Source: Candidatus Poribacteria bacterium (GTDB lineage Bacteria; Poribacteria; WGA-4E; WGA-3G). Taken from it: 64,000 nucleotides of DNA. A model generated the notes under the pieces. That model did no database searches. It was not told where the DNA came from and saw nothing but the letters and a program-made list of their open reading frames with translations. Location: positions 1,408,001-1,472,000 of the forward strand of contig OZ242029.1 in assembly GCA_965205015.1 (NCBI GenBank). The letters are read 5' to 3'. The position numbers and the translations under genes were made by a program. Below are positions 1-64,000 of the stretch, piece after piece (within the stretch, counting starts at the first letter, position 1; each line of letters begins with the position of its first letter).

Positions 1-324
1 CGGCGGTGCCTGGAAACTAATTAAACGTGCCATGTTCGGGGTCGTATTCACCGTTCCATGAACCTCGCCTGCGGGTACAAAGATGACATCGCCCGCAGCG
101 ATGGGTGTATAGACCTCGCCTTGGCGGATAGCGCCACCCCCCTCTAAAACGACAATCGCGTCTTCCGACGCATCGTGATAATGCTGCGTAAACTCTTGAC
201 CGGGGGCGTGAAGCCCATGGTTTAAGGTCAATTGTTTGGAACCCATATCGGGATGGACAACACGCCAGTTTTTACCTTTACCCATTTGAAAGGGCGTTCC
301 GGATTGAAGATTCAAAATTTTCAT
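1..324 (-). CDS. Cupin domain protein (3' end outside window)
   Basis: Manual translation MKILNLQSGTPFQMGKG...QHYHDASEDAIVVLEG...GDVIFVPAGEVHG shows both cupin motifs; open to window edge. Confidence 0.85.
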   Translation of the reverse strand, partial: MKILNLQSGTPFQMGKGKNWRVVHPDMGSKQLTLNHGLHAPGQEFTQHYHDASEDAIVVLEGGGAIRQGEVYTPIAAGDVIFVPAGEVHGTVNTTPNMARLISFQAPP

Positions 325-386
325 TCTTTTTGCCCCAAAGCACAAGGTGCCTTATATTGCAAGATGTCGGGATTCGGAGATCCCTT

Positions 387-974
387 CTACACATTTTTCT
401 GATAAAATGAGACAACTGTATCCCCGTAACGCGCGTGCCGACTCCGCTTCAAATCCCCAACTGCATCCGGCACAACATACTGCTTTGCGTGTTCAACAAG
501 CAGCATGCCACCGACACAGAGCAACGAACTCTCAGCAAGCAGTGGTAAACAGGTTGTATACAGCTGCGATCCCTCCGCCAAATCAACACCATACGGGGGA
601 TCAAAATAGATAATTTCAAATACAGTGGATCGCTTACACAGATACGCAATCCCTTTCACAACATCGCGACGGAGTAGATAATACCGTGCTTGGGATTCAG
701 TAAGCAGACCACACGTGTGGAGGTTTCGTTCTATAATCTCGATGCACCGCGGATTGCGCTCCAAAAATGTGACATGTTTCGCGCCGCGGCTCAACGCTTC
801 AATTCCCATACTCCCAGTACCGGCACAAAGGTCCAGGAAATTTGCGTCTACCATCCGTTCCTGCAGAATACTAAAAACCGATTCTTTAACCCGATCAGCG
901 GTAGGGCGGACGAGACGATTCCCCTTTGGAGCCACCAAGCGTCTACCTCTGAATGTGCCAGCAATAACTCTCAT
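387..974 (-). CDS. rsmD: 16S rRNA m2G966 methyltransferase RsmD
   Basis: MRVIAG..RGRRL, RPTADRVKES, LDLCAGTGSMGIEALSRGA, DPPY. Confidence 0.95.
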   Translation of the reverse strand: MRVIAGTFRGRRLVAPKGNRLVRPTADRVKESVFSILQERMVDANFLDLCAGTGSMGIEALSRGAKHVTFLERNPRCIEIIERNLHTCGLLTESQARYYLLRRDVVKGIAYLCKRSTVFEIIYFDPPYGVDLAEGSQLYTTCLPLLAESSLLCVGGMLLVEHAKQYVVPDAVGDLKRSRHARYGDTVVSFYQKNV

Positions 975-1113
975 GTTTAATGGTTGTCAGTTATCAGTTT
1001 TCGGTTTTCAGTTAAGAGATTTTTCGGTAACAATTCACCCGTGTCTTGGAATATTCCAAACTGGGGAAGATTGTTACCAGAAACCTTTTTAACCGACAAT
1101 CGACACCCGTTAA

Positions 1114-2439
1114 CTATTTGAACAACTCCTCTACCACCGAACCATCGTCAACGACCCGGATGGGGCGTCCGGCGCGAGAATAGTTCTCTTCATCAGCATC
1201 AATGCCGAGTGAGAAGCAAAGCGATGCAAATAGGTCTGGCACCCTAACAGCGCCACTGACGACTTCAGTTCCATCTTCATTTGTACTTCCGATGACCTGT
1301 CCACCGCGAGTACCCCCTCCCGCGACGACAGCCGACCACCCCGTGGTATGATGGTCACGTCCATCGTTATTGTTAATCCTCGGTGTGCGCCCGAACTCAC
1401 CGAGCCAGAGTACAAGCGTCTCTTCCAGAAGATCCCGTTCAGCCAAGTCCTTCAGGAGCATCGCGAACGCCGGATCTACCATAGCGAGGAGTTCTTTCGT
1501 CCGTTCAAAGTTGTTTTCATGTGTATCCCACCCGTCCAGCGAAACCTCAACAAATTTGACCCCAGCCTCTATCAGCCGTCGCGCCATCAAACAGCCGTGA
1601 CCGAATTTATTCATACCGTATGCCTCGCGGACAACCATCGGTTCTTCGGTGAGTTGAAACGCATCTATTTTCGGGGAGTTGATGAGCTGATCGGCTTTTT
1701 TGTAAATCGCCTCATGCGCCTCTGTGCTGCGTCCCGTCCGTTTCGCGATAAAATCCGCCTCAATCTCTTTCAGCATTTTCAAGCGTTCGCGAAAACGGTG
1801 TGTGTCCATCTGCGAAGGGTACGAAAGGTCTTCTACAGGGTTCATCGGATCCTTGACAACGAACGGATCGTGCGCTGCACCCAGGAAACCGCCGGAGTAG
1901 GTCGGCGAATTAATATTAACATAACTCGGAAGATCGGAGAGACTGTCCTCAAGGTAATAAGAGGTGAGTGAGCCGAGGGTTGGATGTCTGACTGCCCCAC
2001 CAGGCGCATACCCCGTATGCAATAAATAGCGTGCGCGTTCATGATTGCCTTCACGAGAAACCATCGATCGGATAATAGAGAGATGGTGCCCCTGCTCTGC
2101 AACATGCGGGAGGTGTTCGGAAACCTCTATGCCTTTGACGCTTGTCGGAATTGCTGCAAAGGGACCGCCATTTTTGGTGTCGGGTTTCGGATCAAAAGTG
2201 TCCAACTGACTCGCGCCACCACTCATGAACAGCACGATACAGTGTTTGGCGCGCGGTAGAACACCCTCAAGCTGCGCCAGGCTATTTGAACTGAAATGCT
2301 GCATCGCGACGAGTCCCAGAAAGCTGCTGATACCGCTTTTGACAAAACAGCGGCGTGAGATTTCCGTATGCCACAATTCGGGTGTGTCGTATTCTGGAAC
2401 CCACACTTTCGCGTTCATATCCACGCTCTCCTCAATCAT
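1114..2439 (-). CDS. DUF1501 family protein with Tat-like motif
   Basis: SRRCFVK; LFMSGGASQLDTFDPKP, GWDTH, GEFGRTP, GRDH. Confidence 0.9.
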   Translation of the reverse strand: MIEESVDMNAKVWVPEYDTPELWHTEISRRCFVKSGISSFLGLVAMQHFSSNSLAQLEGVLPRAKHCIVLFMSGGASQLDTFDPKPDTKNGGPFAAIPTSVKGIEVSEHLPHVAEQGHHLSIIRSMVSREGNHERARYLLHTGYAPGGAVRHPTLGSLTSYYLEDSLSDLPSYVNINSPTYSGGFLGAAHDPFVVKDPMNPVEDLSYPSQMDTHRFRERLKMLKEIEADFIAKRTGRSTEAHEAIYKKADQLINSPKIDAFQLTEEPMVVREAYGMNKFGHGCLMARRLIEAGVKFVEVSLDGWDTHENNFERTKELLAMVDPAFAMLLKDLAERDLLEETLVLWLGEFGRTPRINNNDGRDHHTTGWSAVVAGGGTRGGQVIGSTNEDGTEVVSGAVRVPDLFASLCFSLGIDADEENYSRAGRPIRVVDDGSVVEELFK

Positions 2440-2772
2440 TCATTCTTACCATTTTAACACGCCACTGTCTTTTAAACAAGGAAAAAAGAAAATGTTAGGG
2501 TCGGTATGTGCGCCTCTGATCGCTGCAGTTCGCATCACTCTTCATTGGGTTCCGCTATCTCAACAAAGGCGCACTGACTTGCGTAAGTCCTGTTCGATTG
2601 CGTAAATCCTATCTTAAAACCGAAATCGGCTACAGCAGTATTTCCGAATTGGAATTCGATTTTTTTCCATGTTGCACCTTTTCCGACTTTAAATTCGTCT
2701 TTAATAATAGAGCGCGTAAACCGTATTGCATGACTTAATGTTAAAAGACTTGCCATTAGATTCAGTCTTTCA

Positions 2773-5739
2773 GTGAATACAGCGAAACCTCACCTTTTCA
2801 TCAGGGGGAATCTCGTGGAAAGAGAAGACGATGTTCAACTGATTCAGAGAACCTTATCGGGGGACGATACAGCGTTTGGTATCTTGCTCCGAAGACACCA
2901 GAAAAGCGTCCACGCGCTCGTCTGGCGAAAGATCGGGGATTTTCACACCGCTGAAGATATTACCCAAGACACCTTCCTTCAGGCATACAAAAAACTCTCA
3001 ACGCTCAAGAATCACAATCAGTTTGCCGGATGGCTGTATGTCATCGCGGATCGGCTTTGCATTGATTGGAGCCGAAAGAGAAGACTCCTAACGCAATCGC
3101 TGGAGGGCACCCCTGTGGAAGAAATCGAGAGAGCCTCTTATACACATCACGCATCAGAACAGTGGCAGACAGAGGTTACTGAGCATCGCCAGGAACTCGT
3201 CAAAAAACTACTTGCCAAACTCCCAGAGAGTGAACGCACAGTGGTTACGCTCTATTACCTCGGCGAAATGACGACCAAAGAGATTGGGAAATTCCTGGGC
3301 GTGTCGGTGGATACCATTAAAAGTAGGCTTCGTCGGGGACGAAAGCGTTTGCAAGAGGATGAGGAACTGATGATCCAGGAAGTTTTCGGCGGCGTGCAAA
3401 TACCGGCGAGTTTGTATGAGAACGTCATGCGAGAAGTCTCTGAAATTAATCCCGCACCCTCTTCGGTTCCTAAACCCTTTCTCCCATGGATGGCTTTGGG
3501 GGCAGCTGCGGTTTTGATCGCTTTACTTATCGGCGCGAGTAGCCGATACCTCACCCGCTTCCAGAAGCCGTATAGTTTCGATGCGCGATCTGAACCCACG
3601 ATTGAAATTGTCGACACGTCTATCATCTTTGATATGGCAACGAAGCCCGCTGTGCGAAATCAAGCCGGACGCGTTACCACTTCCGACAAAAATAGCAGCG
3701 CTGGCACCCAAGTTTCTGATGTAACCGCAACATCTACTGCCCCAGAGAATTCCACCAAGTTCTCTACCGCACAGTGGTCCCAGGGAAATGGACCGCCAGG
3801 GGGTCCTGTCCGCAATATCTTCGCTACACCTGATGGAACCGTCTATGCTGTCATACAAACAGGGATATACAGATTAGCAGCGGATGCGCCTGCGTGGACA
3901 CGCGTTGACACGAGTGTTCCGATTGGCACGTTTTGGATGCCAATGGCAGCGCATGGCGGTACGCTTTATATTGTTTCTACTGATGAGATATTTGCTTCAG
4001 ACAACAGGGGGGAGATGTGGAGGACGCTCGGTCCCCGACCCGAGGGAGATGCCGTTGAACTCGTCATTACAGATGCCGAAGAAGCGTCCAGTTCACAAGT
4101 GCCTTTTACGATGTATCTCGCCCTGAGAGATAAAGGGATTTTCCGGTCTACAGATGGTGGGGCGCACTGGCGTCCTCTGAACGACGGATTGACAGCGGAA
4201 AAGATTTCCGCAGTAACTGCTATTGAAAAAACAGTGTTCGCGGGGACAGAGAATGGTCTCTACCGTCTCGATTCAGATGTTTGGAAAAAATTGCCATTGG
4301 ATACATCGGGCGCCGTCTGTTCTTTGGCAGTCTCTGGGACTGATCTTTATGTTGGGATAGGTTCTGAACTGTTGGTAAGGTTAACAGGAACGGAGTTACG
4401 GCAGGTACCACAAGAAGATAAGTTAAATTTTTTCAAAATATTCCATTCGACTGACCTCGGAGCGTCGTGGACTAAAATAAAGTTTCGAAGTGGACGTACC
4501 AAAACCACACTGGCAGGGATAACGGTTTTGGCAACAGGGAACACGCTCTTGGCATTGAGCTCCGCCCAATTTCGTTCAACAGATGGCGGACAAACGTGGA
4601 CGGAACTTGAAAGGGATCATAGTTTTGTGGGCAACAGTCGTCTTCCGGTTGTAATGGTCAACGAGAGGACGTATTACAAAGCGAATACAGCGGGCATTCA
4701 CCGCACGACGGATGGCGGGACATCGTGGCATATCTTTATGGACGGGGTGATCGGAACTCGTATCGTGGATCTCGTCGCGTTGGACAGTGGATTATACACC
4801 CATACCGGTTATGATGTTTATCAATCGACAGATGCGGGTGTGTCTTGGAAAAAACTGTGGAATCATGAGCGGGAAGCCGTGCTCAACATCCCCACGACCA
4901 GGATAATTTTCGCGCCAAAACTGATACCTGTTGGCGACATTCTTTATTTTCTTGCAGGTCCAGAAACCGGAGTGGACAATGTGGGTATTTTCCGTTTATC
5001 AACGGATACGGATATGCTCATTCCAGTTCGAGATGTCCCCATTTTTGATCGTAGAAAAATCGGCTATGAAAAATTTTATTATCAGTCAGAAGATCGAGAG
5101 TATATTCGTACATTTCGTCTGAGAACGGAGACTGCTGCTGCGAGTCGTGATACCTTTTATGTAGAATACGCAGGCGAGCTCTACAAATGGAAACTGGGGG
5201 ATCCAGAGTGGACAAGCACTGGGTTGGTAGACGATGGTTATCGATATGATGAGAAATCCGGAGAGGGATTCGAATTCGGAGAGGGATTCAGATTAGCGGT
5301 TCTCGGAGAGACCGTCTACGTGGGGAAGCGGGAGGGTAAACTGTTTCAGTCGCTTGATGCAGCGGAGAGTTGGAAAGACATTACATCAAGCTTGCCGCTC
5401 CATTTCGCTCGCTTCAAAGATATGGTCTTTGTCGGGGCAACCCTTTACGTCGCAACAGATAATGGCGTTATGGCTTCCAGAACCGCGGAACATTGGTACG
5501 TGCTCACCGATAGTGCCGGCACGCGTTCGATCATAAATAGGTTTGCTGTAGATGGCAGCACAGTTTATGGTATCGGTGATGCGGGTGTCTACCGCTTGGA
5601 TACCCATAATCGATGGAAGCAGGTTTCTACGGAAGTGCCGGATGGACTTATTTCTCCCGCTATCACTCACGATACGCTCTATGGTATCATCAAAGGGCAG
5701 GGAATATTTCACACGTCCCTGGTTTCCGAAGAACGGTAG
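2773..5739 (+). CDS. ECF sigma factor fused to a TM helix and an extracellular BNR/Asp-box beta-propeller (start may be GTG 2815)
   Basis: sigma2 (AEDITQDTFLQAY..FAGWLYVIA), sigma4 (LPESER..EIG..LGVSVDTIKSRLRRGR), hydrophobic helix, repeated STDGG..W Asp-boxes. Confidence 0.9.
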   Translation: MNTAKPHLFIRGNLVEREDDVQLIQRTLSGDDTAFGILLRRHQKSVHALVWRKIGDFHTAEDITQDTFLQAYKKLSTLKNHNQFAGWLYVIADRLCIDWSRKRRLLTQSLEGTPVEEIERASYTHHASEQWQTEVTEHRQELVKKLLAKLPESERTVVTLYYLGEMTTKEIGKFLGVSVDTIKSRLRRGRKRLQEDEELMIQEVFGGVQIPASLYENVMREVSEINPAPSSVPKPFLPWMALGAAAVLIALLIGASSRYLTRFQKPYSFDARSEPTIEIVDTSIIFDMATKPAVRNQAGRVTTSDKNSSAGTQVSDVTATSTAPENSTKFSTAQWSQGNGPPGGPVRNIFATPDGTVYAVIQTGIYRLAADAPAWTRVDTSVPIGTFWMPMAAHGGTLYIVSTDEIFASDNRGEMWRTLGPRPEGDAVELVITDAEEASSSQVPFTMYLALRDKGIFRSTDGGAHWRPLNDGLTAEKISAVTAIEKTVFAGTENGLYRLDSDVWKKLPLDTSGAVCSLAVSGTDLYVGIGSELLVRLTGTELRQVPQEDKLNFFKIFHSTDLGASWTKIKFRSGRTKTTLAGITVLATGNTLLALSSAQFRSTDGGQTWTELERDHSFVGNSRLPVVMVNERTYYKANTAGIHRTTDGGTSWHIFMDGVIGTRIVDLVALDSGLYTHTGYDVYQSTDAGVSWKKLWNHEREAVLNIPTTRIIFAPKLIPVGDILYFLAGPETGVDNVGIFRLSTDTDMLIPVRDVPIFDRRKIGYEKFYYQSEDREYIRTFRLRTETAAASRDTFYVEYAGELYKWKLGDPEWTSTGLVDDGYRYDEKSGEGFEFGEGFRLAVLGETVYVGKREGKLFQSLDAAESWKDITSSLPLHFARFKDMVFVGATLYVATDNGVMASRTAEHWYVLTDSAGTRSIINRFAVDGSTVYGIGDAGVYRLDTHNRWKQVSTEVPDGLISPAITHDTLYGIIKGQGIFHTSLVSEER

Positions 5740-5770
5740 ATAGATTTTTAGCCGAAGAAGGAGATAAAAA

Positions 5771-6652
5771 ATGATATACCGCCAACTCCTCGCATGTCTC
5801 TTACTTTTATTAATTCCGCTGAGTGCGAAAGCGTTTCCACCCGCTTCACCCGCAGGGGGAAACTATTTAGTCCTTGATGGGGATGACGACCACGCCGTTT
5901 TAGATTTTGAAACTTTCGGTAGACCTTTACCCAACGGCACGAAAGAGTTCACCGTCGAAGCATGGATATATCCCACCACACCGCCCGACAACGGGAAAAC
6001 GTTATTGACGATACTCCATCAACAGGTGCATATGCTCATCGTGAACGATGAGCTTCAACCGTGGCTAAATGAGGTGGCGAATCTGTTAAATATTGAGCCC
6101 CCGAAGGGGGACCTCATCTTGATAATGAATGCCTATATTGATGGAAAGTTCGGTCTGAGATTAGCTTTCCCGATCCCGCTTAAGCAGAACCAATGGCACC
6201 ATATCGCTTATCAGTCAAATGGGGATCAGACAACAATGATCGTCAATGATTTCGTAGCGATACGGCGACTCGCGGATCCTCTCGGACATGATAACGATCC
6301 TCGTGCTTTGCGTCCACTGGACTTCGTGCTTGGAGGGTTTGGAAAAATAATTGAGGTGCCTGGCGGTTCCAATTATGCTTCCTTTACTGGATATATTGAT
6401 GAGGTTCGCATCTCAACGGAGGCTCGTTACGATGTCGAGAAAAAGGATTTTATGCCAGACGGCAAATTCAAAAATGACGCAAAGACAGTTGCGTTGTGGC
6501 ATTTTGATGAGCCGAGCGGAACACAGGAATTCTCAGACGCATCGGGCAATGCATATCATCTGGAGGGTAAAAATGGCGCGAGGACCAGCATCCCACTTGC
6601 AGTCGAAGCAGGAGGAAAACTCACAACGACATGGGGACGGCTGAAGCAATGA
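5771..6652 (+). CDS. Secreted LamG/concanavalin-like protein with C-terminal TWxxLK tail
   Basis: Signal peptide; FTVEAWI, QWHHIA, FTGYIDEVRIS, LWHFDE; ends LAVEAGGKLTTTWGRLKQ. Confidence 0.9.
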   Translation: MIYRQLLACLLLLLIPLSAKAFPPASPAGGNYLVLDGDDDHAVLDFETFGRPLPNGTKEFTVEAWIYPTTPPDNGKTLLTILHQQVHMLIVNDELQPWLNEVANLLNIEPPKGDLILIMNAYIDGKFGLRLAFPIPLKQNQWHHIAYQSNGDQTTMIVNDFVAIRRLADPLGHDNDPRALRPLDFVLGGFGKIIEVPGGSNYASFTGYIDEVRISTEARYDVEKKDFMPDGKFKNDAKTVALWHFDEPSGTQEFSDASGNAYHLEGKNGARTSIPLAVEAGGKLTTTWGRLKQ

Positions 6653-7746
6653 AATCTCTAAAAAAACTTATCGTTACTGGCATTATTGTTCTCCTTTTCT
6701 TACTTATGCAAATAGAAACCTTTGCGGATCAGGGCTGGGACCTGAGAACCCAACTCTCCACGAAGAGAATAGTTTTCGCGACTGCTGTCGTGGGTAATAA
6801 GATTTATCTCATCGGTGGCACCCTCTTTGAAAACGTGAGGCGCGGTAAAGCCGTCCGGGGTCCCTATGGAATTTCAACTGTTGAGGTGTATGACACACAG
6901 AGCAACACGTGGCAGAGAGTTGCAGATATGCCAACGCCACGCCATGGTGCGAAAGCGGCGGTTGTTAACGGCATCATCTTTGTCTTCGGCGGGTCGAATG
7001 GGGAGGAAGCTCATGCACTTCGGAAATATCCAGTGAACGTAGAGGCATATAATCCTCGAACCGATACATGGATGCAGAAAAAGGACATGCCTGTTTCTCG
7101 TGTCGAGTTTGATATTGGTGTGGTGGATGGAAAAATCTATATCATTGGAGGTGCGACGCGCCTCGGTGGCGAACGAATGGGCCGTGTTGATGTTTATAAC
7201 CCTGCCACCGATACGTGGGTGAAGGGTCGAGAAATGCCGACCCCACGCGAGAATTTAGGTGTGGGAGTTGTCAACAACCGTATTTATGCCATCGGTGGAC
7301 GTGGATGGCCAAAAGTTCGCCTCGGTCCCCATCTTACGGTCATTGAGGAATATGATTCAAGAAGCCGCCACTGGCGGAAGAGGGGTGATATGTTAGACCC
7401 CAGAGATTGGTTCGCGACGGTTGTTGTTAGGAATTCCATCTATCTGATCGGGGGAGTCCTTTGGAAGGGAGCGGGATACGAGTATTTAGCGAGTGTGAAT
7501 GTGTATGATCCACGGAAAGATATATGGAGCGATCTTCCAGCACTGCCAATCCCCCTCCTGCCTCAGGGGGCAGAGGCGGTCGACGGAAGGATTTATGTTT
7601 TCGGGGGCTCGGGAGATGTTGGAAAAGGTGTGGAATTACTTCCAGACGTTGTGGTATATGATACCGGATTCCGTGCTGTTGAAGCAAACGGCAAACTGTC
7701 CACAAGTTGGGGTGAACTGAAAGCAGAACACCAAAACCAACCTTAA
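6649..7746 (+). CDS. Secreted Kelch-repeat protein with C-terminal SWxxLK tail
   Basis: ATG overlaps LamG stop (ATGA); six KIYxIGG...VYDP..W repeats; ends AVEANGKLSTSWGELK. Confidence 0.9.
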   Translation: MKSLKKLIVTGIIVLLFLLMQIETFADQGWDLRTQLSTKRIVFATAVVGNKIYLIGGTLFENVRRGKAVRGPYGISTVEVYDTQSNTWQRVADMPTPRHGAKAAVVNGIIFVFGGSNGEEAHALRKYPVNVEAYNPRTDTWMQKKDMPVSRVEFDIGVVDGKIYIIGGATRLGGERMGRVDVYNPATDTWVKGREMPTPRENLGVGVVNNRIYAIGGRGWPKVRLGPHLTVIEEYDSRSRHWRKRGDMLDPRDWFATVVVRNSIYLIGGVLWKGAGYEYLASVNVYDPRKDIWSDLPALPIPLLPQGAEAVDGRIYVFGGSGDVGKGVELLPDVVVYDTGFRAVEANGKLSTSWGELKAEHQNQP

Positions 7747-7826
7747 GGGGACAAACCTGACGCGCCATCCTACAAAAGATAAGATAACACACAGACTTGC
7801 CCATCCCTATAATACCGGGACTATCG

Positions 7827-8597
7827 TTAAACGTTTGAATGCGACTGACAGCCATCAACGTTCACACAGGCACCCGTCACAAGACTCGCGCGTTCCGATG
7901 CGAGAAAAACGACGACATTTGCGATTTCTTCGGGCTTCCCGAACCTCCCCAGCGGCATATCGCTTTTTACAAAGGCTGCCATCGCTTCGGGATCCGCTGC
8001 GATGCGACGCGCCCAGCCACCCCCCGGAAACAGGATCGAACCCGGGGCAACACTATTCACGCGGATATTGTCCGGTGCGAGCTCCCTTGCCAACGACTTT
8101 GTCATGCTGATCTCGGCGGCTTTTGAAGCGTTGTAAGTGATGTGCCCGCCGCCCTCTCTCCCATAGATCGAGGTGATCATCAGAATCACACCACTCCCTT
8201 GCTTTTTCATTTCAGGGATCGCGCGTTGATTCACCCGCGCCGCAGATACAAGATTCAGGTCGAGGATTTCGTGCCATTCGGTGTCCGAAATCTCTTCGAG
8301 AGGGGTCCACCGACTGCCACCGACGTTGTTCACAACGACATCAATTCCACCATACGTTTCCACGGTTTCTGCGATGAACGCATCGACCTGTTCGCCATCC
8401 GTAACATCTGTAAGTTTGGCGAAAACCTCCGCGCCTTTTGCCGACAATTCACCCTGCACGTTTTGGAGCGTCTCTTGGGTTCTGCCACAGATGCTCAACC
8501 GTACACCTTCTTCAGCAAAACCGTGCGCGATAGCACGTCCGATACCGCGACTCGCCCCCGTTACAACGACCACTTTGTTCTTGAGTCCTAAGTCCAT
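7827..8597 (-). CDS. SDR family oxidoreductase (copy 1)
   Basis: TGASRGIG, NNVG, YNASK; start MDLGLKNK with GGAGA RBS. Confidence 0.93.
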   Translation of the reverse strand: MDLGLKNKVVVVTGASRGIGRAIAHGFAEEGVRLSICGRTQETLQNVQGELSAKGAEVFAKLTDVTDGEQVDAFIAETVETYGGIDVVVNNVGGSRWTPLEEISDTEWHEILDLNLVSAARVNQRAIPEMKKQGSGVILMITSIYGREGGGHITYNASKAAEISMTKSLARELAPDNIRVNSVAPGSILFPGGGWARRIAADPEAMAAFVKSDMPLGRFGKPEEIANVVVFLASERASLVTGACVNVDGCQSHSNV

Positions 8598-8652
8598 TAG
8601 ATCTCCCATTCCCTTTTGGAGTATGGGCTTAAAAACAAGCCCTAACATTTCT
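7834..8652. repeat. 819-bp direct repeat, copy 1 (copy 2 at 22357-23175)
   Basis: Sequence and alternative-frame ORF translations match at offset 14523. Confidence 0.95.
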
Positions 8653-9132
8653 GTCACTTACCCCCATTTTTTTTCAAGGATAGATTGTAGTTGATGCCAT
8701 CAGGTTTGTATGCGAGAAAGTCAGTCAGTTTCCAAGGGTTTCCCAAGGCGGATCGCCCCTGGAATGTATCTGCGTGAAAAAGGAGATGAGAAAATGTTGG
8801 TTCCATAAGTCAGTGAGCACGCGTTTGATAATAGTAATAACAGAAAAACTTTTTCTGTTATTACTATTATATGCCTTCTGCCAGTGTGTAGAGGCGACCT
8901 TCTCATAACTGATAAACAGCAATCCATAAGCCAAGCAGGCACACAGCCAGAGAACATCCAGACGCGTTTGTGTCGGTTTTTTCAAGACGAGTTTGCCAAA
9001 TCCGAAGCACGACTTTATATCTCGGAACCCGTGTTCAATCTGCATGCGTCTTTTGTAGCAGTGATGTATCTGATGTCCACTGAGACGATTTGAGATAAGA
9101 TACATCGGGTCTTTGAAGGTCGCGTCTCTGAG
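8651..9132 (-). mobile_element. IS4-family remnant: 5'-truncated transposase (8725-~9132) plus probable end at 8651
   Basis: YKRRMQIEHGFRDIK is the IS4 YREK motif; CTGTCACTTA resembles IS50-type ends; no N-terminal part. Confidence 0.75.
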
Positions 9133-9271
9133 GATATAAGGAATGGAAGGATGGAAGATAGGAAGGATTAGGGCGCGATCCGAAGATCGCCTCTACAAGA
9201 GTATACAGTGAAGCAGAGATAGCTCCTAAGAAAGAATTGAAAAACTCCGATTTTTCTTGATGCGTGGGAAC

Positions 9272-9862
9272 TTACGCGAGCCAAGGGATGTCCTCGTTTT
9301 TCAGGTAAGGGTTGAGATGTTCTTGGAGTTGGAGTCGGGCGTTTCGGAGATGTGTTTTGACTGTGCCTTCAGAACGTTTCAATCGTTTTGCGATGGTTTT
9401 GATAGAGAGATCTTGGACATAGTATAAGAGAAACACCTCTTTGCGAGACTGGGTGAGGTATTCAAGGGCTTTGTGGAGTAGCTGTCGCAGCTCCTGCGTC
9501 TGGAGACGTTCAGACGGGTCGGGGTGCGTGTTGGTGATGCGGTGTTCGTCTACAGTGTGTAGGGGCTCAATGCTGTTTGCGACCTTTTGTTTTCGGAAGA
9601 AGTCAATACAGACGTTTTCAGCGATGCGATATATCCATGAAGAGAAAGCGGCATCGCCCCGGAAAGTGTTGATGCCTCGAAACGCCTTGAGCCATGTTTC
9701 TTGAGTCAAGTCTTTGGCGACTTCCAAATCTTTGACGCGTCTGTGGATGTGCGTATAGATTTTGGGATGGTATTTTCGCACCAGTGGGTTAAACGCTTTG
9801 GTGTCGCCCCGTCGTATGAGAGCGACCAATTTATGATCATTTGTATGTATTGTGTTGCTCAA
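9272..9862 (-). CDS. ECF RNA polymerase sigma factor
   Basis: AKDLTQETWLKAF, FSSWIYRIA, SEGTVKTHLRNAR; TTG start after AGGAG. Confidence 0.9.
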   Translation of the reverse strand: MSNTIHTNDHKLVALIRRGDTKAFNPLVRKYHPKIYTHIHRRVKDLEVAKDLTQETWLKAFRGINTFRGDAAFSSWIYRIAENVCIDFFRKQKVANSIEPLHTVDEHRITNTHPDPSERLQTQELRQLLHKALEYLTQSRKEVFLLYYVQDLSIKTIAKRLKRSEGTVKTHLRNARLQLQEHLNPYLKNEDIPWLA

Positions 9863-9998
9863 AGGATTCTCCTGATTTGCGAGCGTATTTATTCAATTGA
9901 TAACTTCCTTCTAAACACGCCGCGGAGTTTCACTAAATTCTGTGCGTCAATTCGGTGTTGGTCCCCCAAGGTTTCCTGCTCTTCAGATTCCCGCTATT

Positions 9999-11159
9999 CT
10001 ACGGACCTTTAGAGTTTTCATGACTTGGGATTCCAAGCATACTTAAAAAGAAAGCAGAGAAAACTGTCTGGGTCCCCAATACCATTAATAGTAGTGCGAA
10101 AAGTGCCGGTCTCGTCCTTTGCAGCTCACCAAAGCCACTTTTCACCCAACCATACGCAATCCAGCCATCAATTAGGAACCCCACAGCAAATACTATACAT
10201 CCGATAAGCAATCCTTTTTCAAGGGTAAAACTACGATATACAAATCGGGTGATCGGATCGTTGTCGGAGAAACCACGAGTGATGCCTAAAGTCCGAGCAG
10301 AGAGTCCTAATAAGAGTATTTGATAACCGAGCAAACACAGAAGACACGCCAAAACCATCACGTGGATATCGTAGGCGCGATTATCTATTTGCAGGGGACC
10401 AAGGAGTAGAACAACCGTCCCAGCGAACCCGAAAAGAAAAAGTATGATACCCGGGATAAGAAACAGATAAGCTGGCGACAGCATCAGCATAAAGCGCAAA
10501 TGCCGCCAACCGTCCCGAAAGGAATTAAGTTTGGATTCTCCTTTGCGAGGATAGTAGGTTATCGGCACCTCTGTAATTTTAAGGTCAGCTTTTGTGGCAT
10601 TGATAACCATTTCTGAGGCAAATTCCATCCCTGTGGTCTGGAGTTCCATTTGCTGATAAGCTTCGCGCGTGAAGGACCGCATCCCACAGTGTGCATCAGA
10701 GACCCCTGATCGAAACAGAAGGTTCAGGACTCCAGTCAGAGCGGGATTGCCGAGATATCGATGAAGCCTCGGCATTGCCCCAGGAAGGATTTCACCTTTT
10801 AGTCTATTTCCTATGACAAAATCACAGCCATCGCGTAAGGGTATAATGAACCTTTCCAAATCTGTGAAATCGTAGGTATCATCAGAATCGCCTATAACAA
10901 TGTATTGCCCTTCTGCGGCGGCAATTCCAGCAAGATAGGCAGCACCGTAACCACGCAAAGGTTGATGGACCACGCGTGCGCCGAGACGTTCGGCAATTGT
11001 GACTGAGTCATCAGTAGAACCGTTATCTGCGACAACGACCTCCCCCTGAATGCCAAGTGCTGCCAAAGTCTCTTGTGCTTTCTGAATGCAGGTACCAAGT
11101 GTATCTTCTTCATTGAGACAGGGCATAACAATAGAAACGAGAAGGTTTTTATTTTCCAT
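9999..11159 (-). CDS. GT2 polyprenyl-phosphate glycosyltransferase (DPM1-like) with C-terminal TM domain
   Basis: SIVMPCLNEE, VADNGSTD, GYGAA, GDSDDTY, SDAHCGMR, GESKLNSFRDGWRH. Confidence 0.92.
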   Translation of the reverse strand: MENKNLLVSIVMPCLNEEDTLGTCIQKAQETLAALGIQGEVVVADNGSTDDSVTIAERLGARVVHQPLRGYGAAYLAGIAAAEGQYIVIGDSDDTYDFTDLERFIIPLRDGCDFVIGNRLKGEILPGAMPRLHRYLGNPALTGVLNLLFRSGVSDAHCGMRSFTREAYQQMELQTTGMEFASEMVINATKADLKITEVPITYYPRKGESKLNSFRDGWRHLRFMLMLSPAYLFLIPGIILFLFGFAGTVVLLLGPLQIDNRAYDIHVMVLACLLCLLGYQILLLGLSARTLGITRGFSDNDPITRFVYRSFTLEKGLLIGCIVFAVGFLIDGWIAYGWVKSGFGELQRTRPALFALLLMVLGTQTVFSAFFLSMLGIPSHENSKGP

Positions 11160-11173
11160 TATTAGACAACTCT

Positions 11174-13825
11174 TTATATTGGCTTATATTGGATCTCCCA
11201 AATTTTTATTGGGACAGGTCCATAGATTTTTGGAGATTCATAGATTAACTTAAAATGATCACTGTGTTCTCCGAAAAATAACTTGAATGTCAAATATTCT
11301 CTTGCTTCGGGAGAAATATAGAGTGCCATTGGATCCGCAGATTCAAAAGGCACATCTCGAACGATTTCACTATGTTTCCAAACACATCCGTCAATTTCTG
11401 CCTCCGGGAAGTACCATTGTCTATCTGCTATAATTAGTCCTTTAACTGAAACCAACTTTTCGGAATTGCCATCACGAATTACGATGGAGGCGGGACTACT
11501 AACCGTAAAACTTCCACTTTCCCATTTAAAAGGAATGATTATCCGCTTCATCTTCTCCTGAAGATTTTCAGTGTTTATTTTAATTGACATAGGGTGATCG
11601 ACTAAGTATTCAAGTTTTTGATCCGATTTATCAGAAAGTTTAAGGGGCGTGATTTGATGAAATTGCTCAATATTTTCGCGGCGTTCCGTGGCTGCCAAAA
11701 CATGAAGGTTCAGTTGTGAAAGATCCATGGGATGTAAGAAAATATGAGTCGCTTTATGTTCCTTTAAAAACCGCAAAGCCCCATCCTCGCTTTTTCCACA
11801 AAACACCGCTTTGGACATCTCCCTAATTTTCTCTAAGTTCTGTTCTTCATCAACAATTGTTGTTCTTCTTCCTAATTCATTAATAAGACTTCCGAAGTTC
11901 CAATTCGCTGCGATTACGGCATGAGGAGGGATATTCGTTTTGAATCCATTGAGGGCATCACGCGTTCCACTATCTGGAATCGGTTGCGATCGTATCGCTG
12001 TTATAAAACTGGTTTGGGTGGGACCTAAGCGGTAAATTCCTGCGATGGCCAGCCATGTAAATAAACACACGCAAACAAAAACAGATGTCTTTTTGACACC
12101 ATCCTGTGCCTGTTTTCTATAGAAAAGGTCCTGAAGAATAAAGCCGAAGAATATTGCTGTCACGAACAGGGTAATTAGGAGTTGAGCGCGCTCAGGTAAA
12201 CTTACCGATAGATAAGAAAAAGAGAGCAGCGATAGCAGAAATGTAAGGATATCTTTACCGCAAATCAGTACTTGCCAGGCCAACAACACGCCTAAAAAAA
12301 CGAGTGGAAGCCAGTTATTTTTTGCTGAGGGCATATACTTTTTGAAAAGCCTATTCAACATATAGCCTGAAAGTATGGCAATCAAAGGTGCAAGAAAAAG
12401 ATGAAAACGCTGGGCGGAACACGCCAGCATATAACCCGGAATGAACCAAGCAGATATCAGGAGGGAATGATTTTCAGTTATGGTATCTGTAGCCGCTTGA
12501 TGTGTTGGCAAGCAACATTGGTAGAATGTATTGACAACAATCACGATCGCTGCAATGGCGAAAATAAGACTATCTGTGAGTGGGAAGGGTAACGTGAACA
12601 AAGGCACAAATCTGCTAACAGCAATACCTAAGACAGCTATCAATACCAATGTGCAATGAAGTAAAAAAGACTTTCGTTTTCTGGGTGGATGTATATAGGT
12701 GAAAAAACACAATCCCGGAATAGCGAAGAGCAGGAGTAGCCCATAATCCTCCCGCCACATGTCGAATGGTGTCGGATGAAGTTCAGATACAAATTCCATG
12801 ACCCCATTCTTACCGAAAGGGTAAAAGATCGCATCGATGAAGGTTGAAATCCAATTGAAACTTCGATGTGTAAGCGTTAAAAGGATACATCCGAGGAAAA
12901 GAAACAGAATATTTATCGCGAACCTTAAGGGAATTTTGCTAAGCAAGCCGGAACCAAATCGGTGGGAGGTTCGCGATTGTATCATGATGGAAATCGCAGC
13001 GATTACCCCGAACGCGATTGGAACCCCAATGGCGAGGAGAACATGGGGCGCGAAGAGCTGGGTCCTATATATCTTTGTGAGCCCGAGTAACCCTGCTAAA
13101 ATTGGACAGAGCCAGATGGTGTACTGTGCGAAGTCATATTTATCGTAACCTTCTCTGCAGAGACAGAGAAAATTAAAAAAGACAATAACTGTTATAGCGA
13201 AGCCAACACCTTTCCATATTAATCCGAGAATACTTATCGTGATTCCCGAGAGGAGTGTATAGACATAACGTTTCCACAACGGCTGCGTTCGGAAACTCGC
13301 TTCAGCATAGAGTGCAAGGGCTGCTAAAAATAAGAAAATGATTATGGCATCAGTGTCTACATACCCTGTAAAAGATATAAGTATCAGCTGAGGGATGGAA
13401 ACAAAGATAAGGGTAGCAAATAAAGCTGCGATTTTTCCGAAAAGTCTCTTTGTAAACGCATATAGGATCAAGGCCGCAAGGGAGATAAAGAAAATGGAAG
13501 AAAAGATAGCGAATGGATATAATGTCAAACTGGGGAAAAATTTATGCCCTGCTGCGAAACCGTTCGCTAATACATAAGGAAACAGGGGGGTCGTTTTGGC
13601 ATTCTCAATGCCAGCCGGCGAATTTCGCATCGTATCAATACGTGGTAACTCCCCGGATTCGACAATCTGGCGTGTCTGCCGGAAGTACCTGTATGAATCT
13701 GGACCGAACAAATATGGGGCTTCGAGTGCGTCCCGGTTTTGAACACGAATGAAAACACCAAAGGCGATTATCAACAAAAAAATGACTGTAGAAAAGAGAC
13801 GTTCAGTTTTACTTGACGATTGCAT
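11174..13825 (-). CDS. STT3/PglB/AglB-like oligosaccharyltransferase (GT-C)
   Basis: PDSYRYFR, GYVDTD (DxD), FVSE, ~13 TM segments, VIAANWNFGS at the WWDYG position; likely start MQSSS overlaps upstream stop. Confidence 0.85.
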   Translation of the reverse strand: MQSSSKTERLFSTVIFLLIIAFGVFIRVQNRDALEAPYLFGPDSYRYFRQTRQIVESGELPRIDTMRNSPAGIENAKTTPLFPYVLANGFAAGHKFFPSLTLYPFAIFSSIFFISLAALILYAFTKRLFGKIAALFATLIFVSIPQLILISFTGYVDTDAIIIFLFLAALALYAEASFRTQPLWKRYVYTLLSGITISILGLIWKGVGFAITVIVFFNFLCLCREGYDKYDFAQYTIWLCPILAGLLGLTKIYRTQLFAPHVLLAIGVPIAFGVIAAISIMIQSRTSHRFGSGLLSKIPLRFAINILFLFLGCILLTLTHRSFNWISTFIDAIFYPFGKNGVMEFVSELHPTPFDMWREDYGLLLLFAIPGLCFFTYIHPPRKRKSFLLHCTLVLIAVLGIAVSRFVPLFTLPFPLTDSLIFAIAAIVIVVNTFYQCCLPTHQAATDTITENHSLLISAWFIPGYMLACSAQRFHLFLAPLIAILSGYMLNRLFKKYMPSAKNNWLPLVFLGVLLAWQVLICGKDILTFLLSLLSFSYLSVSLPERAQLLITLFVTAIFFGFILQDLFYRKQAQDGVKKTSVFVCVCLFTWLAIAGIYRLGPTQTSFITAIRSQPIPDSGTRDALNGFKTNIPPHAVIAANWNFGSLINELGRRTTIVDEEQNLEKIREMSKAVFCGKSEDGALRFLKEHKATHIFLHPMDLSQLNLHVLAATERRENIEQFHQITPLKLSDKSDQKLEYLVDHPMSIKINTENLQEKMKRIIIPFKWESGSFTVSSPASIVIRDGNSEKLVSVKGLIIADRQWYFPEAEIDGCVWKHSEIVRDVPFESADPMALYISPEAREYLTFKLFFGEHSDHFKLIYESPKIYGPVPIKIWEIQYKPI

Positions 13826-15266
13826 AAAACGGGACTTCAAATAGGGATTGATTGATGTCATTGGTGTGGATTTTGATGAGTGCTTTCGACTTGCCAGTTT
13901 CGGATGTGGGAGCTGTGAAAGTCACCGATATTTCATACTCCCGCCCCGGTTTGATGACTTCAAAATCTGTCGTGATGGACGGGTGAGTGCTTTCGATTCG
14001 CAGGATTTTCAAATCTGGGGTGCCATTTTTTCGTAATCGCACGCTGCGACGAGCGACTTCACCTATTTTGACGAAACCCATGAAGAATTGCTCTGGAGCG
14101 AGGCGGATGGCACCGACAACCTTCCCCAGGACGAGAACTTCAACATGTGGGTATCGGTATCCTTCTGTCAGGAGTGTCAACTTTTCTTTCAACCCACCCA
14201 ACGGGAGTCCTGGCTTTATTGTGACAAAGATTTTTGCGACAAGTCCATCTTTGTAAATGTGCTGAATTTTTGTTTGGATGAATGGAGAACTCGACTGGAC
14301 GCGTTTCACTTTTAACCTGCCATCTCCTGGGTCGTAGATTTCAAGCGTTTTTTTGATGGACTTTTGATTGCTGATGTTTTTGAGATGCAGGTTATTTGGG
14401 ACAATCCGGGCCAACCCAGCGACGACACCGGTAAGCGTGAAATGAATCACAGGAGTTTGAGGATCGTTTATATGCACTTTGACGGTTGCGGTTTGTCTCC
14501 CACGACGGTATTGTGTATCAAATTTGGCTGCAATTTCAGCGGTTTGATTTGGTGCGATTGTTGTTTCAGACAGGAGGACTGCAGTGCAGGAGCAGGATGA
14601 CCCTACGTCAAGGATTTCAATAGGCTGCTTCCCTATGTTTTTGAGTTTAAATGTATGTGTGATTGTCTGCTGATGCTCTGCGAACCCGAAGTCATACAAG
14701 AGTTCTTCGGTCTGGACGTTAGGTTTTTCTGTCGTAGCGGTCTGTGAGGGTTTAGAAATGACGAGAACGGCACCCTTCCAGATTTTTGAAAACTCGTTCG
14801 GGCTGAGCAGGGGTGTGGTACCGTCAACTTCAATCAGTCGAAAATTATCCTTTATTACACCCTCGACAACCAGAAAATGGTTTCTTCCGTTTTTGGTTGT
14901 GTGTGCAATCGCAGGGGTGCCAAGTTTTTTAAGGTTTTGTAGGCTCATTTTCATGCCGACAGCTTTGAATCCAAGTTTGTGTGCGACATCCGCGAGTTCT
15001 TTCATGCTGGTGCCGGTGGTTCGGACTTCTCCCGAATCGTCTATAGCCCCTGCCAGTTGGACGATTGTCTCGGGATCCACTTTCTGTCCGAACATCTCAC
15101 AAATAATAGAGAGGCTCAAAGGACCGCACATCCGAGCATAGAATGTATCGTCGTATTCTTGTGCCGAAGTCATATCCGTCAGTGCAAGGGTCAACCCGAA
15201 AGAAATTATCCATGTCAAAAAAAGGTATCTCAACATATTCTTTTTGTTTCCTTTTGTTTGTTGCAT
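13809..15266 (-). CDS. Exported C39-like cysteine peptidase fused to DUF1573/Ig-like domains
   Basis: Signal peptide; MCGPLSL, GTSMKEL, NHFLVV, FSKIWKG; then YDFG..FKLKNIG..SSCSCT (DUF1573); no ABC/TM domain. Confidence 0.88.
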   Translation of the reverse strand: MQQTKGNKKNMLRYLFLTWIISFGLTLALTDMTSAQEYDDTFYARMCGPLSLSIICEMFGQKVDPETIVQLAGAIDDSGEVRTTGTSMKELADVAHKLGFKAVGMKMSLQNLKKLGTPAIAHTTKNGRNHFLVVEGVIKDNFRLIEVDGTTPLLSPNEFSKIWKGAVLVISKPSQTATTEKPNVQTEELLYDFGFAEHQQTITHTFKLKNIGKQPIEILDVGSSCSCTAVLLSETTIAPNQTAEIAAKFDTQYRRGRQTATVKVHINDPQTPVIHFTLTGVVAGLARIVPNNLHLKNISNQKSIKKTLEIYDPGDGRLKVKRVQSSSPFIQTKIQHIYKDGLVAKIFVTIKPGLPLGGLKEKLTLLTEGYRYPHVEVLVLGKVVGAIRLAPEQFFMGFVKIGEVARRSVRLRKNGTPDLKILRIESTHPSITTDFEVIKPGREYEISVTFTAPTSETGKSKALIKIHTNDINQSLFEVPFYAIVK

Positions 15267-15325
15267 GTAATGTATCTCTGTTCTTCTGTATATTCGTTGT
15301 GTTGGCAGAAACCGGGCGTTCTGTT

Positions 15326-16468
15326 TTATTGAGAGGGCTGTCTCAATTCGCGATAGGGCCGTAACTTGCCAACTCCGTAATCATAAACGGGTGTGTCTTT
15401 GGAAACAGCTAATTGGAATTGGTTAGAGACATCAATGTTGAGTTCAAACGAGACGGCTTGAAGTGTCGTCTTCATGATAAGGTCGCCCTTCTGTTGTTGG
15501 ACACCCGGTAACAAGGGGTGAGTGGTTTCCTCAATGTTTTCCAGGAACCATACTCCCGGTAGATATTCTCTATAGTGTACGTGGCGTTCCGTAATATAGT
15601 GCTCCCCCTTTTTGAAAGGGAGCGACTCGATTTCCTCTTGAGCCTCAACTATTTTTTGTAGTTTCACCAAGCGGAACCCCTTCTCTGCGGAGACCCAGAG
15701 TTTTAGACTTTTTACATGTGGATGCTTTATACGGACGAGGTATGTCTCTTCACCGTTGATCATTTCTGTTCGCAGAAGGTCGGTTTCATTATCTTCAAGG
15801 ACTTTCCAGAGGGGGGTCATGAGGTAGCTGTTTGGGGTTGCCGCTCCGTAGGTCATCCAGTATCTCGGATCTAAATGTGCGTGTATCACACATCCCGGGC
15901 GAACAGCATACTCAAGGGACGTTTCATAAAACGAGAAGTATTCTTCAGTGTAGTAAGTGTAGTAACTTTGCCCCGTTACATTATCAATTATTTTGGAATA
16001 GGTGTCGGCTTTGATGCGAAAATCGGCAGAGACATGGAAGCCAATTTCTTTATACTTCTGTCTGACGGGAGAAGGAAATTCTGGTTCCTCTTTGTTGAGA
16101 CGTTCGTAGTCGATGGGTGAAATATCTACTCTAAAGATCTCCGCCTTGCGTTCAGAGACCTCCCATTGTCTTTCGCCATCGTAAATCTCCGATAAGATAC
16201 TGCTTTTAGAAGAGTCGACTCTGACTTGTGCGTCTTCAAAGGTCGCGCCATCAAATGTGAAATCGTATTCGCGTTTCTCCTCTATCGTTCCCAGAGCGTG
16301 ATTATAGACAAATGTTCCCCTTCCAGAAGGTGCTGCTGCATCAAAATTCTTGATGCCTGCGATGAGAGTTTGTAAGTCAAGATTCGGTGCTGCCGCTGCA
16401 ACAGATATATGGAACGTTCCTATCAAGAACAGCAGCAAAAAACGTGAGATGAATAGTCTTTTTTTCAT
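15326..16468 (-). CDS. Exported hypothetical protein (possible LolA-like fold)
   Basis: Signal peptide ending AAA; ETYLVRI..LKLWVSAEKGFRLVK pattern. Confidence 0.7.
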   Translation of the reverse strand: MKKRLFISRFLLLFLIGTFHISVAAAAPNLDLQTLIAGIKNFDAAAPSGRGTFVYNHALGTIEEKREYDFTFDGATFEDAQVRVDSSKSSILSEIYDGERQWEVSERKAEIFRVDISPIDYERLNKEEPEFPSPVRQKYKEIGFHVSADFRIKADTYSKIIDNVTGQSYYTYYTEEYFSFYETSLEYAVRPGCVIHAHLDPRYWMTYGAATPNSYLMTPLWKVLEDNETDLLRTEMINGEETYLVRIKHPHVKSLKLWVSAEKGFRLVKLQKIVEAQEEIESLPFKKGEHYITERHVHYREYLPGVWFLENIEETTHPLLPGVQQQKGDLIMKTTLQAVSFELNIDVSNQFQLAVSKDTPVYDYGVGKLRPYRELRQPSQ

Positions 16469-16510
16469 TTCAAATCCCTTGTTGAAATGCGGGGGACTTT
16501 AGAGTTCTTG

Positions 16511-17200
16511 TTACTCCACGGCTTTTTGGAAGCCCATGTGGTTTAGTCGTAAGAGTTCGTAAAATTCTCCGCCTGGCTGAAAGGGTGAAAAATCACCTTC
16601 GGAATAGGTAAGATAGTCATTCCCCAACTCAAAGATCGTCCTTCGAAGTTGAGCTGCTTCCTCGTCAAGTTTGTCTCTGAGAGGCGAAAGTTCTGGGGGT
16701 GCCCCATTAGATGGGGCGAGTTCTTCAACACGTTCCATCAGATCAAGGCGGTCTTGAAGAAGTTGTGGGAGTTCGATCCGGATTTCTGCAAGTCTCTCGG
16801 CAGCCAAGGCGGTTTCAGCATCGGCTTCAGCATCGGCTTCAGCATCGGCTTCTGTGTTTAGATGAGAGACCGTTGTGGGGTCTACATCTGTGGGTGGGAG
16901 CTCATCCTGCGTGAATGTGTCTGTGGTATCAGTTTCCGGGAACTGTGAAAAATCTCTACGTCCCCAATCGACGGGCGGGGCGGTTTCAGCGGACGCACTG
17001 TCGGACATTAAGGGGTCCGCTGGCTCCTTGGGTGTGCGGTGTTGCGGAAGTTCTACGGCTTTATACACCTTTATCACGGCTTGTGGTTGATTCGCTCGGT
17101 GAACCACAACGCCGAGGAATATCGCTGCACAAACGGTAAATATTGAGCATATCCAGAACCCCTTTGATTTTAGAAGTACCATAAAAACCTCTTTTTTCAA
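16511..17200 (-). CDS. N-terminally anchored hypothetical protein with acidic linker
   Basis: One TM helix, EADA x3 12-bp tandem repeat (~16813-16851), helical C-terminus. Confidence 0.75.
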   Translation of the reverse strand: MKKEVFMVLLKSKGFWICSIFTVCAAIFLGVVVHRANQPQAVIKVYKAVELPQHRTPKEPADPLMSDSASAETAPPVDWGRRDFSQFPETDTTDTFTQDELPPTDVDPTTVSHLNTEADAEADAEADAETALAAERLAEIRIELPQLLQDRLDLMERVEELAPSNGAPPELSPLRDKLDEEAAQLRRTIFELGNDYLTYSEGDFSPFQPGGEFYELLRLNHMGFQKAVE

Positions 17201-17217
17201 CGTTTTCCATTTTTTAG

Positions 17218-17253
17218 GATCCCCCTGATCAGAATTTTCTGGGCAGGGGGATC
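17218..17253 (-). terminator. Stem-loop downstream of the precursor gene
   Basis: gatccccctg ... cagggggatc 10-bp inverted repeat. Confidence 0.55.
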
Positions 17254-17361
17254 TAGATAGATTTAGAACCTTTTCTGAGCCGCTCAGGTCCGTTGTATTT
17301 CAATCTTTATCGGTACGAGCGTGCCTCTTTAAAAAGGTTGCGGATGGATACGCCGGAAGTA

Positions 17362-17745
17362 CTACTGGTGACTCACACAGTCCTCTAGCCAGTTATAAGT
17401 TGTGAAAACGTACGTCTCACAGTAGTTTTTATAGGAGGCAATCCGACACGATTTTTGTGCTTTTGGGCCCCCTCTCCTACTACAATTCCAGCCATTATAG
17501 TTCCGGCAATCTTTGTGCGAAATGCCGTAACTGGTTCTTCCATAGTAGTTTGAGGTATCACACTGGGTATCCGTGCAGCCGCTTTGACTTACACACTTCT
17601 GATCCGACCCCGTGCCTTGCAAGAGGGACATCTCGGTGTCCGAAAGTGCCAAAGGCACATCGGTATCATCGGAAATGGCGACATAAGCCAGCCCTGATAA
17701 AAGGAAGACGACAGCAAGATAGGAAAACCAAAATTTATGTTTCAT
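17362..17745 (-). CDS. Putative secreted Cys-rich precursor peptide (signal + GG-type leader + 8-Cys core)
   Basis: AAAGGAGAA RBS; signal peptide, LSDTEMSLLQG-TG leader, core with 8 Cys and N-C-S sequon. Confidence 0.8.
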   Translation of the reverse strand: MKHKFWFSYLAVVFLLSGLAYVAISDDTDVPLALSDTEMSLLQGTGSDQKCVSQSGCTDTQCDTSNYYGRTSYGISHKDCRNYNGWNCSRRGGPKAQKSCRIASYKNYCETYVFTTYNWLEDCVSHQ

Positions 17746-17828
17746 TATATTCTCCTTTTTTACCTATAGAAATCTACAAGTAGATTATTAAGAGTGAGTT
17801 GATTGCGGCATTGCATATCAAATTCGGG

Positions 17829-17858
17829 GTCAGGAAAAAACGTGGGTTTTTTCCTGAC
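17829..17858. promoter_or_regulatory. Perfect 13-bp stem-loop upstream of the precursor gene
   Basis: gtcaggaaaaaac-gtgg-gttttttcctgac. Confidence 0.55.
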
Positions 17859-18014
17859 ATTTTCTGGTGCTGTCACGACCAGCACCGTGGGCATCGACAG
17901 TCCTGCCCCGAAAGCGGAGCAGCGTGGCGGTGGATGTGTCTAACAATCACAACACTGGCTTGCCGATGAAAATATGTATACGTTCTATCTGTTGGTGCAA
18001 CTCGGCAAAACTTT

Positions 18015-19256
18015 TCATCTCTGCGAAACTTTAGACACCGCTAACACGCAGGCGTAGTCTTGCCCAATCGCTATGCTTATCGGACGGCTTGCCTGAAGAG
18101 GTGTGACAGATAAAAGTTCGGGGAATGCGCCTTTACGGCTTTTCTCTATACTTACAACGCTGAATATAGCAAAGACCCCCTTTGCGTGGACAACGGAGAG
18201 ACGCGCGTCCGAAATGTAAAAATCTGTGACAGGGCCCATGAATCGTTTTGCGTTGATATCTATTGTCTCACTTGAGGTATCTTCGGCGATTTGCTGCATC
18301 TCGCCGAACTCTCCTACGCGGTATGCAAGTGTCGACTTTCGGCGCGTGAGATGCTTTTCCTCTATTGTCGCCAGATGCTCCCGATACTCCCGATCCATGT
18401 TGTAGTCGCTCACGCTTATACTTATCTTGTGATCACCCCATCGGCATGCATCGTAAATCTGTATATCGGTTGCCGGGTCTTTCAGACGCTCCACTCCCAG
18501 AAACTCAGACGATGAGCGGACCTTTTCACCTTGACTGCTCTGGAGTTGTAAAAACCCGTTGCCAGACAGGAGCGGGATCGAGAGACCGCTCGGGTGCATG
18601 TTTGAAGTCGAGAGGGGAATCTGTTCTATCTCAGCACCGCCGACTTTCGGACACAGCAACCACCTGCGTTTCTCCAGTTTTACGGCTTTGATGAGTTGCG
18701 CTTGTCCGCGGGGCGCGTGAAAAATATACAGAGAGTCGTTCTCGCCGATAACATAGAGGTGCCCGTCATGAACATCAAGGTCTTTGATGGCATGTGGATA
18801 CGGTAACTGCGTGGTCGAGTGCAGCACGGGGGACGAGGGATGCGAGAAATCGACGAGATGAATCGTTTTTCTCGTTGCGACAACGAGATGGTTTCCAGAG
18901 GAAAGCACTTTGCCGAGTTCATCCGCAAACGCAAGAGTTGTCAAATAAACAGGACGCTGTGGGATAGAAAGATCTATAACATGCAAATGTCTTTCGGTCG
19001 TGAGATACGCGTGTTTTTCTACGAGGACAACGGTGTTGTCTGAATTGACCCGAAACGGTAGTCGGATAGAAGCAGCGAGTGTCGGATATTCTGGATCCTC
19101 TGTCTCTATCACTGTGAAGAGGGTCTCTTGTGGTTTTACGGAGGTAACCGTCATTCGGGATTGCCCATCCCCTATCATGCTGCACCCAAGGGGTACAAGT
19201 GTGAGGAACGTTAGACTCAAAAACATAAAAAATGTGGAGGCAAAGGCGTTTTTCAT
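18015..19256 (-). CDS. Lipoprotein with LVIVD-like repeats
   Basis: Lipobox PLGC; LHVIDLSIPQRP, IHLVDFSHPSSP. Confidence 0.75.
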   Translation of the reverse strand: MKNAFASTFFMFLSLTFLTLVPLGCSMIGDGQSRMTVTSVKPQETLFTVIETEDPEYPTLAASIRLPFRVNSDNTVVLVEKHAYLTTERHLHVIDLSIPQRPVYLTTLAFADELGKVLSSGNHLVVATRKTIHLVDFSHPSSPVLHSTTQLPYPHAIKDLDVHDGHLYVIGENDSLYIFHAPRGQAQLIKAVKLEKRRWLLCPKVGGAEIEQIPLSTSNMHPSGLSIPLLSGNGFLQLQSSQGEKVRSSSEFLGVERLKDPATDIQIYDACRWGDHKISISVSDYNMDREYREHLATIEEKHLTRRKSTLAYRVGEFGEMQQIAEDTSSETIDINAKRFMGPVTDFYISDARLSVVHAKGVFAIFSVVSIEKSRKGAFPELLSVTPLQASRPISIAIGQDYACVLAVSKVSQR

Positions 19257-28422: not shown

Positions 28423-29863
28423 TAAAAAACTTCTCAAGCGTTTGTAACTTCGGCGGCTTCGTGAGCAGAGAAACAATTATCAGCGCGACAGACGAGACAC
28501 CGATCAGAACTGCAGCAGGCATAATCCCGACACCGCCGACACTATACCCCGGCGTCTGCCAGTTTCGGAGAAAGAAATAGAGCCATAACAGAATTACACT
28601 GATGATTGCGGCGAACACACCGTGTTTTGTGCTACGCTGCCAGAACAACGCCGCAACCACAATTGGAAAGAGCCCCGCAAATCCGGTGAACGACCAAACA
28701 GCCAGTCTAAAAATACTGGGTGTCGCGATGAGCGAGATAAGATAGGTAACGCAAAGCACGCCGCTCACAAATAGCCGTCCTACCCACACCCGCTGTCTGT
28801 CTGAAAACGCCTTCCGCCGATAATGTCCAACAATATCGTGTGTGAACATACTCCCGATGGCAAGGGATTGCGAATCCAATGATGACATGATCGCCGCGAA
28901 GACGCCTGCGCCTAAAAACCCAGCTAAAACGCCGGGGGCGTGTATATGAATCATCTGAATCAGCACATTGTTCGCCTGTGCGCCTTGTAAACCTGGAACA
29001 TCCACATTTCCGAGTATGCCGAGCAGCACACTCGGAATCCATACAACCGCAATACACAACGGATACAAAATAATCGCATACCGGAAGGTTCCGACATCTC
29101 TCGCCGTTAGGAAATGCGAAAAGATATGTGGAAACATGCCGACACAGAGCGGAACACAGAGATACGTCAAGAGTTCCAACGGCTTGATATGCTCCGCCTG
29201 CATTAATAAACCCGTGTCCACCTTAGCAATAGCATTTGAAAACCCGCCCATTCGATGCGTGATGACAAAAAAGGTGATGCCCCCGAGGGTCATGAAAACG
29301 AGCGTTTGGAATGTGTTCACCCACGCAGTGCCTCGCATGCCGCTGTAGGTAACATAACACAAAACGACTGCACATATGAGTAAGCCACCGAGCCATTGTG
29401 GAATTTGACCTTCTGTGAGTGTCGCCAATGTACCACCACCGCCCATCACACCGATCAGCAGATACGGGATCAGCAGCAATACAAACACAATAAAGAGGAG
29501 CAGCCCTAAACCATCGGACTCCCACCGATCGCGGAAGTACTGGACCTGTGTCACATAGCCAAACCGCTTTCCAAGCCGCCAGAGGCGGGTCCCAATAAAG
29601 AGGAACACACACGGAATGACTATCGCCGAGGAAGAAGCCATCAGTGCAAAAACACCGATACCCCTATGGTAGGCTTCACCCGACGCACCGAGGATCGAGA
29701 ACGCCGTCATGTTCGTGCCGAACAGCGTCATCAACAGGATAAACCAATTGATCGTCCGGCTTGCGACGAAGTAATCTTCTCCGGTATTTCGGAAAAGTTT
29801 ATGGCTCAAAGCACCGAGAACCAAGACCGCAGCAAGATAAATAAAAATGACCGCAAGGCTCAT
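28409..29863 (-). CDS. Sodium:solute symporter
   Basis: EDYFVASR, GMRGTAW, AAIMSSLDS; ~13 TM. Confidence 0.93.
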   Translation of the reverse strand: MSLAVIFIYLAAVLVLGALSHKLFRNTGEDYFVASRTINWFILLMTLFGTNMTAFSILGASGEAYHRGIGVFALMASSSAIVIPCVFLFIGTRLWRLGKRFGYVTQVQYFRDRWESDGLGLLLFIVFVLLLIPYLLIGVMGGGGTLATLTEGQIPQWLGGLLICAVVLCYVTYSGMRGTAWVNTFQTLVFMTLGGITFFVITHRMGGFSNAIAKVDTGLLMQAEHIKPLELLTYLCVPLCVGMFPHIFSHFLTARDVGTFRYAIILYPLCIAVVWIPSVLLGILGNVDVPGLQGAQANNVLIQMIHIHAPGVLAGFLGAGVFAAIMSSLDSQSLAIGSMFTHDIVGHYRRKAFSDRQRVWVGRLFVSGVLCVTYLISLIATPSIFRLAVWSFTGFAGLFPIVVAALFWQRSTKHGVFAAIISVILLWLYFFLRNWQTPGYSVGGVGIMPAAVLIGVSSVALIIVSLLTKPPKLQTLEKFFNEKI

Positions 29864-30078
29864 CGTTCACCCCAATCCCCTCGCGCTTTAACAAAAGCCG
29901 CCATCAGCAACGTTGCGACACCGCAATAGCCTATATGATAGAGCAACCCTACCGGCATTCCTAAAACCAGCTGCGGGGTTTGCCAGAACCAAAAATCGTT
30001 GTGAAGTAGGAACAAAAGCACGAGAAGCGCGTATAACACCCCTCTCATCGGACATTTCATGAAATACTCCCTTAGCAA
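29860..30078 (-). CDS. Small membrane subunit of SSS transporter (DUF3311-like)
   Basis: LHNDFWFW..P.LVLGMPVGL; overlaps SSS start. Confidence 0.8.
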   Translation of the reverse strand: MLREYFMKCPMRGVLYALLVLLFLLHNDFWFWQTPQLVLGMPVGLLYHIGYCGVATLLMAAFVKARGDWGER

Positions 30079-30150
30079 TTAGCGTAGGGGTTAGGTCACC
30101 CAACCCCTACAGAGGGTATTGTTAAACGAAAACCCTTTTGCTGACCGCCG

Positions 30151-32301
30151 CTATTCTTCTGACCGCTGACCGCCGACCGCTAACTGCTGACGGCTATTAA
30201 AATAGAAAATGGCAACACTCGCAAGCACTACAATCCCATGAATCCATACAAATTGTAGACCCGTCGGCGCAAAAAAGAGAACGAGTGCCGCAACAAACAG
30301 GATGCAGCGTGCCCATAACGACAATTTGTTAAAGATATAACCGGCGATAGCAGTTGCCAAGAGAACCGTCCCGATGAGCGTCAGCGAAAAATTTACGAAA
30401 ACCGTCCATACTCCTGGTGTCCCACCACTCTCACTGAGCCACAACAATGCGGGTCGCAAAACAAAGGCGTAAGGCAGCGCGAAACCGACGAGCGCGAACC
30501 GAAACGCCGCGAACCCTGTTGCCATGATCCCCGACCCCGCGATGGCAGCCGCAGCATACGCCGCCAATGCGACAGGTGGGGTCACCATCGACATCATCCC
30601 GAAATAGAAAATAAAAAAGTGCGCCGCCAGCGGAACAACTCCTAAATCCAGAAGCACGGGACCTACTAAGATCGCCATCAATAGATAACAGACCGATGAA
30701 GGCAACCCCATCCCGAGAATAATTGTTGAAATCATGAGGAAAAACAGTGCCAACATCAGGTTCGTAGACGCAAGCGGTAAGATCGCCGACGGTAACTTGC
30801 CACCGATGCCCGTCAGCGTTACCACGCCTAAGATGATACCGACACACGCCGCAGCCGCAATCAACGACACACCGCTCTGTGCTGCCCGTTCACAAGGGGA
30901 TGTTAGGAAGTTCACCCCTTTCAGCACATCCGACACACCAACACCCGTAGAAGCGATCTCCGAATCGCGAGGTCTTTCAGTTGTCGAATGCCATCCGCGG
31001 AGTCGGCGAACCAAGAAGTCCAACAAACTTATCGCAACGACTACCAGTAGACTCCAACTCACTGCGCGGAACGCCGTAGCCCCCATCAACAGAACCCCGA
31101 TGAGCGTCATAAACGCCGCAAGAAAGATCCCCCCTTGCAGTGTCAGAAGTTTTCCGTGTTTCTCTTCCTGTGTGGGAGGGGTTTCCAACCTCGAATCCCC
31201 CTCTTCAGAACTGTGAACGGAACCCCCCGGTGTCCGTCTACTACGCCTCGCCACAAAGTGCACCATACAGAGCATTCCGGTGTAGTATAGAACTGCTGGA
31301 AGCAGTGCCGCCTTGATAATCTCCAGATACGTAACGGCAGGCTCTACGATCTCCAGCATCATATACGCCGCTGCGCCCATAATCGGCGGAACCAACGCCC
31401 CACCAGAACTCGCTGCGGCTTCAATTCCCCCCGCTATCGCTGGCTGAAACCCGGCGCGTTGCATCAACGGAATCGTGAACGTTCCAGTCGTTGCTGTATT
31501 TGCCACGGCGGAACCCGACAACGATCCCATCATGCCGCTACTCAGGACGGCGACCTTCGCAGGTGCTCCCGCACTCGAACCGAACACACGCCTCGCCAAA
31601 TCCAAGACATAATTCGTCGCGCCTGTCCGCTCCAACAACGTCCCGAACAACACAAACAGAAAAACATAGGTGAACATCACCCGAAGTGCGATGCCAAATG
31701 CGCCTTGACTGTGTAAAAACGTCTGACTCACGATGCGTTGAACGGAATAGCCGCGATGCGGGAACAACCCATCCGGCATAAACTGTCCAAAACCGGCATA
31801 GAGCAGAAATGCGAGAGAGAGCAGCGGAAGCGTCACACCAATAGAACGGCGGGTCGCTTCTAAGATTAAGAGAAGTCCGAGCCCGCCGATGATGTAATCC
31901 AGCGGCAATTCCGCACCCGCCCGGTCTCCGAGGGACTTACCGTCTAACCAGAACGTCTGAAAAACCGGTTCCGTCTGAACAAAAACATAACCGAAACAAA
32001 GAATCACACTGCCGATTAGCAACACATCCAAAAGTTGGAAAGCAGGATTGCGCGCAAAACGGGGATGCATAGGGTATCTCAGAAATACCACTATTAAGCC
32101 CAGCATCGCGAAGAGTGCTAACTCCGACTGCGGTGTCAGTTGCGGGTAGTTGACCTCGGCTAAGATAAAGAGGCACAGCAGCACCGAAACTGTAAGAAAG
32201 ATGTAGTTTTTTGAGTGTTGTTTCAATGCAGTGAGCGAAATCTGCGTGGATTTTGTAGCGTAGACTTGCTTCGCAGTGAGAATCTGCGCTTTTAAAGGCA
32301 C
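30151..32301 (-). CDS. TRAP transporter fused 4TM/12TM permease (start may be ~75 nt downstream)
   Basis: GSAVANTATTG, EAAASSGG, PPIMGAAA, TPPVALAA. Confidence 0.93.
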   Translation of the reverse strand: MPLKAQILTAKQVYATKSTQISLTALKQHSKNYIFLTVSVLLCLFILAEVNYPQLTPQSELALFAMLGLIVVFLRYPMHPRFARNPAFQLLDVLLIGSVILCFGYVFVQTEPVFQTFWLDGKSLGDRAGAELPLDYIIGGLGLLLILEATRRSIGVTLPLLSLAFLLYAGFGQFMPDGLFPHRGYSVQRIVSQTFLHSQGAFGIALRVMFTYVFLFVLFGTLLERTGATNYVLDLARRVFGSSAGAPAKVAVLSSGMMGSLSGSAVANTATTGTFTIPLMQRAGFQPAIAGGIEAAASSGGALVPPIMGAAAYMMLEIVEPAVTYLEIIKAALLPAVLYYTGMLCMVHFVARRSRRTPGGSVHSSEEGDSRLETPPTQEEKHGKLLTLQGGIFLAAFMTLIGVLLMGATAFRAVSWSLLVVVAISLLDFLVRRLRGWHSTTERPRDSEIASTGVGVSDVLKGVNFLTSPCERAAQSGVSLIAAAACVGIILGVVTLTGIGGKLPSAILPLASTNLMLALFFLMISTIILGMGLPSSVCYLLMAILVGPVLLDLGVVPLAAHFFIFYFGMMSMVTPPVALAAYAAAAIAGSGIMATGFAAFRFALVGFALPYAFVLRPALLWLSESGGTPGVWTVFVNFSLTLIGTVLLATAIAGYIFNKLSLWARCILFVAALVLFFAPTGLQFVWIHGIVVLASVAIFYFNSRQQLAVGGQRSEE

Positions 32302-32660
32302 AACCTAACAGGTTATGCTACAAAGATGGTAACTCGCATTACACAGGCAAATGACGAAACATCTTATAATTGCTTTAAGTTTAACAGGAAACGAGACAGA
32401 AGTCAAGGAAAAGGGATAGCACAAGCCATATACTTTGAAACATCTCTGGCTTTCAAATTTTGATTAATTCGCTGCTTTCAAATCCGCCCACTTACCAAGC
32501 GACTTGCCAGCAGCCGATAGATGCCCGCGCAGCCGCACGGTCGCCACCTCTCGACGCGCCCCGGATAGCGAGACCTCTCCGAGTCGATAATAATACGGCA
32601 CATTCGATTGCGCCGTTGTGTCCGTATACCAGTGATGCTTATTTGGGGGTAGGAATGTTA

Positions 32661-33878
32661 TTAGAAAACCTCCAATGTCCCGTCTCTTACAACCAGAACA
32701 ACGGGATCATAAATCGGATCGCCGTTGGGATCAAAGGAGAACTTCCCTAAAATCGTGTCAAGATCCTTGATATTCGCCAAAGCCTCTCGGATCGCAGAAG
32801 TATCCGTGGATTCAGCCTGAGTGATCGCTGCATTGAGAATATAAAGGGTTGCATACATAAATGCCGCGTATTTGTTGGGGTCCATACCATATTTGGCATT
32901 GTAATTCTCCACAAACGCTTGGTTTCCAGGGGTATCAACAGTAGCACCCCATTCTACAAAAATCATCGCGCCTTCAGCAGCAGCACCGGCGGCTTGTATA
33001 TCTGTTCCGGTGAATGTGCGCATGATAAAGGGCACAGATATGCCGAGTTGATGCCCTTGGGTGAGTATCCCATGATTTTCTGGCGGTAAAGATGAAACAA
33101 AAATGACATCAGGATCCAATGCCTGTATACGGGTTAACTGTTCAGAAAAATCGGTATCACCGCTTTGGAAGGTTTCAGTGGCTATCACTTCAACCCCGTT
33201 ATGCGCGAGTGCTTCCCGAACTGCTATGTCCGCATCGGTGCTGAAAAGATCTACCGCATCATACAGTGTAGCGGCGCGTTGATAGCCAAGTTTTGCATGT
33301 GTTGTTTCAATACTGCTTGGCGTAAGCACATCTGTTGAAAGGGTAACACGGAAGACAAAATCACTCAGGGCACTGAGACCCCGGGCAGCGGATACAGGAC
33401 TTATTGCCACCACCTGATGCTCTTCTGCGATCGGAAACGCGACTTTCGCTTGAGCTGAATTCACGGGGCCGAGGATGACAGATACACCGTCTTGGTGAAT
33501 CAGCTTATTGAAGGCTTCAACGCCGCCTTCTATCGTGCTTTGGTCGTCTTCAATGGTGAATTTGAGGTGTGTACCCCTCGGTGCTGCAGCATTAATCTCA
33601 TCGAGTGCCAACTGAAAGCCTCTCGATAATGGGATGCCCATTTGATTGCTAAACCGACCTGTCAAGGGTAAGACGATACCGATGGAAATATCTTCGCTGG
33701 TTTCCATCATCTGAGGTGTGGTAGGTTGGATAATCTCGGAAACTCGGTCACAGGCGACCATGCTCAAAACCAAAACAGCCATAACGAACATAAACACGCC
33801 CGTCGTCGCAACAAAGGTATCTGCCCCGATGGTCAGCGGTGTTGAGAAACCTCGGATAGATGAAAAATTAACTCTCAA
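32661..33878 (-). CDS. ABC transporter substrate-binding lipoprotein (LivJ-like)
   Basis: Lipobox MVAC; IGIVLPLTG, GDTDFSEQLT. Confidence 0.9.
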   Translation of the reverse strand: MRVNFSSIRGFSTPLTIGADTFVATTGVFMFVMAVLVLSMVACDRVSEIIQPTTPQMMETSEDISIGIVLPLTGRFSNQMGIPLSRGFQLALDEINAAAPRGTHLKFTIEDDQSTIEGGVEAFNKLIHQDGVSVILGPVNSAQAKVAFPIAEEHQVVAISPVSAARGLSALSDFVFRVTLSTDVLTPSSIETTHAKLGYQRAATLYDAVDLFSTDADIAVREALAHNGVEVIATETFQSGDTDFSEQLTRIQALDPDVIFVSSLPPENHGILTQGHQLGISVPFIMRTFTGTDIQAAGAAAEGAMIFVEWGATVDTPGNQAFVENYNAKYGMDPNKYAAFMYATLYILNAAITQAESTDTSAIREALANIKDLDTILGKFSFDPNGDPIYDPVVLVVRDGTLEVF

Positions 33879-34204
33879 TGGTTTGTACTCCCTCCTCTAT
33901 AACATAGTCTTTAGCATTGCCGGCTATTTCAAACTTTATAGTAACGTCGAAAAATAAGTTGACTTCTGTAGCATAAACTGTATGAAGATTAATTTTTTAA
34001 TTCGGTAATATGCGGGCAGGCACAAGACCTGCCCCTACAGTCGTTTTTTGGGGTAGAATTACCGAAATATTTATTTAAACTTCATTTAGTTTGTGCACCT
34101 TTCGCACGCAGACGAACAGTCTACGCTACAATAGAAATGTTCACATAATTATGGACTTTACTATAAAACATTATTAATGCGTGAAACAAGCGGCACCGCT
34201 GATA

Positions 34205-36889
34205 CTATTTTCTTATCAACATCTTGCGCGTCGCGGTAAAGTCGCCTGTGGTGAGGGTGTAGAAATACAAACCACTCGCCACGGGTTCACCCACAGCGTT
34301 TCTGCCATCCCAATACGCAGCACGCTCCCGACTGTTATAGAAGCCTGCGGATTGATAACCGAGGGAAAGTGTGCGGATCAACCTACCGGTTGTATCATAA
34401 ATAGAGACAGAGACTGGACTGTCTTCGGAGAGTTGATACGGAATCCACGTTTCCGGGTTAAACGGGTTCGGGTAGTTCTGCAACAGGAGATTCTGCTCCG
34501 GTCTACCAATACCATCAAGTCTGACAGACAAAACGGCGTTCGCTAAATGCTCAGGGGTCACTTTGAAAGTGAGGGTCTGAGATTCAACATTTCCAGATGG
34601 ACCGATGACACGTAGCTCAACCCTGTCTCCAACTTCAACGACGCTGCGTCGCGTTAAGTCGGCAGTCGCAGCAGCGAAATAATCCCCTTGGACGGAGGCG
34701 GCTATCTCGCTATTTGTTCTCAGGTTACGGACGATGACCTTGTAGCCGTCAAACGTTGGTTTACCTTTCAAATGCCCACTGACGACGAATGCCCATGCTT
34801 CTTGGGGGGTCTGCGTGGAGAGAGCAGGTGCGGCAGCAGCTTCCGTCGTTTCGGTGGGATCCGTCCACGGTGCGCCGACGAATGCGAAGTTTCGGATTTC
34901 AGGGACATTGACGATATAGCCGTGTCCACCTTCAATGGAGAAACCGTCATTGGGGGCATCTGGTGTCCATGCCACGAATTTTTGGTTTGGCGCGTCAAAC
35001 ATGATGAGAGTTGTCGCCCCTGCCATGGCGACAAGTGCCTTGGCAGTCATCGGTGTTGCGGGTGCCAGAGGCACAGACAGCATGTTCAACCCTTTAGAGA
35101 GCGTGACGGTGTAGACGTTGCTGTAACTTCCCGCTTCCACTTGTGAGGCAGGTCTTGCGATAAACCCGTGTCTGCGTCCATCGGGGGAGTCATAGTGCCC
35201 GACGACAGAGCCGTCCTGATTGATATTCCAGCCCTCCGTGCTAACGCTCCCCGGAAACCGCAACTCACGTAGGTTGACGGGGTTGCCGATATAAGTGCGC
35301 GGGACATCACCCGCCTCTTTCGCGCGGCCAATGACACTTCTTGATTCGTTGAAGCCGTGGAGAAAAAAGTATTCCAGATTTAGGGCGGATGGAAGGTCGA
35401 TATATAAAAACCTACCCGTCCGACCCCGTACGTATGCGTGATAGGTGCCCGCCGCATCGGTGTAGCTGCCCACGATATTGCCTGCCCAACTCACAAAATC
35501 GGCATACGTTGCCGATGCGCCAGGGACCTCAATGATTGTATCGCCTGAGAACCCACGGCGAACGCCGGACGCATCTGTAAAATTACCCGTCAGTCTCCCT
35601 GTCGCATCACTGTAACCGTATATCTCCGTTTCAACAGCACCCGGAAAATCGTATGGGTGCAACTTACCCTCTTCCAAGACGACACCGTGGTAGAGACCGT
35701 CGCTATCTTGGTAGTGTCCCGCGGCGACCCCATTATTACCGAGGGCAAAGAAATAAGTGCCTTGCGAGCCAGGGTAATCGTAGGTTGTAAAAACGCCATC
35801 AATCAACGTAAAGCCGACCATTTTTTGACCATCGGCACTCCGAGTGTTCCCGGCGTAATCCTCAAAGTCACTACTTGCAGTTATCTCTAAAAAGTCTACA
35901 CCCGGCACATCAATTGTCTCGAATGTAAAGCCGGCGAGTGTGCCAGATCGTCTGCTGACGCTTGGAGCAGTGCTCTCTACCGGTTTTGCAATGAACCCGT
36001 GTCTGCGTCCATCGGGGGAGTCGTAGTGCCCGACGACGGAGCCGTCCTGATTGATGTTCCACCCCTCTGTGACAACGCTATCCGGAACCCGTAATTCTTG
36101 TAGGTTGAGGACGTTGCCCACATAAGTGCGCGGGACACCCCCTACCGGTTTGGCGCGCCCAACAGCAATCACTCTATCGTTGATACTGTGGAGAAAAAAA
36201 TAGTCCAACACTCCTTGTAGTGGAAGGTTGATCGTTGCAAAACTCCCCTTCTCACCCCGGACGTATGCATGATAGGTGCCTGCAGCATCCACGTAACTTC
36301 CCACGATATTGCTGAACCCACTCACAAAATCGGCGTAAGTTGCCGATGCGCCGGGATACGCAACGATTGTGTCGCCTGAGAAACCGCGCCGAACACCAGA
36401 AACATCTATAAAATTACCCGTCAGTCTCCCAGTGGCATCACTATAACCGAAGATTTGGGTTTCAACAGCACCCGGAAAATCGTATTGCCGCATTTCGCCG
36501 TTTTCCAAGATAACGCCATGATACAGACCGTTGCTATCTTGATAGTGGCCCGCAGCTTGACCATTATTGCCGAGTGCATAGAAATAGGTGTTCTGTGCGT
36601 CCGGGAACTCATAGGTCGTAAAAACGCCATCAATCAGCGTAAAGCCGATTTCTTTTTCACCATCGGCACTTTTCGTGTAGCCTGCGTAGTCCTCGAAGTC
36701 ACTACTTGCCGTCACCGCTAAGAAGTCTACACCGGGAACGTCGATCGTCTCAAAGGTATAGTTGGCATTGGCGGGTGCGACAACGGGTTCGGTGTTGTCT
36801 TGTGCTGCAGTATCCGTTACGAAAAAGGAAACGAGGCATAAGAATAACGTAAATATGGAAAACAAACCTGTTTTCATCTGAGTATACAT
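34205..36889 (-). CDS. Secreted protein with two tandem ~270-aa repeat domains and FlgD-Ig/T9SS-like C-terminal domain
   Basis: FETIDVPGVDFL...HGFIA twice; LLQNYPNPFNPETWIPYQL...TRKMLIRK. Confidence 0.9.
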   Translation of the reverse strand: MYTQMKTGLFSIFTLFLCLVSFFVTDTAAQDNTEPVVAPANANYTFETIDVPGVDFLAVTASSDFEDYAGYTKSADGEKEIGFTLIDGVFTTYEFPDAQNTYFYALGNNGQAAGHYQDSNGLYHGVILENGEMRQYDFPGAVETQIFGYSDATGRLTGNFIDVSGVRRGFSGDTIVAYPGASATYADFVSGFSNIVGSYVDAAGTYHAYVRGEKGSFATINLPLQGVLDYFFLHSINDRVIAVGRAKPVGGVPRTYVGNVLNLQELRVPDSVVTEGWNINQDGSVVGHYDSPDGRRHGFIAKPVESTAPSVSRRSGTLAGFTFETIDVPGVDFLEITASSDFEDYAGNTRSADGQKMVGFTLIDGVFTTYDYPGSQGTYFFALGNNGVAAGHYQDSDGLYHGVVLEEGKLHPYDFPGAVETEIYGYSDATGRLTGNFTDASGVRRGFSGDTIIEVPGASATYADFVSWAGNIVGSYTDAAGTYHAYVRGRTGRFLYIDLPSALNLEYFFLHGFNESRSVIGRAKEAGDVPRTYIGNPVNLRELRFPGSVSTEGWNINQDGSVVGHYDSPDGRRHGFIARPASQVEAGSYSNVYTVTLSKGLNMLSVPLAPATPMTAKALVAMAGATTLIMFDAPNQKFVAWTPDAPNDGFSIEGGHGYIVNVPEIRNFAFVGAPWTDPTETTEAAAAPALSTQTPQEAWAFVVSGHLKGKPTFDGYKVIVRNLRTNSEIAASVQGDYFAAATADLTRRSVVEVGDRVELRVIGPSGNVESQTLTFKVTPEHLANAVLSVRLDGIGRPEQNLLLQNYPNPFNPETWIPYQLSEDSPVSVSIYDTTGRLIRTLSLGYQSAGFYNSRERAAYWDGRNAVGEPVASGLYFYTLTTGDFTATRKMLIRK

Positions 36890-36901
36890 AGTAAAAATCT
36901 C

Positions 36902-37717
36902 TTAGTTGTCGATGTAATCCGAACGGAGTTGAAACCTATGCAGGACCTGGTTCCATTTACCTGCGGATCTCTCAAGGTGCGCTGCATCCGCCTGTATCAC
37001 TTCTTCTAAGGCGTAGTAAGCCGCGGCATCTTCCTGAGTGGCAAACGCAAATTCAACGAGTCGGTGTGGAGATTCACCGTAATAGTTGTCGTAAGAGGCA
37101 CTCGCCTTGAGTTGCATTGGGGCAAATGCCTCTATAGGCAGATCCCTGAGACTCTCCAGATATGCTTGTTTTCCACCGGGACTGTAGTCAATCAGATAAA
37201 CGTGTTTTATCTGCCAATCGCCTTCTTCTTTTGCGTGGCTATAGTCAACATCCTCGATAAATGTGTATGTGACCATTTTGCTTGCGACATCCGGGAAGCC
37301 TGCGAAAATCTCGGCGATCTCTGGGCGGTTGAGATAGGTCGCTGCATCGAGAAAACTCTTAAAATCAAACGCAACCATCCGATGTGGACGCATTTCAGGG
37401 TCTTGATTGTCGTAAGACCTGACCCTCACAAGTTCTTCGGGGGCTTGCAGCGTCTCCACAATGGTGGCGACCCCCTCAATATAAGTCTCCTTGCCGCCCT
37501 CTGGGTAGTCGATGAACAAGACCACCCGGACGGGATTGGATTGCATACCCGTCACGGTAGTGTCCGTGCCGGAGTCCGATGGCACCCCATCTATTACCAT
37601 CCTTTGTGCTTTTTCACACCCCGCCAGTGCGACGAGTGCGATGAGAAGTATCAAAGATAAATGGGGACATCTCAAATTCACGATTTTGTCTCCTTTGTAA
37701 AAAAGTAAATTGCCCAA
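36902..37717 (-). CDS. Lipoprotein with two repeated alpha/beta-barrel-like domains
   Basis: Lipobox LAGC; IDY..GGK..Y...SYDN...PHR.V.F twice. Confidence 0.75.
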   Translation of the reverse strand: MGNLLFYKGDKIVNLRCPHLSLILLIALVALAGCEKAQRMVIDGVPSDSGTDTTVTGMQSNPVRVVLFIDYPEGGKETYIEGVATIVETLQAPEELVRVRSYDNQDPEMRPHRMVAFDFKSFLDAATYLNRPEIAEIFAGFPDVASKMVTYTFIEDVDYSHAKEEGDWQIKHVYLIDYSPGGKQAYLESLRDLPIEAFAPMQLKASASYDNYYGESPHRLVEFAFATQEDAAAYYALEEVIQADAAHLERSAGKWNQVLHRFQLRSDYIDN

Positions 37718-37796
37718 ACCTTCGGACGGGAACGATCATTGGGAATCTCATAAACATCGGTTTCCTTCGGGCTATTATAAGGTCCTATGTGGACAT

Positions 37797-38255
37797 CTAC
37801 ATGCCGCTGTGTGCTGGCTTTCTTAGCAAATGCTCAGGTGGCAATTCTCCTGTCAAAGTCTTCAAAAATTCGACCAAATCGTTTTTTTCTTGTTCACTCA
37901 GATTGAGAGGCGCTCTCAGCACCCCCGCCATACCCGGAAACGCAGTTGTGTAGCCACCCGCATCTTTAAATTCAATCACGGACATGAGCGTCGGAAATTC
38001 ACCGGTGTGGAAATAAGGTGCCGTCACGGCAGGCAACGGCGATAATTCTGTTATAAGTACCCATTCGTCTATGCTGAAAAAGTCTGGTCCCTGTTCAAGG
38101 CTTTCGATTTCGGACAAAACATCATCAATAGGGGGCTCATCACATCCCATATAGAGTAGAGCACTACTAAAAAGAAAAATAACAAAAACCAATGAAAATC
38201 TTTTAAAATCAAATCGCATATTTGCGCGCCTCGGATTGTCGAATTTATGCTTCAA
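37797..38255 (-). pseudogene. Internally deleted cytochrome c peroxidase/MauG-like lipoprotein
   Basis: Lipobox YMGC then TAPYFHTG, LNLSEQEKNDLVEFLKTLTG; no CxxCH. Confidence 0.6.
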
Positions 38256-38529
38256 TAGAGCGTCCGTGCTTATTCGCCCGGATATATCCCGATAGAAGCG
38301 CTTTCAAGCGTTCAGGTGTCCCTGGAAACGAGATGCTCATCGAGTCGGGTACCTCGACACCACACGTTACGATTATCGACTCACCCGTGATGAACTTAAC
38401 AATACAGACCCTTGAACCGACGCGTTTGATACCACTGACGCGGCTCGGATCTATGCTCTTGCTACCGAGCCGCATTTTCGGGATGCTCTGAGGGTTTCCG
38501 GTGTCCATTAAAATATCCTCCGATCTCAT
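38245..38529 (-). CDS. Hypothetical protein
   Basis: 94-aa ORF overlapping next gene. Confidence 0.55.
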   Translation of the reverse strand: MRSEDILMDTGNPQSIPKMRLGSKSIDPSRVSGIKRVGSRVCIVKFITGESIIVTCGVEVPDSMSISFPGTPERLKALLSGYIRANKHGRSIEA

Positions 38530-38587
38530 AGGTTGTTTTCGAGTTGACCACCACAGCTTTTAGATTTCCGCACATTTACCGAAAACC

Positions 38588-39769
38588 TTATTTTTTCAAG
38601 GCTGCCCAAGTGCCGACCTGTTTCCGTCTAACCAGACTCGGTGCCGCCGGCGCCGGTTGCTTGTAGAACCCGGGAGACCCCATGTCTTCCCGATGTCCAT
38701 AGTAATAAACCTCCGAGGGCGACTCGCTCGGGACGACCTGATAAGAGACCCGCGCCTGGTTCTGATGGAGCGGTGCCACCGGATCCCCTAACGCACCAAA
38801 AGCTTCCCGACCGAGACGGTGAATCTCTGTGCCATCGGCATCCGTCAACACCCAGCCGAGTTTGAGGACGTTCTCTATGTTCAAGTTGTAGACCTGTGTG
38901 GAAACCTCTATCCCGGAAAACTTTCTCGCCGGGAGACGTTGCGTTGCTAAGATGACAACACCGCCCCCTGGAATACTAAACCCGTCCTCTGTTGCGGCGA
39001 GTGTCAGTGTGTGGACTTTATGGGGGGCGGTGGCCGACCGTCGGGTGGCGTATTGGAACGTGTAGCCTTTGAGGTTGACGGTTTCCTCGGTGTTGGGGTT
39101 ATATACCTCAATCCACTGTGGTAATCCACCACTCCCAGCAGACCAATCTCTGACCATATACTCTGTCACGCGTATCGGTTGCATCAGCGGAGACCCGGGG
39201 CGCCTTTCTTGAGACGCATTTGTCTCAATAGGGACCACCGATTGCGGGGGACCGGATGTCCTTGCCGGCGATTCAGTTGTGGTGTCTGGGGTGGTAGCCG
39301 GTGGACTGTTTCCCGTCCCTGTTGTAACGGGTATATCAGACACTGGGTCCACTGGAGGATCCGGTGTTGGATTCACTACTGCGGGATCTGGTGTTATATC
39401 CCGTTGACTTACCCTTAAACCTAAACCAGTCTGACTGCTACCTCCTCCCCGTTCCTGAACAGGCGGTTCCGGGTACCGTGAAGGATCCCACTCCGGTGAA
39501 GGCACTGACGGTCTCGGCGGTATCGTATTCTTATCACGGCTAAAATGAGCAATTAGGGTCCTGCCATCAGAATATTTATATTCATGCGTATGGACCCCTT
39601 CTTCGCCAGCTCTGGCAACATCGTGATAAGTCATCTCAACAGTAACCCCATCTCTTTTTGGTTCTTCAACCTCATGTGCGCTCACATACGATACTGTAAA
39701 TATAACCGCAGTCAAAGCGAGGGCACAGAGAATAGATAAAATGCTGAATCTAAACATTTTGAAATTCAT
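38588..39769 (-). CDS. Secreted lamin-tail-domain protein, paralog A
   Basis: Signal peptide, P/T linker, IRVTEYM..QWIEVYNP..VNLKGY; tail GTWAALKK. Confidence 0.85.
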   Translation of the reverse strand: MNFKMFRFSILSILCALALTAVIFTVSYVSAHEVEEPKRDGVTVEMTYHDVARAGEEGVHTHEYKYSDGRTLIAHFSRDKNTIPPRPSVPSPEWDPSRYPEPPVQERGGGSSQTGLGLRVSQRDITPDPAVVNPTPDPPVDPVSDIPVTTGTGNSPPATTPDTTTESPARTSGPPQSVVPIETNASQERRPGSPLMQPIRVTEYMVRDWSAGSGGLPQWIEVYNPNTEETVNLKGYTFQYATRRSATAPHKVHTLTLAATEDGFSIPGGGVVILATQRLPARKFSGIEVSTQVYNLNIENVLKLGWVLTDADGTEIHRLGREAFGALGDPVAPLHQNQARVSYQVVPSESPSEVYYYGHREDMGSPGFYKQPAPAAPSLVRRKQVGTWAALKK

Positions 39770-39781
39770 TTTTACATACCC

Positions 39782-40048
39782 TGCTGTGGAGATGGTCAAA
39801 AAAAAGGGGTCTCTATTAGTTTTCATACGCGTTAGTAGAAAGACTTTCATCTTGCGAAGAGGACTGAGCGCCAGAGGCGGGTCGCTTGACGCTTCAAACG
39901 TCTCCTCCTTTCTAATGCCCTATAGTTACTTGGGTCACTTTTTACTTATTTATCATATAAAATATAAATGACATAGGTAACTAAGGATTATACAAAATTT
40001 TCAGATAAAAAGCAAATTATATCTACAAAAATTGCTAATTTTTCTTAA
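39782..40048 (-). repeat. Duplicated promoter/leader module, copy A
   Basis: Near-identical to 41724-41988; TTGCTT(40015)-17-TATAAT(39987). Confidence 0.9.
39847..39897 (-). CDS. Putative 16-aa leader peptide MKRQATRLWRSVLFAR (copy A)
   Basis: AGAAAGGAGG SD, TTG start; same peptide in copy B. Confidence 0.55.
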   Translation of the reverse strand: MKRQATRLWRSVLFAR

Positions 40049-40144
40049 AAAACGATGTCAACCGATGTAGATCGCCATGAGAATGCACGCAAAGCCGCTG
40101 AATCTTGTGGGGGTCTATCGGTGCCCCCCACAAGAGATAAAACC

Positions 40145-41440
40145 TTATTTTTTCAAGGCTGCCCAAGTGCCGACCTGTTTCCGTCTAACCAGACTCGGTG
40201 CCGCCGGCGCCGGTTGCTTGTAGAACCCGGGAGACCCCATGTCTTCCCGATGTCCATAGTAATAAACCTCCGGGGGCGACTCGCTCGGGACGACCTGATA
40301 AGAGACACGCGCCCCGTTCTGATGGAGCGGTGCCACCGGATCCCCTAACGCACTAAAGGCAGCCCTACCGAGACGCTGAATCTCCTTGCCATCGGCATCC
40401 GTCAACACCCACCCGCGTTTGAGGACGTTGTCTATGCTCAGGTTGTAGACCTGGGAGGCTCCAATACCGGAAAATCGCCATGCCGAAACTGTTTCGGTTG
40501 ATAGGATCGCGACACCGCCTCCCGCGATGCTGAACCCGTCCTCTGTTCCGGCGAGTGTCAGCGTATGGACTTTATAGGGGGCGGTGGCTGACCGTCGGGT
40601 GGCGTATTGGAACGTGTAGCCTTTGAGGTTGACTGCCTCGGTGTTGGGGTTATACACCTCAATCCACTGTGGTAATCCACCACTCCCAGCAGACCAATCT
40701 CTGACCATATACTCTGTGATGCGTATGGGTAATAAAGGTTGAGGCTCGGGTTGCGTTTCTGGTGTACCCTCAAGCGTTGTTCCGTATTTTTGTTGGGCTC
40801 TGAGGAAATTTTGTTCTGTGCTTGTGTCCACAGGGGTTCCGCTATCACCTGTTTCGGATGTCCCTTCAGATGTGCCACCCGTTGCTACCGTTGTGGGTTG
40901 AGGAACCGTCGGTTGGGTAACCGTTGGTTGATTATTAGGCGGCTGATTATTCGGTGGTTGATTATTCGGTGGCTGATCCACAGTCGTATCTGTGCGCCTA
41001 CCTACTCCATCGTGGTCGAAACTCCATGAAAGACCCGGGTGCGTGTGATCATCATCTCCTAGAGTATACGCGTGCGTGTGTGTCCCTGTATGTGTGTGAA
41101 CCACGTAGTCGTCATGTTGGTGGGTATAAAGGGTATGCGTATGCTCTGTATCGACGAGCTCTTCGCGCACCCAGTCTGTAATACCCTCATCATTAGAATG
41201 GAGATCACCGTGGGGAGTTTTCCAATGCTCGTGATACCGGGCGGGATCACCCTCCCCTCCGCCAGCCGTCGTCCCATAGTGCGAGTGGATTGCATTGCTA
41301 TGACAATGCCGCTTTCCATCATGATCATGACAAATAGTAACGTAATTAGGATTAGCAGGTGTGTGTGCGTATACAGATGAAATAGCCGTCAATACACTAA
41401 AAACGAATAAGACGCTAAAAGTCAGTATTCTTGAAACCAT
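40145..41440 (-). CDS. Secreted His-rich lamin-tail-domain protein, paralog B
   Basis: AAGGAG RBS, signal peptide, HxH-rich region, QPPNN x3, LTD, GTWAALKK. Confidence 0.85.
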   Translation of the reverse strand: MVSRILTFSVLFVFSVLTAISSVYAHTPANPNYVTICHDHDGKRHCHSNAIHSHYGTTAGGGEGDPARYHEHWKTPHGDLHSNDEGITDWVREELVDTEHTHTLYTHQHDDYVVHTHTGTHTHAYTLGDDDHTHPGLSWSFDHDGVGRRTDTTVDQPPNNQPPNNQPPNNQPTVTQPTVPQPTTVATGGTSEGTSETGDSGTPVDTSTEQNFLRAQQKYGTTLEGTPETQPEPQPLLPIRITEYMVRDWSAGSGGLPQWIEVYNPNTEAVNLKGYTFQYATRRSATAPYKVHTLTLAGTEDGFSIAGGGVAILSTETVSAWRFSGIGASQVYNLSIDNVLKRGWVLTDADGKEIQRLGRAAFSALGDPVAPLHQNGARVSYQVVPSESPPEVYYYGHREDMGSPGFYKQPAPAAPSLVRRKQVGTWAALKK

Positions 41441-41723
41441 TTTTCTAAATCTCCTTTTTTTGTAGACGTTGAAAGAATAACCGTTATCAAAACAAACGGT
41501 CGCGATACTTGCTGTAACAAAAATAGCCCGCAACGCGGCAAGCGTGTGGAAACGCAGCGCGGGCGGGCGCGCAAAAAAAAACCGCGACAGCAGCAGCGCT
41601 GCGGACGCAGTTCATGAGATAGATATGTAAAATTACTCTACTTGAGTTGAGTGGGGGGGGGAGACTCGCGTCTTGACTAACGACACACCAGCCGGATACC
41701 GGGACCCAGCACAGAGGCACGTT

Positions 41724-41988
41724 TGCTGTGGAGATGTTCAGAAGAAGGGGGTCTCTATTAGTTTTCATACGCGTTGGTAGAAAGGCTTTCATCTTGCGAA
41801 GAGGACTGAGCGCCAGAGGCGGGTCGCTTGACGTTTCAAACGTCCCCTCCTTTCTAATGCTCTATAGTTACTTGGGTCACTTTTTACTTATTCATTATAT
41901 AAAATATGAACGGCATAGGTAACTAAATGATACAAAATTTTCAGGTAAAAAGCAAATTATATTTACAAAAACTGCTAATTTTTCTTAA
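41724..41988 (-). repeat. Duplicated promoter/leader module, copy B
   Basis: TTGCTT-17-TATCAT; same hairpin and uORF as copy A. Confidence 0.9.
41789..41839 (-). CDS. Putative 16-aa leader peptide (copy B)
   Basis: Differs from copy A only by synonymous AAG/AAA. Confidence 0.55.
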   Translation of the reverse strand: MKRQATRLWRSVLFAR

Positions 41989-42110
41989 GAAAGTGGATAA
42001 CATTTTAAGATTTGACCGAAAATGAAATGCGTGATAATATACACTCTTAACTTATATGAAAAGGTCAATGGCCTCGCCTTAAATCACCTGACTGTCCTTA
42101 GGGAAATATA

Positions 42111-45035
42111 TTGATGACAACCAACACCTTGCAAGACCTGATTGCACGTTGCCACCAACGGCACGAGAAACCCCTTAAGCAACGCAAGTCGATCGTAGGA
42201 CCCCTGCTTTATCAAGGACTTCCTTACCATTTCACAGTCTATTGTGCACACAGACACCCTGTGATGCTTCAAGACTTGGAGGCGGCAGATATTTCCTTTA
42301 TGCCGATAGGACGGGTCCCGGGCAACGATCGCCCGCCGCGAGCTTTTGGGGGCAAACGGTTCTTGAAACGCCAACAGGCGACAGACTGGGAAATCCTTTA
42401 CTGGCATAAGTCGTGGGGGGTTCAAGTGTATACGGGTATCCCCTCAGCACGCGACAGCGCGTCATGGCATGACATCGACTTTAAGTATGAAGCCATCTGC
42501 GCCGCACCCGATGCCGTTTTTGCCTGCGTTCAGGCACTCGTTGATGCCGTTGAGAACCCGTTGCTAACGCTGTCAAAGTCGGGGGGACTGCGTTTTTCTT
42601 GCAGGATACCGGGGTATCTACATCCGAACACCCAGCAGGCACGGCTGTATATTCATAAGCACACACCGACATCGGAGAATCCGCACCAGCACGACACGTA
42701 TCTTGAAATTTTGGGTGAGCAGGGATATAGTTGCTGGGATGCGCGCTATGAAATTCTGCTCGGAGATCTGTTAGATCCGCCTGTGATTTCCAAAGAGGTG
42801 CTTTTTCCGCCTATTGACGCGCTTCGCGCTGCACTTCACAAACCTATCCCCCAAAACGTCCAACACGAGGCGCACCGCCCCGAGGCACCATATTCTCTCG
42901 GATCGGGTAACCTTAACCTCGCGAAAGAGGCATTTTTCAAGCGCGGGTTTTCTTATGCCAGACAAGCGGATGGAATTCACTATTGGAACCAACGGGGGAG
43001 TGAGACGGGCAATACAGAGGTATCATTGTGGGAGCGCGAAGGGACCGTATGGATATGTGCGTCTACACCTGAAACCGGGGTGCCTACAGACGCAACGCCA
43101 ATCACAGATGTTTGGAACGATACCGGGATCCTGCCACCGATCCCCGAGACAGGGCTGCCTATAGACGATAAGGTGCTTGCCATTCGGGAAGGAAAACTCA
43201 GTCCACTCTCAATGAAACGTCCCAAGCCGGTGTTAGACAAGTTGAGACCTACCGAAAAGATGGATGAAACACGCGAAGAAATTTGGGTTCAGATGCAGCG
43301 TGCTATCGATGCGGGGGTGAGCGTTCTTGGATTTATTCCCGCGGTAAATTCAGAGAAAGACGGTGAAGTCGGCACCACCCTGCGTCGCAATGGCGCAATC
43401 TGTTTAAATGTGCCGGATGCTGCGCTTGCGGCAGGCATAGAACAATTTTTTCAAAAGCAAAATGTGGGATCAGACGCACAAATACGCCAAGATTACCGAT
43501 TGTTTTTGGACCCACAATACGCAAAAATAGCCGAACAAATTCTCGAAGTGCGCGATGGAACACAGCAGCTCTGTATCATCAATATCACGAGAGAGAATGA
43601 CCTGTTTCTTAAATGCGAACTCCCAAAAACGACCTTGGAGAACTGGATTGCCAACTATCAGGAGAGTGCCTTAGGATACCTTGCCACAGCCCTCCTGAAT
43701 GCAATCGAAATCAGAGATAAATCTCATGTCAATTTTATCAAACGACTTCGGACAGTGATACAGGCATTTCAATGGCGGGAAGCAGAGATCATCCAACAGA
43801 TGTGCCACGGCGAGGTGGCGACGGTTGAAAACATTCAAGAGTTTCCAACCGTTTCTTCGGATCCAAACTGGACGTTTTGGCATCAAGTCAAACGCTTCTT
43901 TGCACATTACACGCGGGACACTGATGCTCCGATGCGATGGAAGAACCAAGTGCTACGCTTCTGGGTGCCGCCGGTGCTGCATCCACGCATCAAACACCTT
44001 TTTGTCACCTCATCGGCGCTCTACGGCGAGCATCTCCGTCGAGCGTTCCTGGATGCGGAAACCGAGACCCTTCCTGCCCAACCCATGGCGTGGGTACCTG
44101 GAAACTGCGTTTTTCAGATTCGCACCGGTACGTATCCACGGCGGACACTCTTAGACCTCTACAACACTTGGGACGTTTTTGGAATTTCTGAAACCGGGCA
44201 GCAGATTTTTTCCAGGATCCAAACTGAAATAGAAAGGGATCCGAGTGTTAAGCACGGCATTCTCACCCACGATCAGGCAATTAAACAGTTGGGGAATATC
44301 GCGAAAAATGAGAATGTCTGTTTCCTGACGGGATTCCGAAACAGAAAAGGATTGGAAACCGCTTTTCAAGAAGCAGAAGTCATCTGGATAGTGGGCATGC
44401 CGGAAATGGGACCCCGCGCCATTTTACAGCGCACCCAGGTCCTGTTTGGAAACGACGAAGAACCGCTTTCTTATGAAATGGAACGTGAGTCCTACCGTTA
44501 CAAAGACGGGCGCGCCCAGAGCGTCTATGAAAAGGATATCGTCTCCATATTCACACAGGTTATAGCGTTAGCGCAACTCAACCGTTTGGCAAATAAGAAA
44601 GTTATGTTGATTACGGGTTTGCGAATTCCTGGGATTACCGACAGACCTGAAACCCACCTTTTTGACTGGGAAGATCTTGAGGTCGCCGGTCGCTTAGACA
44701 AACTTTCTGAGGCGATAGCGACACGCCAACGCTTTGAAAGAGAACGGGACAATCTAACGGCTGAATCCAGCAGAAAAGAGGTAGAGCGGGTTCTCGGATG
44801 CTCCCCAAGGCAGGCGAGTCGAGTGTTGCAAAAGTTAAGGGGCGGGAAAATTGTCCGAGCGCCGCTCCGCGAGCAGATCCTCGCGCTTCTTGCCGATGGA
44901 GAGAAAAAAACACCCGAACTCACCGCAGCGATTCAAGGACACCCAAAAGCAATAAATACAAAACTCACGCGCCTTGTCAACGCCGGTGAAATTGTAAAGG
45001 TGCGACGGGGCGTGTATAGGCTGCCAGAACATTAG
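42111..45035 (+). CDS. Large hypothetical protein: primase-polymerase-like N-terminus, C-terminal HTH domains
   Basis: WHDIDF, LSKSGGLRF; C-terminal LTRLVNAGEIVKVRRGVYRL winged helix. Confidence 0.7.
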   Translation: MMTTNTLQDLIARCHQRHEKPLKQRKSIVGPLLYQGLPYHFTVYCAHRHPVMLQDLEAADISFMPIGRVPGNDRPPRAFGGKRFLKRQQATDWEILYWHKSWGVQVYTGIPSARDSASWHDIDFKYEAICAAPDAVFACVQALVDAVENPLLTLSKSGGLRFSCRIPGYLHPNTQQARLYIHKHTPTSENPHQHDTYLEILGEQGYSCWDARYEILLGDLLDPPVISKEVLFPPIDALRAALHKPIPQNVQHEAHRPEAPYSLGSGNLNLAKEAFFKRGFSYARQADGIHYWNQRGSETGNTEVSLWEREGTVWICASTPETGVPTDATPITDVWNDTGILPPIPETGLPIDDKVLAIREGKLSPLSMKRPKPVLDKLRPTEKMDETREEIWVQMQRAIDAGVSVLGFIPAVNSEKDGEVGTTLRRNGAICLNVPDAALAAGIEQFFQKQNVGSDAQIRQDYRLFLDPQYAKIAEQILEVRDGTQQLCIINITRENDLFLKCELPKTTLENWIANYQESALGYLATALLNAIEIRDKSHVNFIKRLRTVIQAFQWREAEIIQQMCHGEVATVENIQEFPTVSSDPNWTFWHQVKRFFAHYTRDTDAPMRWKNQVLRFWVPPVLHPRIKHLFVTSSALYGEHLRRAFLDAETETLPAQPMAWVPGNCVFQIRTGTYPRRTLLDLYNTWDVFGISETGQQIFSRIQTEIERDPSVKHGILTHDQAIKQLGNIAKNENVCFLTGFRNRKGLETAFQEAEVIWIVGMPEMGPRAILQRTQVLFGNDEEPLSYEMERESYRYKDGRAQSVYEKDIVSIFTQVIALAQLNRLANKKVMLITGLRIPGITDRPETHLFDWEDLEVAGRLDKLSEAIATRQRFERERDNLTAESSRKEVERVLGCSPRQASRVLQKLRGGKIVRAPLREQILALLADGEKKTPELTAAIQGHPKAINTKLTRLVNAGEIVKVRRGVYRLPEH

Positions 45036-45172
45036 GACAGAAGGATGCGTCTTATGCACCAGCTGCACACCAGTGAGGTGGCTACAGAAACCCACCCTAT
45101 CTATTAAAGCCCATAATCACCTATTCACCTTTTATAGTTGGCGAGGTTAGGAAACCTCGCCAGCAAAGCGAG

Positions 45173-45467
45173 AGTAGGCGTAGTCCAGTTAGGTCAATGT
45201 ACCCAAGCCTAAAGGCATTGGGCTTGTAAAAAGCCTGTTTGCCTCGTGCTTCGTTAGTGTTTCTCGTTTCATAGAGGGTCGTAACCGACCGCTCTCCACG
45301 AAGGGTGCAAGCCACCCTAAAAAAGTTTCTCGCTGGCGGTTAAGCCAATACAAAATGCGAGAGTGCCCACCTCAAGTTTCTGTTTCTTTTCCGTATTGTG
45401 CTGTAGCTTTACACAAGTCGCACACGGGGATAGCGAACAGCAGCATAACTTGCAACCTTGCACTACG
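45173..45467 (-). ncRNA. TnpB omega-RNA-like transcript with 3' flank-derived guide
   Basis: TTCG-TGGAG...TGAAA-CGAG-AA core; upstream consensus promoter; no ORF. Confidence 0.6.
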
Positions 45468-45589
45468 AAAGATATTATACCACAACTTCGGACCAAGTGT
45501 CAAAGAAAAAATGAACACTTTGGTCCTTTCCAAGAGGGCGGATTTTCCTCCCAAACTTAAAAGTTTGGGCTTCCAATCCGTAAACTTAG
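45193..45589 (-). mobile_element. Non-autonomous IS200/IS605 mini-element without tnpA/tnpB
   Basis: Related subterminal hairpins AAGCCCAAACTTTTAAGTTTGGG (left) and AAGCCCAATGCCTTTAGGCTTGGG..TTGAC (right); left boundary 45579-45589. Confidence 0.72.
45474..45503 (-). promoter_or_regulatory. sigma70 promoter inside the mini-element
   Basis: TTGACA-18-TATAAT with TGn extension. Confidence 0.8.
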
Positions 45590-45609
45590 GTGAAAGAACC
45601 CTACCGTGT

Positions 45610-46428
45610 TTAAGTACCCCACGATTCAAGCCCAAGGAGTTTTTCTCCTAAAGGGGTCAACTCGGCTGTCTTACCCTGGTAATGCTCTTTCTCTTTTGTC
45701 TCTCTTCCGAGGCCCGTTAGACGTTCACGCCATCCCTCAATTCGGGACGCAGCATTGCCATTCTCCGGTGCAGGCGACATCGTGATGTATTGCGCCATGC
45801 GGGGACGCTCAGCGGAGTTCGGACTACTGCCGTGTGGCAATGCGCTATGCCAAATGACCAAGTCTCCAGCTTTCCCTGCGACCGGCACCGCCTCCGCTTG
45901 ATAGTCTCGCACGACTTCTTTCGGATTCGCGTCATCAGGTAAGCCGTTCAACCAGTTTTCCAACTTCCGATGAAAACCCGGAATACAGGTGAATGCGCCT
46001 TGATTCCCAGGGGTATCCGCCAGATACAAAACACCCTGCACCTTTAAGCGCACCGGCATATTGTCCAATGACATATCCCAATGCAAAAACGGACCCGTGA
46101 ACGTATAATCCGAACGTTCGGGTGGGTTCATACTCGCCCGATCAAAACTGACCCAGAGTTTCTCAGTACTCCAAATCTCAGAGAACGCCTGATGCACACG
46201 AGGATATTGACGGTTATCCCATAACGCTTGGTGTTGATAAATCTCCACCATGATGCTTCGGCGCGGTGGGTCGGGATACCAACTGTCCGGATCATCACGG
46301 TCCATTTCAAGAAAATCCCAGACAGCCTGTTCCGCGGCTCGGCAATTCTCAAGTGGCACCGCTTCCGGCACAACGACGTAACCGTTCTCTTCCCAAAATT
46401 CTAAGGCTTCTGCGTCAAAAACTGGCAT
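45610..46428 (-). CDS. Phytanoyl-CoA dioxygenase (PhyH) family protein
   Basis: FWEENGYVVV, LHWD, GDLVIWHSALPHGS. Confidence 0.9.
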   Translation of the reverse strand: MPVFDAEALEFWEENGYVVVPEAVPLENCRAAEQAVWDFLEMDRDDPDSWYPDPPRRSIMVEIYQHQALWDNRQYPRVHQAFSEIWSTEKLWVSFDRASMNPPERSDYTFTGPFLHWDMSLDNMPVRLKVQGVLYLADTPGNQGAFTCIPGFHRKLENWLNGLPDDANPKEVVRDYQAEAVPVAGKAGDLVIWHSALPHGSSPNSAERPRMAQYITMSPAPENGNAASRIEGWRERLTGLGRETKEKEHYQGKTAELTPLGEKLLGLESWGT

Positions 46429-46738
46429 GAGTCTCTCCTTAACGTGAGTTCGGTAAATCATAGTACATTTTTCTATAGACCTATTGCTCCGATGGAGCAA
46501 AAAACGACTTCGTGTGACGCGAGTTGGGTCACCCGTGTAGCATTCGTTAGATCGCAACTTGGGTTAACGTAGTTTTAAGAATACCACAAAAGATTACGCA
46601 AATCAAACTTTTCGATGACACTCGCGTGTCATCCAACGTTTGAAAAATTTTCTTGCAATCAATTGCGCCTTGTGCTAAAGTACGGATACTCCGATCTACA
46701 AAATTGAGTGAACATTGAGACGAAGGAGAAAGCTCACA

Positions 46739-47692
46739 ATGCTTAAAGCAGGATTTATCGGTGCAGGGGGACGCAGTCAGGGGGCGCATTATCCAAACGT
46801 GAATCGACTGGAAGATGATGTCGAGATGCTCGGCGCCTGTGAACTCGACGAGGAGAAACTCGCGCAGGTTGCCCAGAAATATGAGTTTCCGCACACCTTC
46901 ACAGACCACCGGAAGATGCTGGACACCTTAGACTTAGATGTCGTTTATTGTGTGATGAACGAGAAGTGGATTTTGCAACCCGCTCTGGATTGCCTCAACG
47001 CCGGCAAGCATCTGTTCATCGAAAAACCACCGGGGGCGAATAGCGATGAAACGCAACAACTCCTTGAGGCAGCAGTCGCCAACGATGTCTACTGCATGGT
47101 CGGATTTCAGCGTAGATATGCCGCCGTTACGCGCGAAGCCATGCGACGCGTCGCAGAAAAGGGACCCGTCACGTTAGCCGTCACCACCTTTAACAAGCAA
47201 ATGCTCGGGGGCAACCGAGAATTTACGACAACGCTTTGGAACGATGTCTGCCACGTCGTCGATCTCCTCCGCTATATGGCAGGGGGTGAGCCGGTGGAAG
47301 TTACGGCGCATCGCGACACATTCGATGCCGAACAACGCAACTTCTACACCGCCTTCGTCCGGTTCGATAACAACGTTACAGGTGTGCTTTTTGGGAGCCG
47401 TGCCTCCGGCGGACGCGTGTTGCGCTCCGAATTGCACGGTGTCGGCATCGGCTGTTACATGAAAATTCCAGAAGAAATCGAAATTTATGAGGATAACGAC
47501 AGATCCGTTATGGGAGGCTGGGAAGTTGACGGCGTGGACGAGCGCGACACCCCCAACTATGAAGGCGTGCTAACGATGCATCGCCATTTCGCCGATTGCG
47601 TCCGTAACCGGCAAGTCCCCCTCACAGACCTCCGTGATGTTATACATTCTATTCGTTTTGTTGACCAGATAGAGGGTCCGCTACCGGATTAA
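46739..47692 (+). CDS. Gfo/Idh/MocA oxidoreductase
   Basis: GFIGAGG, HLFIEKP, VGFQRRY. Confidence 0.92.
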   Translation: MLKAGFIGAGGRSQGAHYPNVNRLEDDVEMLGACELDEEKLAQVAQKYEFPHTFTDHRKMLDTLDLDVVYCVMNEKWILQPALDCLNAGKHLFIEKPPGANSDETQQLLEAAVANDVYCMVGFQRRYAAVTREAMRRVAEKGPVTLAVTTFNKQMLGGNREFTTTLWNDVCHVVDLLRYMAGGEPVEVTAHRDTFDAEQRNFYTAFVRFDNNVTGVLFGSRASGGRVLRSELHGVGIGCYMKIPEEIEIYEDNDRSVMGGWEVDGVDERDTPNYEGVLTMHRHFADCVRNRQVPLTDLRDVIHSIRFVDQIEGPLPD

Positions 47693-47696
47693 CCGT

Positions 47697-47827
47697 AGGA
47701 CTTACGCCCTCCACGCCTTTATTGGTGGTAAACTTTGGACCGAAGGCGGAGCAAAACCGTTCTCCACCCTTCCAATTTTCCAATTTTCCAATCGTATCAG
47801 CGACGAAAGGGATTTTGCGGAAGTCCT
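47697..47827. mobile_element. Putative 131-bp MITE
   Basis: Inverted ends AGGACTTACGC / GCGGAAGTCCT; same motif at ~2580, ~58786, ~63044. Confidence 0.5.
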
Positions 47828-47851
47828 CACAACGAATTGGAGATTTAACCT

Positions 47852-48715
47852 ATGCTTGACGAACGCCATCTACAACATCAGATTACCGACGAACAACGTC
47901 GCGAGCTGAACGAAAACGGGTATTTTACTGTTCAAGACGCGCTTCCACCAGATCTCGTCGAACGGCTTGAGACCAAGGTGGACACCATCTACCAGAACCA
48001 TCTTGACGCTGGCTACGATCCATACAGCAAGCGTCAACTCACTGCGCATAACAACTTCTTCTATCCGAATTTTCTCGGCACAGATCAAGTTTTCGTGAAT
48101 ATTTTAGATTGGTATAAAACGTTCCCGAAAGTCTGGGGAATCTTGGGATGGAATATTTACTCCTATCATAGCCATTTCATCATCACGCCGCCGCGCCCCG
48201 ATGCGGTCCGCGGTAAACCCACCCCACTTGGCTGGCATCAGGACAGTGGACGCGTTAACTTCGAGATCGAAAGCTCACCGCGCCCCCGTCTTTCCATAAA
48301 AGTTGTCTATTGGCTATCCGACTGTTCCGAAACGGGACGTGGGAATTTCTATGTCATACCGGGAAGCCACCTCTGGGATAAACTCGATCGACCCGAAGAC
48401 GGTTCGATGCCAGACAGGGCAACACCCGTCTGCTGCAAGCCCGGGGATGCAGTCTTTTTCGACCGACGGATATGGCACGCCCGCAGCGAAAACGATTCAG
48501 ACATCACCCGAAAGGGACTTTTCTATGGGTACGGCTACCGATGGCTACGGAGTAAGGACGACATGACGATCCCCACAGAGATGTTTGAACGGAACGATCC
48601 GATTCGACAGCAACTCCTCGGGGGTGGCACCAACGCAAACGGGCATTTTACACCCAAGGATGTAGATGTACCGTTGAAGGTATGGCTTGAAGAAAAAGGG
48701 ATCATTTCTCACTGA
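47852..48715 (+). CDS. PhyH family dioxygenase
   Basis: ENGYF, WHQD, VIPGSH, GDAVFFDRRIWH. Confidence 0.92.
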   Translation: MLDERHLQHQITDEQRRELNENGYFTVQDALPPDLVERLETKVDTIYQNHLDAGYDPYSKRQLTAHNNFFYPNFLGTDQVFVNILDWYKTFPKVWGILGWNIYSYHSHFIITPPRPDAVRGKPTPLGWHQDSGRVNFEIESSPRPRLSIKVVYWLSDCSETGRGNFYVIPGSHLWDKLDRPEDGSMPDRATPVCCKPGDAVFFDRRIWHARSENDSDITRKGLFYGYGYRWLRSKDDMTIPTEMFERNDPIRQQLLGGGTNANGHFTPKDVDVPLKVWLEEKGIISH

Positions 48716-48767
48716 AATCACGCGGTTAACGCAGCCCAAATCAGTGGCATGCTAAACGCAAATTTAC

Positions 48768-48796
48768 TTGACATCCACAGCAAAATAGCGTATAAT
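48768..48796 (+). promoter_or_regulatory. sigma70 promoter
   Basis: TTGACA-17-TATAAT exact consensus. Confidence 0.85.
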
Positions 48797-48833
48797 TCCA
48801 TTAACTTAACGTATTTACCGGAGGCATAACGCG

Positions 48834-49844
48834 ATGTTTCAAACGCAGCTGAATGCGAGCGTCTGGGCTGTTATCCTCATAACAGCGATTTTGATTCCAG
48901 CAGCTTCAGGGGAGGAAGCAGTGACAACGCCAAACACACTAAAAGTAGGCATGGTCGCCCCAGATTTTACATTGAAAGATGAAGAAGGCGTTGAGCGAAG
49001 TCTCAGCGATTATTTAGGCAAGAAGAATATCGTTCTCGCTTTCTATCCAAAAGATTTTACAGGTGGCTGAACAACTGAACTTTGCTCGCTCCGGGATAAT
49101 TTGAGCGAGATAGAAGCGACCGGCAGTGTCCTGTTCGGGGTCAGTGTTGATTCTGTTGAATCGCACAAGCGGTTCCGGGCAGAACAGAAATTCGGATTTT
49201 CACTCTTAGCCGATACCGAATTTAAGGTGAGCCACCAGTATAGTGGTATCATTGAAAGTTTCAATGCCTCAAAACGAGTAACTTTCATCATTGATAAAGC
49301 CGGATACATCCGTGCCATTGATACGGATGTCAATGTCAAAACGCACGGTGAAGATGTCGCAGCCCTGCTTAAGGAAGTCTTACCGAAGATAGAGGTTGGG
49401 CAACCCGCCCCAGATTTTATTGCAGCCGATGGGACCGGTAAAACGCACCAACTCAGCGAATGGCATCAGGAAAAGAATGTCGTATTAGCCTTCTATCCAC
49501 GCGATTTTGGGCGTGGCTGAACGACTCAAGTTTGCTCACTCCGGGATGAGTCGAGTTATTTTGAGAAATACGATGCACAGATTTTTGGGATTACGTCGAA
49601 TGATGCGGCTTCGCACCAAAAATTTTCGGAAGAAAATCAGCTGAATTTCCCGCTCTTGGTAGACACCGGACGTAACCTCGCCCTCCTCTTTGGTGCGACG
49701 AATGCCCCAGACGGGAAGATTCAACGGTTAGCTGTTATCATTGATAAAACTGGAAAGATTCTTGAGATTGATAAAGAGGTCAACGCCAGTACGCACGGTG
49801 CGGACTTAGTTGATTTCTTTAAAAATTTGGAAACGTCAAATTAA
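48834..49844 (+). CDS. Exported tandem two-domain BCP/PrxQ peroxiredoxin with two selenocysteines (336 aa)
   Basis: Three ORF-track pieces are in one frame; UGA at 49068 and 49518 fall at the peroxidatic position (FTGG-U-TTELC; FGRG-U-TTQVC). Confidence 0.9.
49085..49109 (+). promoter_or_regulatory. SECIS-like hairpin 1
   Basis: CTCGCTC-CGGGATAATTT-GAGCGAG starting 15 nt after UGA. Confidence 0.75.
49535..49555 (+). promoter_or_regulatory. SECIS-like hairpin 2
   Basis: CTCACTC-CGGGAT-GAGT(C)GAG starting 15 nt after UGA. Confidence 0.75.
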
Positions 49845-50462
49845 TTGATGGAGCGTAGCGATTTATCGACAATGCCGGCGCGCATCGCGTGGGGTACCTC
49901 TGTTCTCTTCAGTCCATTTTTGGTTCCAATCGCAACCGCCGTTGGTGTGATCCAAAAACATGCGGCGCCCCAAAACGCACTCCGCTGGTTGGTAATTGTT
50001 GTCCTATTTGTTACCGTGCTACCGGTACTATCCATTGCGGTGATGGCTCGGTATGCTAAAGTCAGCGATCTGCACTTGCATAATAGGGAAGAGCGACTCC
50101 TGCCTTTATGCTGTACGGTTGTCAGTATGGTTGTAGGGACTGTCCTACTGCATCAACTTGGTGCGGCACGGGAAATCGTCTGGGCAGGCATTGCTTACAT
50201 CGTAAACAGTCTTATTTTTTCGGCAATTACCCCGATGTGGAAAATAAGCTTTCACAGCAGTGTCGCCACCGGATGTGTCACCGTCCTCGTCATGCTCGTC
50301 AATCCACAATTCGGCTGGCTATTTTTGCTGACGCCGCTGATCGCTTGGGCACGGGTTTACCGAAAACGACACACACTTCTCCAAACCGTCGTCGGCGCAG
50401 TGCTCGCCGTTGGCAACACAGTATTCATTTTGTATATGGCGAACCTTGGGGGTCAAAGTTAG
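49845..50462 (+). CDS. PAP2-like membrane protein
   Basis: WKISFH, WARVYRKRHT..Q; multiple TM. Confidence 0.75.
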   Translation: MMERSDLSTMPARIAWGTSVLFSPFLVPIATAVGVIQKHAAPQNALRWLVIVVLFVTVLPVLSIAVMARYAKVSDLHLHNREERLLPLCCTVVSMVVGTVLLHQLGAAREIVWAGIAYIVNSLIFSAITPMWKISFHSSVATGCVTVLVMLVNPQFGWLFLLTPLIAWARVYRKRHTLLQTVVGAVLAVGNTVFILYMANLGGQS

Positions 50463-50477
50463 AAGGCAGGTGCCACC

Positions 50478-51260
50478 TCATCGTGGATGTTTCAGGGGCG
50501 GTAGGTTATCCCAATCACACTCAAGGCAGAAAACGCCTTCCCTGCCGAGTTGGCGTACCCGCCCGCCACACTCTGGACACTTTATAAGCGGAAGGGAGTT
50601 TGCCTCTTCAGAACTCGGTGGAAACATGAGCAATTGCTCTATCGGTAAAGTCTGTCCCTGTTCTCCCACGAGTTCCAATTGTACACTCTCAATTATATCG
50701 CGGGTATCCAGTTTAAACGGCGGTGGTGAATTTAGAGTGAGATTGATAAAATCACTACGGTAGACCCGAATGGTGTCGTCTTCCCGCACCTGTCGTATAA
50801 AAAGCGTATATTTATCCGGGGCTATCAAATAAGCGGCGGTATCCAAAATGTATCTGCGCGGTTTGATTGCTATCTCATAGCCTCCGTAGTGCAGGATGGA
50901 AGGACTTGTATCAGGTTGCATCTGACAGATTTCAAAGAGTTCGTGAGAAGAGGATGCAGAAAGAATCAAGGCATACTGCCGACACGTGTGTTGAGAGAGG
51001 CGTTCAAACGGCAGAAAAGCCTCCGGTTCCGCCCTATCTCGGAGGAACCCGGTAAATGCCGCATAAGCGTTCTCAGTGGCTTCGTCCAAGATTACCTGGC
51101 TTAACCGCCGAGATTGCGCCGTCCGCTCCGTATCGGCACGGTCAATTTCCCGCGAGTAAAGTTCAATTTGCACATCAACATCAATCGGCTGGTTTTGATC
51201 ATTGATACGCTGCAAACGCTCTATCGGTTGGTCGGCGATCTTCAGAATAAAAGGTAACAT
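50478..51260 (-). CDS. Hypothetical protein with C-terminal zinc ribbon
   Basis: CPECGG...CLECDW. Confidence 0.7.
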   Translation of the reverse strand: MLPFILKIADQPIERLQRINDQNQPIDVDVQIELYSREIDRADTERTAQSRRLSQVILDEATENAYAAFTGFLRDRAEPEAFLPFERLSQHTCRQYALILSASSSHELFEICQMQPDTSPSILHYGGYEIAIKPRRYILDTAAYLIAPDKYTLFIRQVREDDTIRVYRSDFINLTLNSPPPFKLDTRDIIESVQLELVGEQGQTLPIEQLLMFPPSSEEANSLPLIKCPECGGRVRQLGREGVFCLECDWDNLPPLKHPR

Positions 51261-51637
51261 AGCAACCTATACAGACTCCTTAAAAGAAGATTGTAACAAG
51301 TCTATCACAGATTCCGAGTTTTGTCCAATTTTTTAATGATTCGCAAGGCATTAAATCACCTGATGGGTTTAATATGAGTTTTCGCTCGCTGACTGTTCGT
51401 TCGATGAAGTTTGCCTTCATTGGGCGTTTAAGGGAACTGTAACGCCATGTGCGGTACAGATTTTAGTTTCATCTTTTTCCATCTTATGGTATATTAATTA
51501 TAGTAGATCCTACAATTAAATGGACACCCAAGAGTTGGCGAGGTTAGAAACCTCGCCAGCGGCGGCGCAGGGTTTTGTGTTTTAGAGAGTGTTCACTTAT
51601 TTCTGGGTTTTACTATAAATCAGAAAGGATAGACACC

Positions 51638-52384
51638 ATGTCAGGACACTCCAAGTGGTCAACAATCAAACATAAAAAAGCAGCAAACGATTCCAGACGC
51701 GGCAAACTCTTCTCAAAGTTGGTGAAAGAAATTACCGCAGCAGCGCGCGTCAGTGGCGGGGATATTGACATGAACCCAAGACTCCGCACCGCAATTGCAG
51801 CAGCAAAATCAAGCAACGTCCCGAATGATAACATTGAGAAAGCCGTCCTTCGAGGTACAGGTGAGCTTGAGGGTGAAACCTATGAGGAAATTCTTTATGA
51901 AGGCTACGGACCCGGGGGTGTCGCAATCATGATAGAAGTTCTGACCGACAACCGTAACCGAGCAGTCGCAGATATTCGACACGCTTTCAGCAAACATGAA
52001 GGGAGAATTGGGGAGCGCGGGTGCGTCGCATGGGGCTTTGATAAATGCGGATTGATCGTCGTTACACCTGAGAGTATTGACGAAGAAGCACTGTTTCTCA
52101 TCACGGTTGAAGCCGGTGCTGAAGATGTAACCACCTCCGAAACAGGTATGGAAATTGTCACACCCTTTGAGATGTTCGATAGCGTCTTAACGGCAGTTCA
52201 AGAAACATCCGCTGAAATCCAACTCGCTGAAATTAGTATGATTCCGCAAAATACTGTGAAACTGGATGGGAAAGAAGCGGAACGGATGCTACGCCTCATG
52301 GACGCCCTCGACGAACTTGATGACGTCCAGAAAGTCTACGCCAATTTTGATATCCCCGATAATCTTTTAGAAGCTGCAGCCTAA
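51638..52384 (+). CDS. yebC: YebC/PmpR family protein
   Basis: MSGHSKWSTIKHKK, YEGYGPGG, DDVQKVYAN. Confidence 0.97.
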   Translation: MSGHSKWSTIKHKKAANDSRRGKLFSKLVKEITAAARVSGGDIDMNPRLRTAIAAAKSSNVPNDNIEKAVLRGTGELEGETYEEILYEGYGPGGVAIMIEVLTDNRNRAVADIRHAFSKHEGRIGERGCVAWGFDKCGLIVVTPESIDEEALFLITVEAGAEDVTTSETGMEIVTPFEMFDSVLTAVQETSAEIQLAEISMIPQNTVKLDGKEAERMLRLMDALDELDDVQKVYANFDIPDNLLEAAA

Positions 52385-52387
52385 CTC

Positions 52388-52927
52388 ATGCAAAACCCAC
52401 CTCACCGAACCGAAAGGAAAATTAAAAAGATTCTTGGTATTGATCCGGGCATCGCGAACACCGGATACGGCGTGGTCGAAGCACACGCGAACCGTCTCGT
52501 TTCGCGGGGTTTCGGAAATATCAGAACCAGCGCAAAAACAGCGTCGGAGTTACGGTTGAAACACATTTACGATACCGTAACGCATCTGATCGCCAAATTC
52601 GCTATTGAGAGTATCGTACTTGAGGATATTTTCTTCAGTAAAAACATAAGCAGTGCGTTCGCTGTAGGTGAAGTTAAAGGTATCGTGAAACTCGCAGCCG
52701 CGAATGCGGACTGTCCCGTTACTGTGTATACACCGACCCAAGTTAAACAGGCAGTTGTTGGTTACGGAAGAGCCACAAAATCCCAGATGCAGAAGATGAC
52801 ACAAGCACTGCTTAAACTCAAGGAACCGCCTCGCCCTGATCACGCAGCAGATGCCCTTGCGCTCGCACTCTGTCATGCCCGTTCCTACAAAGTCCTTCAA
52901 CGTCGTGAAAAATACATGCAGTCGTAA
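52388..52927 (+). CDS. ruvC: Holliday junction resolvase RuvC
   Basis: ILGIDPG, GYGRATK, DHAADALALALCH. Confidence 0.96.
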   Translation: MQNPPHRTERKIKKILGIDPGIANTGYGVVEAHANRLVSRGFGNIRTSAKTASELRLKHIYDTVTHLIAKFAIESIVLEDIFFSKNISSAFAVGEVKGIVKLAAANADCPVTVYTPTQVKQAVVGYGRATKSQMQKMTQALLKLKEPPRPDHAADALALALCHARSYKVLQRREKYMQS

Positions 52928-53203
52928 TTGATGACATTTGCCGAAAGAAATCAGAAGGCACATTAAAAAAGCAACGCATCCACAAAAACATAAGCCTGTA
53001 ATGGAAGGGAAGGGCGACTCCTAAGGAAGACACCTCACAGTTTACAGTAAAACCCAAAAATAAGTGAACATTCGTAGCACAAACTGTCCAGTTTGTGCAG
53101 GGGAGGCACGCAAACTAACAGTTTGCGCTACAATCGGGGTGCCCAAGTAATTATTGACTCTACTATAAAATCACGTCATTTCACCGCAAGGAAGAATAAA
53201 AAA

Positions 53204-53803
53204 ATGATTTCTTATATCAAAGGGGTTCTCGTAGATAAAGAAACAACACAGGTTATTGTAGATGTAAATGGCATTGGGTATACGATCAACGTGTCACCGA
53301 GAACCGTAACGGATTTACCCCCTATAGGTGATACTGTTACGCTTTATACATACTATCATCAAAACCGAGACAACAAAATTACGCTCTACGGGTTCACCTC
53401 AAAGGATGGACTGAAAGTTTTCGAATTGGCTCTGACGGTCTCTGGTGTAGGACCCACACTCGCACAAAACATCGTCGCGAGGCTGTCACCTTCACAATTC
53501 CAACGCGCCGTTCACCGCGGAGACGCAACGATCCTCATGCGGGTTCCACGTTTAGGCAAAGACCTCGCCCAAGTCATCATCACTAAACTCAAAAAGAACA
53601 TTATGAAATTGAAACTCGACGGTGAGGTCGATCTCGGAAAACCCACGGGGACTCCAGATGCAGAGGCAATCAAAATCCTTGTCAACCTTGGTGCATCGGA
53701 ATTTGAAGCAGAACAAGCCGTCGATAAGGCACAGCAAGTTCTCGGTGCGTCTGCACAACGAGAAAACCTCATCGCGCAGGCACTCCGCTATATCCGAAAT
53801 TAA
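53204..53803 (+). CDS. ruvA: RuvA
   Basis: MISYIKG, DVNGIGY, LYGF, VSGVGP. Confidence 0.95.
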   Translation: MISYIKGVLVDKETTQVIVDVNGIGYTINVSPRTVTDLPPIGDTVTLYTYYHQNRDNKITLYGFTSKDGLKVFELALTVSGVGPTLAQNIVARLSPSQFQRAVHRGDATILMRVPRLGKDLAQVIITKLKKNIMKLKLDGEVDLGKPTGTPDAEAIKILVNLGASEFEAEQAVDKAQQVLGASAQRENLIAQALRYIRN

Positions 53804-53903
53804 ATCAGGATTATTGCGATTTGTGTGATTTACCATGATACAGTGAATCATAAAAATCATAGTTCAGACTTTTTCTGATAACTATCCGTGTTAGGACCCA
53901 AAA

Positions 53904-54929
53904 ATGGATAACCACGAAATACCAGATTTCGACCGGATACAAGATTTGGCAGCAGATGACGACGCCCTTGGATACAGCCTCCGTCCGGAAACGTTAAGCG
54001 AATTTATCGGACAGGAAAAAGCGAAAGAACAGCTCCGTATTCATATTGAAGCTGCCAAAAAGCGCGGGGATGCGCTCGAGCATGTGCTGCTTGTGGGTCC
54101 ACCAGGGCTTGGAAAAACCACACTTGCAAGGATCATTGCCAATGAAATTCAGACCAACCATAAACAAGCGATCGGTCCGGTCATGGAGAAACTCGACCTC
54201 GCCTCAACCTTGATGAACCTTGACAAAGGCGATATTCTGTTTATCGATGAAATTCATCGGATGAAAGGGTATGTTCAAGAATTGCTCTACCCTGCGATGG
54301 AGGATTACCAACTCGACTTAGCCATCGGTCAAGGTCCCGCATCGGATGTCGTCCAAATGTCTCTTAAGCAATTCACCCTCGTTGGTGCGACGACACGCGA
54401 AGGGTTACTGACCGGTCCTTTTCGCGACAGGTTCGGCATCCGGATCCACCTTGACTACTACGAACCCAAAGACATCCAACAGGCTATTCGCATTAACAGT
54501 GCAAAGCTCAACATTAATATTGACGAAGATGCGGAATACACATTAGCGTGCCGCTCGCGTGGCACGATGCGCATCGCAAATAAACTGCTTGCTAACGTCA
54601 GGGACTATGCCCAAGTCGAAGCAGACGGCTCTCTCTCGCTTGCGGTTGTGGAAGAAGCACTCAAATTCTTTGACATTGATGAACGCGGATTAAACAGACA
54701 AGACTACGCCTATTTTCAAACACTCATTGAAAAATTCAATGGACGTGCGGGGCTGAAGGCACTTGCTGTCGCTTTGAGTGAGGACGAACGCACCATCGCA
54801 GAGGTTTATGAACCTTATTATATTAAAGAGGGGTTTTTGATGCTAACACCGGGTGGACGCATCGCAACCGATGCCGCCCATGCGTATTTCAACTACCCTA
54901 TAGAGTCCCAACCCTCACTGTTCTATTAG
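53904..54929 (+). CDS. ruvB: RuvB
   Basis: LRP..FIGQ, GPPGLGKTT, FIDEIHR, GATTR. Confidence 0.97.
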   Translation: MDNHEIPDFDRIQDLAADDDALGYSLRPETLSEFIGQEKAKEQLRIHIEAAKKRGDALEHVLLVGPPGLGKTTLARIIANEIQTNHKQAIGPVMEKLDLASTLMNLDKGDILFIDEIHRMKGYVQELLYPAMEDYQLDLAIGQGPASDVVQMSLKQFTLVGATTREGLLTGPFRDRFGIRIHLDYYEPKDIQQAIRINSAKLNINIDEDAEYTLACRSRGTMRIANKLLANVRDYAQVEADGSLSLAVVEEALKFFDIDERGLNRQDYAYFQTLIEKFNGRAGLKALAVALSEDERTIAEVYEPYYIKEGFLMLTPGGRIATDAAHAYFNYPIESQPSLFY

Positions 54930-55079
54930 TTGTCAGTTGTCAGTGCGGTTTTTCGCAGAAAAACCTTTCAGTCGTCAGTAAAGACGTAAGCGTTACAGAA
55001 TACCTCTTGTTCCTGATAACTACCATAACTGAAAACTGAAAACTATTTCCTCTGATAACTGAAAACTGATAACTACTAT

Positions 55080-56108
55080 ATGAAACTCACAGATTTCGAC
55101 TACCATCTACCGCCTGACCGGATCGCGCAAAGCCCACTTCAACAGCGTGATGCGTCCCGACTCTTGGTAGTCGATCGCGACACCCGTGCTTTTTACCACA
55201 CTCAGTTTTCGCAGATTGGGAAATACTTACCCGACGATGCCCTGTTAGTCCTAAACGACACGAAGGTAATCCCTGCACGGTTAATCGGTAGCAAAAGCGG
55301 AACTGGCGGAAAGATAGAATTGCTTCTCATCCGCGAAAAAGAACCAGACACATGGGAGGTACTCGCCAAGCCGCGGCGGAGTCTTCGAATCGGCACACAG
55401 GTTGCATTCAGCAACAGTACCCTAACAGCAGAGGTCCTCGCGAAACCGGAGGACGGACATTGTATCGTCCGTTTCAACTATAGCGGTGAGTTTTCAGCCA
55501 TTCTTGCAGATGTCGGTAGGATGCCTTTGCCGCCTTATATCCGCCGTCCACCGAACGCTGAAGATAAGGTCCGTTATCAATCAGTCTATGCCGCCACTGA
55601 AGGCGCAATTGCAGCCCCTACGGCAGGTCTGCACTTTACACAAGAATTGCTGGAAGAATTGAAAAACAACGGGATAGAAACAGCGATGCTAACGCTACAT
55701 GTTGGACCTGGAACGTTCCAACCCGTGAAAGTGGAAAATATTCAAACCCATAGGATGCATGCCGAATATATCCACCTCGCTGAAACAGCAGCGAACCGGA
55801 TCCGCATCGCGCGGGAGGCGGGAAGGAAAATCGTTGCCATCGGTACCACAGTCGTGCGCTCCTTGGAAACCGCAAGCACGACAGGCACTGTCCATCCCTA
55901 TAGCGGTTACAGTGAACTTTTTATCTATCCCGGTCACCGATTTAATGCGGTAGATGCGTTGGTCACCAACTTCCATCTCCCCAAATCAACTTTACTTATG
56001 CTCGTGAGTGCCTTCGCTGGAAAGGACCTGATTCAGCAGGCTTACCAAGCAGCACTCCAACATGAATACCGTTTTTACAGTTATGGCGATGCCATGCTAA
56101 TTTGTTGA
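55080..56108 (+). CDS. queA: QueA
   Basis: DFDYHLP, PLPPYI, AAPTAGLHF, FYSYGDAM. Confidence 0.97.
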   Translation: MKLTDFDYHLPPDRIAQSPLQQRDASRLLVVDRDTRAFYHTQFSQIGKYLPDDALLVLNDTKVIPARLIGSKSGTGGKIELLLIREKEPDTWEVLAKPRRSLRIGTQVAFSNSTLTAEVLAKPEDGHCIVRFNYSGEFSAILADVGRMPLPPYIRRPPNAEDKVRYQSVYAATEGAIAAPTAGLHFTQELLEELKNNGIETAMLTLHVGPGTFQPVKVENIQTHRMHAEYIHLAETAANRIRIAREAGRKIVAIGTTVVRSLETASTTGTVHPYSGYSELFIYPGHRFNAVDALVTNFHLPKSTLLMLVSAFAGKDLIQQAYQAALQHEYRFYSYGDAMLIC

Positions 56109-56182
56109 TTTTTTAACAGCAGTAGGGGCTGGGGAAACCAGCCCTTACAAGCAAGTTACGTCAAAAGAGAAGGAGAGATTTC

Positions 56183-56485
56183 ATGGACCAGATAACAGGT
56201 TTGCTTGTTCCGTTCATCGCGATGGGTGCTATTATGTATTTTTTGTTATGGCGGCCCGAACAAGCCAAACGTAAAAAACATCAGAATATGCTGGAGAACC
56301 TGACCAAAGGCGATGAAATTGTAACGAATGGCGGGTTACACGGCAAAATTCTTGGACTTAGCAATGATAAGAACGTCATCCTCATCTCCGTTGGAGAGGT
56401 GAATAGCCAAGAGGTAAAGGTTCAAATTTCGCGGAGTGCTGTTGCTTTTCTCAAAAAGGGAGGCGAACTCATTGAAGGCGAGTAG
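56183..56485 (+). CDS. yajC: Preprotein translocase YajC
   Basis: YFLLWRP, GDEIVTNGGLHG. Confidence 0.93.
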   Translation: MDQITGLLVPFIAMGAIMYFLLWRPEQAKRKKHQNMLENLTKGDEIVTNGGLHGKILGLSNDKNVILISVGEVNSQEVKVQISRSAVAFLKKGGELIEGE

Positions 56486-56684
56486 TTGCTGTCCAGTCTA
56501 AAAATTAATGCTCAGAAATTGTCAAGAAAAATGCCATCAACGGCAAAGTTCACCTCCAATTCAATCCACTGAAAGCATGTTCAGCAATCAGACTGTCATG
56601 TGCGCCTGCTTCATGTGGAATGGACCCTCACGGGTTGGTAGAATATTCGCCTAATGCGAAGAGCCACCCGACATGCTCTATTTC

Positions 56685-57020
56685 TCAGTCCCTGAGATCG
56701 ATGAATTCTTTGCCCTTCTTGATTGCCGTTTGGATCTTTTTATAGGCGACTGCTGCGGTTTGAACATCGGGGAATTCTGCGACCTTCAGTGGCAGTGAAA
56801 CGAATTTTTTATGGTGCCGGTCGTATATGGAGCCGAGTGGTTTTGCGAATAGGATTCTCCCGTGTCGATAGATCTCACACCCCGCGCAATCGGTAGAACC
56901 GAGATGGCTATGGATAACAAACTTCATGGCAACTTCCTCACTACCGACCTTTCGCACAACACGTCGCCTATTCTCCAGAACAGAAAACGTTTTAGGCATT
57001 TCGAGATCATAAATCACCAC
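56685..57020 (-). CDS. Hypothetical protein
   Basis: 111-aa ORF coupled to upstream gene. Confidence 0.5.
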   Translation of the reverse strand: MVIYDLEMPKTFSVLENRRRVVRKVGSEEVAMKFVIHSHLGSTDCAGCEIYRHGRILFAKPLGSIYDRHHKKFVSLPLKVAEFPDVQTAAVAYKKIQTAIKKGKEFIDLRD

Positions 57021-57382
57021 TTGTGGATACGCGGCAGGAGCCTTCCCATGAAGATGCCGAATAAGGTGCCGACAGTAAAAAGAGCGACGTTCTCATAGAG
57101 TTCGCTGCCTCTCTTATCCCTTATGTCTTCACGAAGCTGTTGTAGTTCCTGCTCTTCTCTTGCCATTTCCCGTTTGCGACGCTGCCGTTCGACCGCCTTC
57201 TGTTCTCGCTTTGCCGTCTTTTCCACTCGCCTTGTTGATTTGAGTGCTTTTTTCTCTGCCCTGTCTACTTCCTTTGGGGTAGGTAGTTGCTCGGATGCCC
57301 AAGCGTCTCTGACACACAAACTCATCAGAACTGCAGAGACAATGACACAGACGAGCGTTGAGCGTGTCAATGGCTTTTGCAT
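57014..57382 (-). CDS. Hypothetical protein (signal, coiled coil, C-terminal TM)
   Basis: GGAGG RBS; composition. Confidence 0.65.
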   Translation of the reverse strand: MQKPLTRSTLVCVIVSAVLMSLCVRDAWASEQLPTPKEVDRAEKKALKSTRRVEKTAKREQKAVERQRRKREMAREEQELQQLREDIRDKRGSELYENVALFTVGTLFGIFMGRLLPRIHKW

Positions 57383-57433
57383 ACGATTGCCTCCATAAAG
57401 CAGGCTTTGCTTTCGTTAAGTGCCGAAGGGTCC

Positions 57434-57919
57434 TTAGCGAAACACCGAGAGCAGAATATCATCGGTATCCGCGCTGTGCTGGTCGGCGATTTGCTCAACT
57501 GTCATTTCGGGATTCTCAACGGGAAATCCGTCGTTGCCAAGTTTATTAACGAGTTCTTTGACATCCACACCGACGAACGGTGCGAGACGGGTGACAGACG
57601 TTTGCTCCATCTTATCCATTATCAATTCTTCGGGTTCACCTCTGTCGAAAATGGCGGTTCTTGTGACAAGGCCTACCCCGAAAAAAAAAGCGAGTGCGAT
57701 GATGATGACACCTTTTTGAGAAAAATATCGCTTGAAGGGTCGCCAATTCGTATAGATGTGAAGCACAATAGCAACTGAAAACCCGATGCCAACGAGTTCA
57801 TGTGCGTATTTGAAGGGATTTTCCGAACCAAAAAACATCAGCAGCCCCGTGATTGCCGAAAAGATGCCAGCCCCGATAATGAGGGGTGTCGAAAACGATC
57901 GAATGTTTAGTTTTTTCAT
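57434..57919 (-). CDS. DUF4405-like membrane protein
   Basis: TGLLMFF, HELVG, LHIYTNWRPFKRY; AAGGAG RBS. Confidence 0.8.
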   Translation of the reverse strand: MKKLNIRSFSTPLIIGAGIFSAITGLLMFFGSENPFKYAHELVGIGFSVAIVLHIYTNWRPFKRYFSQKGVIIIALAFFFGVGLVTRTAIFDRGEPEELIMDKMEQTSVTRLAPFVGVDVKELVNKLGNDGFPVENPEMTVEQIADQHSADTDDILLSVFR

Positions 57920-58198
57920 CAACCTGCTCCTTTTGCTTTTTAAATCTCTTGCAAGTTGCAAAGTCGCATGGGAAAATTTTTATCCTCATTTTATTGAGGG
58001 TGGTGCATAAATAAAGTTGTGAAGCATCAGGATAATGGGTATGCTTTAATGAAATCACCCATATAAGGCATACCCAATGTATTATCCTGACGCTAAAGAG
58101 TATATCACATTTTTGTTTTCTTTGCTTGACGAGTTTTCTGATTAAGTGTGGCGATATACGCTTTAGGTCTTGATAACCACCTTTACTTTATTCCCTAT

Positions 58199-64000: not shown

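Follow-up and report, generated by a model that had tools for sequence, protein, structure and literature searches.

A small Poribacteria protein family with an internal double-glycine-type leader and an eight-cysteine core, candidate substrate of an exported C39-DUF1573 peptidase

We identified a small protein family in Poribacteria whose members combine an N-terminal export segment, an acidic segment terminating in a double-glycine-type motif and a variable core built around eight cysteines, and whose genes recur beside the gene of a C39 peptidase that is fused to DUF1573 domains and is itself predicted to be exported. The window, that is, the whole stretch of 64,000 nucleotides that was analysed, encodes one such precursor, with the following parts:

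17362..17745, minus strand: precursor gene, 127 aa, with an ATG start and its stop codon at 17362-17364, supported by homologues and alignments
17671..17745, minus strand: residues 1-25, Sec signal peptide or signal anchor, in which a basic n-region (MKHK) precedes a hydrophobic helix of 18-20 residues that ends at A-I-S
17611..17670, minus strand: residues 26-45, acidic double-glycine-type propeptide DDTDVPLALSDTEMSLLQGT, with a predicted C39 cut after G44-T45
17365..17610, minus strand: residues 46-127, variable core with eight conserved Cys, predicted to be all-beta
17479..17487, minus strand: N87-C88-S89 sequon, not conserved

The first-pass annotation had described this open reading frame as a tripartite precursor, and the sequence that it quoted is reproduced exactly at this position. 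Our data confirm that the observation is beyond chance and concerns a real small family, and they support the tripartite interpretation. We consider it fairly probable, judging from the anatomy of the protein and its genomic partners, that the product is a pre-pro-protein that is exported by the Sec system, loses its leader to the exported C39-DUF1573 enzyme and matures into a disulfide-bonded core. Along this route, residues 1-25 (MKHKFWFSYLAVVFLLSGLAYVAIS) would direct the precursor through the Sec system and signal peptidase I would probably cut after A23-I24-S25. The exported C39-DUF1573 cysteine peptidase would then recognise the propeptide and cleave it off after G44-T45, and the released 82-residue core would fold into a compact all-beta mini-protein with up to four disulfides.

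The precursor has no family match above threshold in Pfam or NCBIfam. A word-indexed search retrieved 14 homologues of 122-133 aa (E<=2e-26, 46-89% identity), and a profile search of 1.84 billion proteins returned 40 representatives at E<=1e-3, with 19 at <=1e-10. All 40 are 73-159 aa long, and therefore the family has no fused forms among them. Three family loci lie in named genome records, all of them Poribacteria MAGs, and 25 precursor matches were found in 17 of 175 Poribacteria-phylum genomes, at one to four per genome. Precursor DNA is also present in sponge-metagenome runs; none of the runs found is RNA.

Close homologues hardly differ in residues 1-45, whereas their cores diverge around eight fixed cysteines. 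In pairwise comparisons of 57 members, identity averages 0.42 in residues 1-25, 0.43 in residues 26-45 and 0.20 in the core, and the last value drops to 0.12 when the Cys columns are left out, with the export segment and leader conserved about twice as much as the core. A conserved leader with a variable core among homologues had been named beforehand as the test of the first reading, and for the leader this is the pattern displayed by the 57 members. Where leader residues of the window are identical in homologous loci, different codons are used at 11 of 31 positions (versus L002) and at 13 of 32 (versus L003). Because synonymous differences are this common within the leader, its conservation reflects selection on the protein, and we rejected a nucleotide-level element or recent gene conversion as its source.

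The acidic segment terminates in LSDTEMSLLQGT, which follows the double-glycine consensus L-S-x-x-E-L-x-x-I-x-G-[G/A/S] except for an atypical Thr at -1. Distant members of the family carry the canonical form L-S-D-x-E-M-x-x-L-x-G-[GAST] in their leaders (LALSDTEMETLFGG, LVLSDSQMEQLSGA, FALSETEMQHIQGG and LILSEEEMMKLGGG). From alignment to these textbook motifs we infer that G44-T45 of the window occupies the "GG" position, with the predicted cut at T45|G46. Of 50 members, 43 have G and seven have A at -2, and the -2 Gly is the best-kept position of the leader; the -1 position is T in 22, A in nine, S in nine, G in seven and M, V or N in one each, and within the window's clade it is mostly Thr. 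The median propeptide, measured from the putative signal-peptidase site to the GG site, is 20 residues long in these 50 members. Thr at -1 is unusual, known C39 substrates having G, A or S there, and so is the Ala at -2 in seven of the 50 members. The internal double-glycine-type leader that had been claimed from the window protein holds up in the family, being canonical in distant members and having G or A at -2 in all 50.

At E<=10, the window protein and two of the five distant members tested matched NCBIfam solely in GG-leader families, namely TIGR03893 (lichenicidin A2), TIGR04149, ComC, lactococcin G-beta, VP1 pheromone and TIGR01847; all were sub-threshold and located within residues 33-63. 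The remaining three distant members gave no NCBIfam match at E<=10. A strict regular expression for the leader produced 18 matches among 705 six-frame ORFs of at least 100 aa (175,119 residues, from the window and the fetched loci), all in small Cys-rich precursors. We also considered whether the leader is common to other proteins and found none in the five genomes searched: a leader-only profile retrieved just the eight known precursors, the next match having an E-value of 0.054. Since nothing but these eight precursors was retrieved in the five genomes, the precursor and the peptidase therefore appear to form a dedicated pair.

The precursor gene stands within a cluster on the same strand, of which the neighbouring genes are listed below:

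9999..11159, minus strand: GT2 glycosyltransferase, 386 aa, with C-terminal membrane segments (PF00535, 4.7e-27)
11174..13861, minus strand: STT3-like GT-C glycosyltransferase, 895 aa (Pfam STT3 N-terminal model, 2.1e-12)
13809..15266, minus strand: C39 peptidase fused to DUF1573 Ig-like domains, predicted to be exported, 485 aa, the proposed processing enzyme
15326..16468, minus strand: exported protein of no known family, 380 aa, kept between the precursor and C39 in most modules
16511..17200, minus strand: membrane-anchored acidic protein, 229 aa, found in a subset of modules
18015..19256, minus strand: exported protein, 413 aa, with a weak LVIVD repeat match, the upstream neighbour only in the window's own subgroup
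19253..20656, minus strand: UshA-like metallophosphoesterase with an EPCGC motif, fused to a cytochrome c554-like domain, 467 aa (NCBIfam NF041198, "UshA-like (seleno)protein", 298.9 bits against a cut-off of 275)

The C39-DUF1573 gene lies two genes downstream of the precursor, at a distance of 2.1 kb. Its 485-aa product matches Pfam PF03412 (Peptidase_C39) at 3.9e-22 and PF07610 (DUF1573) at 1.6e-29, and consists of a signal peptide, the C39 domain and DUF1573 only, without a fused ABC transporter; the match to NCBIfam ABC-transporter models is restricted to the peptidase part and falls far below the cut-off. The nearest solved structure for the C39 domain is the peptidase domain of PCAT1 (7n87/4ry2, E 4e-6), in which the catalytic Cys is aligned. 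Cys47, His130 and the C225-x-C227 pair within DUF1573 are invariant in all 17 orthologues and paralogues, and all 17 have an N-terminal hydrophobic signal a few residues ahead of the catalytic Cys. The earlier expectation that the partner C39 is exported agrees with the N-terminal signal peptide and with the retention of Cys47 and His130 throughout these 17 proteins. The signal segment, the intact Cys and His and the lack of an ABC transporter together argue for a C39-DUF1573 enzyme that is exported, catalytically intact and probably active.

A tblastn survey with eight window proteins over 20 loci revealed a recurring gene order: the UshA-like/cytochrome c protein, the precursor, the 380-aa exported protein and C39-DUF1573. 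In 10 of 18 modules the C39 gene is followed immediately by the STT3-like GT-C gene, together with a GT2 gene. The UshA-like gene heads the module, and genomes with two modules have two copies of it; homologues were found at L002, L003, L041-L051, L053, L062 and L070, and the EPCGC motif is present in all 20 UshA-like copies. A redox role of this protein toward the 8-Cys protein is conceivable. For the 380-aa protein, the ESM Atlas gave a lead to LolA-like TP_0789/MucB_RseB clusters, at a score of 0.88 only. The conserved module contains no ABC transporter. None of the eight cluster proteins has a Pfam match to FapF-type barrels or fibre subunits, although three of the eight belong to no family and a divergent barrel could be among them.

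The precursor and the peptidase are also linked across genomes. In the 175 genomes, a same-strand C39 match lies 1.1-2.2 kb downstream of 18 of the 25 precursor copies. The seven copies without an adjacent C39 comprise three on short contigs of the fragmented MAG G008 and four in genomes without a C39 match, namely the single-contig assemblies G001 and G034 and the MAGs G076 and G010, where C39 is to be read as "not found" rather than "absent". All four copies in the latter group are damaged. The G001 copy (L001 9997-10381 (+)) has a frameshift within its first ten codons, and at this locus the downstream module genes are missing while a 63-aa remnant of the UshA-like gene remains; the locus is probably decaying, a sequencing error being the alternative. 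The G034 copy has two stops, the G076 copy has a TAG and lacks the signal segment, and in G010 (L056 2184-3191 (+)) precursor residues 1-36, covering the signal segment and the first part of the leader, run in frame into a homologue of the 380-aa protein, with the Cys-rich core deleted. Among the 18 C39-linked precursor copies a stop codon occurs in one, and its C39 likewise has one. One of the G008 copies, at L039 (G008:C115), is an exception to strict adjacency, having the precursor, a homologue of the 380-aa protein and GT2 with no C39 between them; the contigs of the two other G008 copies are too short to judge.

We examined 13 further loci encoding C39-DUF1573 proteins of about 480 aa, all from genomes without a match to the window's precursor family. 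Nine of them (L059, L063-L066 and L068-L071) contain small Cys-rich ORFs of 129-166 aa in which a signal-like N-terminus is followed by a GG motif, and the cores of these proteins are unrelated. They have 6-14 Cys and a canonical ...M..I.GG/GA leader, adjoin the C39-DUF1573 genes, and include tandem precursors, two in L064 and three in L068; examples of their leader motifs are LNASQMQTMYGG, LDMEEMSQIAGG, LTPVQMSEIWGG and LSQAEMLATRGA. In the other four loci our own filter returned no candidate precursor. Given unrelated cores in nine of 13 loci, what travels with the C39-DUF1573 peptidase is therefore an architecture in which a signal and a GG leader precede a Cys-rich core.

How the precursor would be held or released at the membrane depends on the export segment, in which F5, W6 and Y21 are kept in at least 90% of the 57 members. 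AlphaFold2 (AF2) modelled residues 3-27 as one helix. A -3/-1 scan, in which the signal-peptidase site was placed by our own rule-based heuristic rather than by a trained predictor, found A at -3 in 32 of 50 members and A, S or G at -1 in all 50. The segment is long (18-20 residues) and unusually conserved at F5, W6 and Y21, and a retained anchor fits these features as well as a cleaved signal peptide does. It is thus possible, if rather unlikely, that the helix stays uncleaved and holds the precursor in the inner membrane until a single C39 cut after G44-T45 frees the core. Such an anchor would be consistent with the length of the hydrophobic stretch and the single modelled helix, with conservation that goes far beyond that of ordinary signal peptides (the three residues above and the identity of 0.42), and with a GG site at a constant distance of about 20 residues from the membrane. 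However, most members retain an A-x-[A/S/G] site where the helix ends, and the unrelated precursors at other C39-DUF1573 genes have ordinary-looking signal peptides that lack the KFW..Y pattern. Both observations favour the two-step route, with signal peptidase I acting in addition to C39.

The leader might also remain on the mature protein as a docking or chaperone-binding segment, recognised by the 380-aa protein or by C39 acting as a binding module. Protease-inactive, substrate-binding C39-like domains exist in HlyB-type transporters, which we counted in favour of such a role. The FapD paper likewise mentions this subgroup (PMC5557850). However, the Cys47 and His130 of the Poribacteria enzymes are invariant in 17 of 17 proteins, the -2 Gly at the predicted cut is the residue that the leader keeps best, and in the AF2 model the leader is disordered save for a short helix at residues 36-42 and is not packed on the core. 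An uncut leader therefore seems quite improbable to us. Still harder to credit is the classical route, in which residues 1-45 would be a cytoplasmic double-glycine leader cut and exported by a C39-bearing ABC transporter encoded elsewhere, with C39-DUF1573 serving another substrate. These genomes do contain open reading frames of about 800 aa that match C39 and could be such transporters. However, the conserved module has none, the N-terminus of the precursor is a basic n-region followed by a hydrophobic helix, and the precursor is linked to the exported C39 by co-location as well as by co-loss.

Under the preferred pre-pro-protein reading, the mature product would be the 82-aa core, with Cys at positions 51, 57, 62, 80, 88, 100, 109 and 123 and a composition in which S (10), C (8), Y (8), G (7), T (7) and N (6) are prominent. 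The eight cysteines that had been reported for the window protein are present, and their columns are invariant or at least 90% kept in the 57 aligned members. A first AF2 model from 15 sequences was poor (pLDDT 61.7); with 57 sequences the mean pLDDT rose to 82, and the core (residues 51-127) was modelled as all-beta with values of 84-96 per ten-residue block. Foldseek searches of the PDB with both AF2 models gave no match at E<=0.001, and the ESM Atlas gave no usable match for the precursor. In an all-against-representatives structural search the best match was 8enb (Z 3.5, 62 residues aligned, rmsd 3.5), followed by 5fv1 (Z 2.9), 3mjk (Z 2.8) and 2x1w (Z 2.6), scores that all fall short of Z 7-8, the level usually reached by chance. 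The recurrence of cystine-knot growth factors in these weak matches is only a lead. A fast-evolving core on a fixed Cys scaffold suggests that the mature product may be a binding or antagonistic extracytoplasmic protein.

The core of the window protein contains a single N-x-S sequon, N87-C88-S89, in the context GWNCS. The first-pass annotation had pointed to it, and while the sequon is indeed there, it carries little weight, being lost in the 79%-identical homologue P0002 (GWSCS). At least one sequon occurs in 36 of 47 cores and none in the other 11. The total of 57 sequons compares with 45.2 +- 5.9 after shuffling and was reached in 51 of 2000 shuffles, a marginal enrichment in which the relatedness of the sequences is ignored. 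Under the PglB rule, the sequon takes the form D/E-x-N-x-S/T; G-W-N-C-S has no acidic residue at -2 and falls outside it. Moreover, only the N-terminal GT-C part of the STT3-like protein matches the Pfam STT3 model, and a weak alignment (E 0.026) places NWNFG where STT3A has WWDYG. Because the sequon is not conserved, its enrichment is marginal and the STT3-like match is partial, N-glycosylation of the precursor is possible but unsupported. The pairing of the STT3-like GT-C protein with GT2 may indicate a lipid-monophosphate sugar donor rather than a classical oligosaccharyltransferase.

In textbook accounts, C39 peptidases are cytoplasmic components of bacteriocin exporters. The PCAT/AMS ABC exporters (PCAT1, ComA, LahT and CvaB) share with the Poribacteria system a leader of about 20 acidic residues with the consensus L-S-x-x-E-[L/M]-x-x-[I/L]-x-G-x, and the Poribacteria C39 domain is closest to that of PCAT1 and retains its catalytic Cys and His. 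However, PCAT/AMS leaders form the extreme N-terminus and have no Sec signal, whereas the Poribacteria leader starts at residue 26 behind the export segment. Likewise, the PCAT/AMS C39 is fused to an ABC transporter, whereas the Poribacteria C39 has its own signal peptide and DUF1573. The substrates also differ, since the -1 residue is mostly Thr in the window's clade and the cargo is an 82-aa protein with eight Cys.

Stand-alone periplasmic C39 peptidases provide a closer comparison. FapD of the Pseudomonas Fap amyloid system is a periplasmic stand-alone C39 with a Sec signal whose catalytic Cys is needed (Rouse et al. 2017, PMC5557850). That paper describes FapD as a requirement for Fap secretion whose target "remains unclear" and whose class was "yet to be characterised" (PMC5557850). 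The Poribacteria C39 is similarly stand-alone with its own Sec-type signal (17 of 17). It differs in that the substrate and recognition sequence of FapD are stated to be unclear, whereas in the Poribacteria locus a candidate substrate is evident and its motif is canonical. Neither amyloid subunits nor a FapF-like barrel were recognised in the Poribacteria locus. Equivalog-level matches are absent, the scores being 34.4 bits for NF058616 (C39_FapD; cut-off 330) and 16.9 bits for NF050078 (FilB; cut-off 475).

In the nap island of Neisseria, which encodes the C39 protein NapP and the channel NapF, periplasmic cleavage of Nap pre-peptides with a GG motif has been modelled (Poncin et al. 2025, PMC11798529). 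Both systems pair GG-motif precursors with a stand-alone periplasmic C39, and in both the cleavage is only modelled. Unlike the Poribacteria system, the Nap system involves small cationic microcin-like peptides and a FapF-type channel, and it has no DUF1573, Cys-rich fold or glycosyltransferase genes. The Poribacteria system is a variation on FapD/NapP-type periplasmic C39 systems. Our literature searches on Poribacteria, C39 peptidases and DUF1573 turned up no account of a C39-DUF1573 protein, nor of a Poribacteria system of this kind.

Periplasmic stand-alone C39s such as FapD and NapP are known, but their substrates and recognition rules are still open (PMC5557850, PMC11798529). The Poribacteria locus pairs one candidate enzyme with one candidate substrate, in which the motif is canonical and the cut is predicted at T45|G46, and the pairing recurs with several unrelated Cys-rich cargoes inside one phylum. 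The precursors form a new family of small secreted proteins from uncultivated sponge symbionts, predicted to be disulfide-rich and without a known fold match. As read from the genes, the pair points to a little-known maturation route for proteins outside the cytoplasm. A broader picture, which is speculative and which we hold to be unlikely, is that Poribacteria possess an undescribed, ABC-independent route for the periplasmic maturation of ribosomal mini-proteins. In it, the precursor would be delivered by a Sec signal and stripped of its double-glycine leader by the C39 protease, with its Ig-like DUF1573 domains and their invariant CxC motif, after which the CGC-motif/multihaem partner and the GT-C/GT2 pair would oxidise and glycosylate the core. 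Hypervariable, disulfide-knotted, possibly growth-factor-like extracellular products would then be directed by the sponge symbionts toward the host or competitors.

Several further features of these loci were observed. At L041 (G058), positions 1991-12812 hold three full and one partial C39-DUF1573 genes within 11 kb, beside two precursors and an 80-residue STT3-like fragment; the module is locally amplified and rearranged there. At L003 13972-16766 (+), the STT3-like gene is split into ORFs of 140 and 666 aa that a tblastn match covers in two pieces, a split due either to a frameshift or to faulty assembly. Against the "OS_HP2 family (seleno)protein" model, the DUF1573 region of the C39 protein reaches 83.2 bits (cut-off 100), and two more distant DUF1573 paralogues in G002 and G003 (L012 and L013) contain one in-frame TGA each and could be selenoproteins. 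Finally, the precursor gene is flanked by two strong stem-loops:

17219..17254, minus strand: stable stem-loop just 3' of the precursor stop codon (-46.4 kcal/mol over a 140-nt stretch, z -5.58, equalled by 0 of 200 shuffles)
17829..17858, minus strand: stem-loop of 13 bp in the gap that separates the precursor from the upstream gene (z -5.19 versus shuffles)

Lying on both sides of the gene, these structures could give the precursor transcript a stability of its own or act in attenuation.

Follow-up and report, generated by a model that had tools for sequence, protein, structure and literature searches.

A gene-less IS605-type mini-element of Candidatus Poribacteria with a TnpB omega-RNA scaffold and a conserved pseudoknotted 5' RNA domain

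Gene-less elements that carry an omega-RNA are treated as deletion relics. A short stretch of DNA from the sponge symbiont Candidatus Poribacteria, within the 64,000 nucleotides that we call the window and to which all coordinates without a locus name refer, raises the question of whether such an element can also be a built unit, and what its RNA would then do. The original prediction was a protein-less mini-element expressing an omega-RNA to be loaded in trans by a TnpB or TldR encoded elsewhere. A tnpB-less mini-element with an omega-RNA scaffold is indeed present. It is of the IS605 type and occupies 397 bp on the minus strand (45193-45589). Its neighbours, both with their 3' ends towards it, are a phyH-family gene (45610-46461, minus strand) and a gene for a 974-aa protein (42111-45035, plus strand). 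The parts of the element and the adjoining host DNA are as follows.

45590..45594, minus strand: TTCAC, the target word (TAM), which belongs to the host DNA and is kept in the empty allele directly before the 3' flank
45537..45589, minus strand: left end with an imperfect hairpin (45580-45539), recognised by its DNA fold and by identity to the left ends of tnpB elements
45474..45503, minus strand: sigma-70 promoter TTGACA-18-TG-TATAAT with an extended TG
45379..45466, minus strand: conserved pseudoknotted 5' RNA domain of 88 nt (M1), starting 7 nt after the -10 box
45320..45378, minus strand: variable middle stem-loop region, not recognisably derived from tnpB, common to a subgroup of siblings (L053, L055, L089, L091)
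45193..45319, minus strand: TnpB omega-RNA scaffold including the right end, aligning to the 3' end of tnpB elements L074, L075, L066 and L040
45193..45226, minus strand: right-end hairpin and terminal TTGAC (45197-45193), from a pattern scan of GTDB genomes
45177..45192, minus strand: 3' flank of 16 nt as would-be guide, ordinary host DNA that directly follows TTCAC in the empty allele
45138..45165, no strand assigned: host REP-like hairpin with a second copy at 51533-51560, found in empty alleles and not part of the element

Boundaries of the element and its tnpB-bearing relatives

The ends of the element are fixed by related genomes. We took from these 30 loci with the neighbouring phyH gene, matches to which reach 92% in Ca. 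Poribacteria. None of the 30 carries the mini-element at this site. The empty allele, whose search had been set beforehand as a refutation check, is found at eight loci, where TTTCAC runs straight on into a flank-like stretch and the REP hairpin; three further loci are an empty site with local changes, and the remainder continue into different downstream DNA. Because these relatives read TTTCAC and then the flank, without the element, its ends fall exactly at 45193 and 45589 and the insertion is scarless, directly after TTCAC and with no target duplication. The predicted extent (45173..45589) therefore shrinks, as 45173-45192 is flank, and of the two target words proposed the empty allele upholds TTCAC but not TTTAC. 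The REP hairpin (fold z -5.75) is host DNA older than the insertion, since it is already in the empty allele. Its suggested role as the transcript end is not supported: on the minus strand it has no U-run, and no terminator is called there. Contigs of a different sponge DNA run span the left junction and the element interior. One contig of an RNA run joins 45106 to 45609; we reject the reading of this joint as a clean excision, as the contig represents a relative that lacks the REP hairpin as well as the element.

The interior is free of ORFs, as had been claimed: between promoter and right end no ATG-started sense frame exceeds 24 codons, and reading all six frames of the 397 bp reveals neither a tnpA nor a tnpB gene. 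Within the 64-kb window blastn finds no second copy of the element, and inspection by eye finds no TnpB-like ORF among those of at least 150 aa, a cut-off below which a 140-aa tnpA would fall. The predicted left-end hairpin is real (-11.8 kcal/mol folded as DNA, z -2.4 versus shuffles). At the right end both the predicted hairpin and the terminal TTGAC are present, but the hairpin folded alone is weak (z -1.3). The right-end pattern has 52 matches across GTDB genomes, 14 of which bear the label Ca. Poribacteria; nearly all matches continue into a TTGAC- or CTCAC-like end and unrelated flanks. Like a PATE or other non-autonomous IS200/IS605 element, it has subterminal hairpins at both ends. The motifs pointed out originally, AGGGTG/CACCCT and TTCGTGGAG..TGAAACGAGAA, are likewise present.

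The last ~127 nt of the element correspond to the omega-RNA plus right end found in IS1341-type tnpB elements of Ca. Poribacteria. When the last 130 nt are set against the 3' end of L074, different base pairs uphold both stems, and the coding spacer is shorter. The scaffold is kept for ~90 nt inward of the right-end hairpin, one frame in it still resembles the TnpB C-terminus, and the 130-nt core folds at z -4.0. The parents that had been foreseen, with tnpB and the same left end, promoter and omega-RNA, exist (e.g., L074, L075 and L039); the left end of the mini-element is 77-88% identical to those of tnpB elements such as L075, L062 and L068, and TCAC or TCAT precedes the matching left end in tnpB parents and siblings alike. 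L039 is a full element running from left end through tnpB to right end, and the right-end scan also gave two sibling minis. L074 and L039 pass NCBIfam NF040570 (guided_TnpB), and L074, the closest parent of the scaffold, has all three RuvC acidic motifs (AVDVG, AEDL, DRDHNA). A TldR partner finds no support here, since the two parents scanned belong to the ordinary TnpB family.

The sibling minis, also predicted, number in the dozens, occur in many genomes and sit at unrelated sites. In all five genomes searched they coexist with many pairs of left end and omega-RNA core ~1.35 kb apart, which are tnpB-only elements. Y1 transposases score above cut-off in all five related genomes; among 14 tnpA-bearing loci, blastn at E 0.01 found no tnpA element matching the ends of the mini-element.

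Several observations on related loci and on the window stand apart from this comparison. IscB-type elements (L005, L020, L025, L030 and L033; Pfam RRXRR in L020) use the right-end hairpin of the TnpB elements in the opposite reading. The same host site holds different elements in different genomes (L107/L184, L122/L209, L005/L081 and L112/L126), the pairs being a mini and a tnpB parent, two module variants, or an IscB and a TnpB element; this is an indication of hot spots or of conversion by homing. Some derivatives are truncated or much shorter (L035:1240-1290, L231, L232, L085 and L124); they are either fused left-end and right-end hairpins of ~50 bp or a left end, promoter and partial module pointing into host DNA. 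Elsewhere in the window, two near-identical short-chain dehydrogenase-like genes (7827-8648 and 22350-23171; 99% over 300 nt) lie 14.5 kb apart, and 38588-39850, 40145-41533 and 59257-63015 hold duplicated secreted proteins that share a C-terminal domain and have His- or Pro-rich repeats, as well as a 1252-aa protein with 22-residue repeats. For the 974-aa protein beside the element the sole match is a C-terminal helix-turn-helix (Pfam AbiEi_4), and each related genome has several paralogues of this protein.

The promoter and the conserved 5' RNA domain

The promoter claimed on the minus strand at 45503-45474 (TTGACA-18-TATAAT) holds, with 12 of 12 positions matching; two promoter-like sites were seen, compared with 0.4 expected in shuffles. 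In 38 of 53 copies a -10 and a -35 box stand at a fixed distance from the RNA domain, an arrangement found at 84 of 3240 control positions (2.6%), and because of this fixed spacing the 5' RNA domain likely starts at the transcription start. The whole predicted transcript (45470-45130) folds at z -4.2. Contigs in two metatranscriptome assemblies cover the scaffold and the module; these are sister copies, since they differ from the window at 7-10 positions and then run into other flanks, and the contigs, which carry neither strand, ends nor level, may stem from DNA. The comparison covered four of 20 sequencing runs. Relative to the phyH gene, summed depth over the module is far higher in one RNA run and lower in the other. 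A weaker outward promoter-like site (9/12; 45450-45478, plus strand) shares sequence with both the -10 box and the beginning of the RNA domain. In siblings such as L084, L093 and L207 an operator-like inverted repeat, TTGAC-N7-GTCAA, lies over the -35 box; in that form it is absent from the window copy.

The 5' third of the ~275 nt without an ORF is a separate conserved RNA domain, M1, which the original prediction did not contain. It is more strongly conserved than either end of the element, and the middle region that follows it is replaced by other stem-loops in the siblings outside the subgroup named above. M1 has matches in 37 of 175 Poribacteria genomes, at 1-5 per genome, and its covariance model finds it in 34 of the 64 genomes of one genus. 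The five-helix pseudoknotted model pairs 97.6% of cells, compared with 26-47% in slid controls. Alignment A1, whose rows are related, contains 24 double changes, 21 of them at one base pair; once five distant variants are added, 5 of the 14 core pairs have double changes. RNAalifold proposed that the first bases pair with CGCTAY instead; this pairing was rejected, as it shows no double change versus two for the chosen pairing. The layout is a double pseudoknot to which the variants add, or in which they swap, peripheral helices, and all variants keep the unpaired words RGGTT before helix P2 and GTAAA after it, between helices that covary.

The domain is combined with different scaffolds. The 55 distinct module loci comprise 21 with omega-RNA type A, 25 with type B, two with type C and seven left untyped because of truncation, a contig end or a miss by the pattern. 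In no case is the module followed by a tnpB or tnpA gene. A wider model adds a fourth omega-RNA type, with 17 matches in genome G111. Seven of the eight of these that were fetched are near-identical at different sites, which shows recent mobility. This recent burst in G111 (L306-L310, L316 and L317) uses the target word TTAT and ends in GTCAG. A second form of the domain, M2, occupies the same slot in 24 of the 175 genomes, some of the matches being promoter-only or truncated; it also covaries, and variants with an M2 hairpin and an M1 body unite the two forms, by eye, as one family. In six genomes (L312:240-420, L313, L315, L319, L321 and L323) the domain also stands by itself, with neither omega-RNA nor right end, ~20 nt ahead of the ribosome site of a gene for a 211-215-aa lipoprotein-like protein. 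This possibly reflects domestication as a cis element.

Known RNA classes do not account for the domain. Rfam returns nothing near cut-off for the window, the siblings, the parents or the host-leader copy, and exact-pattern searches give no match in the JGI metagenomes and IMG/VR. Outside Poribacteria, M1 is found in none of five genomes of other phyla that share the right end and in none of 151 genomes of one Chloroflexota class. A search of openly readable literature turned up no description of the domain or of such Poribacteria elements. A small protein in the module, suggested by a CxxC peptide readable in the window copy, was rejected: the ATG is in frame in 13 of 56 copies, six of 56 have a stop, and one-base length changes occur. 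A pistol ribozyme, plain or permuted, fits neither the 5' domain nor the leader of the tnpB parents. Pistol features, as given in the accessible parts of PMC6154101 and PMC7027511, include purine-32/G33, G40-C41-G42 after a 6-bp pseudoknot and a G-U site between P3 and P2; the base resembling G42 pairs and covaries in a helix of the parent leader, and that place is an invariant A in the module. Likenesses to HDV-like, twister and hammerhead ribozymes, group II domain V, cobalamin and raiA RNAs were rejected by eye and on the negative Rfam result, and an IStron or a group I or II intron was rejected as Rfam gives no match at E up to 1-10. M1 is an uncatalogued structured RNA, and it probably protects or trims the guide transcript.

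One could assume that the mini-element arose from a parent by plain internal deletion. The tnpB-only parents carry a ~95-nt pseudoknotted 5' leader of their own, with double changes at 20 of 33 pairs and 30-53 matches per genome in all five genomes (alignment A3: L039:4279-4373, L062:2706-2800, L167:281-376 and 19 more). By eye this leader and M1 have a similar start and a TAAA word; their homology is not significant either way, and the leader model R2 finds four further leaders and not the module. Since M1 differs from the parents' leader and neither model finds the other, the mini-element is not a plain internal deletion of the parent. The tnpB-only elements have no clear Shine-Dalgarno sequence before tnpB; their leader has no Rfam match, and the tnpA-first elements that were seen lack it.

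The guide and the possible roles of the transcript

By the arrangement of the sequences, the guide that the 3' flank would supply matches the empty site next to the TAM. The further suggestion that it is aimed at other copies of the flank is not supported: five related genomes contain two matches within two mismatches versus 31 for the reversed control, so that no further targets are indicated. At nearly every copy of the mini the guide is a different piece of local flank.

The sister minis reveal a preference in where they land. The left end was placed by pattern in 37 of 64 minis, and the other 27 were dropped. Of these, 28 have TCAT as their target word. In 16 of the 28 the guide contains an anti-Shine-Dalgarno word and an ORF of at least 80 codons opens at the reverse-strand ATGA; for TCAT words in general the figures are 61 of 3105 within the loci themselves and 19 of 221 between genes in neutral DNA. 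Because some sites are common to several species, these counts are not fully independent. Such minis (L053, L102, L107, L111, L213, L216, L220, L225, L239 and others) lie antisense between the host Shine-Dalgarno sequence and the ATG, and 16 of 18 of the ORFs, which were picked for length, have Pfam domains. Read backwards, the left end presents AGGAG, a hairpin and a spacing of 7-9 bases to the ATG. The tnpB parents are at start codons in one of ten cases (p 0.012; the target word was placed in 16 of 60 regions). The window copy is not at a start codon, as its target word is TTCAC and its frame spans 7 codons. An element that lands on a start codon and brings a ribosome site along would have a second possible way to stay harmless.

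We think it probable that the mini-element is the source of a trans-loaded guide RNA whose 5' domain acts as a protective cap. Its own promoter would make a single RNA of ~290 nt comprising the knotted 5' domain, the TnpB omega-RNA and the flank-derived guide. By analogy with known IS200/IS605 biology, a Y1 TnpA acting in trans may mobilise the mini, and TnpB from full-length elements elsewhere would load the omega-RNA in trans and trim its 5' part. TnpB would then cut the TTCAC-flank alleles left by excision, and recombination would restore the element, a form of homing. The 5' domain, beginning at the transcription start, is proposed to be a folded cap against 5'-end-dependent decay until TnpB binds; on this step by itself we are evenly divided. 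A cap would explain why the 5' domain persists through swaps of ends and of omega-RNA type, and how it can act by itself as the leader of a host mRNA. A bolder version strikes us as rather doubtful: that the 5' domain founds a new class of catalytic or end-protecting RNAs giving mature, long-lived guides without translation, modular across at least four omega-RNA families and domesticated as a host lipoprotein-like leader.

The same element, used in the same way in trans, could instead have in its 5' domain an uncatalogued self-cleaving RNA that leaves a 5'-OH end and matures the guide without TnpB. The words RGGTT and GTAAA, kept unpaired between covarying helices while peripheral helices vary, would suit such an RNA, as would the double pseudoknot, its constant place at the predicted 5' end and its presence alone on a host leader. 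However, no Rfam ribozyme matches, the pistol features are absent, HDV-like, twister and group II domain V layouts do not fit by eye, and a dedicated promoter already sets the 5' end; we consider self-cleavage unlikely. One might also see the element as a passive, MITE-like passenger, moved by TnpA alone, that keeps its omega-RNA through the overlap with the right end, is refreshed by recombination with the parents and is never effectively loaded. Many copies are truncated, and ends and omega-RNA types are mixed as freely as recombination would lead one to expect. Yet ~90 nt of scaffold inside the right-end hairpin are kept, including two intact stems and a trimmed coding spacer, and promoter spacing and 5' domain are conserved across species, so that we find a passive passenger quite unlikely.

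The RNA might serve regulation, either as a stable sponge that damps the TnpB nuclease or as a guide for TnpB or TldR at host or phage targets. Genomes mostly have 1-3 minis beside 30-53 leader-bearing elements, the promoter is strong, and in many sisters the guide runs antisense to the ribosome-binding site of a host gene. The latter guides, however, follow from the TCAT target word; guides are local flank that differs at nearly every copy, the window guide has no excess of matches, and the minis keep both ends and move, all of which makes a regulatory role very unlikely in our view. Finally, the functional RNA could lie on the plus strand, as an IscB-type omega-RNA (HEARO) starting with GTCAA at 45193. 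There is a weak match at 45193-45313, and the IscB elements L005 and L020 of Poribacteria genomes share the end hairpin, which accounts for that match. The score is 13.9 bits against a cut-off of 83 (RF02033), and both the alignment of the interior to tnpB 3' ends and the full 12/12 promoter are on the minus strand; a plus-strand RNA is thus extremely improbable.

For the trans-loaded guide RNA that we favour, the family offers a direct test, both of the loading of PATE omega-RNAs in trans and of the survival of an untranslated precursor. M1, with its many natural variants, lends itself to assays of cleavage and stability and might serve as a natural stabiliser of TnpB guides.

Comparison with known systems

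It is already known that an element without genes can carry an omega-RNA dependent on TnpB in trans: in the accessible text of Meers et al. (10.1101/2023.03.14.532601), PATE elements are described as often encoding omega-RNAs that require action in trans. The PATE of Geobacillus stearothermophilus, as far as that text describes it, resembles the window element in having no protein gene, hairpin ends, a TAM outside the left end, a TEM at the right end, an omega-RNA that needs TnpB in trans and a scarless empty site. It differs in that, in the Poribacteria elements, a conserved pseudoknotted domain and a middle stem-loop separate the promoter from the omega-RNA, and that domain is joined to several omega-RNA types.

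A structured RNA 5' of the omega-RNA in one transcript is also a feature of the IS605-family IStrons and the IStron-ended PATE of Clostridioides difficile, according to the accessible portion of 10.1101/2023.11.20.567912, which also reports that an IS607-family IStron TnpB is equally active with its omega-RNA in trans and that 5' processing depends on RuvC. Unlike the C. difficile IStrons as portrayed there, the window element has no group I intron match, its domain follows an internal promoter and is not at the left end, and the last base of the element is C and not a splice-site G. The HEARO/IscB omega-RNA (RF02033) has the same end hairpin on the other strand; both its strand and its layout are opposite, and the match stays at 13.9 of the 83 bits.

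The IS1341-group tnpB-only elements of Ca. Poribacteria (NF040570, or PF01385 with PF07282; L074, L075 and L039) share with the window element the left end, the promoter region, the omega-RNA core, the right end and the preceding TCAY. In contrast to the window mini with its M1, these parents have tnpB and a ~95-nt leader of their own. With its promoter, 5' fold and trimmed scaffold, the family looks built. What is new here is that tnpB has not simply been deleted but has been replaced by M1, which is fused to at least four types of omega-RNA.

Follow-up and report, generated by a model that had tools for sequence, protein, structure and literature searches.

The prototype selenocysteine (Sec) peroxiredoxin is said to be PrxU of Eubacterium acidaminophilum, reportedly described by Sohling and co-workers in 2001. 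In the available sections of a catalogue of prokaryotic selenoproteins, enzymes of this kind are entered as the 'Prx' family, which is characterized by PF00578 and the motif TxxU and has one Sec (PMC13188914). Bacterial proteins with two Sec residues are also catalogued there, such as MbdU, MduS, and a methyltransferase/UXPK-star fusion, all of which have other folds or bring unlike domains together, with no duplicated peroxiredoxin among the entries examined (PMC13188914). One further point of comparison is PprX of Caulobacter crescentus, which is presented, in the accessible part of its description, as a periplasmic, one-domain Cys peroxiredoxin whose reductants are TlpA and ScsB, the latter a member of the DsbD family (PMC3322552).

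The locus analyzed here is found at positions 48834-49844 (+ strand) of a 64-kb stretch of DNA, referred to below as the window. Judged from its sequence, it is very likely to be one real, functional gene of a sponge-associated member of the Poribacteria that encodes a genuine double selenoprotein, and the observation made in the first-pass annotation holds. As in the Sec-peroxiredoxins of the catalogue, the predicted product has the AhpC/TSA fold, Sec in place of the peroxidatic Cys in PxxxTxxU, and a candidate SECIS in the coding region after the UGA, but it would have two fused domains, two Sec residues, and two SECIS per mRNA, where the catalogued Prx, in the sections available, has a single Sec (PMC13188914). 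It also differs from these proteins in its Bcp/PrxQ subtype, with a U-x4-C arrangement, its export-like leader, and the loss of the Thr from domain 2 in most orthologues. The use of two UGA-encoded Sec residues per polypeptide, each of which needs its own in-frame SECIS, would be shared with MbdU, MduS, and the UXPK-star fusion (PMC13188914).

The description of the two-domain, two-Sec form as unusual fits the absence of the doubled peroxiredoxin from the catalogue entries examined, whereas double selenoproteins as such had already been catalogued (PMC13188914). A search restricted to openly accessible literature found no description of a tandem or double-Sec peroxiredoxin or of selenoproteins in the Poribacteria. 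The chemistry of the Sec-peroxiredoxins is known, and what appears to be new here is the doubled form.

The reading frame and its two domains

The coding sequence (48834-49844, +) begins with the ATG at 48834 and has 336 codons, followed by the TAA at 49842-49844. Under translation table 11, this frame is split into ORFs of 78, 139, and 62 aa, which had been proposed to be a single frame interrupted by two TGA codons only, and the re-reading of the sequence confirmed that there are exactly two internal stops, both TGA, at 49068-49070 (+; codon 79, UGA 1, Sec79) and 49518-49520 (+; codon 229, UGA 2, Sec229). The consensus promoter that had been claimed is found as a predicted sigma-70-type site at 48768-48796 (+), where TTGACA-17 nt-TATAAT matches the consensus at 12/12 positions, and a Shine-Dalgarno-like GGAGG can be read at 48820-48824 (+), 9 nt 5' of the ATG.

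The Pfam search of the read-through protein returned PF00578 (AhpC/TSA) with 229.8 bits (E 7.9e-69, cut-off 26) in two stretches, and the best NCBIfam match was NF006960, the Bcp-type thioredoxin-dependent thiol peroxidase (180.5 bits vs a cut-off of 140). The PrxU model NF040737 scored 115.4 bits, which is under its cut-off of 270, and the protein is therefore not a PrxU equivalog. Domain 1, of the Bcp/PrxQ type, extends over approximately residues 36-183 (48939-49382, +), with a Pfam stretch at 38-161 and PDB 3drn aligned to 36-183, and contains P72, T76, U79, C84, and R148. Domain 2 extends over approximately residues 186-336 (49389-49841, +), with a Pfam Redoxin stretch at 188-318, and contains P222, G226 (where the Thr is missing), U229, C234, and R298. 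The respective motifs, YPKDFTGG-U-TTELC and YPRDFGRG-U-TTQVC, both have the U-x4-C arrangement and, together with the Pfam matches, bear out the assignment of each TGA to the peroxidatic-Cys position of a Bcp-type domain, in the pattern UxxxxC.

The best sequence and fold matches of each domain are to the Bcp/PrxQ group (NF006960; 3drn, 5epf, and 1xxu), with which the protein has in common the resolving Cys five residues past the peroxidatic residue and, in domain 1, the P, T, and Arg, although these relatives are single-domain Cys enzymes, in contrast with the tandem fusion and the Sec at both sites found here. The best PDB folds per domain are Bcp and AhpE (TM 0.84-0.91), as solved for Bcp1 (3drn), BcpB (5epf), and AhpE (1xxu). 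The AF2 model has a pLDDT of 89.8 and a pTM of 0.85, and the Foldseek comparison with the PDB returned single-domain matches only, which do not address the interface between the domains. Domains 1 and 2 are 39% identical, which suggests that they go back to an ancient duplication within the gene. Metagenomes also contain Cys relatives that have a single domain and a signal-like N-terminus (P0025, P0029, and P0031).

The conservation of the active sites was analyzed in a set of 80 orthologous loci with 60-96% protein identity, 77 of which are titled Poribacteria. In both domains, the P, U, and Arg never vary, with R148 and R298 present in 80/80; these two residues we take, by sequence position, to be the catalytic Arg of the strand R-x-T/A-F/V-I-I-D. 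The motif PxxxTxxU is complete in domain 1 (P72, T76, and U79, with T in 80/80), and domain 2 has a Gly for the Thr, in the sequence PRDFGRGU, as had been pointed out. This absence of the Thr of PxxxTxxC is shared by most of the orthologues, in which position 226 is G in 64/80 and T in 16/80. The resolving-Cys position of domain 1 (84) is variable (C 39, R 15, N 12, Q 12, S 2), and that of domain 2 (234) is C in 79/80. The mature proteins have only one or two Cys in 78 of the 80 orthologues.

The UGA codons and the hairpins behind them

The first-pass annotation had made its reading depend on the conservation of the TGA in close relatives, and TGA is kept in every readable orthologue, that is, in 79/79 at site 1 and 80/80 at site 2. 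Over the phylum as a whole, 153 of 175 genomes have a match, and among the matches listed, 144/150 have exactly two in-frame TGA codons, down to 49% identity. Among the database proteins P0002-P0018, W, which is due to the translation of TGA by another table, is given at both sites in 16/17, with G at site 2 in P0016. The proposed alignment with Cys homologues gave the expected result, with Cys at both aligned Sec positions in P0023, and Cys also stands in the corresponding FYPK-x(5)-C-T of the single-domain P0025, P0027, P0029, and P0031, a match that was read by motif, without alignment. In the relatives P0019-P0021, Sec is lost in domain 1, but not in domain 2.

In a comparison of 48700-49900 with RNA libraries of four studies, contigs were found to cover the gene, with shares of sampled words of at most 0.21, which indicates that they come from relatives and not from the strain itself. 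A 2537-nt contig of run X1, with 44 differences, spans both TGA codons, and run X5 has two contigs that each span one TGA. Contigs are no proof of transcription or of one continuous transcript, and DNA may have been present in the libraries, which makes this a weak hint.

Each UGA is followed by a SECIS-like hairpin. Hairpin 1 (49085-49109, +) has a 7-bp stem (49085-49091/49103-49109, CUCGCUC/GAGCGAG) and the loop CGGGAUAAUUU, of 11 nt, which shrinks to 5 nt if two G-U pairs present in the MFE fold are assigned to the stem; its energy is -10.7 kcal/mol (z -2.6), with 3/200 shuffles folding equally well. Hairpin 2 (49534-49556, +) consists of GCUCACUC, the loop CGGGAU, and GAGU-C-GAGU, which form an 8-bp stem with one bulged C (49534-49541/49548-49556), and has an energy of -7.0 kcal/mol alone and -14.4 kcal/mol with a lower stem, in the 63-nt context. 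This possible lower stem (49525-49530 with 49560-49565, +) is a predicted fold that includes some double changes, such as those of pair 9-47 (GC 22, UA 9), and was not counted as an established element because it is paired in only 68.1% of the cells across the relatives. CGGGAU begins the apical loop 21 nt after the UGA at both sites, as had been described for the loop, although the stems begin 13-14 nt 3' of the UGA and not at the offset of +15 nt that had been given.

Folding in the 63-nt context is weak (z -0.14 at site 1 and -1.22 at site 2), and it is conservation across genomes, and not folding energy, that supports the hairpins. The stem is paired in 99.5% of the cells at site 2 (70 distinct sequences) and in 91.1% at site 1 (74 distinct sequences), in comparison with 16-50% in the slid controls, a range that is 28-42% for the complete structure of site 2, with its 14 pairs and the lower stem. 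Between the two sites, the 5' arms are near-identical and the 3' arms differ, as had been described for the latter. Only one pair of the upper stems is changed on both sides, pair 18-42 of site 1, which shows compensation from C-G to G-C (CG 42, GC 7, UG 3, UA 1), and there is none at site 2. In the 14 hairpin codons, the synonymous codon entropy is 0.129, as against 0.705 for 148 conserved codons elsewhere (Mann-Whitney p 1.3e-9), and synonymous variation along the gene is lowest in the sliding windows of codons 234-241 and 82-91, which lie at the hairpins. Conservation is in part protein-driven there, given that the conserved C-S-L-R-D is encoded by the 5' arms and the loop. Both sites have the loop C-G-G/U-G-A-U, with only G or U at position 3 in all 80 and 81 sequences. 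When the fold of site 2 is imposed on site 1, it holds in only 16 of the 74 distinct sequences, those of the distant clade, which implies two stem architectures at site 1.

The bSECIS model, as given in the available text, has an apical loop of 3-9 nt, an upper stem of 4-16 bp, 16-37 nt from the UGA to the loop, an MFE of -7.5 kcal/mol or lower, and a G in one of the first two loop positions, which is mostly followed by G or U (PMC13188914). Site 2 is inside these limits in its 6-nt loop and 8 bp, with an energy alone (-7.0) just short of -7.5, and site 1 is inside them in its 7 bp and -10.7 kcal/mol, with an 11-nt loop that is outside 3-9 nt unless the G-U pairs are counted. The UGA-to-loop distance of 21 nt falls within 16-37 nt at both sites, and both have a G at loop position 2, with a position 3 (G or U) that matches G[G|U]. 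An Rfam scan of the window returned no match, which is expected, as bacterial SECIS of such kind give none.

Selenocysteine machinery, leader, and neighboring genes

The presence of selA, selB, selC, and selD was the other point on which the first-pass annotation had staked its reading, and a search of the five closest genomes, in which the orthologue is 93-96% identical, found all of them in 5/5, with 519-525 bits for selA, 344-354 for selB, 355-360 for selD, and 59-78 for the tRNA-Sec. In these genomes, selB adjoins the tRNA-Sec (5/5) and selD itself holds one TGA (5/5). A tRNA scan of the window found no tRNA-Sec, as expected with selC located elsewhere, and selA, selB, and selD are absent from the window as well.

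In the relatives, the UGA of selD is also followed by a hairpin, GCUC[CGGGU]GAGC, with its loop 16 nt downstream. The idea of a SECIS model for the lineage is supported by this common hairpin, but not by any further gene, given that a scan of one complete genome for the CGGG-type pattern found none. The pattern GCTCCGKG-N1-8-GAGC had eight matches in this genome vs 12 for a control pattern, which rules out the motif as a general signature of the lineage, and only two of the matches, site 1 of the peroxiredoxin and selD, follow an in-frame TGA that is flanked by open frames. A screen of the window for other TGA-joined frames gave a single long candidate, 23351-24613, which was rejected as a read-through gene because it consists of two genes, one for a ferredoxin and, after it, one for a guanylate kinase. 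Two other candidate frames of this type in the window had no Pfam match.

The N-terminus has a hydrophobic leader (residues 1-25, ...ILIPAASG; 48834-48908, +), which is predicted to be a probable Sec signal peptide or membrane anchor. The hydrophobicity of this leader over 12 residues is 3.0 here and at least 1.8 in 77/80 orthologues, and residues 1-33 have an AF2 pLDDT of <50. The signal peptide that had been assigned to the gene is favored by this conservation, although the positive residue before the hydrophobic core, found in 62/80 orthologues, is absent here. The conserved hydrophobic N-terminus makes it likely that the protein is exported or anchored in the envelope. A DsbD-family transporter gene is present in 5/5 of the closest Poribacteria genomes, and PprX, in the accessible part of its description, provides a precedent for an envelope peroxiredoxin fed through a DsbD-type transporter (PMC3322552). 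Right after the stop codon begins a gene for a 205-aa membrane protein (49845-50462, +), which is weakly PAP2-like (21.4 bits, below the cut-off of 27.2), and a membrane-protein gene is found in the same position and strand in 64/80 loci.

Proposed mechanism, rival readings, and significance

The features of the sequence point, with high probability, to a single gene for an exported or anchored tandem Bcp/PrxQ peroxiredoxin, in which Sec would be inserted at both UGA codons, each through its own hairpin. The product would be a precursor of approximately 36 kDa that has two Bcp/PrxQ domains and, at its N-terminus, a sequence for export or anchoring. When the ribosome reaches each UGA, the hairpin with the CGGGAU loop 21 nt downstream would recruit SelB and Sec-tRNA(Sec), which would result in the insertion of Sec, in place of termination, at both peroxidatic positions. 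Each selenolate may then reduce H2O2 or an organic peroxide and pass to a selenenic acid, which C84 or C234, five residues downstream, would convert into an intramolecular selenenylsulfide. The selenenylsulfide would, in turn, be reduced by a thioredoxin-fold reductant that, if the protein is exported, may be fed by the DsbD-family membrane electron transporter. What the sequence analysis shows is the single frame, the conservation of both TGA codons, the constrained hairpins, the Sec machinery of close relatives, and the Prx fold, whereas the insertion of Sec, the export, the peroxidase activity of each domain, and the reductant are inferred.

The two domains need not be equal, and a variant of this reading, in which Sec is kept and domain 2 serves domain 1 as an internal resolver or relay, is rather unlikely, even though the Cys at U+5 of domain 1 is lost in around half of the orthologues (C 39/80), in comparison with 79/80 in domain 2, the Thr of domain 2 is replaced by G in 64/80, the mature protein has only one or two Cys in 78/80, and the domains seem, from the pTM of 0.85, to be fixed in their orientation to each other. 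The invariant P, U, and Arg in both domains fit two active peroxidase sites, while 16/80 orthologues have the full PxxxTxxU in both, and the Sec of P0019-P0021 is lost in domain 1, but not in domain 2. An improbable extension of this variant is a self-contained envelope redox machine, in which domain 1 would take the peroxide and domain 2 would act as the resolver by way of a selenenylsulfide or diselenide between the domains, the pair working with the conserved PAP2-like protein encoded immediately downstream. If the relay were real, no earlier case of Sec passing to Sec within one molecule would precede it among bacterial peroxiredoxins.

The UGA codons may also be read through without Sec, for example if a reassigned code or near-cognate suppression places Trp, Gly, or Cys there, or if the tRNA-Sec is loaded with Cys, and the W given by public gene callers at both sites of the orthologues fits this account. 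It is, however, very improbable, given that the codon never varies, even though Trp or Gly as the peroxidatic residue would give an inactive site, and that Cys homologues have Cys at the matching positions, the full Sec machinery is present in relatives, and the hairpins are at the expected spacing. In addition, TGA terminates 9/43 long frames in the window, including that of the neighboring upstream gene, which makes a changed genetic code unlikely, and the sole other long TGA-joined pair corresponds to the separate ferredoxin and guanylate kinase genes. Almost no credence is given to gene decay or to three small ORFs that are independent of one another, with the TGA codons as true stops, as the table 11 ORFs and the weak folding z-scores would allow, since the same two TGA codons, and no other stop, recur in 79/79 and 80/80 loci and in 144/150 among the phylum matches listed. 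Protein identity is also kept past each TGA, with the Arg invariant in both domains, the 139- and 62-aa pieces would have no active-site N-terminal halves, and one RNA-library contig, as weak evidence, spans both TGA codons.

With the double selenoprotein as the preferred reading, standard gene callers either cut the gene into three ORFs or apply the wrong table, with W at the active sites, which means that public data mis-annotate an antioxidant enzyme that is found across this phylum of sponge symbionts. Two SECIS in one bacterial mRNA, with approximately 80 natural variants of each, also constitute a comparative data set, which shows the tolerance of a non-model SelB through the loop CG[G/U]GAU, the two stem architectures of site 1, and the recurrence of the hairpin in selD. 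Finally, the presence of a probably exported Sec peroxidase in 153/175 genomes points to the removal of peroxide at the cell surface as important in an oxygen-pumping host. The gene is also a sign that the sponge symbionts have a real need for selenium, which fits the enrichment of SelA/SelB COGs reported, in the accessible text, for sponge-symbiont bins (PMC5649159).

The interrupted frame and its two peroxiredoxin domains

The peroxiredoxin gene at window 48834-49844 (+) is read directly as a single frame of 336 codons that ends in TAA, in which exactly two internal stops occur, both of them TGA, at 49068-49070 (codon 79, site 1) and 49518-49520 (codon 229, site 2). The splitting of this frame under table 11 reproduces the ORFs of 78, 139 and 62 aa from which the first-pass annotation had started. 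A sigma-70 consensus (48768-48796, a 12-of-12 match) and a GGAGG located 9 nt 5' of the ATG precede the coding sequence.

Two AhpC/TSA stretches were recognized in the product by Pfam (229.8 bits, E 7.9e-69), and the top NCBIfam model was NF006960, a Bcp-type thioredoxin-dependent thiol peroxidase (180.5 bits, cut-off 140), while the NCBIfam selenoprotein PrxU model reached 115 bits, below its cut-off of 270. Among solved structures, Sulfolobus Bcp1 (3drn) and M. tuberculosis AhpE come closest. The AlphaFold2 model, run on a 38-row alignment with C substituted for U, had a mean pLDDT of 89.8 and a pTM of 0.85, with residues 1-33 at a pLDDT of <50, and the top Foldseek matches in the PDB were Bcp and AhpE chains, each covering one domain (TM 0.84-0.91).

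In both domains, the TGA occupies the peroxidatic position (YPKDFTGG-U-TTELC in domain 1, YPRDFGRG-U-TTQVC in domain 2), and the only Cys residues of the protein, C84 and C234, each lie five residues past a Sec. Given that the two domains are only 39% identical, their duplication is old. When residues were counted over the window and 79 related loci (80 sequences, with locus L050 omitted), domain 1 retained P72 in 78/80 and T76, U79 and R148 in 80/80, with C 39, R 15, N 12, Q 12 and S 2 at its resolving position 84, and domain 2 retained P222, U229 and R298 in 80/80 and C234 in 79/80. The first-pass annotation had rightly noted that domain 2 lacks the Thr of the motif, which is true of most of the clade, as position 226 is G in 64/80 and T in 16/80; a distant clade retains FTGG-U in both domains.

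Conservation of the two TGA codons and the reading of TGA

Relatives were sought in a one-genome-per-species scan, which returned 308 pattern matches, 213 of them encoding a relative, and the best 80 of these 213 loci were retained (60-96% protein identity; 77/80 records titled Poribacteria and 3/80 "uncultured bacterium"), with the synteny of the flanking genes kept in most, which assigns the window to a Poribacteria genome. The earlier reading had been made to depend on the conservation of the TGA in close relatives, and this conservation is complete, with TGA in 79/79 loci at site 1, where L050 has a run of N, and in 80/80 at site 2. At the level of the phylum, 153/175 genomes gave a match with an E value of at most 1e-40, and exactly two in-frame TGA were found in 144 of the 150 matches listed (a further six exist beyond these), down to 49% identity. 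The exceptions are two partial matches (G130, with one TGA and one TAA, and G079, with one TGA), two genomes with three TGA (G105 and G023), and two second copies (G094, with one TGA, and G053, with one TGA and two TAG).

Among the public predicted proteins (906 found, 120 listed), 17 two-domain relatives, P0002-P0018, were aligned, and 16 of them have W at both sites, which indicates that they were translated with another table; the remaining one, P0016, has W at site 1 and G at site 2, the latter within a locally divergent stretch. A reassigned genetic code in this DNA is unlikely, given that TGA is an ordinary stop here, terminating 9/43 frames of at least 200 codons in the window (that of the upstream PhyH-like gene among them), and that the sole other long TGA-joined frame, 23351-24613 (+), was rejected as a read-through candidate on its domain content, which shows separate genes for a 4Fe-4S ferredoxin and a guanylate kinase, set in one frame with a single TGA between them. 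In the alignment with Cys homologues, which the first-pass annotation had proposed, the Cys-type tandem protein P0023 (33% identity) has Cys at each of the two sites; single-domain relatives with signal-like N-termini, compared by motif, also have Cys at the matching site.

The metagenome relatives P0019-P0021 (200 aa) have Ser at the peroxidatic position of domain 1, in a degraded motif, and their called ORF breaks off after ...FYPKDFTSG, at the expected place of the second TGA; these proteins look like half-degenerate tandem forms with the second Sec alone retained.

SECIS-like hairpins and the Sec machinery

With positions counted from the T of the TGA (T = 1), a hairpin follows each UGA, and its loop starts at position 25 at both sites, 21 nt past the UGA. 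At site 2, positions 17-24 pair with 31-34 and 36-39 (GCUCACUC [CGGGAU] GAGU-C-GAGU), and at site 1 of the window, 18-24 pair with 36-42 (CUCGCUC ... GAGCGAG). The upper helix of site 2 was paired in 99.5% of cells over 70 distinct sequences, against 28-42% in slid controls that were scored on the whole 14-pair structure, including the lower stem; five of its pairs are invariant and two vary one-sidedly (GU/GC, GU/AU), with no two-sided change in any pair among these 70 sequences. At site 1, 91.1% of cells were paired, against 16-50% in slid controls (74 distinct sequences), and pair 18-42 is found as CG 42, GC 7, UG 3 and UA 1, which is true compensation, linking a Cys-to-Gln codon change to a Glu-to-Asp change. 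In the distant clade (16 distinct sequences), site 1 uses the site-2 architecture instead, which fits the duplication of the Sec domain along with its SECIS.

As the 5' arm and loop of the hairpins code for the conserved C-S-L-R-D, their conservation alone proves little, and synonymous sites are a cleaner test of constraint. Normalised codon entropy, taken from the aligned codons of 80 genes, was 0.129 in the 14 conserved degenerate hairpin codons versus 0.705 in the other 148, a contrast drawn within the same genes (Mann-Whitney p 1.3e-9, which is approximate since the sequences are related). Scanned in 8-column windows, the whole gene has its minimum at codons 234-241 and in the windows next to them, followed by 82-91; CTC encodes Leu86 and Leu236 in 80/80, and TCG encodes Ser240 in 76/77, while the other Leu columns have entropies of 1.5-1.9 bits. 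Compared with the bacterial SECIS consensus as summarized in the Fig. 2 legend of PMC13188914, both sites have the 21-nt spacing and G[G|U] at loop positions 2-3, and site 2 has loop and stem sizes within the consensus. The upper hairpin of site 2 alone reaches -7.0 kcal/mol against the threshold of -7.5 in that legend, and -14.4 with its weakly conserved lower stem; site 1 reaches -10.7 kcal/mol, with a loop that measures 11 nt if two G-U pairs are left out of the count.

The Sec machinery, which the first-pass annotation had singled out as a check, was searched for in the five genomes with a 93-96% identical orthologue, and all five have selA (519-525 bits), selB (344-354 bits, adjoining tRNA-Sec), selD (355-360 bits, with one in-frame TGA) and tRNA-Sec (59-78 bits, gathering score 47), the last also called by ARAGORN as tRNA-SeC with anticodon TCA in 3/4 loci submitted. 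The sequence 3' of the selD UGA (...CUCGCUCCGGGUGAGC) forms GCUC [CGGGU] GAGC, with the stem and loop start of the peroxiredoxin hairpins and its loop 16 nt past the UGA, 5 nt nearer than in the peroxiredoxin. Around its TGA, selD of related Poribacteria genomes reads VKCAG-U-ASKLAPGEL (loci L093 and L094, both at about 1531-1560). The proposal that such hairpins would provide a lineage SECIS model held only in part. In one complete genome the motif had 8 matches against 12 for a control pattern, and only at peroxiredoxin site 1 and in selD did it follow an in-frame TGA flanked on either side by open frames; the hairpin is therefore common to these two genes and not a general signature of the lineage.

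Genomic setting, probable export and relation to known selenoproteins

Directly after the peroxiredoxin stop lies a gene for a 205-aa multi-pass membrane protein (49845-50462, +), weakly PAP2-like (21.4 bits, below cut-off), which may form an operon with it, given that its position and strand are kept in 64/80 related loci. A PhyH-family and a GFO/IDH/MocA-family gene lie upstream, and yebC downstream. RNA-library contigs from four studies cover the peroxiredoxin gene, one spanning both TGA, which is a weak hint of transcription across them.

Elsewhere in the window, 66-nt (22-codon) tandem repeats, 60-75% identical between copies, form an array of 7 to 10 copies (62123-62818) and, 2 kb upstream of it, a second, short array (60035-60270). 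Two direct copies of a stretch of 300 nt or more (99% identity; 7827-8126 and 22350-22649, 14.5 kb apart) may represent an element that is mobile or was duplicated, and the frame 7839-8588 located there has no Pfam match. Two sets of neighbouring paralogous segments (35151-36520 and 38582-41926), with spacings of 831 nt (79-80% identity) in one and about 1555-1940 nt (82-95%) in the other, suggest tandemly duplicated genes.

Residues 9-20 of the window protein are strongly hydrophobic (12-residue mean 3.0), and in 77/80 orthologues this segment scores at least 1.8, with small residues and an acidic stretch after it; a Lys or Arg precedes it in 62/80, but not in the window protein. The product would be exported or else held by an uncleaved anchor. 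An envelope peroxiredoxin of Caulobacter is reduced via TlpA and a DsbD-family protein (PMC3322552). A DsbD-family gene occurs in 5/5 close genomes.

The portion of the 2026 review PMC13188914 that catalogues these families includes "Peroxiredoxin (Prx) PF00578 TxxU, 1 Sec", Prx-like proteins (UxxC/UxxU, 1-2 Sec), Prx-SUH (1 Sec) and several unrelated "double selenoproteins", with no mention of Poribacteria in that portion. In full-text searches of a literature collection with few of the subscription journals, neither a tandem double-Sec peroxiredoxin nor Poribacteria selenoproteins of this kind were found. In silico support for the double-selenoprotein reading is solid: the gene very probably does encode a protein with two Sec, a tandem Bcp/PrxQ peroxiredoxin that is probably either exported or anchored.
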